Positions 1 to 64,000 are shown, counted from the first letter of the stretch. The stretch is 64,000 nucleotides of DNA from Synechococcus sp. (GCA_047285535.1 JBJBDC010000001.1:128136-192135), one strand, 5' to 3'. The notes: generated from the sequence alone by a model not told the origin. Made by a program: numbers and translations.

Positions 1-45
1 TCAGCACTTTGGAACTGATTGGGCATGAATTTTACTCTTATCTCC

Positions 46-3000
46 TTAAGTATTTAATAGACTTAAATCCTGATCTTGCGTACTGTTGTCAGGTAATGGT
101 GCTGCAGTTTGACTTGTGTCGCTGAGATCAGGTGGAGCCATGACATCATCATCGGTTTGCTGAGGTGATGCAAATGCATCCTCCATGGAAGTGACTGGTA
201 CGTCGCTGGGATCTTGAGGGAGTGGTGTTAGCGCAGCATCGCCGCTGAGACTGCTTTCATCTGCAGAATTGGTTGATGTGTCTTGTCCATTCAGGGCGGC
301 TATCGCATCGGCATCGAGTTGTTGCAGATCACTGATGGCATCAGCCAGGCTGTGCCCATCGATTGCGGGAGGGCTTTGAGTTGCATCGCTAAGGACAGAA
401 TCAAGCTGCCCAGGTTTTGATTCCGAAGCGGAGCTGGACGTTTGAGCCTGGATGGTTGCCTGGAGATCTTTCTGGGTGTCGGCATCCAGCCCGGAGACAT
501 CAAGTTGCAGAGATGGCGCATTACCGTTTTGTGGATCGGTAATCGTTTCCAGAATGTCGCCTTGATCGGTGTGGATGGTTCGCGTGATCAGTTGCGAACC
601 GTCATCTTGAGTGCTCTGACTAAGATCAACATCATCATGGTCTGTTTTCAGTCCAAGAGAGATCAAGGCAGCCAATGTGGCTTCTGTATCGCTATCTGCT
701 TGGGCCGATGCCAAGGCATCATTAGCAATGACTGAAATGTCTGCTGTGAATCCATTTTGATCAGGTTCATCATGTTGCGTTTGGCTGGGTGTGACATTCG
801 TATTGAATTTTGGAAGAGTGAAGTTGACAGATTTGGTGTCACCATCGGCGTCCTTGATGCTCAATGTTAGGTCTAAATTGCGGCCAATTGAAACTCCTGG
901 ATCGGCCTTGAAATCAATGGTTCCATTGTGACTGCCTGAGCTCAAAACAGTATTCCCTGTGTTTATGGTAAAGGTGCCAAGGCCATTTATTTTGATTTCA
1001 AATTCACCATTTCCCAGATCCTTAACGTTGCTCGTATTTTGATTGCCGCCAAAAGTGGCCGCGAATGCTTGAACAGGTGAATGCCCGCCTGTGCCTAGAA
1101 GAGTGCTTTTTTGCTCAAGAGTAAACTCAACTACTCCGTTATTCTGTAAGCTGGTTGCTGCAAGATCATCGTCACTGCCAGGGTCAAAATTAAAATCAAG
1201 GTGTACGTCTACATTTTGAAAACTTTGTTGAACAGCGTGTTGAATTTGCTGAGAAAGACTGCCATCTAAAGTGTCGTGCGAATTTACTTGTTCAAATGAG
1301 CTGCCATCTGGAAGACTGCCTTTGAAGAGGGACTGTAGTTGACTTCCAATTGAATTGTTGGTCCTATCTACGATGCCAACACCTATGACGTTCGGAGTTT
1401 CGTGGCCGACTTGTTGGTCTAGCGTTTTTAGTGCCTGGTCGAGGTTATGCGATAATTGGGCACCTTGGCTGTTAAAACCGCTTGACATTATTGGTGTGAT
1501 TTCATTATTTGGCCCTGAGCTTTTATTATTTTCTATGCTGGTAATAGTAATCCCGCTCGCTTCATTTGGCGTAAATACTAAGGGGTTGGCTTCTATGGGA
1601 TTGGGATGATGATGATGGGGGTGATTGATATTCGGATCAATCACCTTGGGGAACCCGAGCCAGCCAATAATGTCACCATTGTTATCTCGTACTGCATGAC
1701 TATTGGAATAACCGTGCCCCCTGGTCCCTAGGGGATTGTTGTGGTCATTAATCATTCCATCTATTTGGGCACGCGTAAGCTTCTGTTCATGCTGAATGCC
1801 CGCACTATCTGTATACGTAATTTTAAGTTCACTAGTGGCTTTGTTTCTTGAATTCCAGCCGCTTATGTTATTTAATCCGTATTGATGTTGCCCTTCGTTG
1901 TAAGTTGTAAGTACGTAGCTGTTGCTAGAGATCATGTCTTGACCTTTGGATGTCTCTCCATCTGTCATTATTACCATATTCGTGTCGGTTTTGATTTCAG
2001 CTCCAGATGGTGTGTGGTGTTGATCGGAAATATTGCTTTGCTGCCAGCTTGTTGTTATGTTTTGTGCGGCTTTCCATGCCTCTGTGTGATTTGTGCCGGA
2101 TATTTTTACGTTGTGTAAGAGATTATTTATGCTTGCTAGGATGTGAGGCCTTCCGTAATTTGTGTCGTCTATGGTTACGGATTGTGTTTGTGCGCTGGCT
2201 CCAAAGATGGCTGCGCCAAGATGTACGTTTCCTGGTGTGTGTCCTGCTAAAGGTTCTAGCTTCCAATCGTTTAAGTCTGTGAGGCCATTTTGAGACGTAG
2301 TAACTTTGTATCCTGCATTCTCGAACGCCTGTTTGATGAGATGTGCGGAGGCTAATAACTGCTGATGGATTTTCGAATGAGTATTTGCGTTATCAGGGTC
2401 TTGATGGCCATTGCTCCAGCCCATTGAACCGCTGTAATCGAGCACAAGCCCAATATTCTGATGAGCATCAAAGATTGTTGTTGTAGTAATCGTTGTTGTG
2501 CCTGTTGATGGAGGGGTTGAAGTTTGAGGGTGCTGTGTGGTGCTGACGCTTGCATTCCCCATTGAGATGCTGGGCCCTGAATCTTGAAAGGCAAAGATGC
2601 CTGAGGAAGCATCAATGGATGTGGAAGCGGAATCACCATCTTGATCGGTGATGGAGGCTGTAATTTTTAAGGTATTTGGTAAAGCTGTAAGGAGAGTTTG
2701 TTCGTTATTGCTGCTGGTGTTGTCTTGCCAGATGGGCTTGATTTGATCAAGAACGAGATTGTTTTTTCCATCAATAGTGATGGTGAAGAGATCCTCAGAC
2801 CCATCGGACTTTCCGCCTGATGGATAGCCGTGAATCACGCCATTTGAATCTCTGTGGAGAAGGATTTCAGGCCCTTGAATGGGACCACCGCTTGGATTCA
2901 GTGCGTGTAGACCGGAGTTTGCGTCTTGTGCGGAGAGATCGAGTGAATAGGCGATGGACTGTGTGCCATCGGCGCCAGGTGTGAAAGCAGAAGAGAAGAG

Positions 3001-6000
3001 AGAGGAGAGGGAAGTGGCGGCATTAACGTTGAGAGTGTCGTCATCGGTGACGAGAGGAGAGAGTGTGCCGACTTTGGAGGGATCAACGGATGGCCCTGAA
3101 TCTTGAAAGGCAAAGATGCCTGAGGAAGCATCAATGGATGTGGAAGCGGAATCACCATCTTGATCGGTGATGGAGGCTGTAATTTTTAAGGTATTTGGTA
3201 AAGCTGTAAGGAGAGTTTGTTCGTTATTGCTGCTGGTGTTGTCTTGCCAGATGGGCTTGATTTGATCAAGAACGAGATTGTTTTTTCCATCAATAGTGAT
3301 GGTGAAGAGATCCTCAGACCCATCGGACTTTCCGCCTGATGGATAGCCGTGAATCACGCCATTTGAATCTCTGTGGAGAAGGATTTCAGGCCCTTGAATG
3401 GGACCACCGCTTGGATTCAGTGCGTGTAGACCGGAGTTTGCGTCTTGTGCGGAGAGATCGAGTGAATAGGCGATGGACTGTGTGCCATCGGCGCCAGGTG
3501 TGAAAGCAGAAGAGAAGAGAGAGGAGAGGGAAGTGGCGGCATTAACGTTGAGAGTGTCGTCATCGGTGACGAGAGGAGAGAGTGTGCCGACTTTGGAGGG
3601 ATCAACGGATGGCCCTGAATCTTGAAAGGCAAAGATGCCTGAGGAAGCATCAATGGATGTGGAAGCGGAATCACCATCTTGATCGGTGATGGAGGCTGTA
3701 ATTTTTAAGGTATTTGGTAAAGCTGTAAGGAGAGTTTGTTCGTTATTGCTGCTGGTGTTGTCTTGCCAGATGGGCTTGATTTGATCAAGAACGAGATTGT
3801 TTTTTCCATCAATAGTGATGGTGAAGAGATCCTCAGACCCATCGGACTTTCCGCCTGATGGATAGCCGTGAATCACGCCATTTGAATCTCTGTGGAGAAG
3901 GATTTCAGGCCCTTGAATGGGACCACCGCTTGGATTCAGTGCGTGTAGACCGGAGTTTGCGTCTTGTGCGGAGAGATCGAGTGAATAGGCGATGGACTGT
4001 GTGCCATCGGCGCCAGGTGTGAAAGCAGAAGAGAAGAGAGAGGAGAGGGAAGTGGCGGCATTAACGTTGAGAGTGTCGTCATCGGTGACGAGAGGAGAGA
4101 GTGTGCCGACTTTGGAGGGATCAACGGATGGCCCTGAATCTTGAAAGGCAAAGATGCCTGAGGAAGCATCAATGGATGTGGAAGCGGAATCACCATCTTG
4201 ATCGGTGATGGAGGCTGTAATTTTTAAGGTATTTGGTAAAGCTGTAAGGAGAGTTTGTTCGTTATTGCTGCTGGTGTTGTCTTGCCAGATGGGCTTGATT
4301 TGATCAAGAACGAGATTGTTTTTTCCATCAATAGTGATGGTGAAGAGATCCTCAGACCCATCGGACTTTCCGCCTGATGGATAGCCGTGAATCACGCCAT
4401 TTGAATCTCTGTGGAGAAGGATTTCAGGCCCTTGAATGGGACCACCGCTTGGATTCAGTGCGTGTAGACCGGAGTTTGCGTCTTGTGCGGAGAGATCGAG
4501 TGAATAGGCGATGGACTGTGTGCCATCGGCGCCAGGTGTGAAAGCAGAAGAGAAGAGAGAGGAGAGGGAAGTGGCGGCATTAACGTTGAGAGTGTCGTCA
4601 TCGGTGACGAGAGGAGAGAGTGTGCCGACTTTGGAGGGATCAACGGATGGCCCTGAATCTTGAAAGGCAAAGATGCCTGAGGAAGCATCAATGGATGTGG
4701 AAGCGGAATCACCATCTTGATCGGTGATGGAGGCTGTAATTTTTAAGGTATTTGGTAAAGCTGTAAGGAGAGTTTGTTCGTTATTGCTGCTGGTGTTGTC
4801 TTGCCAGATGGGCTTGATTTGATCAAGAACGAGATTGTTTTTTCCATCAATAGTGATGGTGAAGAGATCCTCAGACCCATCGGACTTTCCGCCTGATGGA
4901 TAGCCGTGAATCACGCCATTTGAATCTCTGTGGAGAAGGATTTCAGGCCCTTGAATGGGACCACCGCTTGGATTCAGTGCGTGTAGACCGGAGTTTGCGT
5001 CTTGTGCGGAGAGATCGAGTGAATAGGCGATGGACTGTGTGCCATCGGCGCCAGGTGTGAAAGCAGAAGAGAAGAGAGAGGAGAGGGAAGTGGCGGCATT
5101 AACGTTGAGAGTGTCGTCATCGGTGACGAGAGGAGAGAGTGTGCCGACTTTGGAGGGATCAACGGATGGCCCTGAATCTTGAAAGGCAAAGATGCATGAG
5201 GAAGCATCAATGGATGTGGAAGCGGAATCACCATCTTGATCGGTGATGGAGGCTGTAATTTTTAAGGTATTTGGTAAAGCTGTAAGGAGAGTTTGTTCGT
5301 TATTGCTGCTGGTGTTGTCTTGCCAGATGGGCTTGATTTGATCAAGAACGAGATTGTTTTTTCCATCAATAGTGATGGTGAAGAGATCCTCAGACCCATC
5401 GGACTTTCCGCCTGATGGATAGCCGTGAATCACGCCATTTGAATCTCTGTGGAGAAGGATTTCAGGCCCTTGAATGGGACCACCGCTTGGATTCAGTGCG
5501 TGTAGACCGGAGTTTGCGTCTTGTGCGGAGAGATCGAGTGAATAGGCGATGGACTGTGTGCCATCGGCGCCAGGTGTGAAAGCAGAAGAGAAGAGAGAGG
5601 AGAGGGAAGTGGCGGCATTAACGTTGAGAGTGTCGTCATCGGTGACGAGAGGAGAGAGTGTGCCGACTTTGGAGGGATCAACGCTTGGAGCGGTGTCATT
5701 GATGAGGAAAGCGCCAGAGATATCGAGGCTGTTGCTAGCGGAGGCGTGATCGCCATCGGCATCGGTGATGGTGTCAGTGCGTGTGATGCTGAGGACGTTG
5801 TTGTTGAAGGAGAGTTGATCGCCTGTGCCTGATTTGCTGGGGTCTGAATGTTGTAGATCCTGAGAGGAAGAGAAAGTGGCTTGGCCGGATGTTGGATCGA
5901 GAGTGATTTGAAGAGCGTTGGATCCGTTTGGGTTAGGAGAGTTTGAGTTGCCAACAAGCCCGACGACGTTGTCTCCGGATTGGAAGAGGAAGATGTGATT

Positions 6001-9000
6001 GCCGTTGTGATCCTGGAGTCCAGAATCAACGCCATTGTGATTTAAAGAGAAAGAGAATGCGGTTGTGAGGGAGGCATTTTGATCGACGGCATTGGAGTTT
6101 CCAGTGGAGAAATTGGAGGAGAAGTTATGGGAAGCAGCGCCATTGATGCCGCCTTGTTCAGTGACAACAAAGTCAGGAATTGTGCCTGTGGTGGCAGGTG
6201 GAGTAATGGATGGAGCGGTGTCATTGATGAGGAAAGCGCCAGAGATATCGAGGCTGTTGCTAGCGGAGGCGTGATCGCCATCGGCATCGGTGATGGTGTC
6301 AGTGCGTGTGATGCTGAGGACGTTGTTGTTGAAGGAGAGTTGATCGCCTGTGCCTGATTTGCTGGGGTCTGAATGTTGTAGATCCTGAGAGGAAGAGAAA
6401 GTGGCTTGGCCGGATGTTGGATCGAGAGTGATTTGAAGAGCGTTGGATCCGTTTGGGTTAGGAGAGTTTGAGTTGCCAACAAGCCCGACGACGTTGTCTC
6501 CGGATTGGAAGAGGAAGATGTGATTGCCGTTGTGATCCTGGAGTCCAGAATCAACGCCATTGTGATTTAAAGAGAAAGAGAATGCGGTTGTGAGGGAGGC
6601 ATTTTGATCGACGGCATTGGAGTTTCCAGTGGAGAAATTGGAGGAGAAGTTATGGGAAGCAGCGCCATTGATGCCGCCTTGTTCAGTGACAACAAAGTCA
6701 GGAATTGTGCCTGTGGTGGCAGGTGGAGTAATGGATGGAGCGGTGTCATTGATGAGGAAAGCGCCAGAGATATCGAGGCTGTTGCTAGCGGAGGCGTGAT
6801 CGCCATCGGCATCGGTGATGGTGTCAGTGCGTGTGATGCTGAGGACGTTGTTGTTGAAGGAGAGTTGATCGCCTGTGCCTGATTTGCTGGGGTCTGAATG
6901 TTGTAGATCCTGAGAGGAAGAGAAAGTGGCTTGGCCGGATGTTGGATCGAGAGTGATTTGAAGAGCGTTGGATCCGTTTGGGTTAGGAGAGTTTGAGTTG
7001 CCAACAAGCCCGACGACGTTGTCTCCGGATTGGAAGAGGAAGATGTGATTGCCGTTGTGATCCTGGAGTCCAGAATCAACGCCATTGTGATTTAAAGAGA
7101 AAGAGAATGCGGTTGTGAGGGAGGCATTTTGATCGACGGCATTGGAGTTTCCAGTGGAGAAATTGGAGGAGAAGTTATGGGAAGCAGCGCCATTGATGCC
7201 GCCTTGTTCAGTGACAACAAAGTCAGGAATTGTGCCTGTGGTGGCAGGTGGAGTAATGGATGGAGCGGTGTCATTGATGAGGAAAGCGCCAGAGATATCG
7301 AGGCTGTTGCTAGCGGAGGCGTGATCGCCATCGGCATCGGTGATGGTGTCAGTGCGTGTGATGCTGAGGACGTTGTTGTTGAAGGAGAGTTGATCGCCTG
7401 TGCCTGATTTGCTGGGGTCTGAATGTTGTAGATCCTGAGAGGAAGAGAAAGTGGCTTGGCCGGATGTTGGATCGAGAGTGATTTGAAGAGCGTTGGATCC
7501 GTTTGGGTTAGGAGAGTTTGAGTTGCCAACAAGCCCGACGACGTTGTCTCCGGATTGGAAGAGGAAGATGTGATTGCCGTTGTGATCCTGGAGTCCAGAA
7601 TCAACGCCATTGTGATTTAAAGAGAAAGAGAATGCGGTTGTGAGGGAGGCATTTTGATCGACGGCATTGGAGTTTCCAGTGGAGAAATTGGAGGAGAAGT
7701 TATGGGAAGCAGCGCCATTGATGCCGCCTTGTTCAGTGACAACAAAGTCAGGAATTGTGCCTGTGGTGGCAGGTGGAGTAATGGATGGAGCGGTGTCATT
7801 GATGAGGAAAGCGCCAGAGATATCGAGGCTGTTGCTAGCGGAGGCGTGATCGCCATCGGCATCGGTGATGGTGTCAGTGCGTGTGATGCTGAGGACGTTG
7901 TTGTTGAAGGAGAGTTGATCGCCTGTGCCTGATTTGCTGGGGTCTGAATGTTGTAGATCCTGAGAGGAAGAGAAAGTGGCTTGGCCGGATGTTGGATCGA
8001 GAGTGATTTGAAGAGCGTTGGATCCGTTTGGGTTAGGAGAGTTTGAGTTGCCAACAAGCCCGACGACGTTGTCTCCGGATTGGAAGAGGAAGATGTGATT
8101 GCCGTTGTGATCCTGGAGTCCAGAATCAACGCCATTGTGATTTAAAGAGAAAGAGAATGCGGTTGTGAGGGAGGCATTTTGATCGACGGCATTGGAGTTT
8201 CCAGTGGAGAAATTGGAGGAGAAGTTATGGGAAGCAGCGCCATTGATGCCGCCTTGTTCAGTGACAACAAAGTCAGGAATTGTGCCTGTGGTGGCAGGTG
8301 GAGTAATGGATGGAGCGGTGTCATTGATGAGGAAAGCGCCAGAGATATCGAGGCTGTTGCTAGCGGAGGCGTGATCGCCATCGGCATCGGTGATGGTGTC
8401 AGTGCGTGTGATGCTGAGGACGTTGTTGTTGAAGGAGAGTTGATCGCCTGTGCCTGATTTGCTGGGGTCTGAATGTTGTAGATCCTGAGAGGAAGAGAAA
8501 GTGGCTTGGCCGGATGTTGGATCGAGAGTGATTTGAAGAGCGTTGGATCCGTTTGGGTTAGGAGAGTTTGAGTTGCCAACAAGCCCGACGACGTTGTCTC
8601 CGGATTGGAAGAGGAAGATGTGATTGCCGTTGTGATCCTGGAGTCCAGAATCAACGCCATTGTGATTTAAAGAGAAAGAGAATGCGGTTGTGAGGGAGGC
8701 ATTTTGATCGACGGCATTGGAGTTTCCAGTGGAGAAATTGGAGGAGAAGTTATGGGAAGCAGCGCCATTGATGCCGCCTTGTTCAGTGACAACAAAGTCA
8801 GGAATTGTGCCTGTGGTGGCAGGTGGAGTAATGGATGGAGCGGTGTCATTGATGAGGAAAGCGCCAGAGATATCGAGGCTGTTGCTAGCGGAGGCGTGAT
8901 CGCCATCGGCATCGGTGATGGTGTCAGTGCGTGTGATGCTGAGGACGTTGTTGTTGAAGGAGAGTTGATCGCCTGTGCCTGATTTGCTGGGGTCTGAATG

Positions 9001-12000
9001 TTGTAGATCCTGAGAGGAAGAGAAAGTGGCTTGGCCGGATGTTGGATCGAGAGTGATTTGAAGAGCGTTGGATCCGTTTGGGTTAGGAGAGTTTGAGTTG
9101 CCAACAAGCCCGACGACGTTGTCTCCGGATTGGAAGAGGAAGATGTGATTGCCGTTGTGATCCTGGAGTCCAGAATCAACGCCATTGTGATTTAAAGAGA
9201 AAGAGAATGCGGTTGTGAGGGAGGCATTTTGATCGACGGCATTGGAGTTTCCAGTGGAGAAATTGGAGGAGAAGTTATGGGAAGCAGCGCCATTGATGCC
9301 GCCTTGTTCAGTGACAACAAAGTCAGGAATTGTGCCTGTGGTGGCAGGTGGAGTAATGGATGGAGCGGTGTCATTGATGAGGAAAGCGCCAGAGATATCG
9401 AGGCTGTTGCTAGCGGAGGCGTGATCGCCATCGGCATCGGTGATGGTGTCAGTGCGTGTGATGCTGAGGACGTTGTTGTTGAAGGAGAGTTGATCGCCTG
9501 TGCCTGATTTGCTGGGGTCTGAATGTTGTAGATCCTGAGAGGAAGAGAAAGTGGCTTGGCCGGATGTTGGATCGAGAGTGATTTGAAGAGCGTTGGATCC
9601 GTTTGGGTTAGGAGAGTTTGAGTTGCCAACAAGCCCGACGACGTTGTCTCCGGATTGGAAGAGGAAGATGTGATTGCCGTTGTGATCCTGGAGTCCAGAA
9701 TCAACGCCATTGTGATTTAAAGAGAAAGAGAATGCGGTTGTGAGGGAGGCATTTTGATCGACGGCATTGGAGTTTCCAGTGGAGAAATTGGAGGAGAAGT
9801 TATGGGAAGCAGCGCCATTGATGCCGCCTTGTTCAGTGACAACAAAGTCAGGAATTGTGCCTGTGGTGGCAGGTGGAGTAATGGATGGAGCGGTGTCATT
9901 GATGAGGAAAGCGCCAGAGATATCGAGGCTGTTGCTAGCGGAGGCGTGATCGCCATCGGCATCGGTGATGGTGTCAGTGCGTGTGATGCTGAGGACGTTG
10001 TTGTTGAAGGAGAGTTGATCGCCTGTGCCTGATTTGCTGGGGTCTGAATGTTGTAGATCCTGAGAGGAAGAGAAAGTGGCTTGGCCGGATGTTGGATCGA
10101 GAGTGATTTGAAGAGCGTTGGATCCGTTTGGGTTAGGAGAGTTTGAGTTGCCAACAAGCCCGACGACGTTGTCTCCGGATTGGAAGAGGAAGATGTGATT
10201 GCCGTTGTGATCCTGGAGTCCAGAATCAACGCCATTGTGATTTAAAGAGAAAGAGAATGCGGTTGTGAGGGAGGCATTTTGATCGACGGCATTGGAGTTT
10301 CCAGTGGAGAAATTGGAGGAGAAGTTATGGGAAGCAGCGCCATTGATGCCGCCTTGTTCAGTGACAACAAAGTCAGGAATTGTGCCTGTGGTGGCAGGTG
10401 GAGTAATGGATGGAGCGGTGTCATTGATGAGGAAAGCGCCAGAGATATCGAGGCTGTTGCTAGCGGAGGCGTGATCGCCATCGGCATCGGTGATGGTGTC
10501 AGTGCGTGTGATGCTGAGGACGTTGTTGTTGAAGGAGAGTTGATCGCCTGTGCCTGATTTGCTGGGGTCTGAATGTTGTAGATCCTGAGAGGAAGAGAAA
10601 GTGGCTTGGCCGGATGTTGGATCGAGAGTGATTTGAAGAGCGTTGGATCCGTTTGGGTTAGGAGAGTTTGAGTTGCCAACAAGCCCGACGACGTTGTCTC
10701 CGGATTGGAAGAGGAAGATGTGATTGCCGTTGTGATCCTGGAGTCCAGAATCAACGCCATTGTGATTTAAAGAGAAAGAGAATGCGGTTGTGAGGGAGGC
10801 ATTTTGATCGACGGCATTGGAGTTTCCAGTGGAGAAATTGGAGGAGAAGTTATGGGAAGCAGCGCCATTGATGCCGCCTTGTTCAGTGACAACAAAGTCA
10901 GGAATTGTGCCTGTGGTGGCAGGTGGAGTAATGGATGGAGCGGTGTCATTGATGAGGAAAGCGCCAGAGATATCGAGGCTGTTGCTAGCGGAGGCGTGAT
11001 CGCCATCGGCATCGGTGATGGTGTCAGTGCGTGTGATGCTGAGGACGTTGTTGTTGAAGGAGAGTTGATCGCCTGTGCCTGATTTGCTGGGGTCTGAATG
11101 TTGTAGATCCTGAGAGGAAGAGAAAGTGGCTTGGCCGGATGTTGGATCGAGAGTGATTTGAAGAGCGTTGGATCCGTTTGGGTTAGGAGAGTTTGAGTTG
11201 CCAACAAGCCCGACGACGTTGTCTCCGGATTGGAAGAGGAAGATGTGATTGCCGTTGTGATCCTGGAGTCCAGAATCAACGCCATTGTGATTTAAAGAGA
11301 AAGAGAATGCGGTTGTGAGGGAGGCATTTTGATCGACGGCATTGGAGTTTCCAGTGGAGAAATTGGAGGAGAAGTTATGGGAAGCAGCGCCATTGATGCC
11401 GCCTTGTTCAGTGACAACAAAGTCAGGAATTGTGCCTGTGGTGGCAGGTGGAGTAATGGATGGAGCGGTGTCATTGATGAGGAAAGCGCCAGAGATATCG
11501 AGGCTGTTGCTAGCGGAGGCGTGATCGCCATCGGCATCGGTGATGGTGTCAGTGCGTGTGATGCTGAGGACGTTGTTGTTGAAGGAGAGTTGATCGCCTG
11601 TGCCTGATTTGCTGGGGTCTGAATGTTGTAGATCCTGAGAGGAAGAGAAAGTGGCTTGGCCGGATGTTGGATCGAGAGTGATTTGAAGAGCGTTGGATCC
11701 GTTTGGGTTAGGAGAGTTTGAGTTGCCAACAAGCCCGACGACGTTGTCTCCGGATTGGAAGAGGAAGATGTGATTGCCGTTGTGATCCTGGAGTCCAGAA
11801 TCAACGCCATTGTGATTTAAAGAGAAAGAGAATGCGGTTGTGAGGGAGGCATTTTGATCGACGGCATTGGAGTTTCCAGTGGAGAAATTGGAGGAGAAGT
11901 TATGGGAAGCAGCGCCATTGATGCCGCCTTGTTCAGTGACAACAAAGTCAGGAATTGTGCCTGTGGTGGCAGGTGGAGTAATGGATGGAGCGGTGTCATT

Positions 12001-15000
12001 GATGAGGAAAGCGCCAGAGATATCGAGGCTGTTGCTAGCGGAGGCGTGATCGCCATCGGCATCGGTGATGGTGTCAGTGCGTGTGATGCTGAGGACGTTG
12101 TTGTTGAAGGAGAGTTGATCGCCTGTGCCTGATTTGCTGGGGTCTGAATGTTGTAGATCCTGAGAGGAAGAGAAAGTGGCTTGGCCGGATGTTGGATCGA
12201 GAGTGATTTGAAGAGCGTTGGATCCGTTTGGGTTAGGAGAGTTTGAGTTGCCAACAAGCCCGACGACGTTGTCTCCGGATTGGAAGAGGAAGATGTGATT
12301 GCCGTTGTGATCCTGGAGTCCAGAATCAACGCCATTGTGATTTAAAGAGAAAGAGAATGCGGTTGTGAGGGAGGCATTTTGATCGACGGCATTGGAGTTT
12401 CCAGTGGAGAAATTGGAGGAGAAGTTATGGGAAGCAGCGCCATTGATGCCGCCTTGTTCAGTGACAACAAAGTCAGGAATTGTGCCTGTGGTGGCAGGTG
12501 GAGTAATGGATGGAGCGGTGTCATTGATGAGGAAAGCGCCAGAGATATCGAGGCTGTTGCTAGCGGAGGCGTGATCGCCATCGGCATCGGTGATGGTGTC
12601 AGTGCGTGTGATGCTGAGGACGTTGTTGTTGAAGGAGAGTTGATCGCCTGTGCCTGATTTGCTGGGGTCTGAATGTTGTAGATCCTGAGAGGAAGAGAAA
12701 GTGGCTTGGCCGGATGTTGGATCGAGAGTGATTTGAAGAGCGTTGGATCCGTTTGGGTTAGGAGAGTTTGAGTTGCCAACAAGCCCGACGACGTTGTCTC
12801 CGGATTGGAAGAGGAAGATGTGATTGCCGTTGTGATCCTGGAGTCCAGAATCAACGCCATTGTGATTTAAAGAGAAAGAGAATGCGGTTGTGAGGGAGGC
12901 ATTTTGATCGACGGCATTGGAGTTTCCAGTGGAGAAATTGGAGGAGAAGTTATGGGAAGCAGCGCCATTGATGCCGCCTTGTTCAGTGACAACAAAGTCA
13001 GGAATTGTGCCTGTGGTGGCAGGTGGAGTAATGGATGGAGCGGTGTCATTGATGAGGAAAGCGCCAGAGATATCGAGGCTGTTGCTAGCGGAGGCGTGAT
13101 CGCCATCGGCATCGGTGATGGTGTCAGTGCGTGTGATGCTGAGGACGTTGTTGTTGAAGGAGAGTTGATCGCCTGTGCCTGATTTGCTGGGGTCTGAATG
13201 TTGTAGATCCTGAGAGGAAGAGAAAGTGGCTTGGCCGGATGTTGGATCGAGAGTGATTTGAAGAGCGTTGGATCCGTTTGGGTTAGGAGAGTTTGAGTTG
13301 CCAACAAGCCCGACGACGTTGTCTCCGGATTGGAAGAGGAAGATGTGATTGCCGTTGTGATCCTGGAGTCCAGAATCAACGCCATTGTGATTTAAAGAGA
13401 AAGAGAATGCGGTTGTGAGGGAGGCATTTTGATCGACGGCATTGGAGTTTCCAGTGGAGAAATTGGAGGAGAAGTTATGGGAAGCAGCGCCATTGATGCC
13501 GCCTTGTTCAGTGACAACAAAGTCAGGAATTGTGCCTGTGGTGGCAGGTGGAGTAATGGATGGAGCGGTGTCATTGATGAGGAAAGCGCCAGAGATATCG
13601 AGGCTGTTGCTAGCGGAGGCGTGATCGCCATCGGCATCGGTGATGGTGTCAGTGCGTGTGATGCTGAGGACGTTGTTGTTGAAGGAGAGTTGATCGCCTG
13701 TGCCTGATTTGCTGGGGTCTGAATGTTGTAGATCCTGAGAGGAAGAGAAAGTGGCTTGGCCGGATGTTGGATCGAGAGTGATTTGAAGAGCGTTGGATCC
13801 GTTTGGGTTAGGAGAGTTTGAGTTGCCAACAAGCCCGACGACGTTGTCTCCGGATTGGAAGAGGAAGATGTGATTGCCGTTGTGATCCTGGAGTCCAGAA
13901 TCAACGCCATTGTGATTTAAAGAGAAAGAGAATGCGGTTGTGAGGGAGGCATTTTGATCGACGGCATTGGAGTTTCCAGTGGAGAAATTGGAGGAGAAGT
14001 TATGGGAAGCAGCGCCATTGATGCCGCCTTGTTCAGTGACAACAAAGTCAGGAATTGTGCCTGTGGTGGCAGGTGGAGTAATGGATGGAGCGGTGTCATT
14101 GATGAGGAAAGCGCCAGAGATATCGAGGCTGTTGCTAGCGGAGGCGTGATCGCCATCGGCATCGGTGATGGTGTCAGTGCGTGTGATGCTGAGGACGTTG
14201 TTGTTGAAGGAGAGTTGATCGCCTGTGCCTGATTTGCTGGGGTCTGAATGTTGTAGATCCTGAGAGGAAGAGAAAGTGGCTTGGCCGGATGTTGGATCGA
14301 GAGTGATTTGAAGAGCGTTGGATCCGTTTGGGTTAGGAGAGTTTGAGTTGCCAACAAGCCCGACGACGTTGTCTCCGGATTGGAAGAGGAAGATGTGATT
14401 GCCGTTGTGATCCTGGAGTCCAGAATCAACGCCATTGTGATTTAAAGAGAAAGAGAATGCGGTTGTGAGGGAGGCATTTTGATCGACGGCATTGGAGTTT
14501 CCAGTGGAGAAATTGGAGGAGAAGTTATGGGAAGCAGCGCCATTGATGCCGCCTTGTTCAGTGACAACAAAGTCAGGAATTGTGCCTGTGGTGGCAGGTG
14601 GAGTAATGGATGGAGCGGTGTCATTGATGAGGAAAGCGCCAGAGATATCGAGGCTGTTGCTAGCGGAGGCGTGATCGCCATCGGCATCGGTGATGGTGTC
14701 AGTGCGTGTGATGCTGAGGACGTTGTTGTTGAAGGAGAGTTGATCGCCTGTGCCTGATTTGCTGGGGTCTGAATGTTGTAGATCCTGAGAGGAAGAGAAA
14801 GTGGCTTGGCCGGATGTTGGATCGAGAGTGATTTGAAGAGCGTTGGATCCGTTTGGGTTAGGAGAGTTTGAGTTGCCAACAAGCCCGACGACGTTGTCTC
14901 CGGATTGGAAGAGGAAGATGTGATTGCCGTTGTGATCCTGGAGTCCAGAATCAACGCCATTGTGATTTAAAGAGAAAGAGAATGCGGTTGTGAGGGAGGC

Positions 15001-18000
15001 ATTTTGATCGACGGCATTGGAGTTTCCAGTGGAGAAATTGGAGGAGAAGTTATGGGAAGCAGCGCCATTGATGCCGCCTTGTTCAGTGACAACAAAGTCA
15101 GGAATTGTGCCTGTGGTGGCAGGTGGAGTAATGGATGGAGCGGTGTCATTGATGAGGAAAGCGCCAGAGATATCGAGGCTGTTGCTAGCGGAGGCGTGAT
15201 CGCCATCGGCATCGGTGATGGTGTCAGTGCGTGTGATGCTGAGGACGTTGTTGTTGAAGGAGAGTTGATCGCCTGTGCCTGATTTGCTGGGGTCTGAATG
15301 TTGTAGATCCTGAGAGGAAGAGAAAGTGGCTTGGCCGGATGTTGGATCGAGAGTGATTTGAAGAGCGTTGGATCCGTTTGGGTTAGGAGAGTTTGAGTTG
15401 CCAACAAGCCCGACGACGTTGTCTCCGGATTGGAAGAGGAAGATGTGATTGCCGTTGTGATCCTGGAGTCCAGAATCAACGCCATTGTGATTTAAAGAGA
15501 AAGAGAATGCGGTTGTGAGGGAGGCATTTTGATCGACGGCATTGGAGTTTCCAGTGGAGAAATTGGAGGAGAAGTTATGGGAAGCAGCGCCATTGATGCC
15601 GCCTTGTTCAGTGACAACAAAGTCAGGAATTGTGCCTGTGGTGGCAGGTGGAGTAATGGATGGAGCGGTGTCATTGATGAGGAAAGCGCCAGAGATATCG
15701 AGGCTGTTGCTAGCGGAGGCGTGATCGCCATCGGCATCGGTGATGGTGTCAGTGCGTGTGATGCTGAGGACGTTGTTGTTGAAGGAGAGTTGATCGCCTG
15801 TGCCTGATTTGCTGGGGTCTGAATGTTGTAGATCCTGAGAGGAAGAGAAAGTGGCTTGGCCGGATGTTGGATCGAGAGTGATTTGAAGAGCGTTGGATCC
15901 GTTTGGGTTAGGAGAGTTTGAGTTGCCAACAAGCCCGACGACGTTGTCTCCGGATTGGAAGAGGAAGATGTGATTGCCGTTGTGATCCTGGAGTCCAGAA
16001 TCAACGCCATTGTGATTTAAAGAGAAAGAGAATGCGGTTGTGAGGGAGGCATTTTGATCGACGGCATTGGAGTTTCCAGTGGAGAAATTGGAGGAGAAGT
16101 TATGGGAAGCAGCGCCATTGATGCCGCCTTGTTCAGTGACAACAAAGTCAGGAATTGTGCCTGTGGTGGCAGGTGGAGTAATGGATGGAGCGGTGTCATT
16201 GATGAGGAAAGCGCCAGAGATATCGAGGCTGTTGCTAGCGGAGGCGTGATCGCCATCGGCATCGGTGATGGTGTCAGTGCGTGTGATGCTGAGGACGTTG
16301 TTGTTGAAGGAGAGTTGATCGCCTGTGCCTGATTTGCTGGGGTCTGAATGTTGTAGATCCTGAGAGGAAGAGAAAGTGGCTTGGCCGGATGTTGGATCGA
16401 GAGTGATTTGAAGAGCGTTGGATCCGTTTGGGTTAGGAGAGTTTGAGTTGCCAACAAGCCCGACGACGTTGTCTCCGGATTGGAAGAGGAAGATGTGATT
16501 GCCGTTGTGATCCTGGAGTCCAGAATCAACGCCATTGTGATTTAAAGAGAAAGAGAATGCGGTTGTGAGGGAGGCATTTTGATCGACGGCATTGGAGTTT
16601 CCAGTGGAGAAATTGGAGGAGAAGTTATGGGAAGCAGCGCCATTGATGCCGCCTTGTTCAGTGACAACAAAGTCAGGAATTGTGCCTGTGGTGGCAGGTG
16701 GAGTAATGGATGGAGCGGTGTCATTGATGAGGAAAGCGCCAGAGATATCGAGGCTGTTGCTAGCGGAGGCGTGATCGCCATCGGCATCGGTGATGGTGTC
16801 AGTGCGTGTGATGCTGAGGACGTTGTTGTTGAAGGAGAGTTGATCGCCTGTGCCTGATTTGCTGGGGTCTGAATGTTGTAGATCCTGAGAGGAAGAGAAA
16901 GTGGCTTGGCCGGATGTTGGATCGAGAGTGATTTGAAGAGCGTTGGATCCGTTTGGGTTAGGAGAGTTTGAGTTGCCAACAAGCCCGACGACGTTGTCTC
17001 CGGATTGGAAGAGGAAGATGTGATTGCCGTTGTGATCCTGGAGTCCAGAATCAACGCCATTGTGATTTAAAGAGAAAGAGAATGCGGTTGTGAGGGAGGC
17101 ATTTTGATCGACGGCATTGGAGTTTCCAGTGGAGAAATTGGAGGAGAAGTTATGGGAAGCAGCGCCATTGATGCCGCCTTGTTCAGTGACAACAAAGTCA
17201 GGAATTGTGCCTGTGGTGGCAGGTGGAGTAATGGATGGAGCGTCATCATGAATTGTTAATGATGAGCCAAGATCAATTTGAGCACTTGATGTTGCACTGT
17301 CTCCATCCTTATCTGTAATTGTATCAGTACGTCTTAGCGCTAATAATCCCGGAGATAGATGTATCTCTTCATCAGTATTTGTGGGGTCTGGATGGATGAC
17401 CGCTCGTTCGCTGGTGAAAGTGATGTCTCCTGCTTGAGTTGTGCTGATCTTTAAAGCTTCTTTGCCTGTTTTTTCAAGTATTCCTGTGATATTCCCGTTT
17501 TGAGTATTGACATGCAACAGGATTCGTTCCCCAGTTTCGCTATCGATTAATCCAGAGAACACTCCATCTTTGCTGAGATTCAGCTCATAACTTGTTTTAA
17601 ATGTTCCTGATCCATCGGCGCCGAATTGATGGCTGCCGCTGAAGAGCGAGGCGAAGGATTGCGTGGAGGTGCCGCCGGCTTGCCCGATGAAGGTTTCATC
17701 GACCCCAAGGACTGGGGGATGGCCATTTGTCGTGAGCTGAAGGCTAGGGGCGTCGTCTTTGAAGTGGAACACCTGGCCGATGCCGATTGTTGCCGAAGCA
17801 CTGTCCCCACCAGCGCTCACAGCGGTGCCGGTGATTGTGATCAGGTTTGGGTTCTTGAGTGTGATGCTTTCATCTGTGTTGTTTGGATCGGGGTGAACAA
17901 TCGAGCGCAGTTGATCCAGCTCAATGTTCCCTACTTGATCCGTTGTGATGTGAAAGCCTTCCAGCCCACCAGGCGTCCGTCCGCTGATGCTTCCATCAGA

Positions 18001-18804
18001 GTTATGGAACAACAGCAGGTGTTGACCCGTGGCTTCATCCACAAGGCCACTGTCGGTGCCTGGCTGAACCACTCCGATCTTGAAGGTCATGCCACCGATG
18101 CCTTTGCCGTTCACCCCGTAGGTGGCGGAGAAGTAGGCGCCGAAGTTTGCGGTTGCATCTGTGGTGAGATCGGTTTCATCAACCGTGAGATCTTTTGGTG
18201 CCCCTGCCACGGTGATTGTGGCGCGATCAGGACTAGGCCCAGGACCTGGCTTAGGAGTCTCTCCAGGTGAATGGGGGTCGTGATTAGATTTTGGAGACCC
18301 CCCGGGGGTGTTGTGATCGGGTGTTTGTCTGCCAGAAGGACCGGGGAATGGGACATTTCCTTCTCCTCCTCCAGGCCTTTCTGCTCCGAGCACAGCAGGG
18401 CCATCAATTTGCGAATCAACTGCGAAGGGCGTTTGAAAGTCCTGGGTACCTAAGTCGCTGTCGCTTCCAATACTTCCACTACGTTCTGGATTATGCGGTA
18501 CACCTTCACTTGTAAGGGTGGGATTTTGTTGTTCGGGTAGTGCGCTACTAATCCATGGCCGATCGAGTGACGCATCGGGAAGGGAGCTGTTCCCCGATGG
18601 CGCTTGTTGTTCGTAATTTTGCCTGTTGTTGCTTGCTCCCTCGGGTAGGGATGTGAACACATCATCTCGCTGTTCGCGATCACCGTCGTGAAGATTGGCG
18701 AGATCGACGAGTCTCTTTAGTTTTTCTTCAAGAAGTTGACTTTGATCATTGTTATTCAGGATCCTAAAGGCCTCGTTTTGCGCAGCTGCGTTGTCGAGAG
18801 CCAT
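46..18804 (-). CDS. Giant (6252 aa) repetitive surface/adhesin-like protein, probable T1SS substrate: about 30 DUF5801-like repeats, a vWA (MIDAS) domain and an acidic C-terminal tail
   Basis: Uninterrupted 18.7-kb ORF. Repeat units carry DUF5801/T1SS-repeat-like motifs (VDETD, GADG, DSGL, HPD, TITDxDGDxAS, FxDDxPS). The vWA motifs are LVLDYSGSM, GTNH and IMTDG. The gene lies divergent to an ABC/HlyD operon. Confidence 0.9.
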   Translation of the reverse strand: MALDNAAAQNEAFRILNNNDQSQLLEEKLKRLVDLANLHDGDREQRDDVFTSLPEGASNNRQNYEQQAPSGNSSLPDASLDRPWISSALPEQQNPTLTSEGVPHNPERSGSIGSDSDLGTQDFQTPFAVDSQIDGPAVLGAERPGGGEGNVPFPGPSGRQTPDHNTPGGSPKSNHDPHSPGETPKPGPGPSPDRATITVAGAPKDLTVDETDLTTDATANFGAYFSATYGVNGKGIGGMTFKIGVVQPGTDSGLVDEATGQHLLLFHNSDGSISGRTPGGLEGFHITTDQVGNIELDQLRSIVHPDPNNTDESITLKNPNLITITGTAVSAGGDSASATIGIGQVFHFKDDAPSLQLTTNGHPPVLGVDETFIGQAGGTSTQSFASLFSGSHQFGADGSGTFKTSYELNLSKDGVFSGLIDSETGERILLHVNTQNGNITGILEKTGKEALKISTTQAGDITFTSERAVIHPDPTNTDEEIHLSPGLLALRRTDTITDKDGDSATSSAQIDLGSSLTIHDDAPSITPPATTGTIPDFVVTEQGGINGAASHNFSSNFSTGNSNAVDQNASLTTAFSFSLNHNGVDSGLQDHNGNHIFLFQSGDNVVGLVGNSNSPNPNGSNALQITLDPTSGQATFSSSQDLQHSDPSKSGTGDQLSFNNNVLSITRTDTITDADGDHASASNSLDISGAFLINDTAPSITPPATTGTIPDFVVTEQGGINGAASHNFSSNFSTGNSNAVDQNASLTTAFSFSLNHNGVDSGLQDHNGNHIFLFQSGDNVVGLVGNSNSPNPNGSNALQITLDPTSGQATFSSSQDLQHSDPSKSGTGDQLSFNNNVLSITRTDTITDADGDHASASNSLDISGAFLINDTAPSITPPATTGTIPDFVVTEQGGINGAASHNFSSNFSTGNSNAVDQNASLTTAFSFSLNHNGVDSGLQDHNGNHIFLFQSGDNVVGLVGNSNSPNPNGSNALQITLDPTSGQATFSSSQDLQHSDPSKSGTGDQLSFNNNVLSITRTDTITDADGDHASASNSLDISGAFLINDTAPSITPPATTGTIPDFVVTEQGGINGAASHNFSSNFSTGNSNAVDQNASLTTAFSFSLNHNGVDSGLQDHNGNHIFLFQSGDNVVGLVGNSNSPNPNGSNALQITLDPTSGQATFSSSQDLQHSDPSKSGTGDQLSFNNNVLSITRTDTITDADGDHASASNSLDISGAFLINDTAPSITPPATTGTIPDFVVTEQGGINGAASHNFSSNFSTGNSNAVDQNASLTTAFSFSLNHNGVDSGLQDHNGNHIFLFQSGDNVVGLVGNSNSPNPNGSNALQITLDPTSGQATFSSSQDLQHSDPSKSGTGDQLSFNNNVLSITRTDTITDADGDHASASNSLDISGAFLINDTAPSITPPATTGTIPDFVVTEQGGINGAASHNFSSNFSTGNSNAVDQNASLTTAFSFSLNHNGVDSGLQDHNGNHIFLFQSGDNVVGLVGNSNSPNPNGSNALQITLDPTSGQATFSSSQDLQHSDPSKSGTGDQLSFNNNVLSITRTDTITDADGDHASASNSLDISGAFLINDTAPSITPPATTGTIPDFVVTEQGGINGAASHNFSSNFSTGNSNAVDQNASLTTAFSFSLNHNGVDSGLQDHNGNHIFLFQSGDNVVGLVGNSNSPNPNGSNALQITLDPTSGQATFSSSQDLQHSDPSKSGTGDQLSFNNNVLSITRTDTITDADGDHASASNSLDISGAFLINDTAPSITPPATTGTIPDFVVTEQGGINGAASHNFSSNFSTGNSNAVDQNASLTTAFSFSLNHNGVDSGLQDHNGNHIFLFQSGDNVVGLVGNSNSPNPNGSNALQITLDPTSGQATFSSSQDLQHSDPSKSGTGDQLSFNNNVLSITRTDTITDADGDHASASNSLDISGAFLINDTAPSITPPATTGTIPDFVVTEQGGINGAASHNFSSNFSTGNSNAVDQNASLTTAFSFSLNHNGVDSGLQDHNGNHIFLFQSGDNVVGLVGNSNSPNPNGSNALQITLDPTSGQATFSSSQDLQHSDPSKSGTGDQLSFNNNVLSITRTDTITDADGDHASASNSLDISGAFLINDTAPSITPPATTGTIPDFVVTEQGGINGAASHNFSSNFSTGNSNAVDQNASLTTAFSFSLNHNGVDSGLQDHNGNHIFLFQSGDNVVGLVGNSNSPNPNGSNALQITLDPTSGQATFSSSQDLQHSDPSKSGTGDQLSFNNNVLSITRTDTITDADGDHASASNSLDISGAFLINDTAPSITPPATTGTIPDFVVTEQGGINGAASHNFSSNFSTGNSNAVDQNASLTTAFSFSLNHNGVDSGLQDHNGNHIFLFQSGDNVVGLVGNSNSPNPNGSNALQITLDPTSGQATFSSSQDLQHSDPSKSGTGDQLSFNNNVLSITRTDTITDADGDHASASNSLDISGAFLINDTAPSITPPATTGTIPDFVVTEQGGINGAASHNFSSNFSTGNSNAVDQNASLTTAFSFSLNHNGVDSGLQDHNGNHIFLFQSGDNVVGLVGNSNSPNPNGSNALQITLDPTSGQATFSSSQDLQHSDPSKSGTGDQLSFNNNVLSITRTDTITDADGDHASASNSLDISGAFLINDTAPSITPPATTGTIPDFVVTEQGGINGAASHNFSSNFSTGNSNAVDQNASLTTAFSFSLNHNGVDSGLQDHNGNHIFLFQSGDNVVGLVGNSNSPNPNGSNALQITLDPTSGQATFSSSQDLQHSDPSKSGTGDQLSFNNNVLSITRTDTITDADGDHASASNSLDISGAFLINDTAPSITPPATTGTIPDFVVTEQGGINGAASHNFSSNFSTGNSNAVDQNASLTTAFSFSLNHNGVDSGLQDHNGNHIFLFQSGDNVVGLVGNSNSPNPNGSNALQITLDPTSGQATFSSSQDLQHSDPSKSGTGDQLSFNNNVLSITRTDTITDADGDHASASNSLDISGAFLINDTAPSITPPATTGTIPDFVVTEQGGINGAASHNFSSNFSTGNSNAVDQNASLTTAFSFSLNHNGVDSGLQDHNGNHIFLFQSGDNVVGLVGNSNSPNPNGSNALQITLDPTSGQATFSSSQDLQHSDPSKSGTGDQLSFNNNVLSITRTDTITDADGDHASASNSLDISGAFLINDTAPSITPPATTGTIPDFVVTEQGGINGAASHNFSSNFSTGNSNAVDQNASLTTAFSFSLNHNGVDSGLQDHNGNHIFLFQSGDNVVGLVGNSNSPNPNGSNALQITLDPTSGQATFSSSQDLQHSDPSKSGTGDQLSFNNNVLSITRTDTITDADGDHASASNSLDISGAFLINDTAPSITPPATTGTIPDFVVTEQGGINGAASHNFSSNFSTGNSNAVDQNASLTTAFSFSLNHNGVDSGLQDHNGNHIFLFQSGDNVVGLVGNSNSPNPNGSNALQITLDPTSGQATFSSSQDLQHSDPSKSGTGDQLSFNNNVLSITRTDTITDADGDHASASNSLDISGAFLINDTAPSITPPATTGTIPDFVVTEQGGINGAASHNFSSNFSTGNSNAVDQNASLTTAFSFSLNHNGVDSGLQDHNGNHIFLFQSGDNVVGLVGNSNSPNPNGSNALQITLDPTSGQATFSSSQDLQHSDPSKSGTGDQLSFNNNVLSITRTDTITDADGDHASASNSLDISGAFLINDTAPSITPPATTGTIPDFVVTEQGGINGAASHNFSSNFSTGNSNAVDQNASLTTAFSFSLNHNGVDSGLQDHNGNHIFLFQSGDNVVGLVGNSNSPNPNGSNALQITLDPTSGQATFSSSQDLQHSDPSKSGTGDQLSFNNNVLSITRTDTITDADGDHASASNSLDISGAFLINDTAPSITPPATTGTIPDFVVTEQGGINGAASHNFSSNFSTGNSNAVDQNASLTTAFSFSLNHNGVDSGLQDHNGNHIFLFQSGDNVVGLVGNSNSPNPNGSNALQITLDPTSGQATFSSSQDLQHSDPSKSGTGDQLSFNNNVLSITRTDTITDADGDHASASNSLDISGAFLINDTAPSITPPATTGTIPDFVVTEQGGINGAASHNFSSNFSTGNSNAVDQNASLTTAFSFSLNHNGVDSGLQDHNGNHIFLFQSGDNVVGLVGNSNSPNPNGSNALQITLDPTSGQATFSSSQDLQHSDPSKSGTGDQLSFNNNVLSITRTDTITDADGDHASASNSLDISGAFLINDTAPSITPPATTGTIPDFVVTEQGGINGAASHNFSSNFSTGNSNAVDQNASLTTAFSFSLNHNGVDSGLQDHNGNHIFLFQSGDNVVGLVGNSNSPNPNGSNALQITLDPTSGQATFSSSQDLQHSDPSKSGTGDQLSFNNNVLSITRTDTITDADGDHASASNSLDISGAFLINDTAPSVDPSKVGTLSPLVTDDDTLNVNAATSLSSLFSSAFTPGADGTQSIAYSLDLSAQDANSGLHALNPSGGPIQGPEILLHRDSNGVIHGYPSGGKSDGSEDLFTITIDGKNNLVLDQIKPIWQDNTSSNNEQTLLTALPNTLKITASITDQDGDSASTSIDASSCIFAFQDSGPSVDPSKVGTLSPLVTDDDTLNVNAATSLSSLFSSAFTPGADGTQSIAYSLDLSAQDANSGLHALNPSGGPIQGPEILLHRDSNGVIHGYPSGGKSDGSEDLFTITIDGKNNLVLDQIKPIWQDNTSSNNEQTLLTALPNTLKITASITDQDGDSASTSIDASSGIFAFQDSGPSVDPSKVGTLSPLVTDDDTLNVNAATSLSSLFSSAFTPGADGTQSIAYSLDLSAQDANSGLHALNPSGGPIQGPEILLHRDSNGVIHGYPSGGKSDGSEDLFTITIDGKNNLVLDQIKPIWQDNTSSNNEQTLLTALPNTLKITASITDQDGDSASTSIDASSGIFAFQDSGPSVDPSKVGTLSPLVTDDDTLNVNAATSLSSLFSSAFTPGADGTQSIAYSLDLSAQDANSGLHALNPSGGPIQGPEILLHRDSNGVIHGYPSGGKSDGSEDLFTITIDGKNNLVLDQIKPIWQDNTSSNNEQTLLTALPNTLKITASITDQDGDSASTSIDASSGIFAFQDSGPSVDPSKVGTLSPLVTDDDTLNVNAATSLSSLFSSAFTPGADGTQSIAYSLDLSAQDANSGLHALNPSGGPIQGPEILLHRDSNGVIHGYPSGGKSDGSEDLFTITIDGKNNLVLDQIKPIWQDNTSSNNEQTLLTALPNTLKITASITDQDGDSASTSIDASSGIFAFQDSGPSVDPSKVGTLSPLVTDDDTLNVNAATSLSSLFSSAFTPGADGTQSIAYSLDLSAQDANSGLHALNPSGGPIQGPEILLHRDSNGVIHGYPSGGKSDGSEDLFTITIDGKNNLVLDQIKPIWQDNTSSNNEQTLLTALPNTLKITASITDQDGDSASTSIDASSGIFAFQDSGPSISMGNASVSTTQHPQTSTPPSTGTTTITTTTIFDAHQNIGLVLDYSGSMGWSNGHQDPDNANTHSKIHQQLLASAHLIKQAFENAGYKVTTSQNGLTDLNDWKLEPLAGHTPGNVHLGAAIFGASAQTQSVTIDDTNYGRPHILASINNLLHNVKISGTNHTEAWKAAQNITTSWQQSNISDQHHTPSGAEIKTDTNMVIMTDGETSKGQDMISSNSYVLTTYNEGQHQYGLNNISGWNSRNKATSELKITYTDSAGIQHEQKLTRAQIDGMINDHNNPLGTRGHGYSNSHAVRDNNGDIIGWLGFPKVIDPNINHPHHHHPNPIEANPLVFTPNEASGITITSIENNKSSGPNNEITPIMSSGFNSQGAQLSHNLDQALKTLDQQVGHETPNVIGVGIVDRTNNSIGSQLQSLFKGSLPDGSSFEQVNSHDTLDGSLSQQIQHAVQQSFQNVDVHLDFNFDPGSDDDLAATSLQNNGVVEFTLEQKSTLLGTGGHSPVQAFAATFGGNQNTSNVKDLGNGEFEIKINGLGTFTINTGNTVLSSGSHNGTIDFKADPGVSIGRNLDLTLSIKDADGDTKSVNFTLPKFNTNVTPSQTQHDEPDQNGFTADISVIANDALASAQADSDTEATLAALISLGLKTDHDDVDLSQSTQDDGSQLITRTIHTDQGDILETITDPQNGNAPSLQLDVSGLDADTQKDLQATIQAQTSSSASESKPGQLDSVLSDATQSPPAIDGHSLADAISDLQQLDADAIAALNGQDTSTNSADESSLSGDAALTPLPQDPSDVPVTSMEDAFASPQQTDDDVMAPPDLSDTSQTAAPLPDNSTQDQDLSLLNT
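2573..5683 (-). repeat. Intragenic tandem repeat B: 6 copies of a 519-bp (173-aa) unit
   Basis: Shadow ORFs recur with a 519-bp period (2898, 3417, 3936, 4455, 4974, 5493). One substitution was seen, at 5196. Confidence 0.95.
5686..17242 (-). repeat. Intragenic tandem repeat A: 22 copies of a 525-bp (175-aa) unit, identical at protein level
   Basis: 525-bp period from tggagcggtgtcatt at 5686 to 17236 (22 x 525 = 11550 bp). Identical shadow ORFs recur in every copy. Confidence 0.97.
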
Positions 18805-18940
18805 GGTGACTTGGAACAGACATTTTGTTTCAACATATAGACCTCCTATGAGCGATGCTCAGAATTAACAAGAATTTTCGCTAGGGGTTAATGCTGGTCT
18901 TACAGGGTGATAGCCGTCATTATTCAAATCAAGATATTTA
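18805..18940. promoter_or_regulatory. Divergent promoter region shared by the giant gene and the T1SS operon
   Basis: 136-bp AT-rich gap between head-to-head genes. It contains a minus-strand AGGAGG at 18842-18847. Confidence 0.55.
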
Positions 18941-20581
18941 ATGGGCGCTTCCATGAATATTAAGACGGTATTGAATAGTCTTTCAAGGCAATCATTCCTT
19001 ACGTCATTGTTGGCACCGTTTCATTCGCGTGATGTTCGGATTGTGGTTGCCGCATCGGTTGCGATCAATCTGATTGTCCTAGCGATTCCTCTTTACATCA
19101 ATCGCATTTACACATCAGTCGTTCCTCAGCAGGCCAGCGACAGCCTCGCAGGCATCACTCTGCTTCTGGCTGCAGTTTTAGTTCTTGATGTTGTTCTCAA
19201 GGTGTTGCGTGCTTGGGTGGTGACTTGGCTGGCAGCCTCGACTGAACATCGTTTGCGAATGGTTGCCGTTCGTTCTGTGCTCGGGAGTGAGCCGAATGCC
19301 GTGCGCACACAACCTCTCAAGGCCAGGATGGCTCAGTTGCGCAGTCCAACTGTGTTGCGCAATCAACTTGAGCAGCAATGGCTGGTGCGTTATGTGGACC
19401 TTCCCTTCTCCTTGGTGTACTTGCTTTTTCTCGGGTTGATTGGCGGCTGGTTGATGATTCCCCCACTGGTTTTGGCACCTTTTTTTGTGCTTGTGGCACG
19501 GCGTGCCGCTTCCGACGTGGTGGCTAGCACACGAGCGCATCACGATCTGGAGGTCAGCCGAAATCAGATGGTGGTTAACGGGCTTGGACTTTCCCCCACG
19601 ATCAAGACACTCAATCTGGAGGGCTTTTTGATTCGACGGCTCGAACCCTTGCAGGAATCTCTTAGCCGGAGAAGTTATGAAAAAGAATCCGCAACGGCAA
19701 GACTTCAGAATCTCTCTGCCTTGTTTTCTCAACTCAACCAACTGCTCATCGTGAGTCTTGGTGCTTGGCTGGTGATACAGCAAGATCTTTCGACAGGTGC
19801 TCTTGCTGCCTGCACCTTGCTCAGTGGTCAAGTTGCAGCTCCTCTTGGCAAATTATTTGCAGCTGATGGTCAGCAGGCCGCTCTTGAGCAGGCCAATTAT
19901 GACTATCAGCAACTGATTGATCTTCCTCAGGAACAGAATCTTCTCGTCGGAGCTGATCAAACACCTATTGACACAACCTTGTCGTTTCTTGGCAAAGAAC
20001 TGCTACCTGGACAGCTCATGGTCCTTGTCGGTGGGCATCCTGGGCAGTCCACTGCGTTGCTTGATGCCATCCAGGTGGCTGAGGACAATCCTGTCTTAGG
20101 TCTTGCATTTGGAAAGCAATCGCTCTCGACATTCCGTAAAACCTGGCTGAGACGTTCCTTGGCTCGATTGAAATCCTCGCCAGAGCCATTCCGCGGCACC
20201 CTGCTTGAGTCGTTGACAGGCTTTGAGTTAAATACCCGATCTTCTGAAGTTGTGGCCTTATGTCAAGAGCATGGGGTGTCGTCTCTTATTCAGGCTCTGC
20301 CCAGGGGCTACAACACCACGATTGGAGAAAGCCAAGATTTTCCCCTTTCCCTCGGGTTGCGTTTTCGCATCAGTGTGATTCAGGCCTTGTTGGACAAGCC
20401 TTCGGTGTTGCTTTTGGATGGCACCTTCCCACAGCTCACTCCTGACTGTCTGAGTTGGTTTCTGTCTCTGAAGATTCCTTGTTCCAGACTGATCGCTTTG
20501 CAAAGGGCCATTCCAGGACTCCCCTCTGAAATGACCTGTCTTCAGTGGAACGGTGATCGGTTGCAGGAGGTGGCGTTGTGA
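18941..20581 (+). CDS. Type I secretion ABC transporter (TMD plus degenerate NBD)
   Basis: HlyB/PrtD-like TMD (INLIVLAIPLYINRIY, DLPF, LSTGALAACTLLS). The NBD remnant has ALPRGYNTTIGE, LSLG and LLLDG. Walker A reads GGHPGQST. Confidence 0.85.
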   Translation: MGASMNIKTVLNSLSRQSFLTSLLAPFHSRDVRIVVAASVAINLIVLAIPLYINRIYTSVVPQQASDSLAGITLLLAAVLVLDVVLKVLRAWVVTWLAASTEHRLRMVAVRSVLGSEPNAVRTQPLKARMAQLRSPTVLRNQLEQQWLVRYVDLPFSLVYLLFLGLIGGWLMIPPLVLAPFFVLVARRAASDVVASTRAHHDLEVSRNQMVVNGLGLSPTIKTLNLEGFLIRRLEPLQESLSRRSYEKESATARLQNLSALFSQLNQLLIVSLGAWLVIQQDLSTGALAACTLLSGQVAAPLGKLFAADGQQAALEQANYDYQQLIDLPQEQNLLVGADQTPIDTTLSFLGKELLPGQLMVLVGGHPGQSTALLDAIQVAEDNPVLGLAFGKQSLSTFRKTWLRRSLARLKSSPEPFRGTLLESLTGFELNTRSSEVVALCQEHGVSSLIQALPRGYNTTIGESQDFPLSLGLRFRISVIQALLDKPSVLLLDGTFPQLTPDCLSWFLSLKIPCSRLIALQRAIPGLPSEMTCLQWNGDRLQEVAL

Positions 20582-22716
20582 TCTCCCGCGATGTGTTCTT
20601 CCAGAGGCTCTCTGAAAGTGAATCTTCATCCGCCAGGCTTCTGCCAAAGCTTCTTGATGCTCTGGCATGGTCAGGTGAACTTGTTCAGCTGCGCAATGCT
20701 CTGAGTGGTAGTCCGCTCCACATGGATGGAGTTGATCTTCTCAATACTCTTGCCAATCTTGGTTTCCGATGGGATGTGCGGCGTTTTCGTGGTGTACTTA
20801 CCCCTGAACGTCTACCTCCTCTCGACTTCCCTGTTCTGATTCGCTCGCAGTTCAGCAGTTCTTTTCAGTTGGTCGAAAATGAAGAGGAGCTTCGTCAGGC
20901 TTTGCCGAACCTGCGTCGTCTTTTTGTCTATAGCTTTCGATTCGAGCCGCAGAGATTGGCAGAACAGCGCCAGTGGTTTCAAGCGCTTGTGCTCCGTTTT
21001 CGCGGCAGCATCGCTGAGCTTTACGTGATGAGCCTGCTGATCGCTCTGCTCACGTTAGTTCTGCCCTTTTACATTCGAGCGGTTTACAACCTGGAGATTC
21101 CCGGCGGTCAGATGGGCGATTTGCTGGGGCTTCTTCCCTTTGCACTTCTCGGTGTTCTGCTGCAGGTTTGGTTGACAAACCGCCGTCAGGTTCGGCTTGC
21201 TGATCTTGGCGCTGAGCTTGACATCACGATCAGTATTCGAGTGCTTGAGAAGCTGATGTTGTTGCGTTTACCACAGTTGGAGCGGTACACGCCTCTCTCG
21301 CTTGCGAGTCGTCTACGCAGTTTTCAGGGTCTTCGTTCCTATGTCACAGGGCCTTTGGCTCAAGCCGCTTTGGACCTCCCTTTCATCGTGATTTATCTGA
21401 TCGCGATAGCAGTGATGAGTGTTCCTCTCATGGTGCTCACATTGGTGATGGTCCTAGTTTGTTTTGGTGGAGTTTATTTGGTGGGTCGGATTGCTCGCTC
21501 TATCCAGCAGCCTTTGAGCCGTAACCCCTCCAATCTTGAGCCATTACTTCTCGATCTTCTTGATCATTACGAGCGAATCAAGCGGACCGGTATGGAACGG
21601 ATCTGGCATGCACGCATCGAAAGGGCATCGTCCGAAAGCGCTATTCAAGGTCTTGGTCCGATGCGCCTGCAACAGTTGTTGGCCATTCTCACCGGAGAGT
21701 TTTCTCAGCTCACGGGGGCACTGGTGCTTGCTACGGGCGCAGGGCTCGCGATTGCTGGTGGCAGCGGTATCGAACTGGGCACCATGATTGCGGCAATGTT
21801 TTTCGTCTGGCGTGTGTTTCGGCCGATCCAGATGGGTTATCAGGCCCTCAGTCGCTGGTCGCAGATCAAGCCCAACCTTGATCAACTCAACCGTTTCATG
21901 GCGGCTTCAGATGTTGAGCCCAGTACAACAGTCAGCCAACCCTGGGTTCTGCCAATGCCGGCTGGTCAGGTGGAATTTCAAAATGTCACCTTGCGCCTCA
22001 ATGCTCTGCAGGAACCATCGTTGACACAGGTCAATTTCAAGATAGATGCGGGCAATCTCGTTGTGATTACGGGCCCTGAGGGAGCAGGTACGTCTTCGGT
22101 TCTTCGCTTGCTGGATGGGCAGATTCAACCTGGAAGTGGTGTGATTCGCATCGATGGAACTGACTCGCGTCAGTTTCCATTGATGCAGTTACGACAATCC
22201 ATTGATTTCCTGTCGGACCGTCCCGGTGTGTTCTCGGCCACGTTGCGCGAAAACATGCGAATCGCTGATCCATTTGCTGACGATGCCTTAATCATCAAGA
22301 GCCTTGAATCCATGGGGCTTCAAGTTCTCCTTGAAAACTCCGGATTAGATCGACCTCTTGGAATGAGCGGTAGGGATGCTCTGCCTCTGCATCAACTTCA
22401 AGCCGTTGCGATTGCAAGGATGTTGCTGAAGGAGCAGTCCATTTTCCTTCTTGATCATCCGTTCCGCCTGCTTGATCAACAAGGCTCTGATGCGCTCCTC
22501 CGCCTTTTTGAACAGCGTCGAGGTCAGATCACCATGATCGTTGCTTCAGATGAGCCTCGTTTGCTTGAAATTGCAGACCAAATCATTTTGATGAAGGCAG
22601 GCACTGTGAGTTTCTCTGGTACACCTCAGGATCTAATGGCTGCTCAGAAAAAAGCTGCTATGCAACAAGCTGCAATGGCTGCGATGGGTGGTGGCTCGTC
22701 GCTAGGAACGTCATGA
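20578..22716 (+). CDS. Type I secretion ABC transporter with N-terminal C39-like extension (degenerate NBD)
   Basis: GTG start overlaps the upstream TGA, with AGGAGG just before it. The TMD has DLPF and GTMIAAMFFVWR. NBD motifs read GPEGAGTS, AIARMLL and FLLDHP. Confidence 0.85.
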   Translation: MISRDVFFQRLSESESSSARLLPKLLDALAWSGELVQLRNALSGSPLHMDGVDLLNTLANLGFRWDVRRFRGVLTPERLPPLDFPVLIRSQFSSSFQLVENEEELRQALPNLRRLFVYSFRFEPQRLAEQRQWFQALVLRFRGSIAELYVMSLLIALLTLVLPFYIRAVYNLEIPGGQMGDLLGLLPFALLGVLLQVWLTNRRQVRLADLGAELDITISIRVLEKLMLLRLPQLERYTPLSLASRLRSFQGLRSYVTGPLAQAALDLPFIVIYLIAIAVMSVPLMVLTLVMVLVCFGGVYLVGRIARSIQQPLSRNPSNLEPLLLDLLDHYERIKRTGMERIWHARIERASSESAIQGLGPMRLQQLLAILTGEFSQLTGALVLATGAGLAIAGGSGIELGTMIAAMFFVWRVFRPIQMGYQALSRWSQIKPNLDQLNRFMAASDVEPSTTVSQPWVLPMPAGQVEFQNVTLRLNALQEPSLTQVNFKIDAGNLVVITGPEGAGTSSVLRLLDGQIQPGSGVIRIDGTDSRQFPLMQLRQSIDFLSDRPGVFSATLRENMRIADPFADDALIIKSLESMGLQVLLENSGLDRPLGMSGRDALPLHQLQAVAIARMLLKEQSIFLLDHPFRLLDQQGSDALLRLFEQRRGQITMIVASDEPRLLEIADQIILMKAGTVSFSGTPQDLMAAQKKAAMQQAAMAAMGGGSSLGTS

Positions 22717-22757
22717 GTCGTTGTTGATCCCAGCGCCACAAGTTTTCTATCGCTTCT

Positions 22758-24134
22758 TTGACGATGTCGAGCTCTTCATCTACGTCTCCTTCTTCAACAA
22801 TGACTGATTCAAAGTCGCAGTCCGAGGCCTCTTTATGGCAAATGCAGGCTGATGAAACAGACCAAGCCTTTGGGCATGGTCGTCGTGCCGAAGCTTTGTC
22901 TCTTGAAGCGGGTCAAGTCCCTCCAAATTTGACTCGATGGTTGCTTGGTACTACGGCTGTGATGGCTGGATCTGTTCTTGTTTCGGCTTTGATTCCCATT
23001 CAGAATTACGTTGTGGCCTCAGGGGAGATAGAGCCAGCTGGAGAGATCCAGAAGGTGCAGCATTTAGAAGGCGGAATTATTCGTGCTCAGTTAGTTGAGG
23101 AGGGTGAGAAGGTTCGAAGTGGTGAAGTATTGCTCAAGCTCAGTGAAGGGCAGATTGGATCACAGCAGCAGCAGACGGCGACGCGTGTCACCAATCTCAC
23201 GTTGGAACAGCGTGAGCTACGTAAAGCGCTCGGTCAGGAGGCTCTCAATACTGATGTTCCTACTCCATCGTCACCATCTGAAGAGGTCGCGAGGGCCTTT
23301 TCTGATTTGCTCAAGCAAAAAGCACTTGATATTCAACGCCAAATTGATGTTGCTGATCAGCGTCTTGCCACTCTTCAGGCCAAACGAGAGGAATATCTCG
23401 ATGAAGTCGCTCTTCTGAAGGAGCAAACCAAATCCTATGAATTCCTCGATAATCAAGGGGCAATTTCTCATAACGATGTACTAGAGGCTGAACGCAGAAT
23501 CGCTTCAACCGAAACACTGCTTGCCGAACTCGATGGCACGATTAAAGAAACTGAGACGCAACGATTTGAGCTTCGTTCCAAGTTGCGTACCGATATTCTT
23601 GAGCAATTGGCTGATGTCACGAGTGAAAAAGCAGAGTTGCAGAGCGTTCTCGGTGAGCAACTTGATGCAGTAGAGCGTTTACAAGTGCGCTCCCCAGTTG
23701 ATGGAATTGTCAAGTCCTATACGGTGAAAACGCTGGGCGGTGTTATTGCGCCTGGCAGTGTTGTTGCAGAAGTTGTGCCTGTAGGTGATCAACTTGAAGG
23801 ATTTCTACGTGTCAAACCTGCTGATATTGGCAATGTTCAGAAAGGCCAGAGGGTGCAGCTCAAGGTGTTGGCTTATGACTACAGCCGTTACGGAACAATC
23901 CCAGGTGTAGTTAGATCAATTTCTGCGAGCACGTTTCAAGATGAAAAGACTGGCGAGCCCTATTACAAAGTCCGTGCTGCATTGTCGCGTGATTATGCAG
24001 GCAAGAATGAAGGCTTAAATCTTTTGGTTCCTGGTATGACTCTTACGGCTGACATCCTCACGGATCGTACTAATTTGCTGATGTATTTATTGGGGCCTAT
24101 CAGGCATGGGCTTGGCAACGCTCTTCACGAATAA
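22758..24134 (+). CDS. HlyD-family type I secretion membrane fusion protein
   Basis: Single N-terminal TM. Motifs VQHLEGGI, VRSPVDGIV, GGVIAPG, YDYSRYGTIPG, PGMTLTADI and YLLGPI. The start may be the ATG at 22764 or 22800. Confidence 0.92.
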   Translation: MTMSSSSSTSPSSTMTDSKSQSEASLWQMQADETDQAFGHGRRAEALSLEAGQVPPNLTRWLLGTTAVMAGSVLVSALIPIQNYVVASGEIEPAGEIQKVQHLEGGIIRAQLVEEGEKVRSGEVLLKLSEGQIGSQQQQTATRVTNLTLEQRELRKALGQEALNTDVPTPSSPSEEVARAFSDLLKQKALDIQRQIDVADQRLATLQAKREEYLDEVALLKEQTKSYEFLDNQGAISHNDVLEAERRIASTETLLAELDGTIKETETQRFELRSKLRTDILEQLADVTSEKAELQSVLGEQLDAVERLQVRSPVDGIVKSYTVKTLGGVIAPGSVVAEVVPVGDQLEGFLRVKPADIGNVQKGQRVQLKVLAYDYSRYGTIPGVVRSISASTFQDEKTGEPYYKVRAALSRDYAGKNEGLNLLVPGMTLTADILTDRTNLLMYLLGPIRHGLGNALHE

Positions 24135-24321
24135 TGCCATGATTAGATGCTGTCATATCTGATTTAAACCTTTTTAATCAGGAGTTCAAATATATTGAAT
24201 AGCAGTAAGCTTCTGGTAACAGTAATTTGAGGCTGGTTTGAGTATTGCTGCTGATCGATTTGTTTTGCTCTTGCTTTTGATGGGGTTTTCTTTGTGTGTT
24301 TTGAATGAAATTGATGGCCAA

Positions 24322-24350
24322 TAAAAAACCCTCGCTGTAAAGCGAGGGTT
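24322..24350 (-). terminator. Rho-independent terminator of psbDC
   Basis: Perfect 10-bp stem AACCCTCGCT / AGCGAGGGTT with a 4-nt loop, followed by a T-run on the minus strand just downstream of psbC. Confidence 0.85.
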
Positions 24351-24383
24351 GATGATATAGGCGAATTAATGATTAATGGATCA

Positions 24384-25772
24384 TTAGTCGAGATCAGGCA
24401 TTGCCAAGGTGGGTTCTGCTTGACGATCGATTCCTTTTTCAAAACCGGCAGCCGCCGCGCGGGCCCGGCCTGCATGCCAGAGGTGACCAACCAGGAAGAA
24501 GAAGGCGAGCACGAACTGAGCTGCACCCAACCACTGGCGAAGGTTCACGAAGTTCACCGAGTTTGGTTCGGTGATAATGCCTCCAACAGAGTTGAGTGAG
24601 GCATTAGGGGCGTGAGTCATATATTCAGCGGCCCGGCGAACCTGCCAAGGCTGAATATCATTCTGAAGTTTGTCGAGACTGAGGCCATTGGGTCCGCGTA
24701 ACGGCTCCAGCCAAGGACCACGAAAATCCCAGAAACGCATGGTCTCTCCACCAAAGATGATCTCACCCGTCGGGGAGCGCATCAGGTACTTACCAAGACC
24801 TGTTGGGCCCATGGCCGAACCGATGTTGGCTCCCATTCGTTGGTCACGGACTAGAAAAGTGAAACTCTGGGCTTGGGAGGCTTCTGCGTTGGTTGGACCC
24901 CAGAATTCGGAGGGATAGGCGGTGTTGTTGAACCAGATAAAGGCAGAACAAACGAAACTCATGAAGCTGAGAGCTCCAAGGCTGTAGCTCAGATAAGCCT
25001 CACCGTTCCAGATGAAGGCGCGTCGCACCCAGCCGAAAGGCTTGGTAATGACATGCCAAATTCCACCGAAAATGCAGGTCAGGCCGAGCCAGATGTGGCC
25101 ACCGATGATGTCCTCCATGGAGTTCACACCAATGATCCAGCCCTCACCTCCAAAGGGAGCTCTGAAGAGATAACCGAAAATGACACCCGGATCGAGGGTG
25201 GGATTGGTGATCAAACGAACGTCACCGCCTCCGGGTGCCCAAGTGTCATAGACACCACCGAAAAACATCGCCTTGAAGACGAGAAGCAGACAACCCACTC
25301 CTAGAAGAATCAAGTGATAGCCAATGATGTTGGTCATCTGATTCTTGTCTCTCCAGTCCTGGGAGAAGAACGTGGAGTAGTTCTCGAGAATCTCAGGACC
25401 ACGAATAGCGTGATAGAGACCTCCTAAACCAAGAACGGCTGAGCTGATCAGGTGCAGAACACCGACGACAAAGAAGGGGAAGAGATCAGTGACCTCACCG
25501 CCAGGACCAACGCCATAGCCAAGGGTGGCGACGTGGGGCATGCAAATGAACCCCTGCTCGTACATAGGCTTGTCGAAGGTGAAATGACTCACCTCAAAAA
25601 GCATCATGGCGCCAGCCCAGAACACCATCAGACCAGCGTGGGCGACGTGGGCACCCAGCAGACGGCCAGACAGATTGATTAGACGAGCGTTACCGGCCCA
25701 CCAGGCAAAGCCGGTGGAGTCGAGGTCTTTACCGCCAGTGGCGATAAGACCGGAATTAAAGGGCGTTTCCAC
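24384..25772 (-). CDS. psbC: Photosystem II CP43 protein
   Basis: [17 protein letters not shown]...LAMPDLD. The GTG start (VETPFN) overlaps the end of psbD by 17 nt, as is canonical. Confidence 0.99.
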
Positions 25773-26811
25773 GGGGCAGAACCTCTTCAGGGAAGACGAA
25801 GTTTTCGTGCGGCTGGTCAGCCGGTGCCATCCAGGCACGCAGACCTTCATTCAGAAGAACATTCTTCGTGTAGAAGGTTTCAAATTCAGGATCCTCAGCA
25901 GCGCGAATTTCCTGTGATACGAAGTCGTAGGCACGCAAGTTGAACGCTAAGCCGATGATGCCGATGGAGCTGGTCCACATCCCCATCACTGGCACAAACA
26001 ACATGAAGAAGTGCAGCCAACGCTTGTTGGAGAACGCAATTCCGAAGATTTGGCTCCAGAAACGGTTGGCGGTGACCATGGAATAGGTCTCTTCTTCCTG
26101 GGTGGGTTCAAACGCCTTAAAGGTGTTCGACTGTTCACCATCCTCAAACAATGTGTTTTCCACCGTGGCGCCATGAATGGCGCAAAGCAGTGCACCGCCA
26201 AGAATGCCGGCCACACCCATCATGTGAAATGGATTCAGGGTCCAGTTATGAAAGCCCTGGAGGAACAGCAGGAAGCGGAAAATTGCAGCCACACCAAAGG
26301 AGGGTGCAAAGAACCAGCTGCTCTGTCCCAGGGGATACATCAGGAAGACACTGACGAACACCGCAATCGGACCGGAGAAGGCGATTGCGTTGTAAGGACG
26401 AATACCGACCAGACGGGCAATTTCGAACTGACGCAGCATGAAGCCGATCAAGGCGAAGGCGCCGTGGAGTGCAACGAACGACCAGAGGCCTCCAAGCTGA
26501 CACCAGCGGACAAAATCACCCTGGGCTTCCGGGCCCCAGAGCAAGAGCAGACTGTGACCCATCGCATCAGCGGGGGAGGACACAGCAGCAGTCAAAAAGT
26601 TGCAACCCTCGAGATACGACGACGCAATGCCGTGGGTATACCAGGAAGTTACAAACGTGGTTCCCGTTAACCAGCCACCAATCGAGAGGTAGGCCGTGGG
26701 GAAGAGAAGAATGCCGGACCAGCCGACAAAAACGAAACGGTCGCGTTTAAGCCAGTCATCGAGGACGTCGAACCATCCCCGCTGCGGCATGCGACCTGCA
26801 GCGATCGTCAT
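25756..26811 (-). CDS. psbD: Photosystem II D2 protein
   Basis: [30 protein letters not shown]...[10 protein letters not shown]. Confidence 0.99.
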
Positions 26812-27030
26812 GAGTTGAACGGTGCGGTTAACCCGCATGCAGTGGTTTCCTGGCGACCTTAACAATGTTGTTGGGTGGTTCGGGGTTTAGATGGCTCAGC
26901 TGAAACCCGTTGTATCGGAATGAATCTTCTGGCTTTCTTTTGATTTGCTGCTTCGTTTCGTGGCAGTGCTTTGTCGAGAGCGCCATTCAAAGGGTTCGCG
27001 GTCCACAATGGACTTTGATTTCGGGCTTAG

Positions 27031-27567
27031 ATGACCGCTGACCTGCTCGAACAATCCGTCCTCGGCTCGCGCCGGCTTTCGAACATTTTTGTTGCTTCGA
27101 TGGTCACCATCGGAGGCCTTGGGTTCCTGTTCGCTTCTCTCTCCAGCTATTTAGGCCGGGACCTGCTTCCACTCGGTCATCCAGCCGGATTGGTATTTGT
27201 TCCCCAGGGCTTGGTCATGGGGCTTTACAGCCTCGCGGCAGCTTTTCTCGCCACGTATCTCTGGGCTGTCATCGCTATTGATGTTGGTGCAGGTAGTAAT
27301 CGTTTTGATCGCTCCGCTGGTGTGGTGACTATTTCAAGGCGTGGATTTCGTAAGCCCATCAGCGTGGAGATTCCTTTGAAGGACATCCAGGCGGTGAAAG
27401 TTGAGGTGAGAGATGGATTCAATACACGTCGGCGCGTCTCTCTTCGCGTTCAGGGCCGACGAGATATGCCCCTAACCCGCGTGGGAGAACCTCTCCCCCT
27501 GGCGCAATTGGAACAGGATGGGGCTGAGCTGGCTCGTTTTTTAGGTGTGAATCTCGAAGGACTCTGA
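27031..27567 (+). CDS. ycf4: Photosystem I assembly protein Ycf4
   Basis: [33 protein letters not shown]. Position next to psbD is typical. Confidence 0.97.
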
Positions 27568-27574
27568 ATTTCTT

Positions 27575-28264
27575 ATGCAACGCTTCTCTCCACACAAGCT
27601 TGTCTCTCTCGCGTTCTGCTTATTGCTTCTGGTTGGTTGTGCTCCGTCGACTACAGCGTCTGTCCCCGCGGGTTGTAGCCAGTCCAGCAGTCCTTGCCTT
27701 CAAGGTAAAGCCACGGTTGCGCTGACCACTGCCCGTGGGGAGGTCACCCTTGAACTTGATGGGGATGCAGCACCCGTGACGGCGGGTAACTTTGTCGATC
27801 TCGTTAAGCGTGGGGTTTACGACGGCACTGTGTTTCACAGGGTGATTCGTGAGCCAGTGCCATTTGTTGTGCAAGGAGGTGACCCTGCATCAAGTGATCC
27901 CACCACCTTGAAATCTCAGTACGGAACAGGAAGTTTTATTGATGTAAATAGCGGTCAGGCTCGATTTATTCCTCTTGAGTTGTCTTACAAAAATGAGGAT
28001 CAGCCGCGATACAGCCGTGTGAGTACCAATCCAAGTGATATCGAACAGCTCAAGTTGAGTCATCAGCGCGGTGCCCTGGCGATGGCTCGCTCCCAATCTC
28101 CCGATTCAGCCAGTGCTCAGTTCTATATCGCCCTGCGACCTCTCCCAGAACTGGATGGCCGTTATGCCGTCTTTGGACGCGTGACCAAGGGATTGGATGT
28201 GGTGGATCAAATTCAACAGGATGACAAATTAATCAAAGCAAAGCTCCTCACGCCAGGCCTTTGA
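27575..28264 (+). CDS. Cyclophilin-type peptidyl-prolyl cis-trans isomerase (probable lipoprotein)
   Basis: APVTAGNFVDL, FHRVI, QGGDP, GALAMARS, SAQFYI, YAVFG. Lipobox-like LVGC. Confidence 0.93.
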   Translation: MQRFSPHKLVSLAFCLLLLVGCAPSTTASVPAGCSQSSSPCLQGKATVALTTARGEVTLELDGDAAPVTAGNFVDLVKRGVYDGTVFHRVIREPVPFVVQGGDPASSDPTTLKSQYGTGSFIDVNSGQARFIPLELSYKNEDQPRYSRVSTNPSDIEQLKLSHQRGALAMARSQSPDSASAQFYIALRPLPELDGRYAVFGRVTKGLDVVDQIQQDDKLIKAKLLTPGL

Positions 28265-28273
28265 ACTCAGGCC

Positions 28274-28804
28274 TTAAGCGGGCACTCTTCCACCACTGAC
28301 GGAAGCTTTCAACAATTCAGTGTTGACCCCGGAAGCTCTTTCAAGGGCCACTTTCCCTGTGCGTGCAATCTCCAAAATTCCATAGGGGGTCATCAGGGTT
28401 TCGAGAGCAACTAATTTGCCTGGATCTCCAACCACTTCAAGGGTTAGAGCGTCATCGGCAACATCAACCACCTTGGCTCGGAAGATTTGAACCAATTCAA
28501 GGATCGCGCTCCGTTGTGCCGCTGGTGCCGAAACCTTCATCAGCATCAGTTCTCGCTCCACCGCAGGGAGTTGTGAGAGATCCAGCACCTGCAGCACATT
28601 GACCAACTTGTCGAGCTGTTTGGTCATCTGTTGGAGGGTTTGTTCATCGCCTTCCACCACCATGGTCAGACGGGAGTGGCCGTTGGTTTCAGCGGGGCCG
28701 ACGGCAAGGCTGTCGATGTTGAAGCCACGTCTGGCAAAGAGGCCTGCGATTCGGCTCAGAGCGCCGGATTCGTCCTCCACCAGGACGGACAGGGTGTGCT
28801 TCAT
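28274..28804 (-). CDS. ilvN: Acetolactate synthase small (regulatory) subunit
   Basis: [36 protein letters not shown]. Confidence 0.97.
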
Positions 28805-29781
28805 GCCCGTTGCTGTGTTTCCAGCGCTCTTGTTCTTCCCAAATTAAGGTCCAGCCAGCACGACAGCTCTTGATGGAAGAGTTCAGGGGTCTCATCGTGC
28901 GGACAATGCCCGCTGCCTTCGAGCACGCTTAGCTTCAGCCATGGATGCTGCAGCTTCAATTGCTCGCCGATCAATGAGGGAACAAAACAGTCCTGACGTC
29001 CCCAAAGAAGTAGTAAAGGGATGTCATCTCCGTGTTCGGCGAAACGTTCAAGCAAAGCGGGTGCTGTAGCCCCACGTGGGCGTAAGGCCATCCCCACACA
29101 CATAGCCCGCAGACTGCGTGCGGCTGTGCGGCGACGGGCCGGTTTGGCAATCAGCTGATGTAATTCCCTGTCGTTCCGGATGGAGCGTGAATAAGCTCCT
29201 TGAAGGCCAAATCGCAGCAAAGCGGTATGGCTAATCAAGGGAATGAGAAGTTCGAGGGGAAGAAGACGGCAGAGCAATTCAATGATTCGAGGACGAAAAC
29301 GGCGGACCAGGCGTGATTGTCGTCGAGGGACCGGTTTGATCAAGGCTGGATCCGGTAGCGGTGCCGCAACCACGGCGATCACCAAATCAGGCCGAAAGAC
29401 TGCAGCGGTAAGGGCGGTGAGACCCCCCAGAGAATTGCCAATCAAAACAGCCGGTTGCTGAACCACCTGTTCAAGGAAGGCTGCTAACTGCCGTGCCCAG
29501 AGACGGTTGTCCAAGCGGATCTGGGGATGAAGTCCTGGTTGATCCGAGCTGCCGAAGCCAATCAAATCAAGGCCGTAGACCCGATATCCATCCTTCACCA
29601 GTGGGGCTGCGTTATGTCGCCAATGGCAGCTGCTTGCACCAAAGCCATGCAAGAGCACCATTGCTGGAGATTGAGGGTCGCCAAGTACACGCCAGTGACA
29701 GCGGTAGCCGTTCCAAATCCATTCGGCACTTTCACCCCAATCGGCGCCGTTGGAGGCAGGCTGGAGAGCGATTGCTTGCAC
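28801..29781 (-). CDS. Alpha/beta-fold hydrolase
   Basis: LLHGFGA, DLIGFG, GNSLGG nucleophile elbow, GHCPHDE. Confidence 0.9.
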
Positions 29782-30988
29782 ACGCCTGACGGAGTTGAAC
29801 GCTCACTATCGCGAAGGAAGGGCATCTTTGAGGCTCGGGGCCGGCTTTTTTCGCCCGGAGTCCAGACCGGCGAGGGATCTCTCCGTGTTGTTGGCCGCTT
29901 CAACATTGGAGTCTTCTTTTAGAGATCGTTCCCTGCACTGGCTGGACCTCATGGCTGGTTGCGGTATCCGGGCTCTGCGTTGGGGACTTGAAGCGAGGGG
30001 TGCGTCTCTTCAGCCCGTGAACCTTGTGGTGAACGATGCAGATCAAGAGCGAGAGCCGCTTTTGGCCGCCAATCTGGTCTCGTTGCAAGAGTGTCAAGGG
30101 TTAAAGCTCACCCAGAGCCATCAAGCGGCAGAACGGCTACTGCGTGATGCCTATCTGGAACATCGTTTTTTTGATCTGATTGATCTCGATGCTTTTGGGT
30201 GTCCAAATGTTTTGCTCCAGTCCACGCTTCAGGCGATGCGTTTTGGAGGAGTGTTGTTGCTTGCCAGCACGGACGGTCGCTCACCCACTGGTCATGACCG
30301 TTTCGCAGCGGTGCGTCGTTTTGGGGCAGCGGCCCGTGCCCATCCATCAAGTTGGGAGATGGCTTTGCGTCTGCAATTGGCGGCTTTAGCTCGGGAGGCT
30401 TGGCTTCTGGGACGTGGTCTCGAGCCCTTGTTGAGTTACAGCGATGGCCGTACTTTCCGTATTGCGATTCGCATGCGTCAGCGGATCCGTCCGGGTGAAG
30501 AGGAGCAACTGGGCTTCTTGGCCCGTTGTGAACGCTGTGGAGATCAGGCGATGCAAGCGATGTTGGGCCTCCAAGGTTGGAGGCCTTGTTCCTGTCGGGA
30601 TGGTTGCGGACGTTGGGCGGTGAGTGGTCCGCTGTGGATTGGTCCTCTTCAGTCGCCTGAACAGCTCAAAAGGCTGCTGCAATTAAGTGAAACTCTCCGT
30701 TTGGAGTTGAGTCATGACCAGGATCCGACCCTTGCCCCTCGCAGTCGCAGGTTGCTTGAAGGGCTATTGGCGGATCCTGGTCAGCCTGCATGTAGTTGGT
30801 CAACCGGTGAGTTGGCCCGTCGGCTTCAGCTGAAAGGTCCCCCTGCTGTCCATGAATTGGAGGCGGCTCTAAGAGCCTCTGGGTACAGCGCATCGGTCAG
30901 TGGTGTCATGCCTGGTCAGGTGCGGACCGATGCACCTCTCGGCATCTTGTTGCGACAATGCTCCGATTTGGACCGGAAAGATCGTTAA
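29750..30988 (+). CDS. trm1: tRNA (guanine-26-N2)-dimethyltransferase Trm1 family protein
   Basis: FFRPESRPARDLSV, DLMAGCGIRALRW, VNDAD, LIDLDAFG, CxxC zinc motif, GPLWIGPL. The exact start is uncertain. Confidence 0.85.
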   Translation: MEAGWRAIACTRLTELNAHYREGRASLRLGAGFFRPESRPARDLSVLLAASTLESSFRDRSLHWLDLMAGCGIRALRWGLEARGASLQPVNLVVNDADQEREPLLAANLVSLQECQGLKLTQSHQAAERLLRDAYLEHRFFDLIDLDAFGCPNVLLQSTLQAMRFGGVLLLASTDGRSPTGHDRFAAVRRFGAAARAHPSSWEMALRLQLAALAREAWLLGRGLEPLLSYSDGRTFRIAIRMRQRIRPGEEEQLGFLARCERCGDQAMQAMLGLQGWRPCSCRDGCGRWAVSGPLWIGPLQSPEQLKRLLQLSETLRLELSHDQDPTLAPRSRRLLEGLLADPGQPACSWSTGELARRLQLKGPPAVHELEAALRASGYSASVSGVMPGQVRTDAPLGILLRQCSDLDRKDR

Positions 30989-31015
30989 ATAGATCTTGAT
31001 TTTGAATCCTGTTTC

Positions 31016-31117
31016 ATGGCTGCAGAAATTTTCGGAATAGCTGTCGTGTTCTGGGTGTTGATTCCAGTGGGCCTCGCTGGTGGTGCATTGCTTTTGAAAC
31101 TTCAAAAAGACTCATAG
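31016..31117 (+). CDS. petM: Cytochrome b6f complex subunit VII (PetM), 33 aa; below the ORF-track cutoff
   Basis: Read directly from the [36 protein letters not shown]. Confidence 0.92.
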
Positions 31118-31169
31118 GCGCACAAGCCCTTTGGCCCCTTTAGGCTCCTCGCTTGCAATGACTGACCCA

Positions 31170-32132
31170 ATGCAGGTCCTGGTGGTTGGTGGAACAGGAA
31201 CGCTTGGCCGTCAAATCGCGAAACAAGCGATTGATGCTGGCCATACGGTTCGCTGCGTTGTGCGTTCACCACGGAAGGCTGCGTTCCTACAGGAGTGGGG
31301 TTGTGAACTCACTCGTGGGGATCTGCTTGAGCCCGCCAGTCTTGATTACGCCCTGGATGGAGTCGATGCGGTGATCGACGCCGCTACCAGTAGGCCAACC
31401 GATCCAAAGAGTATCTACGTCACCGATTGGGACGGAAAACTTAATCTGCTCAATGCATGCGAGCGAGCAGGCGTCAAGCGTTTCGTGTTCCTTTCTTTGC
31501 TGAGTGCTGCCAAGCATCGAAACGTGCCCTTGATGGACATTAAGTACTGCACAGAGCGGTTGCTGGAGGAATCGGATTTTGATTACACGATTCTTCAGGG
31601 AGCTGCATTTATGCAGGGTGTGATCAGTCAATTTGCGATTCCAATCTTGGAGAGTCAGACGGTGTGGGTCAGTGGCAGTCCTACATCGATCGCTTACATG
31701 AACACGCAGGACATGGCTCGTTTTGCTGTTGCAGGATTAGAACACCCAGAAACCATTCGTTGTTCGTTCCCAGTTGTTGGACCCAAAGCCTGGAACACTG
31801 GAGAAGTGACTCAGCTTTGTGAACTGGCCTGCTCTAAATCCGCTCGAGTCTTTCGGGTTCCTGTTGCCTTGCTGAACTGGATGCAAGGAATTTGTTCGTT
31901 CTTTGAACCTGCTGTGAATGTGGCAGAGCGTCTCGCTTTTGCCGATGTCATCGGTGGTGGTGGCTCCCTCGACGCCTCAATGGAAGCCAGCTATAGAGCT
32001 TTCGGTCTTGACCCTAGTGAAACCACTCAGTTGGAGGCTTATATCCGCGAGTACTACGACACAATCCTCAAGCGCCTTCGCGATATGGAGGCAGATCTTG
32101 ATAAGGATGCCAAGAAAAAGCTGCCGTTTTGA
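31170..32132 (+). CDS. ycf39: NmrA/Ycf39-family NAD(P)-binding protein
   Basis: MQVLVVGGTGTLGRQIA, AAFLQEWGCEL, VPLMDIKYCTE, YYDTILKRL. Confidence 0.85.
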   Translation: MQVLVVGGTGTLGRQIAKQAIDAGHTVRCVVRSPRKAAFLQEWGCELTRGDLLEPASLDYALDGVDAVIDAATSRPTDPKSIYVTDWDGKLNLLNACERAGVKRFVFLSLLSAAKHRNVPLMDIKYCTERLLEESDFDYTILQGAAFMQGVISQFAIPILESQTVWVSGSPTSIAYMNTQDMARFAVAGLEHPETIRCSFPVVGPKAWNTGEVTQLCELACSKSARVFRVPVALLNWMQGICSFFEPAVNVAERLAFADVIGGGGSLDASMEASYRAFGLDPSETTQLEAYIREYYDTILKRLRDMEADLDKDAKKKLPF

Positions 32133-32192
32133 AAGCTTGATGGTTTGTTTGTACTAGCTTTGGCTAGAATTGATCTGCTTGTAAACGCTTGT

Positions 32193-32408
32193 ATGTCCGC
32201 GGCCCAAATCAAGAACCTTCAGCGACGACTCGATAACCTTTCTCGAGAAGCAGAAACTGAGCTCACCCGTGCCTGTGGTCATGAGCTTTGGCAGAGCGTC
32301 GGTTTTGATGCCTTCGATGGTTTAGAGGACGCTAACCGCCGTGCAAGTGCCAACTACTACTACGGTCAGTGGCAAACAGTTCGCGAGCTTCAGGATGTGC
32401 TGGGTTAG
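32193..32408 (+). CDS. Small hypothetical protein (71 aa)
   Basis: Compact ORF MSAAQIKNLQRRLDNL...ANYYYGQWQTVRELQDVLG that fills the gap between genes. Confidence 0.7.
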   Translation: MSAAQIKNLQRRLDNLSREAETELTRACGHELWQSVGFDAFDGLEDANRRASANYYYGQWQTVRELQDVLG

Positions 32409-32462
32409 CTCTCCCATGAGCTAAGTCTGTTAAGAATGGTGCAAACCCTGAAATGTTTGCCA

Positions 32463-33248
32463 ATGGCGTCTTGTTGCGGCCCTACACCGTCTTCACTGGA
32501 TCAGACGAAGGCGGTGCAAGATCGTTATGGAGCTGCGGCCATTGAGCAAGAAGCATGCCTTTGCACCCCAGTGGCGTTTGAGCCTTCCTTGCTAAAGCCT
32601 ATTCCCAACGAAGTCGTTGAAAGGGATTACGGCTGTGGAGATCCCACACGTTGGGTTCAGGAAGGCGATACAGTCCTCGATCTTGGTAGTGGAAGTGGAA
32701 AGAACGCCTTTATTTGTTCTCAGGTGGTGGGGGCGACAGGTCAAGTGATTGGTGTCGATTGCAATAAAGAGATGCTGGCCCTGTCTCGTGCTTCAGCACC
32801 TGTGGTGGCAGAGCGCATTGGCTATGGAAATGTTTGTTTTCTAGAGGGTGCGATTGAGGCGCTTGATGCGACAGATGCTGAGGGAGAGCCCCTGGTGGCT
32901 GATTCCAGCATTGATGTGGTGCTTAGTAATTGCGTCCTGAATCTGGTGAATCCTTCCGCACGCCAAATGCTGTTAAAGAACATTCGGCGTGTGCTTCGAC
33001 CTGCTGGTCGCGTTGCGATCAGCGACATTGTGAGTGATCGTCCGGTGCCGCTGACTCTTCAGCAGGACGCGGAGCTTTGGAGTGGCTGCATCAGTGGGGC
33101 CTGGTTGGAGGAGGCTTTTTTGGAGGATTTCCGAGCGCTAGGGCTTGAGCAGGTTCAGTACGCAGAGCGTTCTGAGACACCCTGGCGGGTTGTTGAGGGC
33201 ATCGAATTTCGCGCTGTCACGCTGACCGGTGCTTTGCCGAACCCCTGA
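32463..33248 (+). CDS. SAM-dependent methyltransferase, arsenite-methyltransferase (ArsM)-like
   Basis: YGCGDP, VLDLGSGSG, DVVLSNCVLNL and WSGCISGA Cys motifs, plus an N-terminal CC. Confidence 0.8.
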   Translation: MASCCGPTPSSLDQTKAVQDRYGAAAIEQEACLCTPVAFEPSLLKPIPNEVVERDYGCGDPTRWVQEGDTVLDLGSGSGKNAFICSQVVGATGQVIGVDCNKEMLALSRASAPVVAERIGYGNVCFLEGAIEALDATDAEGEPLVADSSIDVVLSNCVLNLVNPSARQMLLKNIRRVLRPAGRVAISDIVSDRPVPLTLQQDAELWSGCISGAWLEEAFLEDFRALGLEQVQYAERSETPWRVVEGIEFRAVTLTGALPNP

Positions 33249-33858
33249 GTAAACGCCGTAGGCGCTGATTCTCTGTGTGAGTCACCTGTCGCCAATCTCC
33301 AGATTTGAGTCCTTTGAGGCTGAGGTTCGAGTCTCCATCCATCAAGTCGATGGAGTAGCGGATGAGCCTCAGTGTGGGCAGGCCAACGGCTGCGGTCATT
33401 CGACGGACTTGGCGATTTCGTCCTTCTCTAAGTGCAAGAACAATCCAACAGGTCGGAATCGAACGACGCGTCCTAATTGGAGGGTCTCTTTCGGCGATCG
33501 ATTGTTGATCGCCATCCGAAAGGAATGTTGCTTTTGCGGGACGTGTTAGGCGTCCTTGAATCATCACTCCACGGCGAAGTTGATCAAGTTGGCTTTCCGT
33601 TGCGCATCCTTCAACTTGCACCCAGTACCGACGCCAGTGGCCGAAACGTGGATCCGTGAGTCGTTGTTGGAGGCGCCCATTCTCGGTAAGTAACAACAAA
33701 CCTTCGCTGTCAGCATCAAGGCGCCCAGCGGCATAAACATTCGGGATGGGTACCCAATCACTGAGGCAGCCCCACTGGCTTTGAGGTTCTGGAGTGAACT
33801 GACTCAGAACTCCATAGGGTTTGTGCAGAAGGAGGGTCAGTTGTGAACTCCGAAGCAA
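33217..33858 (-). CDS. RsuA/RluE-family rRNA pseudouridine synthase
   Basis: HKPYGVLSQF, AGRLDADSEGLLLLT, EGRNRQVRRMTAAVG. The start is uncertain. Confidence 0.92.
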   Translation of the reverse strand: MLRSSQLTLLLHKPYGVLSQFTPEPQSQWGCLSDWVPIPNVYAAGRLDADSEGLLLLTENGRLQQRLTDPRFGHWRRYWVQVEGCATESQLDQLRRGVMIQGRLTRPAKATFLSDGDQQSIAERDPPIRTRRSIPTCWIVLALREGRNRQVRRMTAAVGLPTLRLIRYSIDLMDGDSNLSLKGLKSGDWRQVTHTENQRLRRLLRGSAKHRSA

Positions 33859-34085
33859 AGCAAGAGTGCTTCACCCCAACTGGATGCCTTGTTGAGATGG
33901 TCATCATGAAGATGCTTGATCTTGTCCGCTTGCATTTTCATGAGAGTGGCCTGGCTGAATTCATGTCCTTTTTCGGCTGCAAGATTCACGACATGAGCAG
34001 GTGTGGGTGCCTCTCGAACCTGTTCCCGCAACTGAGAATCGGATTGAACCAGGGAGGTGAAGGCAATCAGAGCTGATTCAGACAC
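33837..34085 (-). CDS. Nif11-like leader-peptide family protein
   Basis: MSESALIAFTSLVQSDSQLREQV...VVNLAAEKGHEFS matches the Nif11 pattern. There is no double-Gly cleavage motif. Confidence 0.75.
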   Translation of the reverse strand: MSESALIAFTSLVQSDSQLREQVREAPTPAHVVNLAAEKGHEFSQATLMKMQADKIKHLHDDHLNKASSWGEALLLCFGVHN

Positions 34086-34112
34086 GGAAACAATTCAGAA
34101 CTAGTGGACACG

Positions 34113-34205
34113 CTAATTCGCGTTCTGACGGTTACGCCAGAGATTCACAGCGCCAATCGAGATCAATAAAAGGCCTAGGTCGAGCGACAGCGGGGGGAGG
34201 ATCAC
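34113..34205 (-). CDS. Candidate 30-aa small membrane protein
   Basis: GTG-started MILPPLSLDLGLLLISIGAVNLWRNRQNAN*: one hydrophobic stretch and a basic tail, 27 bp upstream of the Nif11 gene. Confidence 0.45.
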   Translation of the reverse strand: MILPPLSLDLGLLLISIGAVNLWRNRQNAN

Positions 34206-34314
34206 GTTGTTGTCGATAAAGATTCAGACCTTAAAGAGTGTTGTGCAGTCATTGTGGAAATGAACTGGAGGTGGCCTTCTAAACTGGCACTCATGAACAC
34301 GTTGACCTTGGCGA

Positions 34315-34584
34315 ATGATTGAGACCTCGGGTGTCATTGAAAAAGAGCAGGGGAACGGGTTTTATCTCGTGACCTTGGAGCAGCCCGCTGGTCACCAGTG
34401 CCTGTGCCGTGCAGCGGGCAAGCTCACAAAATTCCGAATCAAGTTGCTCGCAGGTGACAAGGTCTTGGTGGAAATCAGTCCTTATGACCTGACCCGTGGG
34501 CGGATTACTTACCGGGAGCGAAATGCTGGTGCGCCTGGAGGGCGTCCCGGTGGTAACCGCCCGGGTGGCCCCCGTCGCCGTTGA
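34315..34584 (+). CDS. infA: Translation initiation factor IF-1
   Basis: IKLLAGDKVLVEISPYDLTRGRITYR, followed by a Gly/Arg/Pro tail. Confidence 0.97.
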   Translation: MIETSGVIEKEQGNGFYLVTLEQPAGHQCLCRAAGKLTKFRIKLLAGDKVLVEISPYDLTRGRITYRERNAGAPGGRPGGNRPGGPRRR

Positions 34585-34585
34585 A

Positions 34586-35950
34586 TTATTGGTCCTTAAG
34601 CAGGGCCTCAATTGCCTCTTTGAATTCACTGCGCTGTTTGACGCCCCTCCATTGCTTTTGCAGGGATTTCTTAAAGAACAATTGAACTGTTGGGGTGCCG
34701 TTGACACCGGCCTGCTCCGCAATTTCCTGATCGACCTCGATGTCAATGTCGACTCCTTGAGCCTGCCCATTCAGTTCAGACAGCAGCCTTTTGAGCTGTG
34801 GTTTCAGCACATGACAGGGGCCACAGCCTGGAGAGCTGTAAATCACAAGCAGGGGTTTGTTGCTCTCGTGATAAAGCTTGCGGAGCGCATAGCTGCCTTT
34901 TTGCCATTGAGCGGTGGACTCATAAGTAGTTTCTGTTGTGGTTTCAGTGCTTTGAAGAGTTGTGGTCTTTTTAGGCTCCACAACATCACGGCTGATGCGA
35001 GTGGCCAAGTCGTGATGGCTTAACCACCGTTCTGCGGCAAGCGCTGCTTGACAACCGCTTCCCGCGGCCGTGATGCCTTGGCGCCATTCCGCATCACTGA
35101 CGTCACCTGCAGCGAAAACACCTTCCAATGAGGTCTCTGGTCTGCCAGGTTGGGTCACCAAATATCCCCTGGGGTCACAATCCAACTGGCCTCTCAATAA
35201 TTCGGTGTTGGGTGTGTGGCCAATGGCATAAAACATGCCGCGCACGGGCAAAATCTCCTCTTGGCCGCTATCTCTCTGACGAAGGCGTAGAAGGTTCATC
35301 CAGTCTGCTCCTTCCACCGTGACCACCTCGGTGTTCCAGTGAACCGTGATTTGGGGATTGGCTTCAACGCGATTCGCCATGGCCGCACTGGCTCGCAAAT
35401 GATCGGAGCGAACCAGCAGGTGGACATGACTGCCGTACTTGGTGAGGTAAACCGCTTCTTCGCAAGCGGAATCTCCTCCTCCCACTACCGCCAACTCTTC
35501 GTTGCGAAACTGGGGTGTGGCTCCATCGCAAATGGCGCAAGCGCTGATTCCCTTGCTCCAGAACTGATCTTCGTTTGGTATTCCCAAACGGTTGGCGCTA
35601 GCTCCAGTGGCAATGATTAGCGATTGGGTATGGATCGTTTGGCCATCTGCCTTGATGGTGTAGGGCCTCTGGCTTAGGTCGATGTCATCTGCATCGGCTT
35701 CGAGTAGCTGAGTCCCCCATCGTTCTGCCTGGGCTTTCATGAGGTCCATTAGTTTGGGCCCGAGAACACCATCTGGAAATCCAGGAAAATTCTCCACATG
35801 GGTTGTGGTCATTAGTTGACCACCTGGGATGCCTCCTCGCCGAAACCCTGTAATCAGGAGTGGGTTCAGGTTGGCTCTAGCCGCATAAATAGCAGCTGTA
35901 TAACCCGCCGGGCCGGATCCAACGATCACAAGATTCTCGCTTGCACCCAT
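34586..35950 (-). CDS. trxB: Thioredoxin reductase with fused C-terminal thioredoxin domain (NTRC-type)
   Basis: [26 protein letters not shown], and a C-terminal CGPC thioredoxin domain. Confidence 0.95.
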
Positions 35951-36076
35951 GGCTTATGCGTAATGAGTATGAGTTGAATCTAAACAGCCGTTATTCGTGA
36001 TTGGTTTTCTTTAATGTGTATCTCAGTAATCGCAAACTTCAGCTAAGCGCAAGAAAAGCAGGTCTTTATTATTTCT

Positions 36077-36325
36077 TCAGATTCCCACGGAGTCTTCTGC
36101 TCCCTCTTCCAGGTCGTGGCTTTGGCGCATGTTTGGGAATTGACCCACGCTCATTACAGAATCAGCAAAAAGCTCAGGACTTTCTCCTATACATGTGATC
36201 CATTCTCGGAATTCTTGGGTCAATGCGTAGCTGTCTTCATAGCGTTCTGAGCTGTCTAGAGCTGTGATCCTGGTTGTTGCCCAGCAGGTGGCAACACTGA
36301 CACGTCGTTCAAGTGCTGCATCCAT
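36077..36325 (-). CDS. Conserved hypothetical protein of picocyanobacteria
   Basis: MDAALERRVSVATCWA...YEDSYALTQEFREWITC. Compact ORF in core context. Confidence 0.7.
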   Translation of the reverse strand: MDAALERRVSVATCWATTRITALDSSERYEDSYALTQEFREWITCIGESPELFADSVMSVGQFPNMRQSHDLEEGAEDSVGI

Positions 36326-36421
36326 GACTAACTCCCAGATCGGCACCACATTGCCTGATAGAGGTCCAACAAAGTGTTTGATTTCGCACAACTTCGCATT
36401 TTTTTCTTAGTGAAGAAGTAT

Positions 36422-37735
36422 TCATTGCTGCAAAAAATTGGGTAATTGGGGAGCTCTTAGTCGAATCACAGCGCCAGCTCCGTCGTTTACAGCCTCTAAG
36501 GGCAGGCTGGGACCTCTCCACGAGTTCAAGTTGATGGGGGTGTCTGCTCCAACCCCCTGCTGTAGAGGATGGATTCGATAAGGCTCTGAAAGAGACCAGC
36601 TGCGGGCGTAGCTCATGAGCAATGGGTCAGCTGGTGCGAAAACATAGGAAGGATCTCTGGGTACAGTTTCAGCCGCTGCCCGAGTACTGCACATCCTTAC
36701 CGCTCTGGTGATGCCTTGCACGAATCGACTGCGGGTCACGACGGTTGTGAGGTATGCAACAACACGCAAGCGTGGGGCATCGAATCCTTCGGCGCACATG
36801 TCAATACTGACAAGCCAGTCCGCACCACCTTCTTGAAAACCACTTAGTCGTGAAGCGGCCTCTGGATCTTGGGAATGCACGAGGTCAACGCAATCGCCCT
36901 GTTCTCTGAGCAGCGCGCTGATCGATCTGGCGTGAGAGATGTCTTTTGCGATGACAAGACCTCCTGCGCCTGGGTGGTGTTCGCGCACCTGTTCAAGCTT
37001 GCGTCGCGCTCTGATCAAGAGTTGCTGACCAATGCTGCTTGTATTGGAAAGACCAACCGCACGGCGTAAGTTCCTTGCTCTCCAGCTTTCTCGCTTCTCT
37101 GCAGACAGCGGGGAGACGTCGCAATCGGGTAATCCCGGTCGGCGGTGCTCCACCCATCCATCTTGAAAGCGAAATTCCAGTGGCCGCACATCGCCCGCAG
37201 CGATGAGCTCCCTGGGTTCGACGCACAGGTCAGGGCAGATCTGTTCTACCAGTTGACCGCCTTCCTGGATACGGACCCGTCTTGCGGCACAGAAGGCGAG
37301 ATTGTCGGCTCGAAAGGGGGTGCCTGTTAGCCCCATCCTTAATCGAGACTTGTTGCTGAGCTCTAAGAAGGTCCGTCCCCAAACTGGACCCTCCGGTTCT
37401 TCTGGATCCACGCCAAGGTGATGCGCTTCGTCGGCAATGGCCAGGAGTTGATCCCCACCCCATGGATCAAGCGCTTGTTTCAGCACATCCAGTTGGCTTG
37501 CCGCACTTTGGTAAGTCACCATCCACCCATCGGCTTCTTTGATATTGGTTGTCGATTCAGACCAGTGCTCCAAGCGCAGACCGACTCTCTCGGCGGATCT
37601 GCGCCATTGGCTGAGGATTGATGTGCGATGACACAAGACTAAAAAGCACCTCAGCTTGCTTTCCTGCTGCATGGCTTTAAATCCGAGCAGGGCCCCAAGG
37701 GTTTTGCCTGCACCAGGTCCTGCATGAATCAGCAC
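36422..37735 (-). CDS. SF2 DEAD/DEAH-box helicase (ResIII-like)
   Basis: AGPGAGKT, DEAHH, LTGTPFR, EGFDAP, QGITRAVR. The open frame extends upstream to 37864. Confidence 0.9.
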   Translation of the reverse strand: MLIHAGPGAGKTLGALLGFKAMQQESKLRCFLVLCHRTSILSQWRRSAERVGLRLEHWSESTTNIKEADGWMVTYQSAASQLDVLKQALDPWGGDQLLAIADEAHHLGVDPEEPEGPVWGRTFLELSNKSRLRMGLTGTPFRADNLAFCAARRVRIQEGGQLVEQICPDLCVEPRELIAAGDVRPLEFRFQDGWVEHRRPGLPDCDVSPLSAEKRESWRARNLRRAVGLSNTSSIGQQLLIRARRKLEQVREHHPGAGGLVIAKDISHARSISALLREQGDCVDLVHSQDPEAASRLSGFQEGGADWLVSIDMCAEGFDAPRLRVVAYLTTVVTRSRFVQGITRAVRMCSTRAAAETVPRDPSYVFAPADPLLMSYARSWSLSEPYRIHPLQQGVGADTPINLNSWRGPSLPLEAVNDGAGAVIRLRAPQLPNFLQQ

Positions 37736-37880
37736 ATCTCTCCCGTGGCTTGCCTCTGGATCAAGTCGTCTGCGTAAAAGCTGAACCAGTTGTTGCTGCC
37801 ACTGACGGGGTTGGATCGTGCCTCGCGGGGTGTCTCTTGGGAGCTCAAACGAGGGATGTTGGATCGGTCAGCCGCGAAAG

Positions 37881-38120
37881 TTAGGTCTTTCTAACCATTC
37901 CAACCGCTGATGCCACCCTTAGCTTCCAATCAACAGCTCTTGGGGTTTCCGGCCCCCTGCCTCGATGGCCAAAAGCCGTTCTCGTTACCCATCGCGATCT
38001 GATCAGCGTCAGCAGCTCGAGCATTGCTGGCCACTTGAATGTGACATCGATCCATTGATCTTGAGGCTTCGTTGGCTTGAGCACCAAGGGCAATGGCCCC
38101 TGGTGCAAGCGCTTGAGCAA
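37881..38120 (-). CDS. Possible small hypothetical protein
   Basis: The only ORF filling the gap between two co-oriented genes. No motif recognised. Confidence 0.3.
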   Translation of the reverse strand: MLKRLHQGPLPLVLKPTKPQDQWIDVTFKWPAMLELLTLIRSRWVTRTAFGHRGRGPETPRAVDWKLRVASAVGMVRKT

Positions 38121-38159
38121 GAGCTTCTTCCTCTGTTCTAAAAAGTTGGCTGCTTTGAA

Positions 38160-38750
38160 TTAAAGGGACTCACTGTGATTGCAAAGCAGACGCTCGACTT
38201 CCATAAGACCTTCATCTGCAGCAATTTGAGCCCGTTGTTCATCTCCACCTGCTGCAACCTTTAATCGTGAGACAAGACGGTCCACCAAGATCGCGCGCCT
38301 GTCATGGAGCATGGTCAACAGTTCTTCTTCAATCAGCTGCCGCACTGCATTGCTGCGCAGATGATCGTCGGAAGCTTCATCAAAGGTTCCCTGGACAAGT
38401 TCCTGGATGAAAAGGCGATGCACTTCGCTGCTGCGTAGGAAGCTCTCTGTCGCATTGATCATTCCATCCACCAGGGTTCGATCTGGCTCGGCATCCGTTT
38501 CAGACTTTTTGTTTTGCAGCTTGAATTCCCAATCCAGGTGGCGACGTTGCCAGCCAGCTGCATGCAGGCTCGGCATCACTGATTGAGAAAATGTGTCAAC
38601 GGACATTTCGTAAATCCGTTCCGCGAGACGTTCACACCATTCCCTTCCGTGTTCGGCAAGGAGTTCTTCCATGGTGTTGCGATTCACTGCGTGGCCCCCG
38701 TGATGGCTGTGACAGACGCCATCGGGGCATTCAATTGCGGAGAGACCCAT
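38160..38750 (-). CDS. Conserved hypothetical protein with N-terminal Cys/His motif
   Basis: ECPDGVCHSHHGGH followed by a helical acidic body. Divergent from pntA. Confidence 0.8.
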   Translation of the reverse strand: MGLSAIECPDGVCHSHHGGHAVNRNTMEELLAEHGREWCERLAERIYEMSVDTFSQSVMPSLHAAGWQRRHLDWEFKLQNKKSETDAEPDRTLVDGMINATESFLRSSEVHRLFIQELVQGTFDEASDDHLRSNAVRQLIEEELLTMLHDRRAILVDRLVSRLKVAAGGDEQRAQIAADEGLMEVERLLCNHSESL

Positions 38751-38863
38751 ATGGTTATAAATCCAACCCTTGGGTTAGCCAAAACTGAAGAACAAGTCAG
38801 CTTCTTCAGAAAAGATGCGTATAAGGAACGATGACCCCGTAATCTCGCCGGGGTGGCGGCACA

Positions 38864-40012
38864 ATGATTTTGCCCAGACTCCTTATCCCGATTGAAAGCG
38901 CAGCGGCTGAAACCCGTGTGTCTGCTTCACCCGAGACTCTAAAAAAATTTATCGCTCTCGGATGCTCCGTTGCCGTTGAGCGGGGTGCCGGAGTTCTTTC
39001 CGGTTTCCTTGACAAGGCTTACGCAGACGCTGGAGCCGATTTGGTCTCTCCAGGGGACGAACAAGTCTGGAGGCAGGCTGACGTTTTGCTTTGTGTTCAA
39101 TGCCCTAGTCCTGAATCTCTTGGACGGTTGCGCAAGACAGCCTTAGTGGTGGGCATGTTGTCGCCCTACGGCAATCAAGAGCTTGCAGAAGCTCTGAAAG
39201 GTTATGGTCTCTCGGCGATGGCTCTTGAGCTCCTCCCTCGTATCAGTCGAGCCCAGTCAGCTGATGTCCTTTCATCTCAAGCCAACATTGCTGGTTACAA
39301 AGCAGTGCTTCTTGGGGCGGCGGCCTTGGATCGTTATTTCCCGATGCTGATGACGGCTGCTGGTACCGTTCAGCCCGCAAGGGTTCTGGTGCTTGGTGCT
39401 GGAGTTGCGGGTCTACAGGCTGTTGCAACAGCGCGAAGGCTTGGTGCAGTCGTTTATGTGAGCGACATTCGACCTGCCGTGAAAGAGCAGGTGGAATCAC
39501 TCGGCGCCCGCTTCATCGATCCACCTGAAATGGAAGACAAGCCAGCTGAATCGGGCGGTTACGCCAAGCAGGCCTCAGATGCGTTTTTGGCCGCGCAGAG
39601 ACAACAATTGTCCGACCAGCTTGCCCAGGCCGACGTCGCGATTTGCACAGCCCAAGTGCCGGGACGACGCGCTCCGCGTTTGATCAGTGAGGACATGCTT
39701 GATCGCATGCGTTCTGGGTCGGTGGTCGTTGACCTGGCGGTTGCGCAGGGTGGTAATTGTGCAGACACCGTGCCGTCCCAAACGGTGAATCGCAAAGGCG
39801 TGAAGCTGATTGGTGCGAATGAACTTCCGTGCAGCGTTCCAAATCACGCCAGTTCGTTGTATGCCCGAAATCTTTTGGCCTTATTGCAGCCAACCTTTCA
39901 TGACGGCCAGCTGACGCTCGATCTCAAGGACGAGTTGATCGCTGGTTGTTTGATCGCTCATAACGGCAGCATTTGCCGTGGAGATGTCCTTACTCCTGGA
40001 GGTTCCAACTGA
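38864..40012 (+). CDS. pntA: NAD(P) transhydrogenase alpha subunit, domain I
   Basis: ETRVSASPE, PRISRAQSADVLSSQANIAGY, GAGVAGLQA, GGYAK, GGNC. Confidence 0.96.
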   Translation: MILPRLLIPIESAAAETRVSASPETLKKFIALGCSVAVERGAGVLSGFLDKAYADAGADLVSPGDEQVWRQADVLLCVQCPSPESLGRLRKTALVVGMLSPYGNQELAEALKGYGLSAMALELLPRISRAQSADVLSSQANIAGYKAVLLGAAALDRYFPMLMTAAGTVQPARVLVLGAGVAGLQAVATARRLGAVVYVSDIRPAVKEQVESLGARFIDPPEMEDKPAESGGYAKQASDAFLAAQRQQLSDQLAQADVAICTAQVPGRRAPRLISEDMLDRMRSGSVVVDLAVAQGGNCADTVPSQTVNRKGVKLIGANELPCSVPNHASSLYARNLLALLQPTFHDGQLTLDLKDELIAGCLIAHNGSICRGDVLTPGGSN

Positions 40013-40320
40013 TGTCGTTTTTAAGTGAAGCCCTCTGGGTTCTGCTGCTCGGCAGCCTTTTGGGTCTGGAACTGATCGGCAAAGTGCCCCCCACTTTGCA
40101 TACCCCTTTAATGAGTGGCGCTAACGCCATCTCGGGTATCACGGTCTTAGCCGCACTCACCTTGATTGTTAAGGCTGGAAATGACGGCAATACGCCTTTG
40201 TTGGCCCTGGGTGCAGTGTCCTTAGGTTTCGCCCTTTTCAATGTGATTGGAGGCTTTTTGGTCACCGATCGAATGCTGGCCATGTTCAGCCGTAAGTCCA
40301 CCCGCAAGGAGAATCGCTGA
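40012..40320 (+). CDS. pntA: NAD(P) transhydrogenase alpha subunit part 2 (membrane)
   Basis: KVPPTLHTPLMSGANAISG and GGFLVTDRMLAMF. TGATG overlap with the upstream gene. Confidence 0.96.
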   Translation: MSFLSEALWVLLLGSLLGLELIGKVPPTLHTPLMSGANAISGITVLAALTLIVKAGNDGNTPLLALGAVSLGFALFNVIGGFLVTDRMLAMFSRKSTRKENR

Positions 40321-41744
40321 TGAGCACTGCTGTCATTGTTAAGTACGCGATCGACCTGGTCGCCGTGCTCCTGCTTGCTCTGGGAATTAAGGGGCTCTCC
40401 AAGGTTCGTTCAGCGCGGGCGGCTAATCGTTTGGCTGCCTTCGCCATGGCTCTCGCTGTCTTGGGAGTGTTAGTTGATTCTTTCGCAGGTGGGATCTCAG
40501 CCTCTGCCTGGAGTTGGATCATCGCAGGCGTCGTTGTTGGTGGTTTGTTAGGGGCGATTACGGCTCAACGGGTGCCGATGACCTCGATGCCCGAGATCGT
40601 GGCGCTGTTTAACGGCTGCGGTGGAATGTCCTCTCTCCTGGTCGCCCTGGGGGTTGCACTTTTCCCTGTTATGGGAGGGCAAGGGGAATCGCGCATCGTT
40701 GAGGCGATCTCCATAGTGATCTCTATTTTCGTTGGTTCGATCACCTTTACCGGTTCGATTGTGGCGATGGCCAAGCTTCAGGGCTGGCTATCCACTCCTT
40801 CTTGGATGCAGAGCAAGGTACGCCATGTTGTGAATATTGCGTTGGCGGTTGTGTCTCTGATCGCTGCGATCGAGATGATCCGCACCGATGGAACTGGCCT
40901 TTGGCTGCTGGTTGTGGCTTCTGCTTTGCTCGGGGTGGGAGTCACCCTGCCGATCGGCGGGGCTGATATGCCCGTTGTAATTTCTTTGCTGAACAGCTAT
41001 TCCGGTGTTGCAGCTGCAGCTGCAGGTTTCGTGGTTGGAAGTCAGCTGCTGATCGTCGCTGGGGCCATGGTGGGAGCTGCTGGCCTGATTCTCACTCAGG
41101 TGATGTGCAACGGCATGAATCGCTCATTGGTGTCTGTGCTGTTTGGCGGAGCCCTGGGCGCTTCCTCAGCCACTTCAGGCGGCGGCGGCGAATACGTGAA
41201 TATCACGAGCTGCAGCGCTGAGGAGTGCGCCCTCACCCTTGAAGCTGCAGAACGGGTGATCATCGTTCCAGGCTATGGCTTGGCTGTGGCTCAAGCCCAG
41301 CACACTCTGCGAGAAGTGACCCGATCTTTGGAGTCTGCTGGAATTGAAGTGGCTTATGCCATCCATCCTGTGGCAGGACGGATGCCTGGTCACATGAATG
41401 TGTTGCTTGCCGAGGCTGATGTGCCCTATGAGCAGCTCAAGGAGATGGAAGTCATCAACCCAGAGTTCCCTGCTACCGATGTGGTGCTGGTGCTTGGCGC
41501 TAACGATGTGGTCAACCCGCAGGCCAAGACGGATCCCAATTCACCGCTCTATGGCATGCCGGTGCTCGATGTGCAGCAGGCTCGAACGGTATTTGTTGTG
41601 AAACGAGGCATGAGTGCTGGCTATTCCGGTATCAAGAATGACTTATTTGAACTTGGCAACACATCAATGTTGTTTGGTGATGCCAAGAAGGTGCTTGGAG
41701 ATCTTTTGGGAGAACTTAAGGAGTTAGGCGTCGGTAAGAAATGA
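40320..41744 (+). CDS. pntB: NAD(P) transhydrogenase beta subunit
   Basis: IGGADMPVVISLLNSYSG, PGYGLAVAQAQH, HPVAGRMPGHMNVLLAEA. Confidence 0.98.
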   Translation: MSTAVIVKYAIDLVAVLLLALGIKGLSKVRSARAANRLAAFAMALAVLGVLVDSFAGGISASAWSWIIAGVVVGGLLGAITAQRVPMTSMPEIVALFNGCGGMSSLLVALGVALFPVMGGQGESRIVEAISIVISIFVGSITFTGSIVAMAKLQGWLSTPSWMQSKVRHVVNIALAVVSLIAAIEMIRTDGTGLWLLVVASALLGVGVTLPIGGADMPVVISLLNSYSGVAAAAAGFVVGSQLLIVAGAMVGAAGLILTQVMCNGMNRSLVSVLFGGALGASSATSGGGGEYVNITSCSAEECALTLEAAERVIIVPGYGLAVAQAQHTLREVTRSLESAGIEVAYAIHPVAGRMPGHMNVLLAEADVPYEQLKEMEVINPEFPATDVVLVLGANDVVNPQAKTDPNSPLYGMPVLDVQQARTVFVVKRGMSAGYSGIKNDLFELGNTSMLFGDAKKVLGDLLGELKELGVGKK

Positions 41745-41751
41745 CGGGCCA

Positions 41752-42840
41752 GTGAGTTGGACTGACATCACGAGTGCCAACCAATGTCGAGGGAAACTGG
41801 GGATTGCGCCATTTCAACAGCGTTTCCCTTGGTGGGGAGGCGATCTTCAGACCTTGAGGGACACGATCTGTCCGGTAGATCTACCTGTCGATAACGGTCA
41901 ACCCTTCGAAATCGAGGTGCCTGCTCTGCGCAGCGGTGCAGCCGATAAGGGCGCCTTGCTGGCTTATCTGGATTGCCCACCAGCGCCGAAGGCACTGGTG
42001 GTTTTGTTACATGGCCTGGGAGGATCCAGTCAACGTGCAGGCTTGCGCAGGTTGGGAGTTGCCCTGATTCAGGCGGGTTATGCCGTTCTCCGCCTCAACA
42101 TGCGCGGAGCTGATCCTGGACGACATTTGGCTGGTGGCACCTATGCCGCCCAATGCAACAGTGATCTGCTGCCTGTGTTGCATCGTGCACGAGAGCTTGG
42201 CAACAGCCTCGGAGCCGATGGGACTCCTCTGCCTCTGTTTGGCGCTGGCCTTTCCCTCGGCGGAACCATGCTGCTGAATGCGTGCCTTTCAACCCCAGCT
42301 GAGCGCATCGCCGCCGGCTTCGACCCAGCACACCAGCCCCTGGATGGATTGTTCTGTGCCAGCAGTCCCTTGGATCTGGCTGCCTGCAGTGCATCGATTG
42401 AACGTCCACGCAATCGTGTGTACCAACGCTGGTTGCTGCAGCGCCTCGTGCGTCAGACGCTCGCCGATCCCTTTGGAGTGAGTGATCTGGATCTTGGACA
42501 ACTGAGTGGTGCTGAGCGACCACGCACCATTCGTGACTTCGATAGCACCGTCACCGCTCCGCGATGGGGATTTGCGGACGTGGATGCTTACTACCGGGAG
42601 GCTTCACCGCTCCAGCATTTGATCCAATCACCCCAGAATTTGCCTCCCACTCTGTTGCTACAGGCTCTGGATGATCCATGGGTGCCCGCTCGGGCGGCCT
42701 TAGACCTGAGGGAGGCTGTCTCTACGGATCAGCCCATTCAATTGATCTTCACCCGCGAAGGCGGTCACAATGGATTTCACGGACGGGCCGGCTGTTGGGC
42801 CGATGCGCTTGCTGCATCTTGGTTGCAAACGCTCAAGTGA
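41752..42840 (+). CDS. YheT-family alpha/beta hydrolase
   Basis: GDLQT, LHGLGGSS, GLSLGG, DDPW, GGHNGF. Confidence 0.88.
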   Translation: MSWTDITSANQCRGKLGIAPFQQRFPWWGGDLQTLRDTICPVDLPVDNGQPFEIEVPALRSGAADKGALLAYLDCPPAPKALVVLLHGLGGSSQRAGLRRLGVALIQAGYAVLRLNMRGADPGRHLAGGTYAAQCNSDLLPVLHRARELGNSLGADGTPLPLFGAGLSLGGTMLLNACLSTPAERIAAGFDPAHQPLDGLFCASSPLDLAACSASIERPRNRVYQRWLLQRLVRQTLADPFGVSDLDLGQLSGAERPRTIRDFDSTVTAPRWGFADVDAYYREASPLQHLIQSPQNLPPTLLLQALDDPWVPARAALDLREAVSTDQPIQLIFTREGGHNGFHGRAGCWADALAASWLQTLK

Positions 42841-43168
42841 ATGGGCTGGTTTTCAGGACCCACTCTTCGATCGGTTGTCCTTGGATGATGTGTCTCTGAA
42901 GAATGCTGCTGATGCGTTCTGGCGTGACACCTCTGTACCAGGTGCCATCGGGCCAGACCAACAAGATTGGGCCTTGCTCACAGATGCGTAAGCAATCGAC
43001 TTTGCTGCGCAGAACGATTCCTGCGGCCCTGCTGGGATTCTCAAGGTCCAATTCACGCATCTGCCGCTTGAGAGCATCCCAGCTGGCGGCACCGATCTCT
43101 GGATCACAGCACTTGGCTTTCGTGGCTGTAGCGCAGAGCAAAAGGTGATGGCTAATCCGCTGGCTCAT
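42833..43168 (-). CDS. Thioredoxin-like [2Fe-2S] ferredoxin
   Basis: HLLLC..KCC and [24 protein letters not shown] overlap with the dxr stop. Confidence 0.88.
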
Positions 43169-44427
43169 GCAGCCATCGATGCCCTGCTCAAGCGCGTCGT
43201 GCCTCGTTTCACGTGCTCGCGCACAGCCTGGCGTGCCCACTGATCAACCGCCAACACATCATCAAGACTGGGGTTGGCGGCAAGATCAGGTTTGTGTTGT
43301 TCACAGGCTGCCTCAATCATCTTGGGAATGTCGAGAAAGTGAATCTTTTCCTCGAGGAATTGGGCCACGGCCTCTTCATTGGCCGCGTTGAGCACAGCAG
43401 GCATGGTGCCGCCGGCACGCCCTGCGGCGTAGGCCAGATCCATGCAGGGATATTTGGCTGGATCTGGTGCGCGGAAACTCAATTGCCCCACTTCGGTGAG
43501 ATCGAGCCTTCGCCACGGGGTCTCCAGCCTTGAAGGCCAACTCATGCAATACAGGATCGGCAGTTTCATATCGGGCCAGCCGAGCTGGGCTAACACCGAT
43601 GAATCGGCAAGCTCGATCATTGAGTGGATGATGCTTTGTGGATGAATCACGATTTCGATGTGGTCGTAATCCAGTCCAAAAAGATAGTGAGCTTCAATCA
43701 CTTCTAATCCTTTATTCATCAATGAGGCTGAATCCACGGTGATTTTTTTGCCCATACTCCAGTTGGGATGCGAGGTGGCATCGGCCACCGTTGCTTTTTC
43801 CAGTTCTGATGCAGTCCAGTCGCGAAAGGCTCCACCAGAGGCGGTGAGTTGAATTCGGCGCAGACCCGGTGTTGGCACCCCAGTGGAGAGACGGGCGGTG
43901 TCGCTCCAAGGTGTTCCCTGTAAGCACTGGAAAATTGCTGAGTGTTCTGAATCCGCAGGAAGGAGTTGACTCCCACTTCTCTTCAGTTCAGGCAGCACAA
44001 CTGGACCAGCAGCAATCAACGTTTCTTTGTTGGCGAGGGCCAGGTCTTTGCCGGCTCGAATCGCCGCAAGGGTGGGGAGTAAACCTGCGCAGCCCACAAT
44101 TCCAGTTACCACGAGATCGGCGGAAGCCCAGGAGGCCACGACATCGAGTCCTTTGGGGCCACCAACCAATTGGGGTAATGGATCTGGGCGTTTTTCCGCA
44201 GGCAGAGCCATCAGCCTGCTTTTGAGCTCAGCCAGCAGTCCCTCATCGGCTAGTGCCACGACATCAGGACGATGCGTTTCGATTTGGGTGACGAGAAGGC
44301 TCAGATTGCGCCCAGCGCTGAGTCCTACCACCCGAAACTGGTCAGGGAAATCCTTGACGATCTCAAGCGTTTGGGTGCCGATCGAGCCTGTGGAGCCCAG
44401 AACGCTGATGGCTTTCACAGGGGGCAC
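43165..44427 (-). CDS. dxr: 1-deoxy-D-xylulose-5-phosphate reductoisomerase
   Basis: [45 protein letters not shown]. Confidence 0.98.
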
Positions 44428-44502
44428 TGCAATTGCTCACAGTTTCCCATCCCAGAGCATGGGACTGGCAAACTTCGAATGATTGCAGTTGGCTTCGGGT
44501 TT

Positions 44503-45840
44503 ATGGCACTGAAGGAGCACTGGCGTTCAGGACTTGGATTTGTGCTCGCCGCAGCTGGGAGTGCAGTGGGTTTGGGTAACCTCTGGGGCTTTGCTTATCG
44601 CGCGTCACAGGGAGGTGGTGGTGCCTTTCTACTGCTCTATGTGCTGATTGTTTTGGTGGTCTGTCTGCCAGTTTTAGTGGCTGAGATGGTGCTCGGTCGC
44701 AGTACGGCCCAAAGCCCTTTGCTGGCTCCTGGTGCGGCGGCTGGAGAGGCCTGGCGGCCGGTGGGATGGCTGTTTTTGATCGCCTCCTGTGGAATTCTGG
44801 CGTTCTATGCGGTGCTGATGGGGTGGACGGCTCACACCCTCGTTCATGCCCTATGGGTGGGGCTGCCAGACGATATGGAGACAGCTGAATCGCTGTTTGC
44901 ATCGGTGAGCAGGGGGAATAGCGCCCTACTTGGCCAGGGGGGCAGTCTCGCCTTAACCGCTGCGGTAGTGGCCGCTGGTGTGCAGGGAGGAATCGAGCGG
45001 TTGTCGCGTTGGGCCTTACCCCTTTTGTTTGTGTTGTTGGTTGGCTTGGCTCTCTGGGCCGCCACCTTGTCTGGAGCTTTGGGCGGGTACCAAACGTTTC
45101 TTTTGCGTTGGGATCCAGCTCAGCTGCTCAACCTCACCACCATTCGTAATGCCTTTACCCAGGCCTTTTTCTCTATTGGCACAGGTATCGGTTGCATCCT
45201 TGCCTATTCGGCCTATTTAAAAAGAAGTGCGCGTTTGCCGAGGGAAGCGATCGCGGTGGTCGGTTTGGACACGGCCGTAGGCCTCTTGGCTGGACTGATC
45301 ACATTCCCCGTGGTGATCAGCTTTGGTCTGCAGGAAACGGTGAGCGAGTCCACCGTTGGGGCCTTGTTTCTGGCAATCCCCACTGGACTGGCTTCTCTTG
45401 GTGGTGCGGGTCGTTTGGTTGCGATTCTCTTTTTTTCTCTGGCCTATCTAGCGGCGATTACCTCGTCCGTCTCCTTGTTAGAAGTACCCGTGGCATCGCT
45501 GATGGACCGGTTGGGTTGGTCTCGCCGGCGATCGGCTTGGTTGATGGCATTGCTGATTTTTATCGCAGGACTTCCTGCTGCGATGTCGATTCCTGTGTTG
45601 GAAGTAATGGACTCAATTTTTGGAGGTGTGTTGCTGATTTTGGGAGGACTATTGATCGCACTGCTTGTGGGCTGGGCTGCTCCGAAACGGTTTCGAGAAG
45701 ATCTTCAGACGTCCAAGACCTCAGAGGGATTCATCCATTTGTTGTTGTTTTTCTTGCGTTGGGTGTCTCCTGTTGTGATCACCTGGGGGCTGTTAATCAG
45801 TGTTGTCGATTTATGGCGTCAATGGTTTCCCGCGTTTTGA
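44503..45840 (+). CDS. Sodium-dependent transporter, NSS/SNF family
   Basis: WRSGLGFVLAAAGSAVGLGNLWGF, GGGAFLLLY, QAFFSIG. Confidence 0.93.
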   Translation: MALKEHWRSGLGFVLAAAGSAVGLGNLWGFAYRASQGGGGAFLLLYVLIVLVVCLPVLVAEMVLGRSTAQSPLLAPGAAAGEAWRPVGWLFLIASCGILAFYAVLMGWTAHTLVHALWVGLPDDMETAESLFASVSRGNSALLGQGGSLALTAAVVAAGVQGGIERLSRWALPLLFVLLVGLALWAATLSGALGGYQTFLLRWDPAQLLNLTTIRNAFTQAFFSIGTGIGCILAYSAYLKRSARLPREAIAVVGLDTAVGLLAGLITFPVVISFGLQETVSESTVGALFLAIPTGLASLGGAGRLVAILFFSLAYLAAITSSVSLLEVPVASLMDRLGWSRRRSAWLMALLIFIAGLPAAMSIPVLEVMDSIFGGVLLILGGLLIALLVGWAAPKRFREDLQTSKTSEGFIHLLLFFLRWVSPVVITWGLLISVVDLWRQWFPAF

Positions 45841-45865
45841 GTGCTCAAAACATGGTGCTGGTTTG

Positions 45866-46285
45866 TTAAAACTTTCTCCGAACAAACTCACTTGCCAAGC
45901 GAACCTCCAGGAGGAACGAGATCGAGGCCAACATCAACATTCCCATTGTGGTGATAAATAGAGGTGCAACGATTGCTGTCAGGTTGACTTGCGTGATAAC
46001 ACTCATAAACATTGCTGAAACCACAATAGAAAGAAGGAGGGTGGCGCAGGTGAGGAGCCAGATCGCCCGAAGAATGTGTTGCATGCGCCGCTTGCAATGC
46101 CTGCGTTCAAATTCATCTTTTTGGGCATCCGAGTCGCTAAGTCGACGGGAGTGATCAGCAACTCGGGCGAGCCTGGCGGAAAGAACATTGAGCAGGGCCC
46201 CGATCCCGGCGAGTAAAAACACTGGTGAGACCGAGAGCTGAATCGCCTTGGAGAGGCTTTCAGGATGCAAGGTTGAAAATTCCAA
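45866..46285 (-). CDS. DUF2721-like membrane protein
   Basis: IQLSVSPVFLLAGIGALLNVLSARLARVAD and a C-terminal FLLEVRLA. Confidence 0.8.
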   Translation of the reverse strand: MEFSTLHPESLSKAIQLSVSPVFLLAGIGALLNVLSARLARVADHSRRLSDSDAQKDEFERRHCKRRMQHILRAIWLLTCATLLLSIVVSAMFMSVITQVNLTAIVAPLFITTMGMLMLASISFLLEVRLASEFVRRKF

Positions 46286-46351
46286 GAGCTGGTGAGTCCG
46301 TCAAATGGTGTCTGCAATCCGGTAGACAGGAGCCTCTCTGGATCCCGTTCG

Positions 46352-46591
46352 ATGTTGTGGCTCAAACGTTGGAACTTTATTGAGAGGGCTCGGTTAGAGC
46401 GGGAGCTTTGGGATGCCTTTGAGGCCAAGAAGGATATTGAAGCCATGGTGAATGCGCTGAAGTCCCGTATCCAAGCTGAGGATCCCAGTGCCCCTGATTT
46501 TGGAGATCAAACCTTCCGTCTTGAGGTCTGGATCACCACGATGGAACGGATTCGCAAGATTGAAGCAATGATGGCTGGCCAACAGGATTAG
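46352..46591 (+). CDS. Conserved hypothetical protein
   Basis: [24 protein letters not shown]...[17 protein letters not shown]. Confidence 0.7.
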
Positions 46592-48084
46592 ACCCTTCTC
46601 CAATCAGTCAGTCCACCGGGTTTGTCGATCAGCTCGATGCCTTGGGCGCTAAGGGTCTTGCGGATGCGATCAGCTTCCGGATAATTCTTAGCTTGTTTGG
46701 CTTCTTTGCGGTCAGCGATGGCTTTTTCAATCGTCACCGCGTCTACAACATCTTGTCCCGCCGGTTCGGGAGTGGTGCACTCACTGCGTAAACCAAGAAC
46801 AGCAGCCAGTTCACGCAGGAGCGTCCAGCGCTCTTCGAGCTGGGCTTTCTCATTGGCTGGAAGTTCAGGTTGATCGCCCCGGTCCAGTCGGTTGGCTAAT
46901 CCTCTCAAGGGTCGAGCGAGATCAAACAGCACCGCTAAGGCACCCGAGGTATTCAGGTCATCGTCCATGCTGGCGATGAAGCGTTGATGGAATGACTCCA
47001 TGGCTCCCTTGGCGGGGGGGGCAGGTTTCATCGCTTCAATGTCGAGTGGCGTGACCACCCTCCAGCCCAAGATGGCTGAATGCTTGTCCCCAAGATTAAG
47101 GGCTGCATTGAGTCCGTTCCATCCTGTGGTTGCTGACTCAAGTGCTTCTGGAGTGAAGTCGAGCGGCTTGCGGTAATGGGCCTGGAGAACAAAGAGGCGC
47201 AGGGCCATGGCTGACAGGCCAGTCTCTAAAAGAGCGCGGATTGTGGTGAAGTTGCCCAGCGATTTCGACATCTTGGTACCGCCGACATTGACCATGCCGT
47301 TATGCATCCACAGCCGTGCCAGTGGTGCGCCATTCGCGGTTTCGGATTGAGCGATCTCATTTTCATGGTGTGGGAAGACCAGGTCGCCGCCACCGAGATG
47401 AATGTCGATTGTCAGGCCAAGTTCCTGGCGAACCATCGCTGAACATTCGATATGCCAACCAGGACGTCCTGGTCCCCAGGGGGAGTTCCAGCTCGGTTCA
47501 CCGGCTTTACTCCCTTTCCAGAGGGCAAAGTCAAATGGATGTCGTTTGCGACTCTCCTCCCCATCAGCGGTGCGACCACTTGCCCCCTGCTGCTGCTCGT
47601 TGAGATCTCGGCCACTGAGTTTGCCGTAATCCTTTGCTTTGGAAACATCGAAGTAGACATCACCATCGGAGCTGTAGGCCGCTCCTTTGGCCTCAAGTTC
47701 ACCAATCAGCATTTGAATGCCGTCAATGCAGCAGGTGGCTCGAGGCATGCGATCTGCCGGCAGGATATTCAGCAGCCCCATATCGATTTCAAAGGCTTTG
47801 ATGTTGCGCTCGCTGACCTCCTGCATGGAACTGCCTTCTTCTGCAGCACGATTGAGGATCTTGTCGTCGATATCGGTGTAATTCTGGATGTAGGTGACGT
47901 CGTATCCGCGCCAAATCAAGTAGCGGCGTAGAACGTCCCAATTGATGTAACTGCGCGCGTGACCCAGGTGACAAAGGTCATAAACCGTGACACCGCAGCA
48001 GTAAATCGTCGCTTTTCCTGGCTCTAAAGGCTCAAATGTTTCCATGCGACTGGTGAGGCTGTTGGTGAAGCGCAGGGAAGACAT
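46588..48084 (-). CDS. cysS: Cysteine--tRNA ligase
   Basis: [43 protein letters not shown]. Confidence 0.98.
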
Positions 48085-48198
48085 CAGGTTGAGGACTAGG
48101 TGCAGATCACGGTTGATGCCTGCCTGCGCAGATCAAAAACCTTTGATCAATGTTAGATCCGTGCTGGTGATGCCCATTAGTCTCGCCGGTGGATGAGA

Positions 48199-48700
48199 TC
48201 ATTGCTCACAGAGAGCTGAACTCAGATCACTGAACCTCAAGAGCGATGCATTGAAGTGGATACATCGCTGGAGTGAGACTTTCTGGGTAGCGATGGGGTA
48301 AAAAGCCAAGGCAACTGCGCCAAGTAGATAGCCGACTCTGAGGCTTGAAAAAAGAGCGTTGGAAGAGAACCTGGCTGATCTCAAATTTGGCAATCAGCAA
48401 GAGCTGGTAGTACACAACAACAGTTGTTTTTACTGCTCCAAAAAAGAGAGAACGGATGGCTAAAAATTTTAAAGGCTTGCTCTATTGGGTTGAAGATGGA
48501 TTGATTGGGTTGCTAGAAAGATCCAGAAAAGAAGTCTTGGGTGTTTGTATTTACAGTCGACTTAAAGGAAAAAAGTGATGATTGGCTATCTCTGTGCAAG
48601 GGAAGAAGAGTGCTCCAGTAACAAACCAAGCACCAACTATTGATGCGTTACTGACCAATGTTGAAGCGATACCAGCTGCAATCCCGGATCATGAGATGGT
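48199..48700 (-). pseudogene. Degraded MFS-like membrane protein fragments
   Basis: Hydrophobic pieces lie in different frames, separated by stops or frameshifts: GIAAGIASTLVSNASIVGAWFVTGALFF, FLAIRSLFFGAVKTTVVVYYQLLLIAKF and LFSSLRVGYLLGAVALAFYPIATQKV. Confidence 0.4.
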
Positions 48701-48982
48701 CCAATCCACGAAGAACGATGGTGATGGACAGGTGGTTGACGTGTGACGAAGCCAAGCATGGCAACGATGAGCTGGGCAGTGAGTCGTTGAGAGGTAATAG
48801 TCTTGCTGCCAAGAGACAATAAACATTGAATGATTAAATTGATTCAATGACAACTTGCTATTATGTAAATCCGTGGTAGATTAATTTTAAGTTGCCGTTT
48901 CCCTGCGATTAGCACTCACAAGTTAAGTCTTCTGGCGGTAATTACCACCTCTTTTATCAATGTTGGTGGATTTTGTGAGCCT

Positions 48983-50386
48983 TTGCCCGTTAATCAATCT
49001 CCTCTACCAGAACGACTCAAAGAAGCACGAGAGCTTCTTGAGTCCTCTGAGCGTACAGATCTGGACGGGGCCATTCATTCTGCTCTTCTACGTAATCCAA
49101 GGTTGTTTGCTGCATCCTCCAGAATAGAAGCGCGTCGCTCTCAGCTTGCTTCGACTCAGAGACGATGGTCTCCCAAAGCTGTGTTTAACACTTCAGGCGA
49201 TCAACCCTTGCTCGGCCAGTATTTTGAAACTGAAATAAGGAAAAACACAAAAGATGTATTGAAGTCTTCCTACACATTTGATAACTACAGTATTAGTTCC
49301 CTCAATTTGCAAGTTACCTGGAACTTCTGGGAGCCAAGTCGTCAGCCAGCAATCAACACTGCATCATTGAAGCTTGATTCTGAGAAGCTGATATTTGATG
49401 TAATAGCTAGAAGTATTGTCCTGGATGCTCAATTAGCCTTCTATGAGCTACAAGAGAATGCAAAGCTAATAAAAATTTATGAGGAAATCTATCAACGCAA
49501 CCTTCATTTTTTGGAAATTATTGAAGCCCAATATAATAATGGCCTGGTTAGCATTGAAGATGTAAGCCAGCAGAAAACCCTGTTACTAAGTCAGTTAATA
49601 ACGCTTGATGATCTTTACAGAACTCAGCTTCAATTTGCTTCTGACCTAGCCCGTATCATGGGTCTTCCGCCTGGGGCTTCAGTGCTTCCTATTGAATTTT
49701 CAAGCGATCACTTGGCAACTTGGGATCTTGATGTGAATGAATCTATAGAAGATGGCTTGGCTTTACGTGAAGAGATTCGTATTGCTTTGGATAATGCTGA
49801 TGCACAAGAATGGGAAGCAAAGAGATTAGTAAGTTTATATTTACCAGTGTTAGGACTTGTCGCCAACGCCTACAAAAGTTATTCTAGTGGTATTTATGAT
49901 GGTGAAGTTGGTAGCAATAATTATGCAACTCTGGCGGATGACTCTTATTCCGAGGTGTCTATAGGTCTTGGGTTTAATTGGAATTTTTATGATGGTGGTG
50001 TTCTTTCTGCACAGGCTGATTCAAGCCGTCAACTTGCTGCAGCAAATCGATTAGATGCGGAAGAAGAAAGGAATAAGGTTGGCAACCAAATTCGTCGGAG
50101 TTATGCCGCTTACCAAACAGCAAAAATTGCCTTGCCAGATTCCCAAGAAGCGATACGATCTGCAAGATTATCTGTTTTTGCGGCATCAGAACGATATAAA
50201 GCAGGTATTGGCAATATCACGACTGTTGTACAAACAACTCAATTGCTTGGAGAGACATCTACGCAATTTAAAAACCTGAGAGTTGCTTATCGCAATGCTA
50301 TTGCAGAGCTGTATCGGTATTCTGGTCAGTGGCCAGAACCTTACCAAAGCCAAATTTCAAATTTACTTAAAAATAAAATGAATTAA
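48983..50386 (+). CDS. TolC-family outer membrane efflux protein
   Basis: AIHSALLRNP, QYNNGLVSIEDV, IGLGFNWNFYDGG, ERYKAGIGNITTV. A signal-like segment lies in frame upstream. Confidence 0.88.
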   Translation: MPVNQSPLPERLKEARELLESSERTDLDGAIHSALLRNPRLFAASSRIEARRSQLASTQRRWSPKAVFNTSGDQPLLGQYFETEIRKNTKDVLKSSYTFDNYSISSLNLQVTWNFWEPSRQPAINTASLKLDSEKLIFDVIARSIVLDAQLAFYELQENAKLIKIYEEIYQRNLHFLEIIEAQYNNGLVSIEDVSQQKTLLLSQLITLDDLYRTQLQFASDLARIMGLPPGASVLPIEFSSDHLATWDLDVNESIEDGLALREEIRIALDNADAQEWEAKRLVSLYLPVLGLVANAYKSYSSGIYDGEVGSNNYATLADDSYSEVSIGLGFNWNFYDGGVLSAQADSSRQLAAANRLDAEEERNKVGNQIRRSYAAYQTAKIALPDSQEAIRSARLSVFAASERYKAGIGNITTVVQTTQLLGETSTQFKNLRVAYRNAIAELYRYSGQWPEPYQSQISNLLKNKMN

Positions 50387-50389
50387 TTT

Positions 50390-51745
50390 ATGAAAACCAC
50401 CACTAACAAGACAAATAAATCAGTGCAGTTGATCTCCTCACCACTGAGAGCTTCCATAGCAATTACGCTCATTATCAGTGTCGGAGGACTACTTTGGGCA
50501 TGCTTTGCAAAAATTCCATTTTATGTTAATGGATACGCGTTATTATTGCGCAGTGGAAGTAGCCATCGTCTGCACAGTCATGCAGAAGGAGAGCTAAATC
50601 ATAATTTTAATGAACTGGGTGTTCAGCCTTCGAATCTTGATAGAGCTTTATATGAGATTACTCATCTTGGAAAAGTAGTGGATTCTAATGTTAGTGCTTC
50701 GCTTGCAGAGCAAGTCATAGAAATGACATCTAAGCGAGAACGAGATCGAGCTGGTAGATATCCTAAGAGTCATTTGTCCAAGGGATCGCTGTTAAGTTGG
50801 ATAGATTCACCAGCTGAAAGAGCTATATTAAGGGATAGTCTTGGCTATTTCAGATTAACTGAAAAGGCAAGGTTATCGACGGCTAAAGAGCTTGAAGCAA
50901 TTGATAAAAGATTGCAGCAAAAAGTCGGATTGCTGAGGAAGGAGTTGACAACTCAGAGAGGTTTTCTTAAAACAATTAAGGAGCTGAATGAGCGTGGTTT
51001 TGCGAGTAAGGTCAAGGTACTAGAAGAACAAAGCAAAGTTGATTCAATTCTCAGTGAGATACTCTCTCATCAAGAAAGGATTGCGGCTAATCAAGCTCAG
51101 CTTTTGCAAGCTGGAATTGAAGCTGAGACTGCCGGTACAGACCTTGTCAAAGATCTTAGAACTTATGCGGGCAATAATTTAATTTTTGCCGAGCATGATT
51201 TCTTTGTAACTGGAGTTTTAGCTCCAAATTTAACGCAGGTGAGGGAAAAGGATCCAGTTCTGCGAGTTTCTCTCCTTTCCCTTGACACACTTCCGGACAT
51301 TATTCCAGGCTTCCTTAGTCAGCAGTCTGCGCAACAGGTCGCTGTAGGAATGAATGTACTCGCTACTCCAATAGGAATGAGCCGTGCTCAATATGGCGGC
51401 ATGCTAGCTAAAGTATTACATGTAGAAAGACTGCCTTCTTCTATCACTCAAATTCGTGAAAGTGTTGGAAGCGAAGGTGTCGCTGATGAACTTACTGCAT
51501 TGATTCCTCAACCGACAAAAGTAGTTATTCAGCTAGAGACTGATGCTTCTACACAAGGTTCTGAAAAAGAAGGAATTAAGTGGTCTTCATCTGGAAAAAT
51601 TCCTTACACCGTCAGACAAGGTGATTTGTTAAGTATTCAAATTACAACTCAAAGAGTTCGGCCAATTAGTTTGTTGATACCTTGGCTGCGAAGCTTCACA
51701 GGTACTACTGCCCCTATGCTCACGCCAAAGAAAAAGGGTGCTTAG
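50390..51745 (+). CDS. HlyD-family secretion protein, NHLM bacteriocin-system type
   Basis: N-terminal TM (LLWACFAKIP..V.G), a coiled coil, YGGM..KV, and a C-terminal KWSSS...RPISLLIPWLRSFTG. Confidence 0.85.
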   Translation: MKTTTNKTNKSVQLISSPLRASIAITLIISVGGLLWACFAKIPFYVNGYALLLRSGSSHRLHSHAEGELNHNFNELGVQPSNLDRALYEITHLGKVVDSNVSASLAEQVIEMTSKRERDRAGRYPKSHLSKGSLLSWIDSPAERAILRDSLGYFRLTEKARLSTAKELEAIDKRLQQKVGLLRKELTTQRGFLKTIKELNERGFASKVKVLEEQSKVDSILSEILSHQERIAANQAQLLQAGIEAETAGTDLVKDLRTYAGNNLIFAEHDFFVTGVLAPNLTQVREKDPVLRVSLLSLDTLPDIIPGFLSQQSAQQVAVGMNVLATPIGMSRAQYGGMLAKVLHVERLPSSITQIRESVGSEGVADELTALIPQPTKVVIQLETDASTQGSEKEGIKWSSSGKIPYTVRQGDLLSIQITTQRVRPISLLIPWLRSFTGTTAPMLTPKKKGA

Positions 51746-53843
51746 GAGGATGAGCCAAATAGCATTTCAGAACCCAAAAAAACTCCCTCAGATTTTACAG
51801 AGTGTTGCAGCCGAGTCAGGCCCCGTTGCACTCGGAATCGCTTTAGCGTGCTATGGACGAATATGTCATTTAAGTGAATTATCTGTTGCTTGTGGTGTCA
51901 CTCGTGATGGCACCAGTCCTTCAAAATTATTGCATGCAGCTAATCAATTTGGACTCATTGGCGAGTGGGAGACAATAAACATAAAAGAATTGGAGCTTTT
52001 AGAACATAAGCCAACAATCTGTGTTGGTGATAATTGCTCCTATTTCGTCATACTCAATATTGATAAGACCACTGTTGAAATATACGATAGTCAAATTGGG
52101 CGTATTAAGAAAAGTCTGGATCAGATTAATACCACTCAAATATTGTCGCTATCTAAATCCAAGGACTTCTATGTATCCGAGTCTTCACCCTATTGGTTGA
52201 GTTGTCTGAAATTAGTCTTACCTCTGCGATGGGAGTTTGTGGCCTTGGTTCTGTTAGCCACAGGTTCAGTCATCCCTATCTTGATGATTGCAGCATGTTC
52301 CTCTCAGTTTATTGATCAGTTTCTCGAACAGAAACGCCTCTCATTCGGAGTACCAATTGTTTGGATTGCACTCTTAGCACTTGCTTTGAAATCGAGCATG
52401 AGTGTGATCAGCGATGTCCTCCTTCGGAGAATGAGTTACGTTCTTGAGAGGAAGATGGCAGATGATATTTATGAGACATTGTTTAGTCGCTCATCTTCAT
52501 TTTTAGACCTACGTAATGGTGGAGATATCGCTTCACGGTTAATGTACCCATATTATGTTCCAGGGACAGCATTCTTTGAATTTCTTGATCCCGCGCTTGA
52601 ACTTTGGACCAGCACATTTATTGTGCTTTTTTCTGCTTTCATATCATTCCCTCTCTTTTTCTTCCTTTTTCTAGGCTACGTATCAATCCTGATTTCATCA
52701 TATCGATTAACTTTAACTACTGCCAATGATTTAACCATTCTTCAAAAAAGTAATAGCCAGCGATATTCCACGGCTTTTCAAATTATTAACAACCTTGAAT
52801 CCCTTAAGGCAGGCGCAATGGAATTCGCTCTTCTTGAAAAGTGGCATTTAAATTTCGCTCAAACAATTGAAGAGAATCAGATCATTGGTAAGAAAAAAGT
52901 GATTCGCGATGTGAGCATTAATGGGGCAATATTCGTGACCCAAGTTTTACTTCTAGGTATTGGTGGGTTATTTATTATACAAGGCAGTGTATCATTGGGA
53001 AGCTTGTTAGCGTTTTTATTTATTCAAGATCAAATTGCCGATTCTCTTCATTCTATTCCTTCCATTAGTAATGGCTGGCAATCTCTACAAGGTAAATTGC
53101 TGTGGTACGATGATATTAAGCAGGCTGAACCTGATCCATGGCATAAGCCTTTTCAGCGATCTAGATTGTTGGAGCAAGTAAACCTCGAGGACTCATTCAA
53201 TATAGAACTGAAGCATGTTGTTTTCAGCTTCAGTCCCTTAAATGATCCCTTCCTTAATGATATTAATTGTGTGATAAAAAGTGGACAGCAGATATTAATA
53301 AGAGGTGGGGATGGGTGTGGTAAGACAATCTTTATGCAATTGCTTTCTGGGCTTCGCCATCCTTCGGGCGGTAGTCAATTATTGAACGGCCAACCTCTTG
53401 AAAAAGTTGATAGTCGTTTTTGGCATCAAAATGTACTCTATATCGGTGAAAAAATACCTTTGTATCAAGGAAGTATTTTGGATAACATTACTCTTTGGAG
53501 AGATGGCTGTACACCTGAAAACGCCATACAAGCTGCTTCTGTTGTTGGACTATCTGGATGGATCGATCTCTTTGAACATGGAATTGAGCATCATCTATCC
53601 AATCCAAATCAAATCTTATGCAACAGTCAGAAAATACAGTTGGGAATCGCCAGGATTTTATGTGGCCAACCTCGTGTCATGCTTATGGACCTAAATACAG
53701 CTGAGCTTAGGAGTGAAGATGAGAAGCGAATATTCTCTTTTTGTAGAGAAAAAGGAATAACACTTATAAGTCTTTCAGAACGAATCGCTGATGAGAATTT
53801 ATATGATCAGATTCTATGCCTTCAAAGAGGTTCATTGGTTTGA
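51738..53843 (+). CDS. NHLM-type ABC transporter with C39 peptidase-like domain (predicted inactive), TMD and NBD
   Basis: ILQSVAAESGPVALGIALACYG and LSVACGVTRDG. Walker A is GGDGCGKT. The signature and Walker B are degenerate. The start may be the ATG at 51750. Confidence 0.85.
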   Translation: MLRRMSQIAFQNPKKLPQILQSVAAESGPVALGIALACYGRICHLSELSVACGVTRDGTSPSKLLHAANQFGLIGEWETINIKELELLEHKPTICVGDNCSYFVILNIDKTTVEIYDSQIGRIKKSLDQINTTQILSLSKSKDFYVSESSPYWLSCLKLVLPLRWEFVALVLLATGSVIPILMIAACSSQFIDQFLEQKRLSFGVPIVWIALLALALKSSMSVISDVLLRRMSYVLERKMADDIYETLFSRSSSFLDLRNGGDIASRLMYPYYVPGTAFFEFLDPALELWTSTFIVLFSAFISFPLFFFLFLGYVSILISSYRLTLTTANDLTILQKSNSQRYSTAFQIINNLESLKAGAMEFALLEKWHLNFAQTIEENQIIGKKKVIRDVSINGAIFVTQVLLLGIGGLFIIQGSVSLGSLLAFLFIQDQIADSLHSIPSISNGWQSLQGKLLWYDDIKQAEPDPWHKPFQRSRLLEQVNLEDSFNIELKHVVFSFSPLNDPFLNDINCVIKSGQQILIRGGDGCGKTIFMQLLSGLRHPSGGSQLLNGQPLEKVDSRFWHQNVLYIGEKIPLYQGSILDNITLWRDGCTPENAIQAASVVGLSGWIDLFEHGIEHHLSNPNQILCNSQKIQLGIARILCGQPRVMLMDLNTAELRSEDEKRIFSFCREKGITLISLSERIADENLYDQILCLQRGSLV

Positions 53844-55978
53844 CTAAGGGTGATTCAAATTATCTGATTGATCTTGATAGCGAAATTTATTCGCTTCAAT
53901 CAACTTCCAGTAATGAGCCTGTCGTAGATCCTTCTTTATTGTTGCTTAGTGCCGCACTTAGGATTCTTGATGTAAAGGATAAACGTTTGGATTCCGTAGG
54001 TGTAAATGGAGATATTCTTGCTTATATTGAATTTAATAATATCTACTGCCGGAGGGTTTTGCGACCTTCTGAATTGGAGTATGGAGACTACCCTCTCCTT
54101 TTGCTGTTCAATGCGGTTGATTCAACTCCCTATTTGTTAGTACGTGAAGGTATACAAAATCGACTTTTGACGATTCAAGATGGCAAGATTTGCAAACTGC
54201 CGAGAAATCTATGGCCTGAGTTTAAAGACAATGCCTATGAGCTGCATGCTAGTTTTCGCGACAAAGCTTCTGGCATCGCTGAAGTACTGAGGCTGGCCTA
54301 TAAACCTGAGCTCAAAGCCATCGCTTTACTGCTGCTTATTTCTTGCTTTGTCCTTGCATTTAGTCTTTCAATACCGCTTCTCACCAGTGCTTTGGTTTCA
54401 ACGGTTCTCCCTGAAGCTAATTTAGCATTTCTTGCTGAATGTCTCATTGTTGTTGGTCTCATTGTTGTTGTTTCCATTACCAGTCAGTACTTGCAAGAGA
54501 TGATGATTCTTCGATTGGAGACGATTGGTAATCAGCGACTACAGTTTGGAATGTGGGAGTTTTTCCTGAAGTTACCAGTTTCTTTTGCTGATAATAGACG
54601 CAGCGGTGATATTTATGCGGGTGTTAGTGCAATATCTAAAATTCGTACTTACGTAGGGGCAGGTTCACTAAAGTCAGGGCTTTCAGCACTCTTTTCGGTC
54701 GCTTTTCTCGCCTTAATGTTTCAATATAATCAAATCCTAGCATTTTGGTCGGTTGTATTGGTTGTTGTTGTTTTGTTAATTGTTTTTCAGATTGCTCGTA
54801 GAGCGATACGTCTCAATCAAGAGGTGTTTGATATCAAGAGCAGCCTGAATGGAATCAGTGATGAACTGGGATCTAGCGTTTTTGACATTCGGTCGATTAA
54901 TGCAGAGATCCCTTTCTTGCGGCGTTGGATGCATGATTTCACAAGCATGGCAAAGATTTCAATGCAACTTGACTTTCACAATCAATGCATCGATGTGATT
55001 CTCACCTCACTAAGCCCTCTTGGATCAGTACTTCTTTTTTATGTGGCTGTTATGCAAATCCTTAATGATCCAGACTCTATTAATGATCCTCGTCTTGTTG
55101 GTAGCTTTATTGCGTTCTACTCAGCCTTCATTGCGTTTAGCTCGTCAATTGCTGATGTGGCTACTAATTTCACCGATGTTTTTGCTAATGTATCAGTTCT
55201 TTGGCGTAAGGCAAGAGTTGTTTTAGATGCAAACATTGAACCTGGTTGGAAAGTTAATGTTGCCAATCATTCGTTTCGTGGGAGTATCAAATTTAATGAA
55301 GTGAACATTCAGCCAGATGGTCTACGTAAGCCGTTGCTTCAAAATATTTCTTTTGATATTTCTCCTGGTAAAATTTTGGCCATTGTAGGGAAAAAGGCTG
55401 GAGGAAAGTCTTTGCTCCTAAAATCAATTGTAGGTCTGGTTGTCCCTCGAAGTGGAGAGGTTTTAATAGATGGTATCCCAATACAGAAAGTGTCAGCTCG
55501 TGGGTTACGCAGACAGGTTGGATATATTCGCCAAGAGATGCTGTTAGAAGATATTTCTATCCGAGATTTGTTATGTGGGATTCATAATTATCCTGATTCT
55601 CTTCTGTGGGAAACTCTTGAGTTGCTCGGTCTGGAAGAGCGTATACGTGCATTGCCGCAACAGTTGGATTCAGTACTTTGCGACGGTGGTGATCCACTTT
55701 CACGTGGCGAAAGAAAGCTTTTAGCGCTTGCACGTTGCCTGCTGAGAAAGCCTGCGGCTCTTTTGCTTGATGAATTGTTGGTCGGATTGTCTGCAAAATA
55801 TCATTCAAAGTTGATAGATCTGATTCAAGCTCAAAATTGTACTGTTGTCATGATACCTAGTTTTTGGTCAGAACTTAAAATTGTTGATCATTTGCTTGTG
55901 CTTGACGATGGAGTGATTAGATTCACTGGTAGAGCGGATGACCCTTGTTTGGATAAAACATGCATTGATCTGCAATAA
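53816..55978 (+). CDS. NHLM-type second ABC transporter (permease/ATP-binding)
   Basis: RLETIGNQRLQFGMWEFFLKLPVSF, GSFIAFYSAF, GKKAGGKS, LSRGE, LLLDE. Confidence 0.85.
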   Translation: MPSKRFIGLTKGDSNYLIDLDSEIYSLQSTSSNEPVVDPSLLLLSAALRILDVKDKRLDSVGVNGDILAYIEFNNIYCRRVLRPSELEYGDYPLLLLFNAVDSTPYLLVREGIQNRLLTIQDGKICKLPRNLWPEFKDNAYELHASFRDKASGIAEVLRLAYKPELKAIALLLLISCFVLAFSLSIPLLTSALVSTVLPEANLAFLAECLIVVGLIVVVSITSQYLQEMMILRLETIGNQRLQFGMWEFFLKLPVSFADNRRSGDIYAGVSAISKIRTYVGAGSLKSGLSALFSVAFLALMFQYNQILAFWSVVLVVVVLLIVFQIARRAIRLNQEVFDIKSSLNGISDELGSSVFDIRSINAEIPFLRRWMHDFTSMAKISMQLDFHNQCIDVILTSLSPLGSVLLFYVAVMQILNDPDSINDPRLVGSFIAFYSAFIAFSSSIADVATNFTDVFANVSVLWRKARVVLDANIEPGWKVNVANHSFRGSIKFNEVNIQPDGLRKPLLQNISFDISPGKILAIVGKKAGGKSLLLKSIVGLVVPRSGEVLIDGIPIQKVSARGLRRQVGYIRQEMLLEDISIRDLLCGIHNYPDSLLWETLELLGLEERIRALPQQLDSVLCDGGDPLSRGERKLLALARCLLRKPAALLLDELLVGLSAKYHSKLIDLIQAQNCTVVMIPSFWSELKIVDHLLVLDDGVIRFTGRADDPCLDKTCIDLQ

Positions 55979-56273
55979 AGAGATTCCTTTGGTTGTGATT
56001 TGTATTTATTGTTTGGCCTTCTTGCTCGTTCCCTCTAGTCCTTTGGCCTTGGAATCATGCTGCCTTCTGACTCCTCGTATGGCTTTGAGTATTCCAGCAA
56101 TCATGACAGGATTTGCTGAATCTGTTTCCAAGGAAGAGCAGGCCTCGGCGATCGGTTGTGCGATGTCACTCTTCACCCTTGCTGCTGCCATTGTTCTTTT
56201 TTCGATTGATCGCGATTTGCTTCTGTTAGGCCGCAAACACCATTTTGATTGGCCATTTCCTGTGGTTTGCTAA
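55979..56273 (+). pseudogene. C-terminal fragment of an MFS transporter
   Basis: PAIMTGFAESVSKEEQASAIGCAMSLFTLAAAI resembles the MFS TM10-loop-TM11 motif (P....S..V...EQG.A.G...S). Confidence 0.5.
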
Positions 56274-56398
56274 CAGTTTGATGTTGATTTTGTATTTGTT
56301 GAATTGAATTATTTCGATCAAAATAAAGTCAAAAGTCCTGCGATATTGGTTTGTTTCCGAATATTATTGGCAATCCTCGCTGGTTTTCTTTTTGCTCC

Positions 56399-59386
56399 TT
56401 ATTTGCATTCCATCCAATTCTCACCACTGCCTGTTTCCACCTCGAGCGGCACAGAAAGCTTGATCGCATTCTTCATCGTTTTCACGACGAGCTTCTGCAC
56501 AACATTGAGGGCTTCTGGGTCCACTTCCAGAACGAGTTCATCATGAACCTGCAACAGCAGTCGCGCGGGAAGATTGTGGCAATCGAGCTCGGCCTGGAGC
56601 TGCACCATGGCCAGTTTGATGATGTCGGCGCTGGAGCCCTGAATGGGGGCATTGGCCGCAGCACGCAGTTGCTGGGCCTCCATTCCCCCTCGTCGTGCCA
56701 GCTCCAAATCGATCTCGAGAGGATCCATGCCTTTAAGGCGTCCGAGTCCATTGCGATCAAAGTGGAAGGGGCGTCTGCGCCCCAGGATGGTTTCCACATA
56801 GCCCTGACTCAGAGCTAGGCGTTCCTGTAGTTCCAGAAAGGCAAAAATTTTGGGATAGCGTTGTTTGTATTGGCTCAAAAACTCTTTGGCTTCGTTGGAA
56901 CTCACGCCTGTTTCGCGGGCGAATCGCTGGGGCCCCATGCCATACACCACACCGAAGTTGATTGTTTTTCCCAACCGCCTTTCGTCGGCATTCACCTCTT
57001 TTTTGTTGAGCAGCAAGCGTGCCGTTAGCGCATGGACATCGTCCCCATGGCGGTAAGCCTCTTGCAGCACCTCTTCGCCAGAGAGGTGAGTCAGAATGCG
57101 GAGTTCGATCTGGGAATAGTCGGCACTGAGGAGGGTCCACCTCTCTTGAGGCAAAAACGCTTTGCGAATGCGTCGGGAAAATTCCGTGCGCACCGGAATG
57201 TTTTGCAGATTGGGGTTGCTACTACTGAGCCGTCCGGTTGCTGTGACGGCTTGATTGAAATCGGTATGAACCCGACCGGTTTCCTCTTCCACCAGTTGAG
57301 GTAAAGCATCCACGTAGGTGCTTTTCAATTTGCTGAGAACCCGATGTTCAAGCACCAGGGGGACCACCGGATGATCCTGTTCCAGCTTTTCGAGCACGTT
57401 GGCATCGGTGCTGTATCCGGTTTTGGTGCGGCGTGATTTCTTGCGATCCAGTCCGAGTGTGTTGAACAGCAAGTCGCCCAGTTGTTTGGGTGAAGCCAGG
57501 TTGAAATCCACTTGGGCAACCTCTTTGGCTTTGCGTTCCAGTTGTTCAAGCGTGGAGCCGATTTCACTCGAGAGAGCGGCCAGGTAGGGCTGATCAATGC
57601 GAATGCCCGTTGCTTCCATCAGGGCCAGCACTGGCTCGAGAGGGAGTTCAACTCTGCTGAGCAAGTCCGGTAGTTTGGGACCGAAAGCCTCCAGTTGGTG
57701 TCGGAGGTCGATCGCGAGTTTGCGGGTGAGATACACATCCATGCCGCAGTACTGGGCTGCCTGTCCCAACGGCACCTGCTCGAACCGGCTCACTTTCCCG
57801 TCCTTGGTTTTGCCCACCAAGTCGCTGAACAGGGTTGGACTGATGCCGTAATCCCGCTTGGCCATCACATCCAACCCGTGCTTGGCTGTCGCATCACGGA
57901 GATAATCAGCCAACAGGGTGTCCATCACCACCCCTGCAAGGGTCAGTCCGTGGCGCAACAGAATCAGTCGATCGTATTTAGCGTTCTGAAGTGCTTTGGG
58001 GTGTTCGCCACTGGCCAGCCAGGGTGAAAAAGCTTCAAGCACCGTTTCCAGTGAGAGCTGCTCTGGGGCAGGATCTGCATGATGACTCACTGGGATGTAA
58101 GCCAGATCGCTGACCGCTGGTCCCCAGCAGACGCCAACTCCCACGAGTTGGGCCCTGAATGGATTGAGATCGCTGGTTTCAGTGTCAAGGGCAACGGGTT
58201 CCAATGGGTCAACGCAGGCCATCAACCGCTGCATGAGTATTTTGAGCTGGCTGATGTTTTGTACGAGTTGGGGGTGCAAGACCGGTTTGGTTTGGTCGGT
58301 ATCAGGGGCGGCAGTCGTTTCTGTGATGAATGACTCAGCTGCAGCTGTGGTTGTAGGAACTTCCGTTTTTTTGCTTGTCTCCTCAACTGAGCTGAGGAGA
58401 TGGCTATTGGCGCCTAAGCCACCACTGGAAAAAGTGGCCACAAAGTTGGGGACCTGCCGAATCAGGCTGTTCAGCTCTAGTTCTTGAAGACGCTGACTCA
58501 GTCCATCACCATCGACGCTGCCAAGAGCAAGTTCTGGATCCTCAGGCAGAGGAATATTCACCAGGATCTCAGCGAGGTGTCGTGAGAGATAGGCGTTGTC
58601 CTTGTCGTTGGCCAGTTTGCCTTTTAGTGCTCCTTTGATTGCTCCTCGACTCGCTTTTGGCCCTTCCTTTTCCACTTCGGCGAGGGCTCGATAGACCCCA
58701 TCGAGATCCTCGTTTTCTCTCAGAAGATTGATGGCAGTTTTCGGGCCGACGCCTCTTACTCCAGGGATGTTGTCGGAACTGTCACCCGTGAGAGCCTTGA
58801 GATCAATCACTTTTGCTGGAACTACGCCTAGCTTGGCCAGCACACCGGCTTCATCAATCAAGGTGGGTCCACTACTTTTGGCATAAGGACCGCCTCCCAT
58901 GTAGAGAACGGCGATGTTGCGGCTGTCGTCTACGAGTTGAAATAAATCGCGATCGCCGCTGAGGATGCGAACGCTCCAGCCCTCTGATGCTGCGCGGTTG
59001 GCCAAGGTGCCGAGTACATCGTCGGCTTCAAAGCCAGGCGCTTGATAAAGAGGAAGTTGGAGTTGAGTTCTAAGAATCTCTTGAAGCTGCTCAAGGTCCT
59101 GAAAGAAAACCTCGGGTGCCACATCCCGATGCGCTTTGTAGTTTGGATCAGCTTTGTGGCGGAATGTTGGTTCTGCGGTGTCGAAGGCGATCGTCACACT
59201 GGCAGGCTTGAGTCCTTTGCAGTTATCCAGTAATGCCTTGAGAAACCCATATGTGACGCTCGTGGGAATTCCGTCCTTCGTACTGAGTCCGCCTTCTCCG
59301 CCTTTGCTGAAAGCGTAAAAACTGCGGAAGGCCAGTGAGTGCCCGTCCACCAGCAGCAGCAGGGGTTGATCTGGGGAGGTGCTCAT
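56399..59386 (-). CDS. polA: DNA polymerase I
   Basis: LVDGHSLAFRSFYA, GDSSDNIPGV, TGRLSSSNPNLQNIP, DYSQIELR, LLQVHDELV. Confidence 0.99.
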   Translation of the reverse strand: MSTSPDQPLLLLVDGHSLAFRSFYAFSKGGEGGLSTKDGIPTSVTYGFLKALLDNCKGLKPASVTIAFDTAEPTFRHKADPNYKAHRDVAPEVFFQDLEQLQEILRTQLQLPLYQAPGFEADDVLGTLANRAASEGWSVRILSGDRDLFQLVDDSRNIAVLYMGGGPYAKSSGPTLIDEAGVLAKLGVVPAKVIDLKALTGDSSDNIPGVRGVGPKTAINLLRENEDLDGVYRALAEVEKEGPKASRGAIKGALKGKLANDKDNAYLSRHLAEILVNIPLPEDPELALGSVDGDGLSQRLQELELNSLIRQVPNFVATFSSGGLGANSHLLSSVEETSKKTEVPTTTAAAESFITETTAAPDTDQTKPVLHPQLVQNISQLKILMQRLMACVDPLEPVALDTETSDLNPFRAQLVGVGVCWGPAVSDLAYIPVSHHADPAPEQLSLETVLEAFSPWLASGEHPKALQNAKYDRLILLRHGLTLAGVVMDTLLADYLRDATAKHGLDVMAKRDYGISPTLFSDLVGKTKDGKVSRFEQVPLGQAAQYCGMDVYLTRKLAIDLRHQLEAFGPKLPDLLSRVELPLEPVLALMEATGIRIDQPYLAALSSEIGSTLEQLERKAKEVAQVDFNLASPKQLGDLLFNTLGLDRKKSRRTKTGYSTDANVLEKLEQDHPVVPLVLEHRVLSKLKSTYVDALPQLVEEETGRVHTDFNQAVTATGRLSSSNPNLQNIPVRTEFSRRIRKAFLPQERWTLLSADYSQIELRILTHLSGEEVLQEAYRHGDDVHALTARLLLNKKEVNADERRLGKTINFGVVYGMGPQRFARETGVSSNEAKEFLSQYKQRYPKIFAFLELQERLALSQGYVETILGRRRPFHFDRNGLGRLKGMDPLEIDLELARRGGMEAQQLRAAANAPIQGSSADIIKLAMVQLQAELDCHNLPARLLLQVHDELVLEVDPEALNVVQKLVVKTMKNAIKLSVPLEVETGSGENWMECK

Positions 59387-59409
59387 GGGTTTGGCGGGGT
59401 TTGGCAGTT

Positions 59410-60582
59410 TCAGTCGCGTTGTTTCGCCCAGGGAGGTAAATCGATGAACACCCTGGTGCCCGGTTGAACTCCCGAGAGAATCGCACTCTGGCTGCCGCCG
59501 CTGGAGCCCAGTTCAACGGACTGGAAGGTTGGCTGGTCGTTTTTTCCCACCAGAAGTACCCCTGGTTTGCCGTTTTCCGTGACGATGGCGACGGTCGGAA
59601 CCAGAGTGCTCGGTGCCGTACGCCCGGTCTGAAAGTTCACATCTGCAGTCATCCCGATGCGAAGCATGGGCGGTGGATTTATCGGAGTTAATTCCACCTC
59701 GAAAGAGATGACGTTGTTTGTGTTTGCGGCGCGTGGGGCGATGTCACGGACCTCTGCTGCAAAGCTCTGATCTGGAAAGGCATCGACGCGAATATCAGCG
59801 ATCTGCCCGATTTTGATACGACCGATATCACTTTCTGGCACTTTCGCTGTGACTTCAAGGCCGTGAGAGAGCTCAACGATGGATGAGCTTGTTGCACCTG
59901 CTGTCGAGGATGCAGTCGTGGTGGGTGTCACAAATGAGCCTGGTTCGGCATAGCGCTCTGTGATGGTGCCGCTGAATGGAGCCCTGATCAGAAAGTCGCC
60001 ACCTTCTACATTGAGCTGCTCAATGCGTTCCTGTGCTGCTTCCAAAGTGGCCTTGCTACTGAGATAACTGGCTCGAAAATCATCAATGTCTGCTTCACTA
60101 ATCGCACCAGTGGAGAACAATTTTTGTCGCCGCTGATAGTCAGATTTTTTGGCCTCAAAGTCAGCTTTTGCTTGACGTGCTAGGGCCTTGACCTCATCCA
60201 TGCGGTCTTGAAAGTCTCCTCGGTCCATCCGAGCAAGTACCTGTCCTTCTTGAACGATGTCCCCTTCATCAACGAGAAGCGCTTCAAGCAATCCTTGATG
60301 TTTAGGGCTCACATTGACACGGCGGATGGGCTCTAACTCTCCGCTAGCTGTGATGACGCCAGGAAGGGATCCACGGGTGGCTTTGACGGTGTAATTGGAG
60401 AGATCACGGTTTCCAGTGCGGCCACTACCGAGCACCCAAATCAAGATTCCACCGCCCAAAAGGACCGTTACAGCAGCAATGATCAGACGATTTCGACGCC
60501 GTCGCTGTCCGCTTAAACGCGTGATTGAACTCAAGTCATGCTCCTTGGAGAGGGATGGGGCTTGCCGTTGCGGGAGGACCAC
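59410..60582 (-). CDS. Efflux RND transporter periplasmic adaptor subunit (MacA-like)
   Basis: N-terminal TM, ASGEL..VNVSPK, IRAPFSG, VPESDIGRIKIGQ, LRIGMTADV. Confidence 0.92.
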   Translation of the reverse strand: MVLPQRQAPSLSKEHDLSSITRLSGQRRRRNRLIIAAVTVLLGGGILIWVLGSGRTGNRDLSNYTVKATRGSLPGVITASGELEPIRRVNVSPKHQGLLEALLVDEGDIVQEGQVLARMDRGDFQDRMDEVKALARQAKADFEAKKSDYQRRQKLFSTGAISEADIDDFRASYLSSKATLEAAQERIEQLNVEGGDFLIRAPFSGTITERYAEPGSFVTPTTTASSTAGATSSSIVELSHGLEVTAKVPESDIGRIKIGQIADIRVDAFPDQSFAAEVRDIAPRAANTNNVISFEVELTPINPPPMLRIGMTADVNFQTGRTAPSTLVPTVAIVTENGKPGVLLVGKNDQPTFQSVELGSSGGSQSAILSGVQPGTRVFIDLPPWAKQRD

Positions 60583-60750
60583 GACACTGGCTGTATCAGA
60601 ACTTCACATGCAGTTTCGCCTGTGCGCTGACAAATTGACAGGTTTAGCCAAGGTTTGCACGTATCAGAAACGCAGAAGTCTCGGAAACGTCCCTTTGGGT
60701 GGCTTTGCCGTCGTTGATTCTGTCTTGGCTTTGTGGATAGATTTGCCCTC

Positions 60751-64000: not shown

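Follow-up and report, generated by a model that had tools for sequence, protein, structure and literature searches.

No characterized ABC exporter, and no pump of a type I secretion system (T1SS) among them, is known to work without a hydrolyzing ATP site. LapB is a canonical ATPase, and HlyB of the HlyB/HlyD/TolC system forms a homodimer with two consensus ATP sites. Exporters such as TM287/288, TmrAB, BmrCD, and CydDC are built from two different half-transporters with asymmetric NBDs. Their degenerate site has Asp or another residue for the catalytic Glu and deviates in signature and H-switch. As laid out in PMC7756269, heterodimers of this kind keep one consensus site that energizes transport, and the degenerate site is regarded as structural or regulatory. 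When both sites were made degenerate in the peroxisomal transporter CTS, function was abolished according to PMC4652930. Finally, the atypical four-component MARTX T1SS of Vibrio (RtxB, RtxD, RtxE, and TolC) is described in PMC3034196 as requiring both of its ABC proteins, with TolC encoded elsewhere.

Here we analyzed a stretch of 64,000 nucleotides from Synechococcus sp. (GCA_047285535.1, JBJBDC010000001.1:128136-192135), referred to as the window. Its host is a small marine-type cyanobacterium, and it contains a secretion triad of two ABC genes (ABC-1 and ABC-2) and one HlyD-family gene which adjoins a gene for a giant surface protein. In many ways the triad looks like a HlyB/HlyD/TolC system: ABC-2 consists of a putative C39-like domain without catalytic Cys, a TMD, and an NBD, its full-length fold matches PCAT1 and HlyB, the HlyD protein passes the TIGR01843 cut-off, and the outer-membrane part would be encoded elsewhere. 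The putative cargo is large and repeat-rich, lacks a hydrophobic signal peptide, and has an acidic C-terminus. In contrast to HlyB, however, two different half-transporters are present and no consensus site is found, and while HlyA-type substrates have no conserved N-terminal motif, the cargo of the window has one.

With the MARTX T1SS the locus shares two ABC genes and one MFP gene in an operon divergent from a giant repeat substrate gene (PMC3034196), which is a likeness of architecture only. The gene order differs, being B-D-E in MARTX and ABC-ABC-MFP in the window, and RtxB and RtxE are termed ATP-binding or ATPase proteins in the account of PMC3034196, which does not bring up degeneracy. 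The fold matches of ABC-2 include heterodimeric exporters that carry one degenerate site, yet these always retain one hydrolyzing consensus site, whereas in the window both are degenerate and one P-loop is erased. The LapA/LapB/LapC/LapE T1SS resembles the locus in its giant adhesin-like cargo of Ca2+-binding-type repeats; several family members are named 'LapB' by JGI, and one clade-2 cargo (see below) comprises LapA, DUF5801, VWA, and RTX domains. An N-terminus that stays behind as tether, as we propose for the cargo of the window, is a further parallel. Retention in the Lap system is achieved by a folded N-terminal plug under LapG/LapD control.

Organization of the Locus

The three genes ABC-1, ABC-2, and HlyD form an operon on the plus strand. 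ABC-1 (18941..20581) encodes 546 aa with a six-helix exporter TMD (aa ~30-335) and a shortened, fully degenerate NBD (aa ~336-546). ABC-2 (20578..22716, GTG start) encodes 712 aa, which comprise a putative C39-like domain without Cys (aa 1-135), followed by the TMD (136-455) and the NBD (456-712), the latter degenerate. The HlyD-family type I secretion periplasmic adaptor (22758..24134, TTG start) has a length of 458 aa, and an in-frame ATG lies two codons 3' of its start. The original prediction of intact, coupled ORFs followed by a normal HlyD holds: all three translations are intact, and HlyD reaches 276.9 bits on TIGR01843 (cut-off 208.65) and 66.8 bits on HlyD_3. Unlike HlyB-type pumps, ABC-1 and ABC-2 stay below every cut-off of the T1SS ABC models (TIGR03375 LssB, TIGR01842 PrtD, TIGR01846 HlyB, and others), with best scores of 190.2 and 307.9 bits, respectively, against the 693.1 bits of TIGR03375. 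Six genes of the OEP family (TolC-like) are found in the genome, all outside the operon, and the operon itself contains no MotAB- or ExbBD-like gene.

Translation of both ABC genes is coupled by an element at 20566..20581 (plus strand) that consists of GGAGGT (20566-20571, 7 nt upstream of the GTG start of ABC-2), a spacer, and GTGA, which is shared by the start of ABC-2 and the stop of ABC-1. An ATGA or GTGA overlap was found at 31/31 ABC-1/ABC-2 junctions (window plus 30 loci), and a GGAGGT-like purine-rich stretch lies just 5' of it in most of these junctions. Loci L043 and L044 have the overlap as well. The 136 bp between ABC-1 and the giant gene (18805..18940) are AT-rich and presumably hold divergent promoters; a scan of this region revealed no convincing consensus promoter, and an Rfam search of it no element.

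Both ATP Sites Are Degenerate

For ABC-1, phmmer alignments to solved ABCB1-type structures place the vestigial Walker A GGHPGQST (20030..20053, plus strand as all motifs that follow; aa 364-371), which lacks the Lys, opposite GNSGGGKST, the degenerate signature LSLGL (20345..20359; aa 469-473) opposite LSGGQ, and the Walker B LLLDG (20408..20422; aa 490-494), with Gly for the catalytic Glu, opposite LLLDE. The H-switch region IALQR (20492..20506; aa 518-522) has no His at any position of the segment. While the TMD scores 49.8 bits on PF00664 and is thus above the cut-off, the NBD, which the original prediction had proposed to align to PF00005, reaches only 16.8 bits there (cut-off 25). The AF2 model of ABC-1 has a mean pLDDT of 83.1, and most 10-residue blocks of the NBD reach 75-93, the last ones 60-75.

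For ABC-2, the same structures align GPEGAGTSS (22072..22098; aa 499-507), a Walker A in which Thr stands for the Lys and the third residue is acidic, to GSSGSGKST. The Q-loop segment FLSDRP (22207..22224) is aligned to LVSQEP and therefore has lost its Gln too. LPLHQ (22381..22395; aa 602-606) takes the place of LSGGQ, FLLDH (22444..22458; aa 623-627), with His for the catalytic Glu, that of LLLDE, and the H-switch region IVASDE (22537..22554; aa 654-659), which lacks the His, that of IIAHR. The TMD is above the PF00664 cut-off. In Foldseek searches the ABC-2 model (pLDDT 79.4) gave full-length PCAT1 and HlyB as best matches. Structural alignment places HlyB 8dck_A over model residues 16..693, and fold matches to exporters reach Z ~28. 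The NBD model superimposes on the TAP1 NBD with an rmsd of 2.2 A over 234 aa; taken together, the TAP1 and ComA NBDs fit at 2.1-2.3 A. No Cys occurs in aa 1-140, and aa 1-136 give no match to Pfam C39, the domain being seen only within searches with the full-length model.

Thus the motifs quoted in the original prediction are all present and in register, as agreed by three independent alignments, and its claim that both ATPase sites are non-canonical is borne out at the level of sequence; a misaligned motif assignment, the caveat raised there, was not encountered. Both composite sites are degenerate as far as the Walker A Lys, catalytic Glu, LSGGQ, and H-switch His are concerned. The putative site 1, composed of the ABC-1 P-loop and the ABC-2 signature, has no P-loop left, and the putative site 2, composed of the ABC-2 P-loop and the ABC-1 signature, lacks Lys, Gln, Glu, and His, and its P-loop has acquired an acidic residue. 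The alignments to solved exporters also show the loss of the A-loop aromatic residue, Q-loop Gln, H-switch His, and both signatures. Among the 20 aligned TMD-NBD exporters of the host genome, 14 carry all five canonical features and only ABC-1 and ABC-2 miss the Walker A Lys, so the degeneracy is neither a genome-wide trait nor a genome-wide drift.

A Picocyanobacterial Family with Graded Loss

The same triad was found in about 30 picocyanobacterial loci that form two sister clades, which share only ~27-31% identity and still keep the gene order. Its distribution is patchy (38/301 genomes), and in two MAG loci genes are split (ABC-1 in L018, HlyD in L033). L044, the closest orthologue and from the same genus, is 81-88% identical and has the same degenerate motifs. 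Throughout the family alignment, ABC-1 lacks the P-loop Lys, the D-E pair, and the H-switch His (0/27 each). ABC-2 lacks the catalytic Glu, the canonical signature, and the H-switch His in all 26 sequences and has the Walker A Lys in three of them, while little or no variation is seen at the P-loop glycines G499, G502, and G504 and at the Walker B D626.

Within clade 1 (the window and 10 loci), the Lys position of ABC-2 is taken by T, R, S, or K, with Arg in 5/11 loci, and the Glu position by H, Q, S, and once E; when the clade-1 sequences of the family alignment are counted in, I occurs at the Lys position too. The Walker A Lys is retained in L015 and P0013, and D-E in L019. The third P-loop position is E or D in 24/24 clade-1 vs. 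0/2 clade-2 sequences (by locus 11/11 vs. 0/21). ABC-2 of clade 2 has the Walker A Lys (GxxGxGK[ST]) in 21/21 loci and a strictly conserved D-D, but no His.

Outside the picocyanobacteria, fused proteobacterial homologues of an unnamed family join an ABC-1-like half, a C39-like domain, and an ABC-2-like half in one chain. In the 1301-aa protein P0135 of a Rhodospirillales MAG, the N-terminal half matches ABC-1 (164 vs. 71 bits) and the C-terminal half with its N-terminal domain matches ABC-2 residues 19-686 (222 vs. 147 bits). These proteins share the post-Q-loop GTxLxNLTxF-type block of ABC-1 relatives and non-canonical signatures; however, each of their halves still has the Walker A Lys, the Q-loop Gln, the Walker B D-E, and the H-switch His, residues that the cyanobacterial split forms have lost, and they are therefore probably active ATPases. 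Since clade 2 keeps the Walker A in ABC-2 and the fused forms keep the catalytic residues, the state of the window is the end of a graded series of predicted loss, from fused forms with catalytic residues over clade 2 with the P-loop only to clade 1 with nothing. The overlap at all 31 junctions and the fused homologues with the same domain order support a putative ABC-1/ABC-2 heterodimer.

No ATPase gene is conserved in cis at the family loci examined, nor is a canonical ABC gene at clade-1 loci. The canonical ABC of 579 aa that occurs near clade-2 triads belongs to the core genes; tpiA and folP lie between it and the triad there, and in the genome of the window it is 205 kb away.

The Giant Neighbor as Putative Cargo

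The divergent gene at 46..18804 (minus strand) encodes 6252 aa that comprise an N-terminal motif, a P/G/S-rich linker of ~150 aa following it, DUF5801 repeats, and an acidic C-terminal region. There are about 27 near-identical repeats of 175 aa, plus 5 of 173 aa, and repeat markers recur at regular intervals (22 + 5 positions). For the first 1000 aa the PF19116 (DUF5801) score is 368.5 bits, for the last 1184 aa it is 157.1 bits. No hydrophobic signal peptide was seen at the N-terminus, and a domain search of the window's giant protein gave no match to RTX repeats. In the three complete cargos the C-termini are acidic and S/T/P-rich.

The N-terminal motif KLKRLVDLANLHDGDRE...LPEGAS (18631..18723, minus strand; aa 28-58) recurs in the proteins that are encoded divergently upstream of clade-1 triads, irrespective of the kind of repeat they contain, with E values from 1e-4 to 1e-10 in BLAST pairs. 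It occurs in L044, in a variant form in L043, and as a single regex match in the six-frame translation of the whole 3.03-Mb genome. In all eight clade-1 loci that have an upstream flank, this flank encodes divergently a large surface protein with the motif, be it of the DUF5801, cadherin-like, or P/T-rich kind, and the repeats vary between loci. Hence the proposed tie between the module and the adjacent giant protein gains support, and the triad appears to serve specifically the giant repeat protein whose gene diverges from it. Downstream of clade-2 triads, giant proteins of the LapA/DUF5801/VWA/RTX or DUF7507 kind are encoded.

Selection on the Triad

Compared with L044 (NG86/YN00), omega was 0.071/0.086 for the TMD and 0.189/0.160 for the NBD of ABC-1, 0.079/0.098, 0.037/0.036, and 0.106/0.058 for the C39-like domain, TMD, and NBD of ABC-2, and 0.047/0.037 for HlyD, with dS ranging from 0.8 to 2.0 over all partitions and both methods. 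For the ABC-2 NBD, close clade-2 pairs gave an omega of 0.034-0.065. NBDs evolve faster than TMDs: the dN ratio is 2.3 (ABC-1) and 3.0 (ABC-2) against L011, and 1.0-3.4 in clade 1. For some deep clade-2 ABC-1 NBD pairs NG86 omega rises up to 0.98, a value from a crude method with dS saturated or biased in GC-rich genomes.

The original prediction had suggested this orthologue comparison and named canonical orthologues together with relaxed selection as the opposing outcome; what we obtained are the same substitutions in L044 and purifying selection on the NBDs (omega 0.06-0.19). The NBDs are retained as predicted folded domains under purifying selection. Decay of the operon, which was considered as well, is contradicted by the selection analysis.

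Discussion

Slightly favored, with a probability of roughly 0.55, is a lineage-specific accessory T1SS-like apparatus of picocyanobacteria that is apparently dedicated to the giant protein, has NBDs acting as pseudo-ATPases, and would be driven by something other than in-cis ATP hydrolysis. Its inner-membrane part would be an obligate ABC-1/ABC-2 heterodimer, to which ABC-2 adds the Cys-less C39-like domain, and which would be joined by the normal HlyD and a TolC-like channel encoded elsewhere. The degenerate NBDs would now support the TMD coupling helices structurally and offer docking surfaces in the cytoplasm. Unfolded cargo would be threaded C-terminus first through the ABC/HlyD/TolC conduit, its movement being biased without in-cis ATP hydrolysis, most plausibly by the membrane potential and/or by repeats that fold outside the cell in a Ca2+-dependent manner. 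The N-terminal motif and the long flexible linker would stay behind, recognized by cytoplasmic domains, and the giant protein would thereby be kept tethered to the cell surface. The best reading is probably a T1SS-like module that exports or tethers giant adhesin-like cargo, and it may draw its energy from the PMF or a Ca2+ folding ratchet, from nucleotides that it can still use, or from an ATPase partner. One might go further and envision a T1SS wholly freed from ATP hydrolysis, in which a pseudo-ATPase heterodimer acts as gated conduit and anchor, and megadalton Ca2+-binding repeat cargo is drawn out by membrane potential and/or a folding ratchet and tethered via its N-terminal motif and linker by the C39-like domain or the dead NBDs; this version is tentative, and we would call it possible rather than probable.

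Three other scenarios have to be considered. The genes could be relics en route to pseudogenes that encode a non-functional apparatus, as the faster NBDs of clade 1, the patchy distribution, and the split genes of two MAG loci would suggest, or the motif loss could be an alignment artefact. Yet frames are intact, and gene order and the overlap at all junctions persist across clades of ~27-31% identity; the NBDs show low omega against the closest orthologue and confident folds in both AF2 models, and three independent alignments give the same motif register, so that we judge relics and artefact highly improbable. It is rather unlikely, too, that the apparatus still runs on nucleotides, with the ABC-2 P-loop binding ATP or another NTP non-canonically and slow hydrolysis or binding-only switching sufficing for rare giant cargo. 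The conserved glycines and D626, the full clade-2 P-loop with its strict D-D, and the Arg that replaces Lys in almost half of the clade-1 loci fit such a scheme, and the P-loop and D-D of clade 2 are reminiscent of the degenerate half in exporters of the TM287/288 or TmrAB type. D500 of TmrB is treated in PMC8277102. However, in the clade of the window the Lys and Glu positions vary, which argues against a conserved chemical role, the acidic P-loop residue is fixed, and A-loop, Q-loop, H-switch, and signature residues are gone. In addition, the ABC-1 partner site has no P-loop, so no consensus site is left to reset the cycle.

Alternatively, the heterodimer could be energized in trans by co-assembly with a canonical exporter that is encoded elsewhere and hydrolyzes ATP, for example a ~1000-aa cNMP/C39-type T1SS ABC protein. 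The 14 fully canonical exporters of the genome include two such ~1000-aa T1SS-type proteins, one beside its own HlyD-like gene, and proteins of this type are the next-best match in most sampled genomes. That the solved HlyB/HlyD complex holds three ABC dimers supports this scenario as well, and the structural matches of ABC-2 include entries 7sgr and 8dck. In contrast, clade-1 loci keep no canonical ABC gene in cis, the 579-aa ABC protein by clade-2 triads is a core gene set off by tpiA and folP, and mixed T1SS ABC assemblies were not found documented in the literature searched, which makes borrowed hydrolysis clearly unlikely.

A published description of such a dead-NBD triad was not found in the literature searched. 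A dead-NBD family under purifying selection would be informative whether it is otherwise powered, a non-canonical nucleotide user, or an ATPase-borrowing scaffold, and the graded series from fused forms over clade 2 to clade 1 makes the question of powering testable by comparative biochemistry. Giant surface proteins of picocyanobacteria have been linked to motility and to interactions with grazers. Swappable cargo with a common N-terminal tag beside the module points to a dedicated route by which these globally abundant phototrophs would display variable surface proteins of megadalton size. SwmB is mentioned in PMC4949707.

As a counterpoint to the reading of dead sites, the P-loop glycines and the Walker B Asp are kept, and clade 2 has a full Walker A. 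Given these residues, the Lys of L015 and P0013, and the D-E of L019, some nucleotide binding may persist in the family.

Genomic context and relation to type I secretion

The three genes of the module lie together on the plus strand of the window: ABC-1 (18941-20581, 546 aa), ABC-2 (20578-22716, 712 aa) and the HlyD adaptor (22758-24134, 458 aa), each read from its ORF and translation. They diverge from the gene of a giant repeat protein of 6252 aa (46-18804, minus strand, from the window ORF call), with an AT-rich spacer of 136 bp in between, while psbC and psbD follow downstream on the minus strand. The host genome (G000) comprises 3.03 Mb on a single contig. Promoter, terminator and Rfam scans across 18.5-24.6 kb of the window gave nothing informative. 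With 276.9 bits against TIGR01843 (cut-off 208.65), the adaptor counts as an ordinary type I HlyD protein, which bears out the "normal HlyD" of the original prediction. The layout is similar to that of the two-ABC MARTX system with its divergent rtxHCA and rtxBDE operons, as described in the excerpt of PMC3034196.

In a fold search, the best full-length matches of ABC-2 were PCAT1 (E 1.3e-30, 721 columns) and HlyB (700-705 columns), the HlyB chain 8dck_A being aligned across residues 16..693 of the ABC-2 model. The N-terminal domain of ABC-2 found no match in Pfam, and its first 140 residues contain no Cys. It fits the definition of a C39-like, non-proteolytic domain in the excerpted review and is likely to be one. 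Beyond the TMD, this domain is the best-conserved part of the protein, with invariant or near-invariant positions at 22-62. Six TolC-like genes are located elsewhere in G000. By analogy, the system may work like the CLD-type T1SS for giant adhesins; it falls under all cut-offs of the curated T1SS ABC families and lacks their defining ATPase features.

Nucleotide-binding motifs

Pfam recognized the exporter TMD in both half-transporters (49.8 bits in ABC-1, 35.6 bits in ABC-2). Against PF00005, the NBD of ABC-2 reached 65.1 bits and that of ABC-1 just 16.8 bits, under the cut-off of 25; the latter is shortened at its N-terminal strand and at its C-terminal end. The motif register was set by phmmer alignment to solved ABCB1-type chains. 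ABC-2 reads GPEGAGTSS at Walker A (canonical GSSGSGKST), FLSDRP at the Q-loop (LVSQEP), LPLHQ at the signature (LSGGQ), FLLDH at Walker B (LLLDE) and IVASDE at the H-switch (IIAHR). ABC-1 has a P-loop segment GGHPGQST without the Lys, the signature LSLGL (LSGGQ), LLLDG at Walker B (LLLDE) and an H-switch segment without any His. The original prediction had found both NBDs apparently catalytically dead on the basis of such motifs, and every motif quoted in it proved to be in register.

In an ABC dimer, each ATP site combines the Walker A/B, Q-loop and H-switch motifs from one NBD with the signature from its partner. Because each site mixes motifs from both NBDs, both composite ABC-1/ABC-2 sites are degenerate and, judged by sequence, without canonical catalytic residues. 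Known heterodimeric exporters, in contrast, keep one consensus site. This premise of the original prediction agrees with the excerpt of PMC7756269, which assigns the energising of transport to the consensus site and a structural role to the degenerate one. In CTS, making both sites degenerate abolished function, as stated in the excerpt of PMC4652930. Our search of the full-text literature, which did not extend to the older WH8102 motility papers, found no doubly degenerate T1SS ABC pair and no such picocyanobacterial module. McCarren and Brahamsha reportedly found that an ABC/HlyD-type transporter is required for SwmA/SwmB localisation in Synechococcus WH8102.

As judged from the aligned motifs, the loss is no property of the genome at large. 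All five features are present in 14 of the 20 aligned TMD-NBD exporters of G000, three differ at a single position, and one, from the second T1SS island of the window, retains the Lys alone; the Walker A Lys is missing solely in ABC-1 and ABC-2. A 583-aa ABC exporter outside the window (G000:C1:854260-856011, minus strand) has Asp instead of the Walker B Glu and is otherwise canonical.

Relatives and motif states

When 8000 candidates from a word-indexed search with ABC-2 were scored, 193 proteins passed E<=1e-3, and the full-length relatives form a block from 87% down to 29% identity. Among the 26 that were aligned, the catalytic Glu, the canonical signature, the Q-loop Gln and the H-switch His were each found in none, and the Walker A Lys was retained in three. 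Scanning species-representative genomes yielded 32 loci. One of them (L042, Thermoleophilaceae, actinobacterial) holds an unrelated ABC pair of ordinary exporters and was excluded from all counts; the remaining 31 share the same arrangement within contig reach, with ABC-1 visible in 30 and HlyD in 30.

These loci form two groups of picocyanobacterial triads. Clade 1 consists of the window and L011-L020 (48-76% identity to ABC-2), clade 2 of L021-L041 (27-32%), among which is a named chromosome of marine Synechococcus. In a 32-row tree, midpoint-rooted for drawing only and with ten incomplete or near-duplicate locus rows omitted, both clades are sister groups (SH-aLRT 100 each) and are jointly split (100) from fused proteobacterial C-halves and three canonical G000 exporters. 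ABC-1 lacks the P-loop Lys, the D-E pair and the H-switch His in 27/27 sequences from both clades. ABC-2 of clade 2 has GxxGxGK[ST] in 21/21, together with D-D instead of D-E, an [LI]PxG[VI] signature and no His. In clade 1, the Lys position of ABC-2 holds T (4), R (5), S (1) or K (1), and the Glu position, where readable (10), H (3), Q (5), S (1) or E (1). The third P-loop residue is acidic in 24/24 clade 1 versus 0/2 clade 2 members of the 26-sequence alignment and, counted by locus, in 11/11 versus 0/21. From these clade-wise states it follows that Glu, His, Gln and signature were probably lost before the clades split. The Lys loss is, on the same pattern, peculiar to the clade of the window, where this position now drifts.

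The system is accessory. A profile of the ABC-1 family gave strong matches (at least 414 bits) in 38 of 301 sampled family genomes, G000 included, the next-best class at about 227 bits being canonical exporters of about 1000 aa. Four of 16 other same-genus genomes have the system, and one of the genus, G109, carries one triad per clade. A third ATPase in cis was rejected for clade 1 after inspection of its loci. A canonical 579-aa ABC near clade-2 triads is a core gene, with tpiA and folP in between, and is unlinked in G000. The MAG records of L015, L034 and L040 bear the titles Chitinophaga pinensis or Acidovorax caeni; L015 and L040 nest within the picocyanobacterial clades of the tree, L034 has the same triad and clade-2 motifs, and all three are probably mislabelled bins. 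In two MAG loci a gene is broken up, ABC-1 in L018 (two ORFs, 304-2555) and HlyD in L033 (9216-10628), either by assembly errors or as true pseudogenes.

A putative ABC-1/ABC-2 heterodimer and its fused homologues

Translational coupling of both half-transporters had been predicted from a GTGA overlap preceded by an SD, and the overlap recurs across the family: at 31/31 junctions, the stop of ABC-1 and the start of ABC-2 share an ATGA/GTGA, and most of them have a GGAGGT-like stretch just upstream. L043 and L044 have the same overlap. Queried with ABC-1, a set of 1.84 billion representatives yielded 10,020 proteins at E<=1e-3 (257 at E<=1e-30), the best 150 of which include fused proteins of about 1300 aa. 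One of these, P0135 from Rhodospirillales MAGs, has the gene order of the window within a single chain: its N-half best matches ABC-1 (164 vs 71 bits), and the C-half, together with the N-terminal domain, matches residues 19-686 of ABC-2 (222 vs 147 bits). In the fused forms, each half has kept Walker A Lys, Q-loop Gln, Walker B D-E and H-switch His, but neither signature is canonical. Single-half relatives (480-800 aa) make up 123 of the best 150, the other 27 being set aside as fused or fragmentary. All five features occur in one of the 123, 14 have no feature and 108 are without an S-x-G signature. Given these motif states, the window pair is the far end of a graded series in a wider, uncurated family.

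Selection and predicted fold

Since dS is saturated in most clade-1 comparisons (L011, L012, L013, L015, L017-L020, L043), our dN/dS conclusions are based on the closest orthologue locus, L044 of G109, and on close clade-2 pairs. L044 is 80.8% (ABC-1), 87.6% (ABC-2) and 89.0% (HlyD) identical to the window and has the same degenerate motifs. At dS 0.8-2.0 across partitions and methods, omega against L044 by NG86 and YN00, respectively, was 0.071 and 0.086 for the ABC-1 TMD, 0.189 and 0.160 for the ABC-1 NBD, 0.079 and 0.098 for the ABC-2 N-terminal domain, 0.037 and 0.036 for the ABC-2 TMD, 0.106 and 0.058 for the ABC-2 NBD, and 0.047 and 0.037 for HlyD. Close clade-2 pairs gave 0.034-0.065 for the ABC-2 NBD and 0.053-0.166 for the ABC-1 NBD. 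For clade-2 pairs at dS 0.1-1.0, median omega was 0.279 (NBD) vs 0.307 (TMD) in ABC-2 (96/171 pairs) and 0.457 vs 0.311 in ABC-1 (126/171 pairs), with an ABC-1 range reaching 0.98; absolute values are inflated here by codon bias and a crude method, and these medians serve for domain-versus-domain comparison. In the clade of the window, NBD constraint is weaker than that of the TMD (dN ratio vs L011 2.3-3.0). By these rates, both NBDs are under purifying selection. The original prediction had allowed for decay; with degenerate motifs shared by L044 and an NBD omega of 0.058-0.189, the degenerate state is to be read as old and selected rather than as decay, and the ABC-1/ABC-2/HlyD module as a conserved, selected unit.

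AlphaFold2 predicted a confident NBD fold for ABC-2 (mean pLDDT 79.4), which superposes on the TAP1 and ComA NBDs with an rmsd of 2.1-2.3 A over 230-236 residues (Z about 27.8). For ABC-1, the NBD fold is likewise confidently predicted (mean pLDDT of the model 83.1, the majority of NBD blocks between 75 and 93). Among the conserved positions are the P-loop glycines, the Walker B Asp and a block right after the Q-loop (GTLLxNxTxF in ABC-1, TLRENx in ABC-2), which in exporters presumably faces the TMD coupling helices.

The giant neighbour and other putative cargos

The giant consists of DUF5801 repeats (PF19116, 368.5 bits within the first 1000 aa), with repeat markers at 22 positions spaced 175 aa and 5 spaced 173 aa. 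It lacks a signal peptide, its tail is acidic, and searches with Pfam and NCBIfam found no RTX repeat. Its about 27 repeats of 175 aa scarcely differ in protein sequence; therefore, a very recent expansion or homogenisation is to be assumed, and the copy number hinges on the assembly. The repeats also create a spurious ladder of 172-aa ORFs on the same strand in another frame, every 525 bp. Past the last repeat, at aa 5453 or so (about nt 2400-2450), LVLDYSGSM resembles a vWA MIDAS, and no vWA family of Pfam or NCBIfam matched this stretch.

In every clade-1 locus with upstream flank, the divergent neighbour is a large surface-type protein, the make of which differs: DUF5801 in L011, cadherin-like/Big_9 in L012, L015 and, on visual inspection, L043, and P/T-rich or without assigned family in L017 and L019. 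Common to them is an N-terminal block (8/8 loci, with variants in L043 and L015), seen in a multiple alignment and in BLAST pairs at E 1e-4 to 1e-10, with the same motif in L044. In the giant it spans aa 28-58, KLKRLVDLANLHDGDRE...LPEGAS, and is followed by a SLPDA-type motif and about 150 aa of P/G/S-rich low complexity. A loose core regex, run on the whole genome translated in six frames, matched a single time, at the N-terminus of the giant. Matches within the loci are not independent, because the regex was derived from those sequences; the single genome match is a fair check. The original prediction of a link between module and giant is strengthened by this block, and the module adjoins a putative cargo that bears a system-specific N-terminal tag. 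A complex prediction for ABC-2 aa 1-135 with the cargo N-terminus aa 1-80 scored 0.02 (mark 0.32) and bears neither way.

Clade-2 triads have giant ORFs next on the same strand, with LapA, DUF5801, VWA_2 and RTX repeats in L028 and DUF7507/DUF11 in L039. Their N-termini have another acidic/RK block in common and a similar P-E/G-G-(A/N)-(S/T) motif. Just upstream of ABC-1, these loci have a conserved divergent ORF of 223-226 aa (L039 4290-4970, L028 4383-5054, L022 4395-5066, all on the minus strand), the copies of which are 44-60% identical, with no match in Pfam and no homologue in the window's genome. Its repeated Leu/Gly-rich helical motifs may resemble the c-di-GMP-binding MshEN domain. 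Two clade-1 loci have GT2-family glycosyltransferase genes adjoining the triad (L017 10441-12090 and 151-1785, L019 10455-12068), one with TPR repeats, which hints at glycosylation of some cargos.

Possible mechanisms

Since both sites are without catalytic residues, a standard hydrolysis cycle would be impossible. We give a probability of about 0.55 to a reading in which the NBDs have been retained as modules for structure and docking and the cargo is threaded C-terminus first, its export being biased by membrane potential and/or Ca2+-dependent repeat folding outside. The N-terminal tag and the long linker would stay bound on the cytoplasmic side, and we propose that the giant therefore remains tethered. 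In SbmA/BacA, TMDs of the ABC-exporter fold run on protons and need no NBDs; for RTX proteins, ratchets driven by Ca2+-dependent folding have been proposed. Against threading without ATP stand the conserved P-loop glycines and Walker B Asp, the faster evolution of the NBDs than of the TMDs and the gene content of the operon, in which no PMF-coupling gene was found.

Residual nucleotide binding or slow turnover at the P-loop of ABC-2 seems rather unlikely for the window and fits clade 2 better. We consider it still more doubtful that a canonical ABC partner acts in trans. That the pair is a relic or an artefact is very improbable, as its NBDs evolve under purifying selection against L044 and its motifs are in register.

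A second T1SS-like cluster

A second complete T1SS-like cluster lies at 48983-55978 of the window (plus strand), on a low-GC island (0.39-0.43, flanks about 0.52-0.55) between cysS and polA. All on the plus strand, it comprises a TolC-like gene of the OEP family (48983-50386), a 451-aa ORF (50390-51745) that has no Pfam match and is the likely adaptor, and two ABC genes, one of the C39-peptidase type (51738-53843) and a further one (53816-55978). One half is degenerate, having kept the Walker A Lys and lost Gln, signature, Glu and His; the other is near-canonical, with the H-switch His alone missing. By its motifs, this pair is of the usual "one consensus site" pattern.
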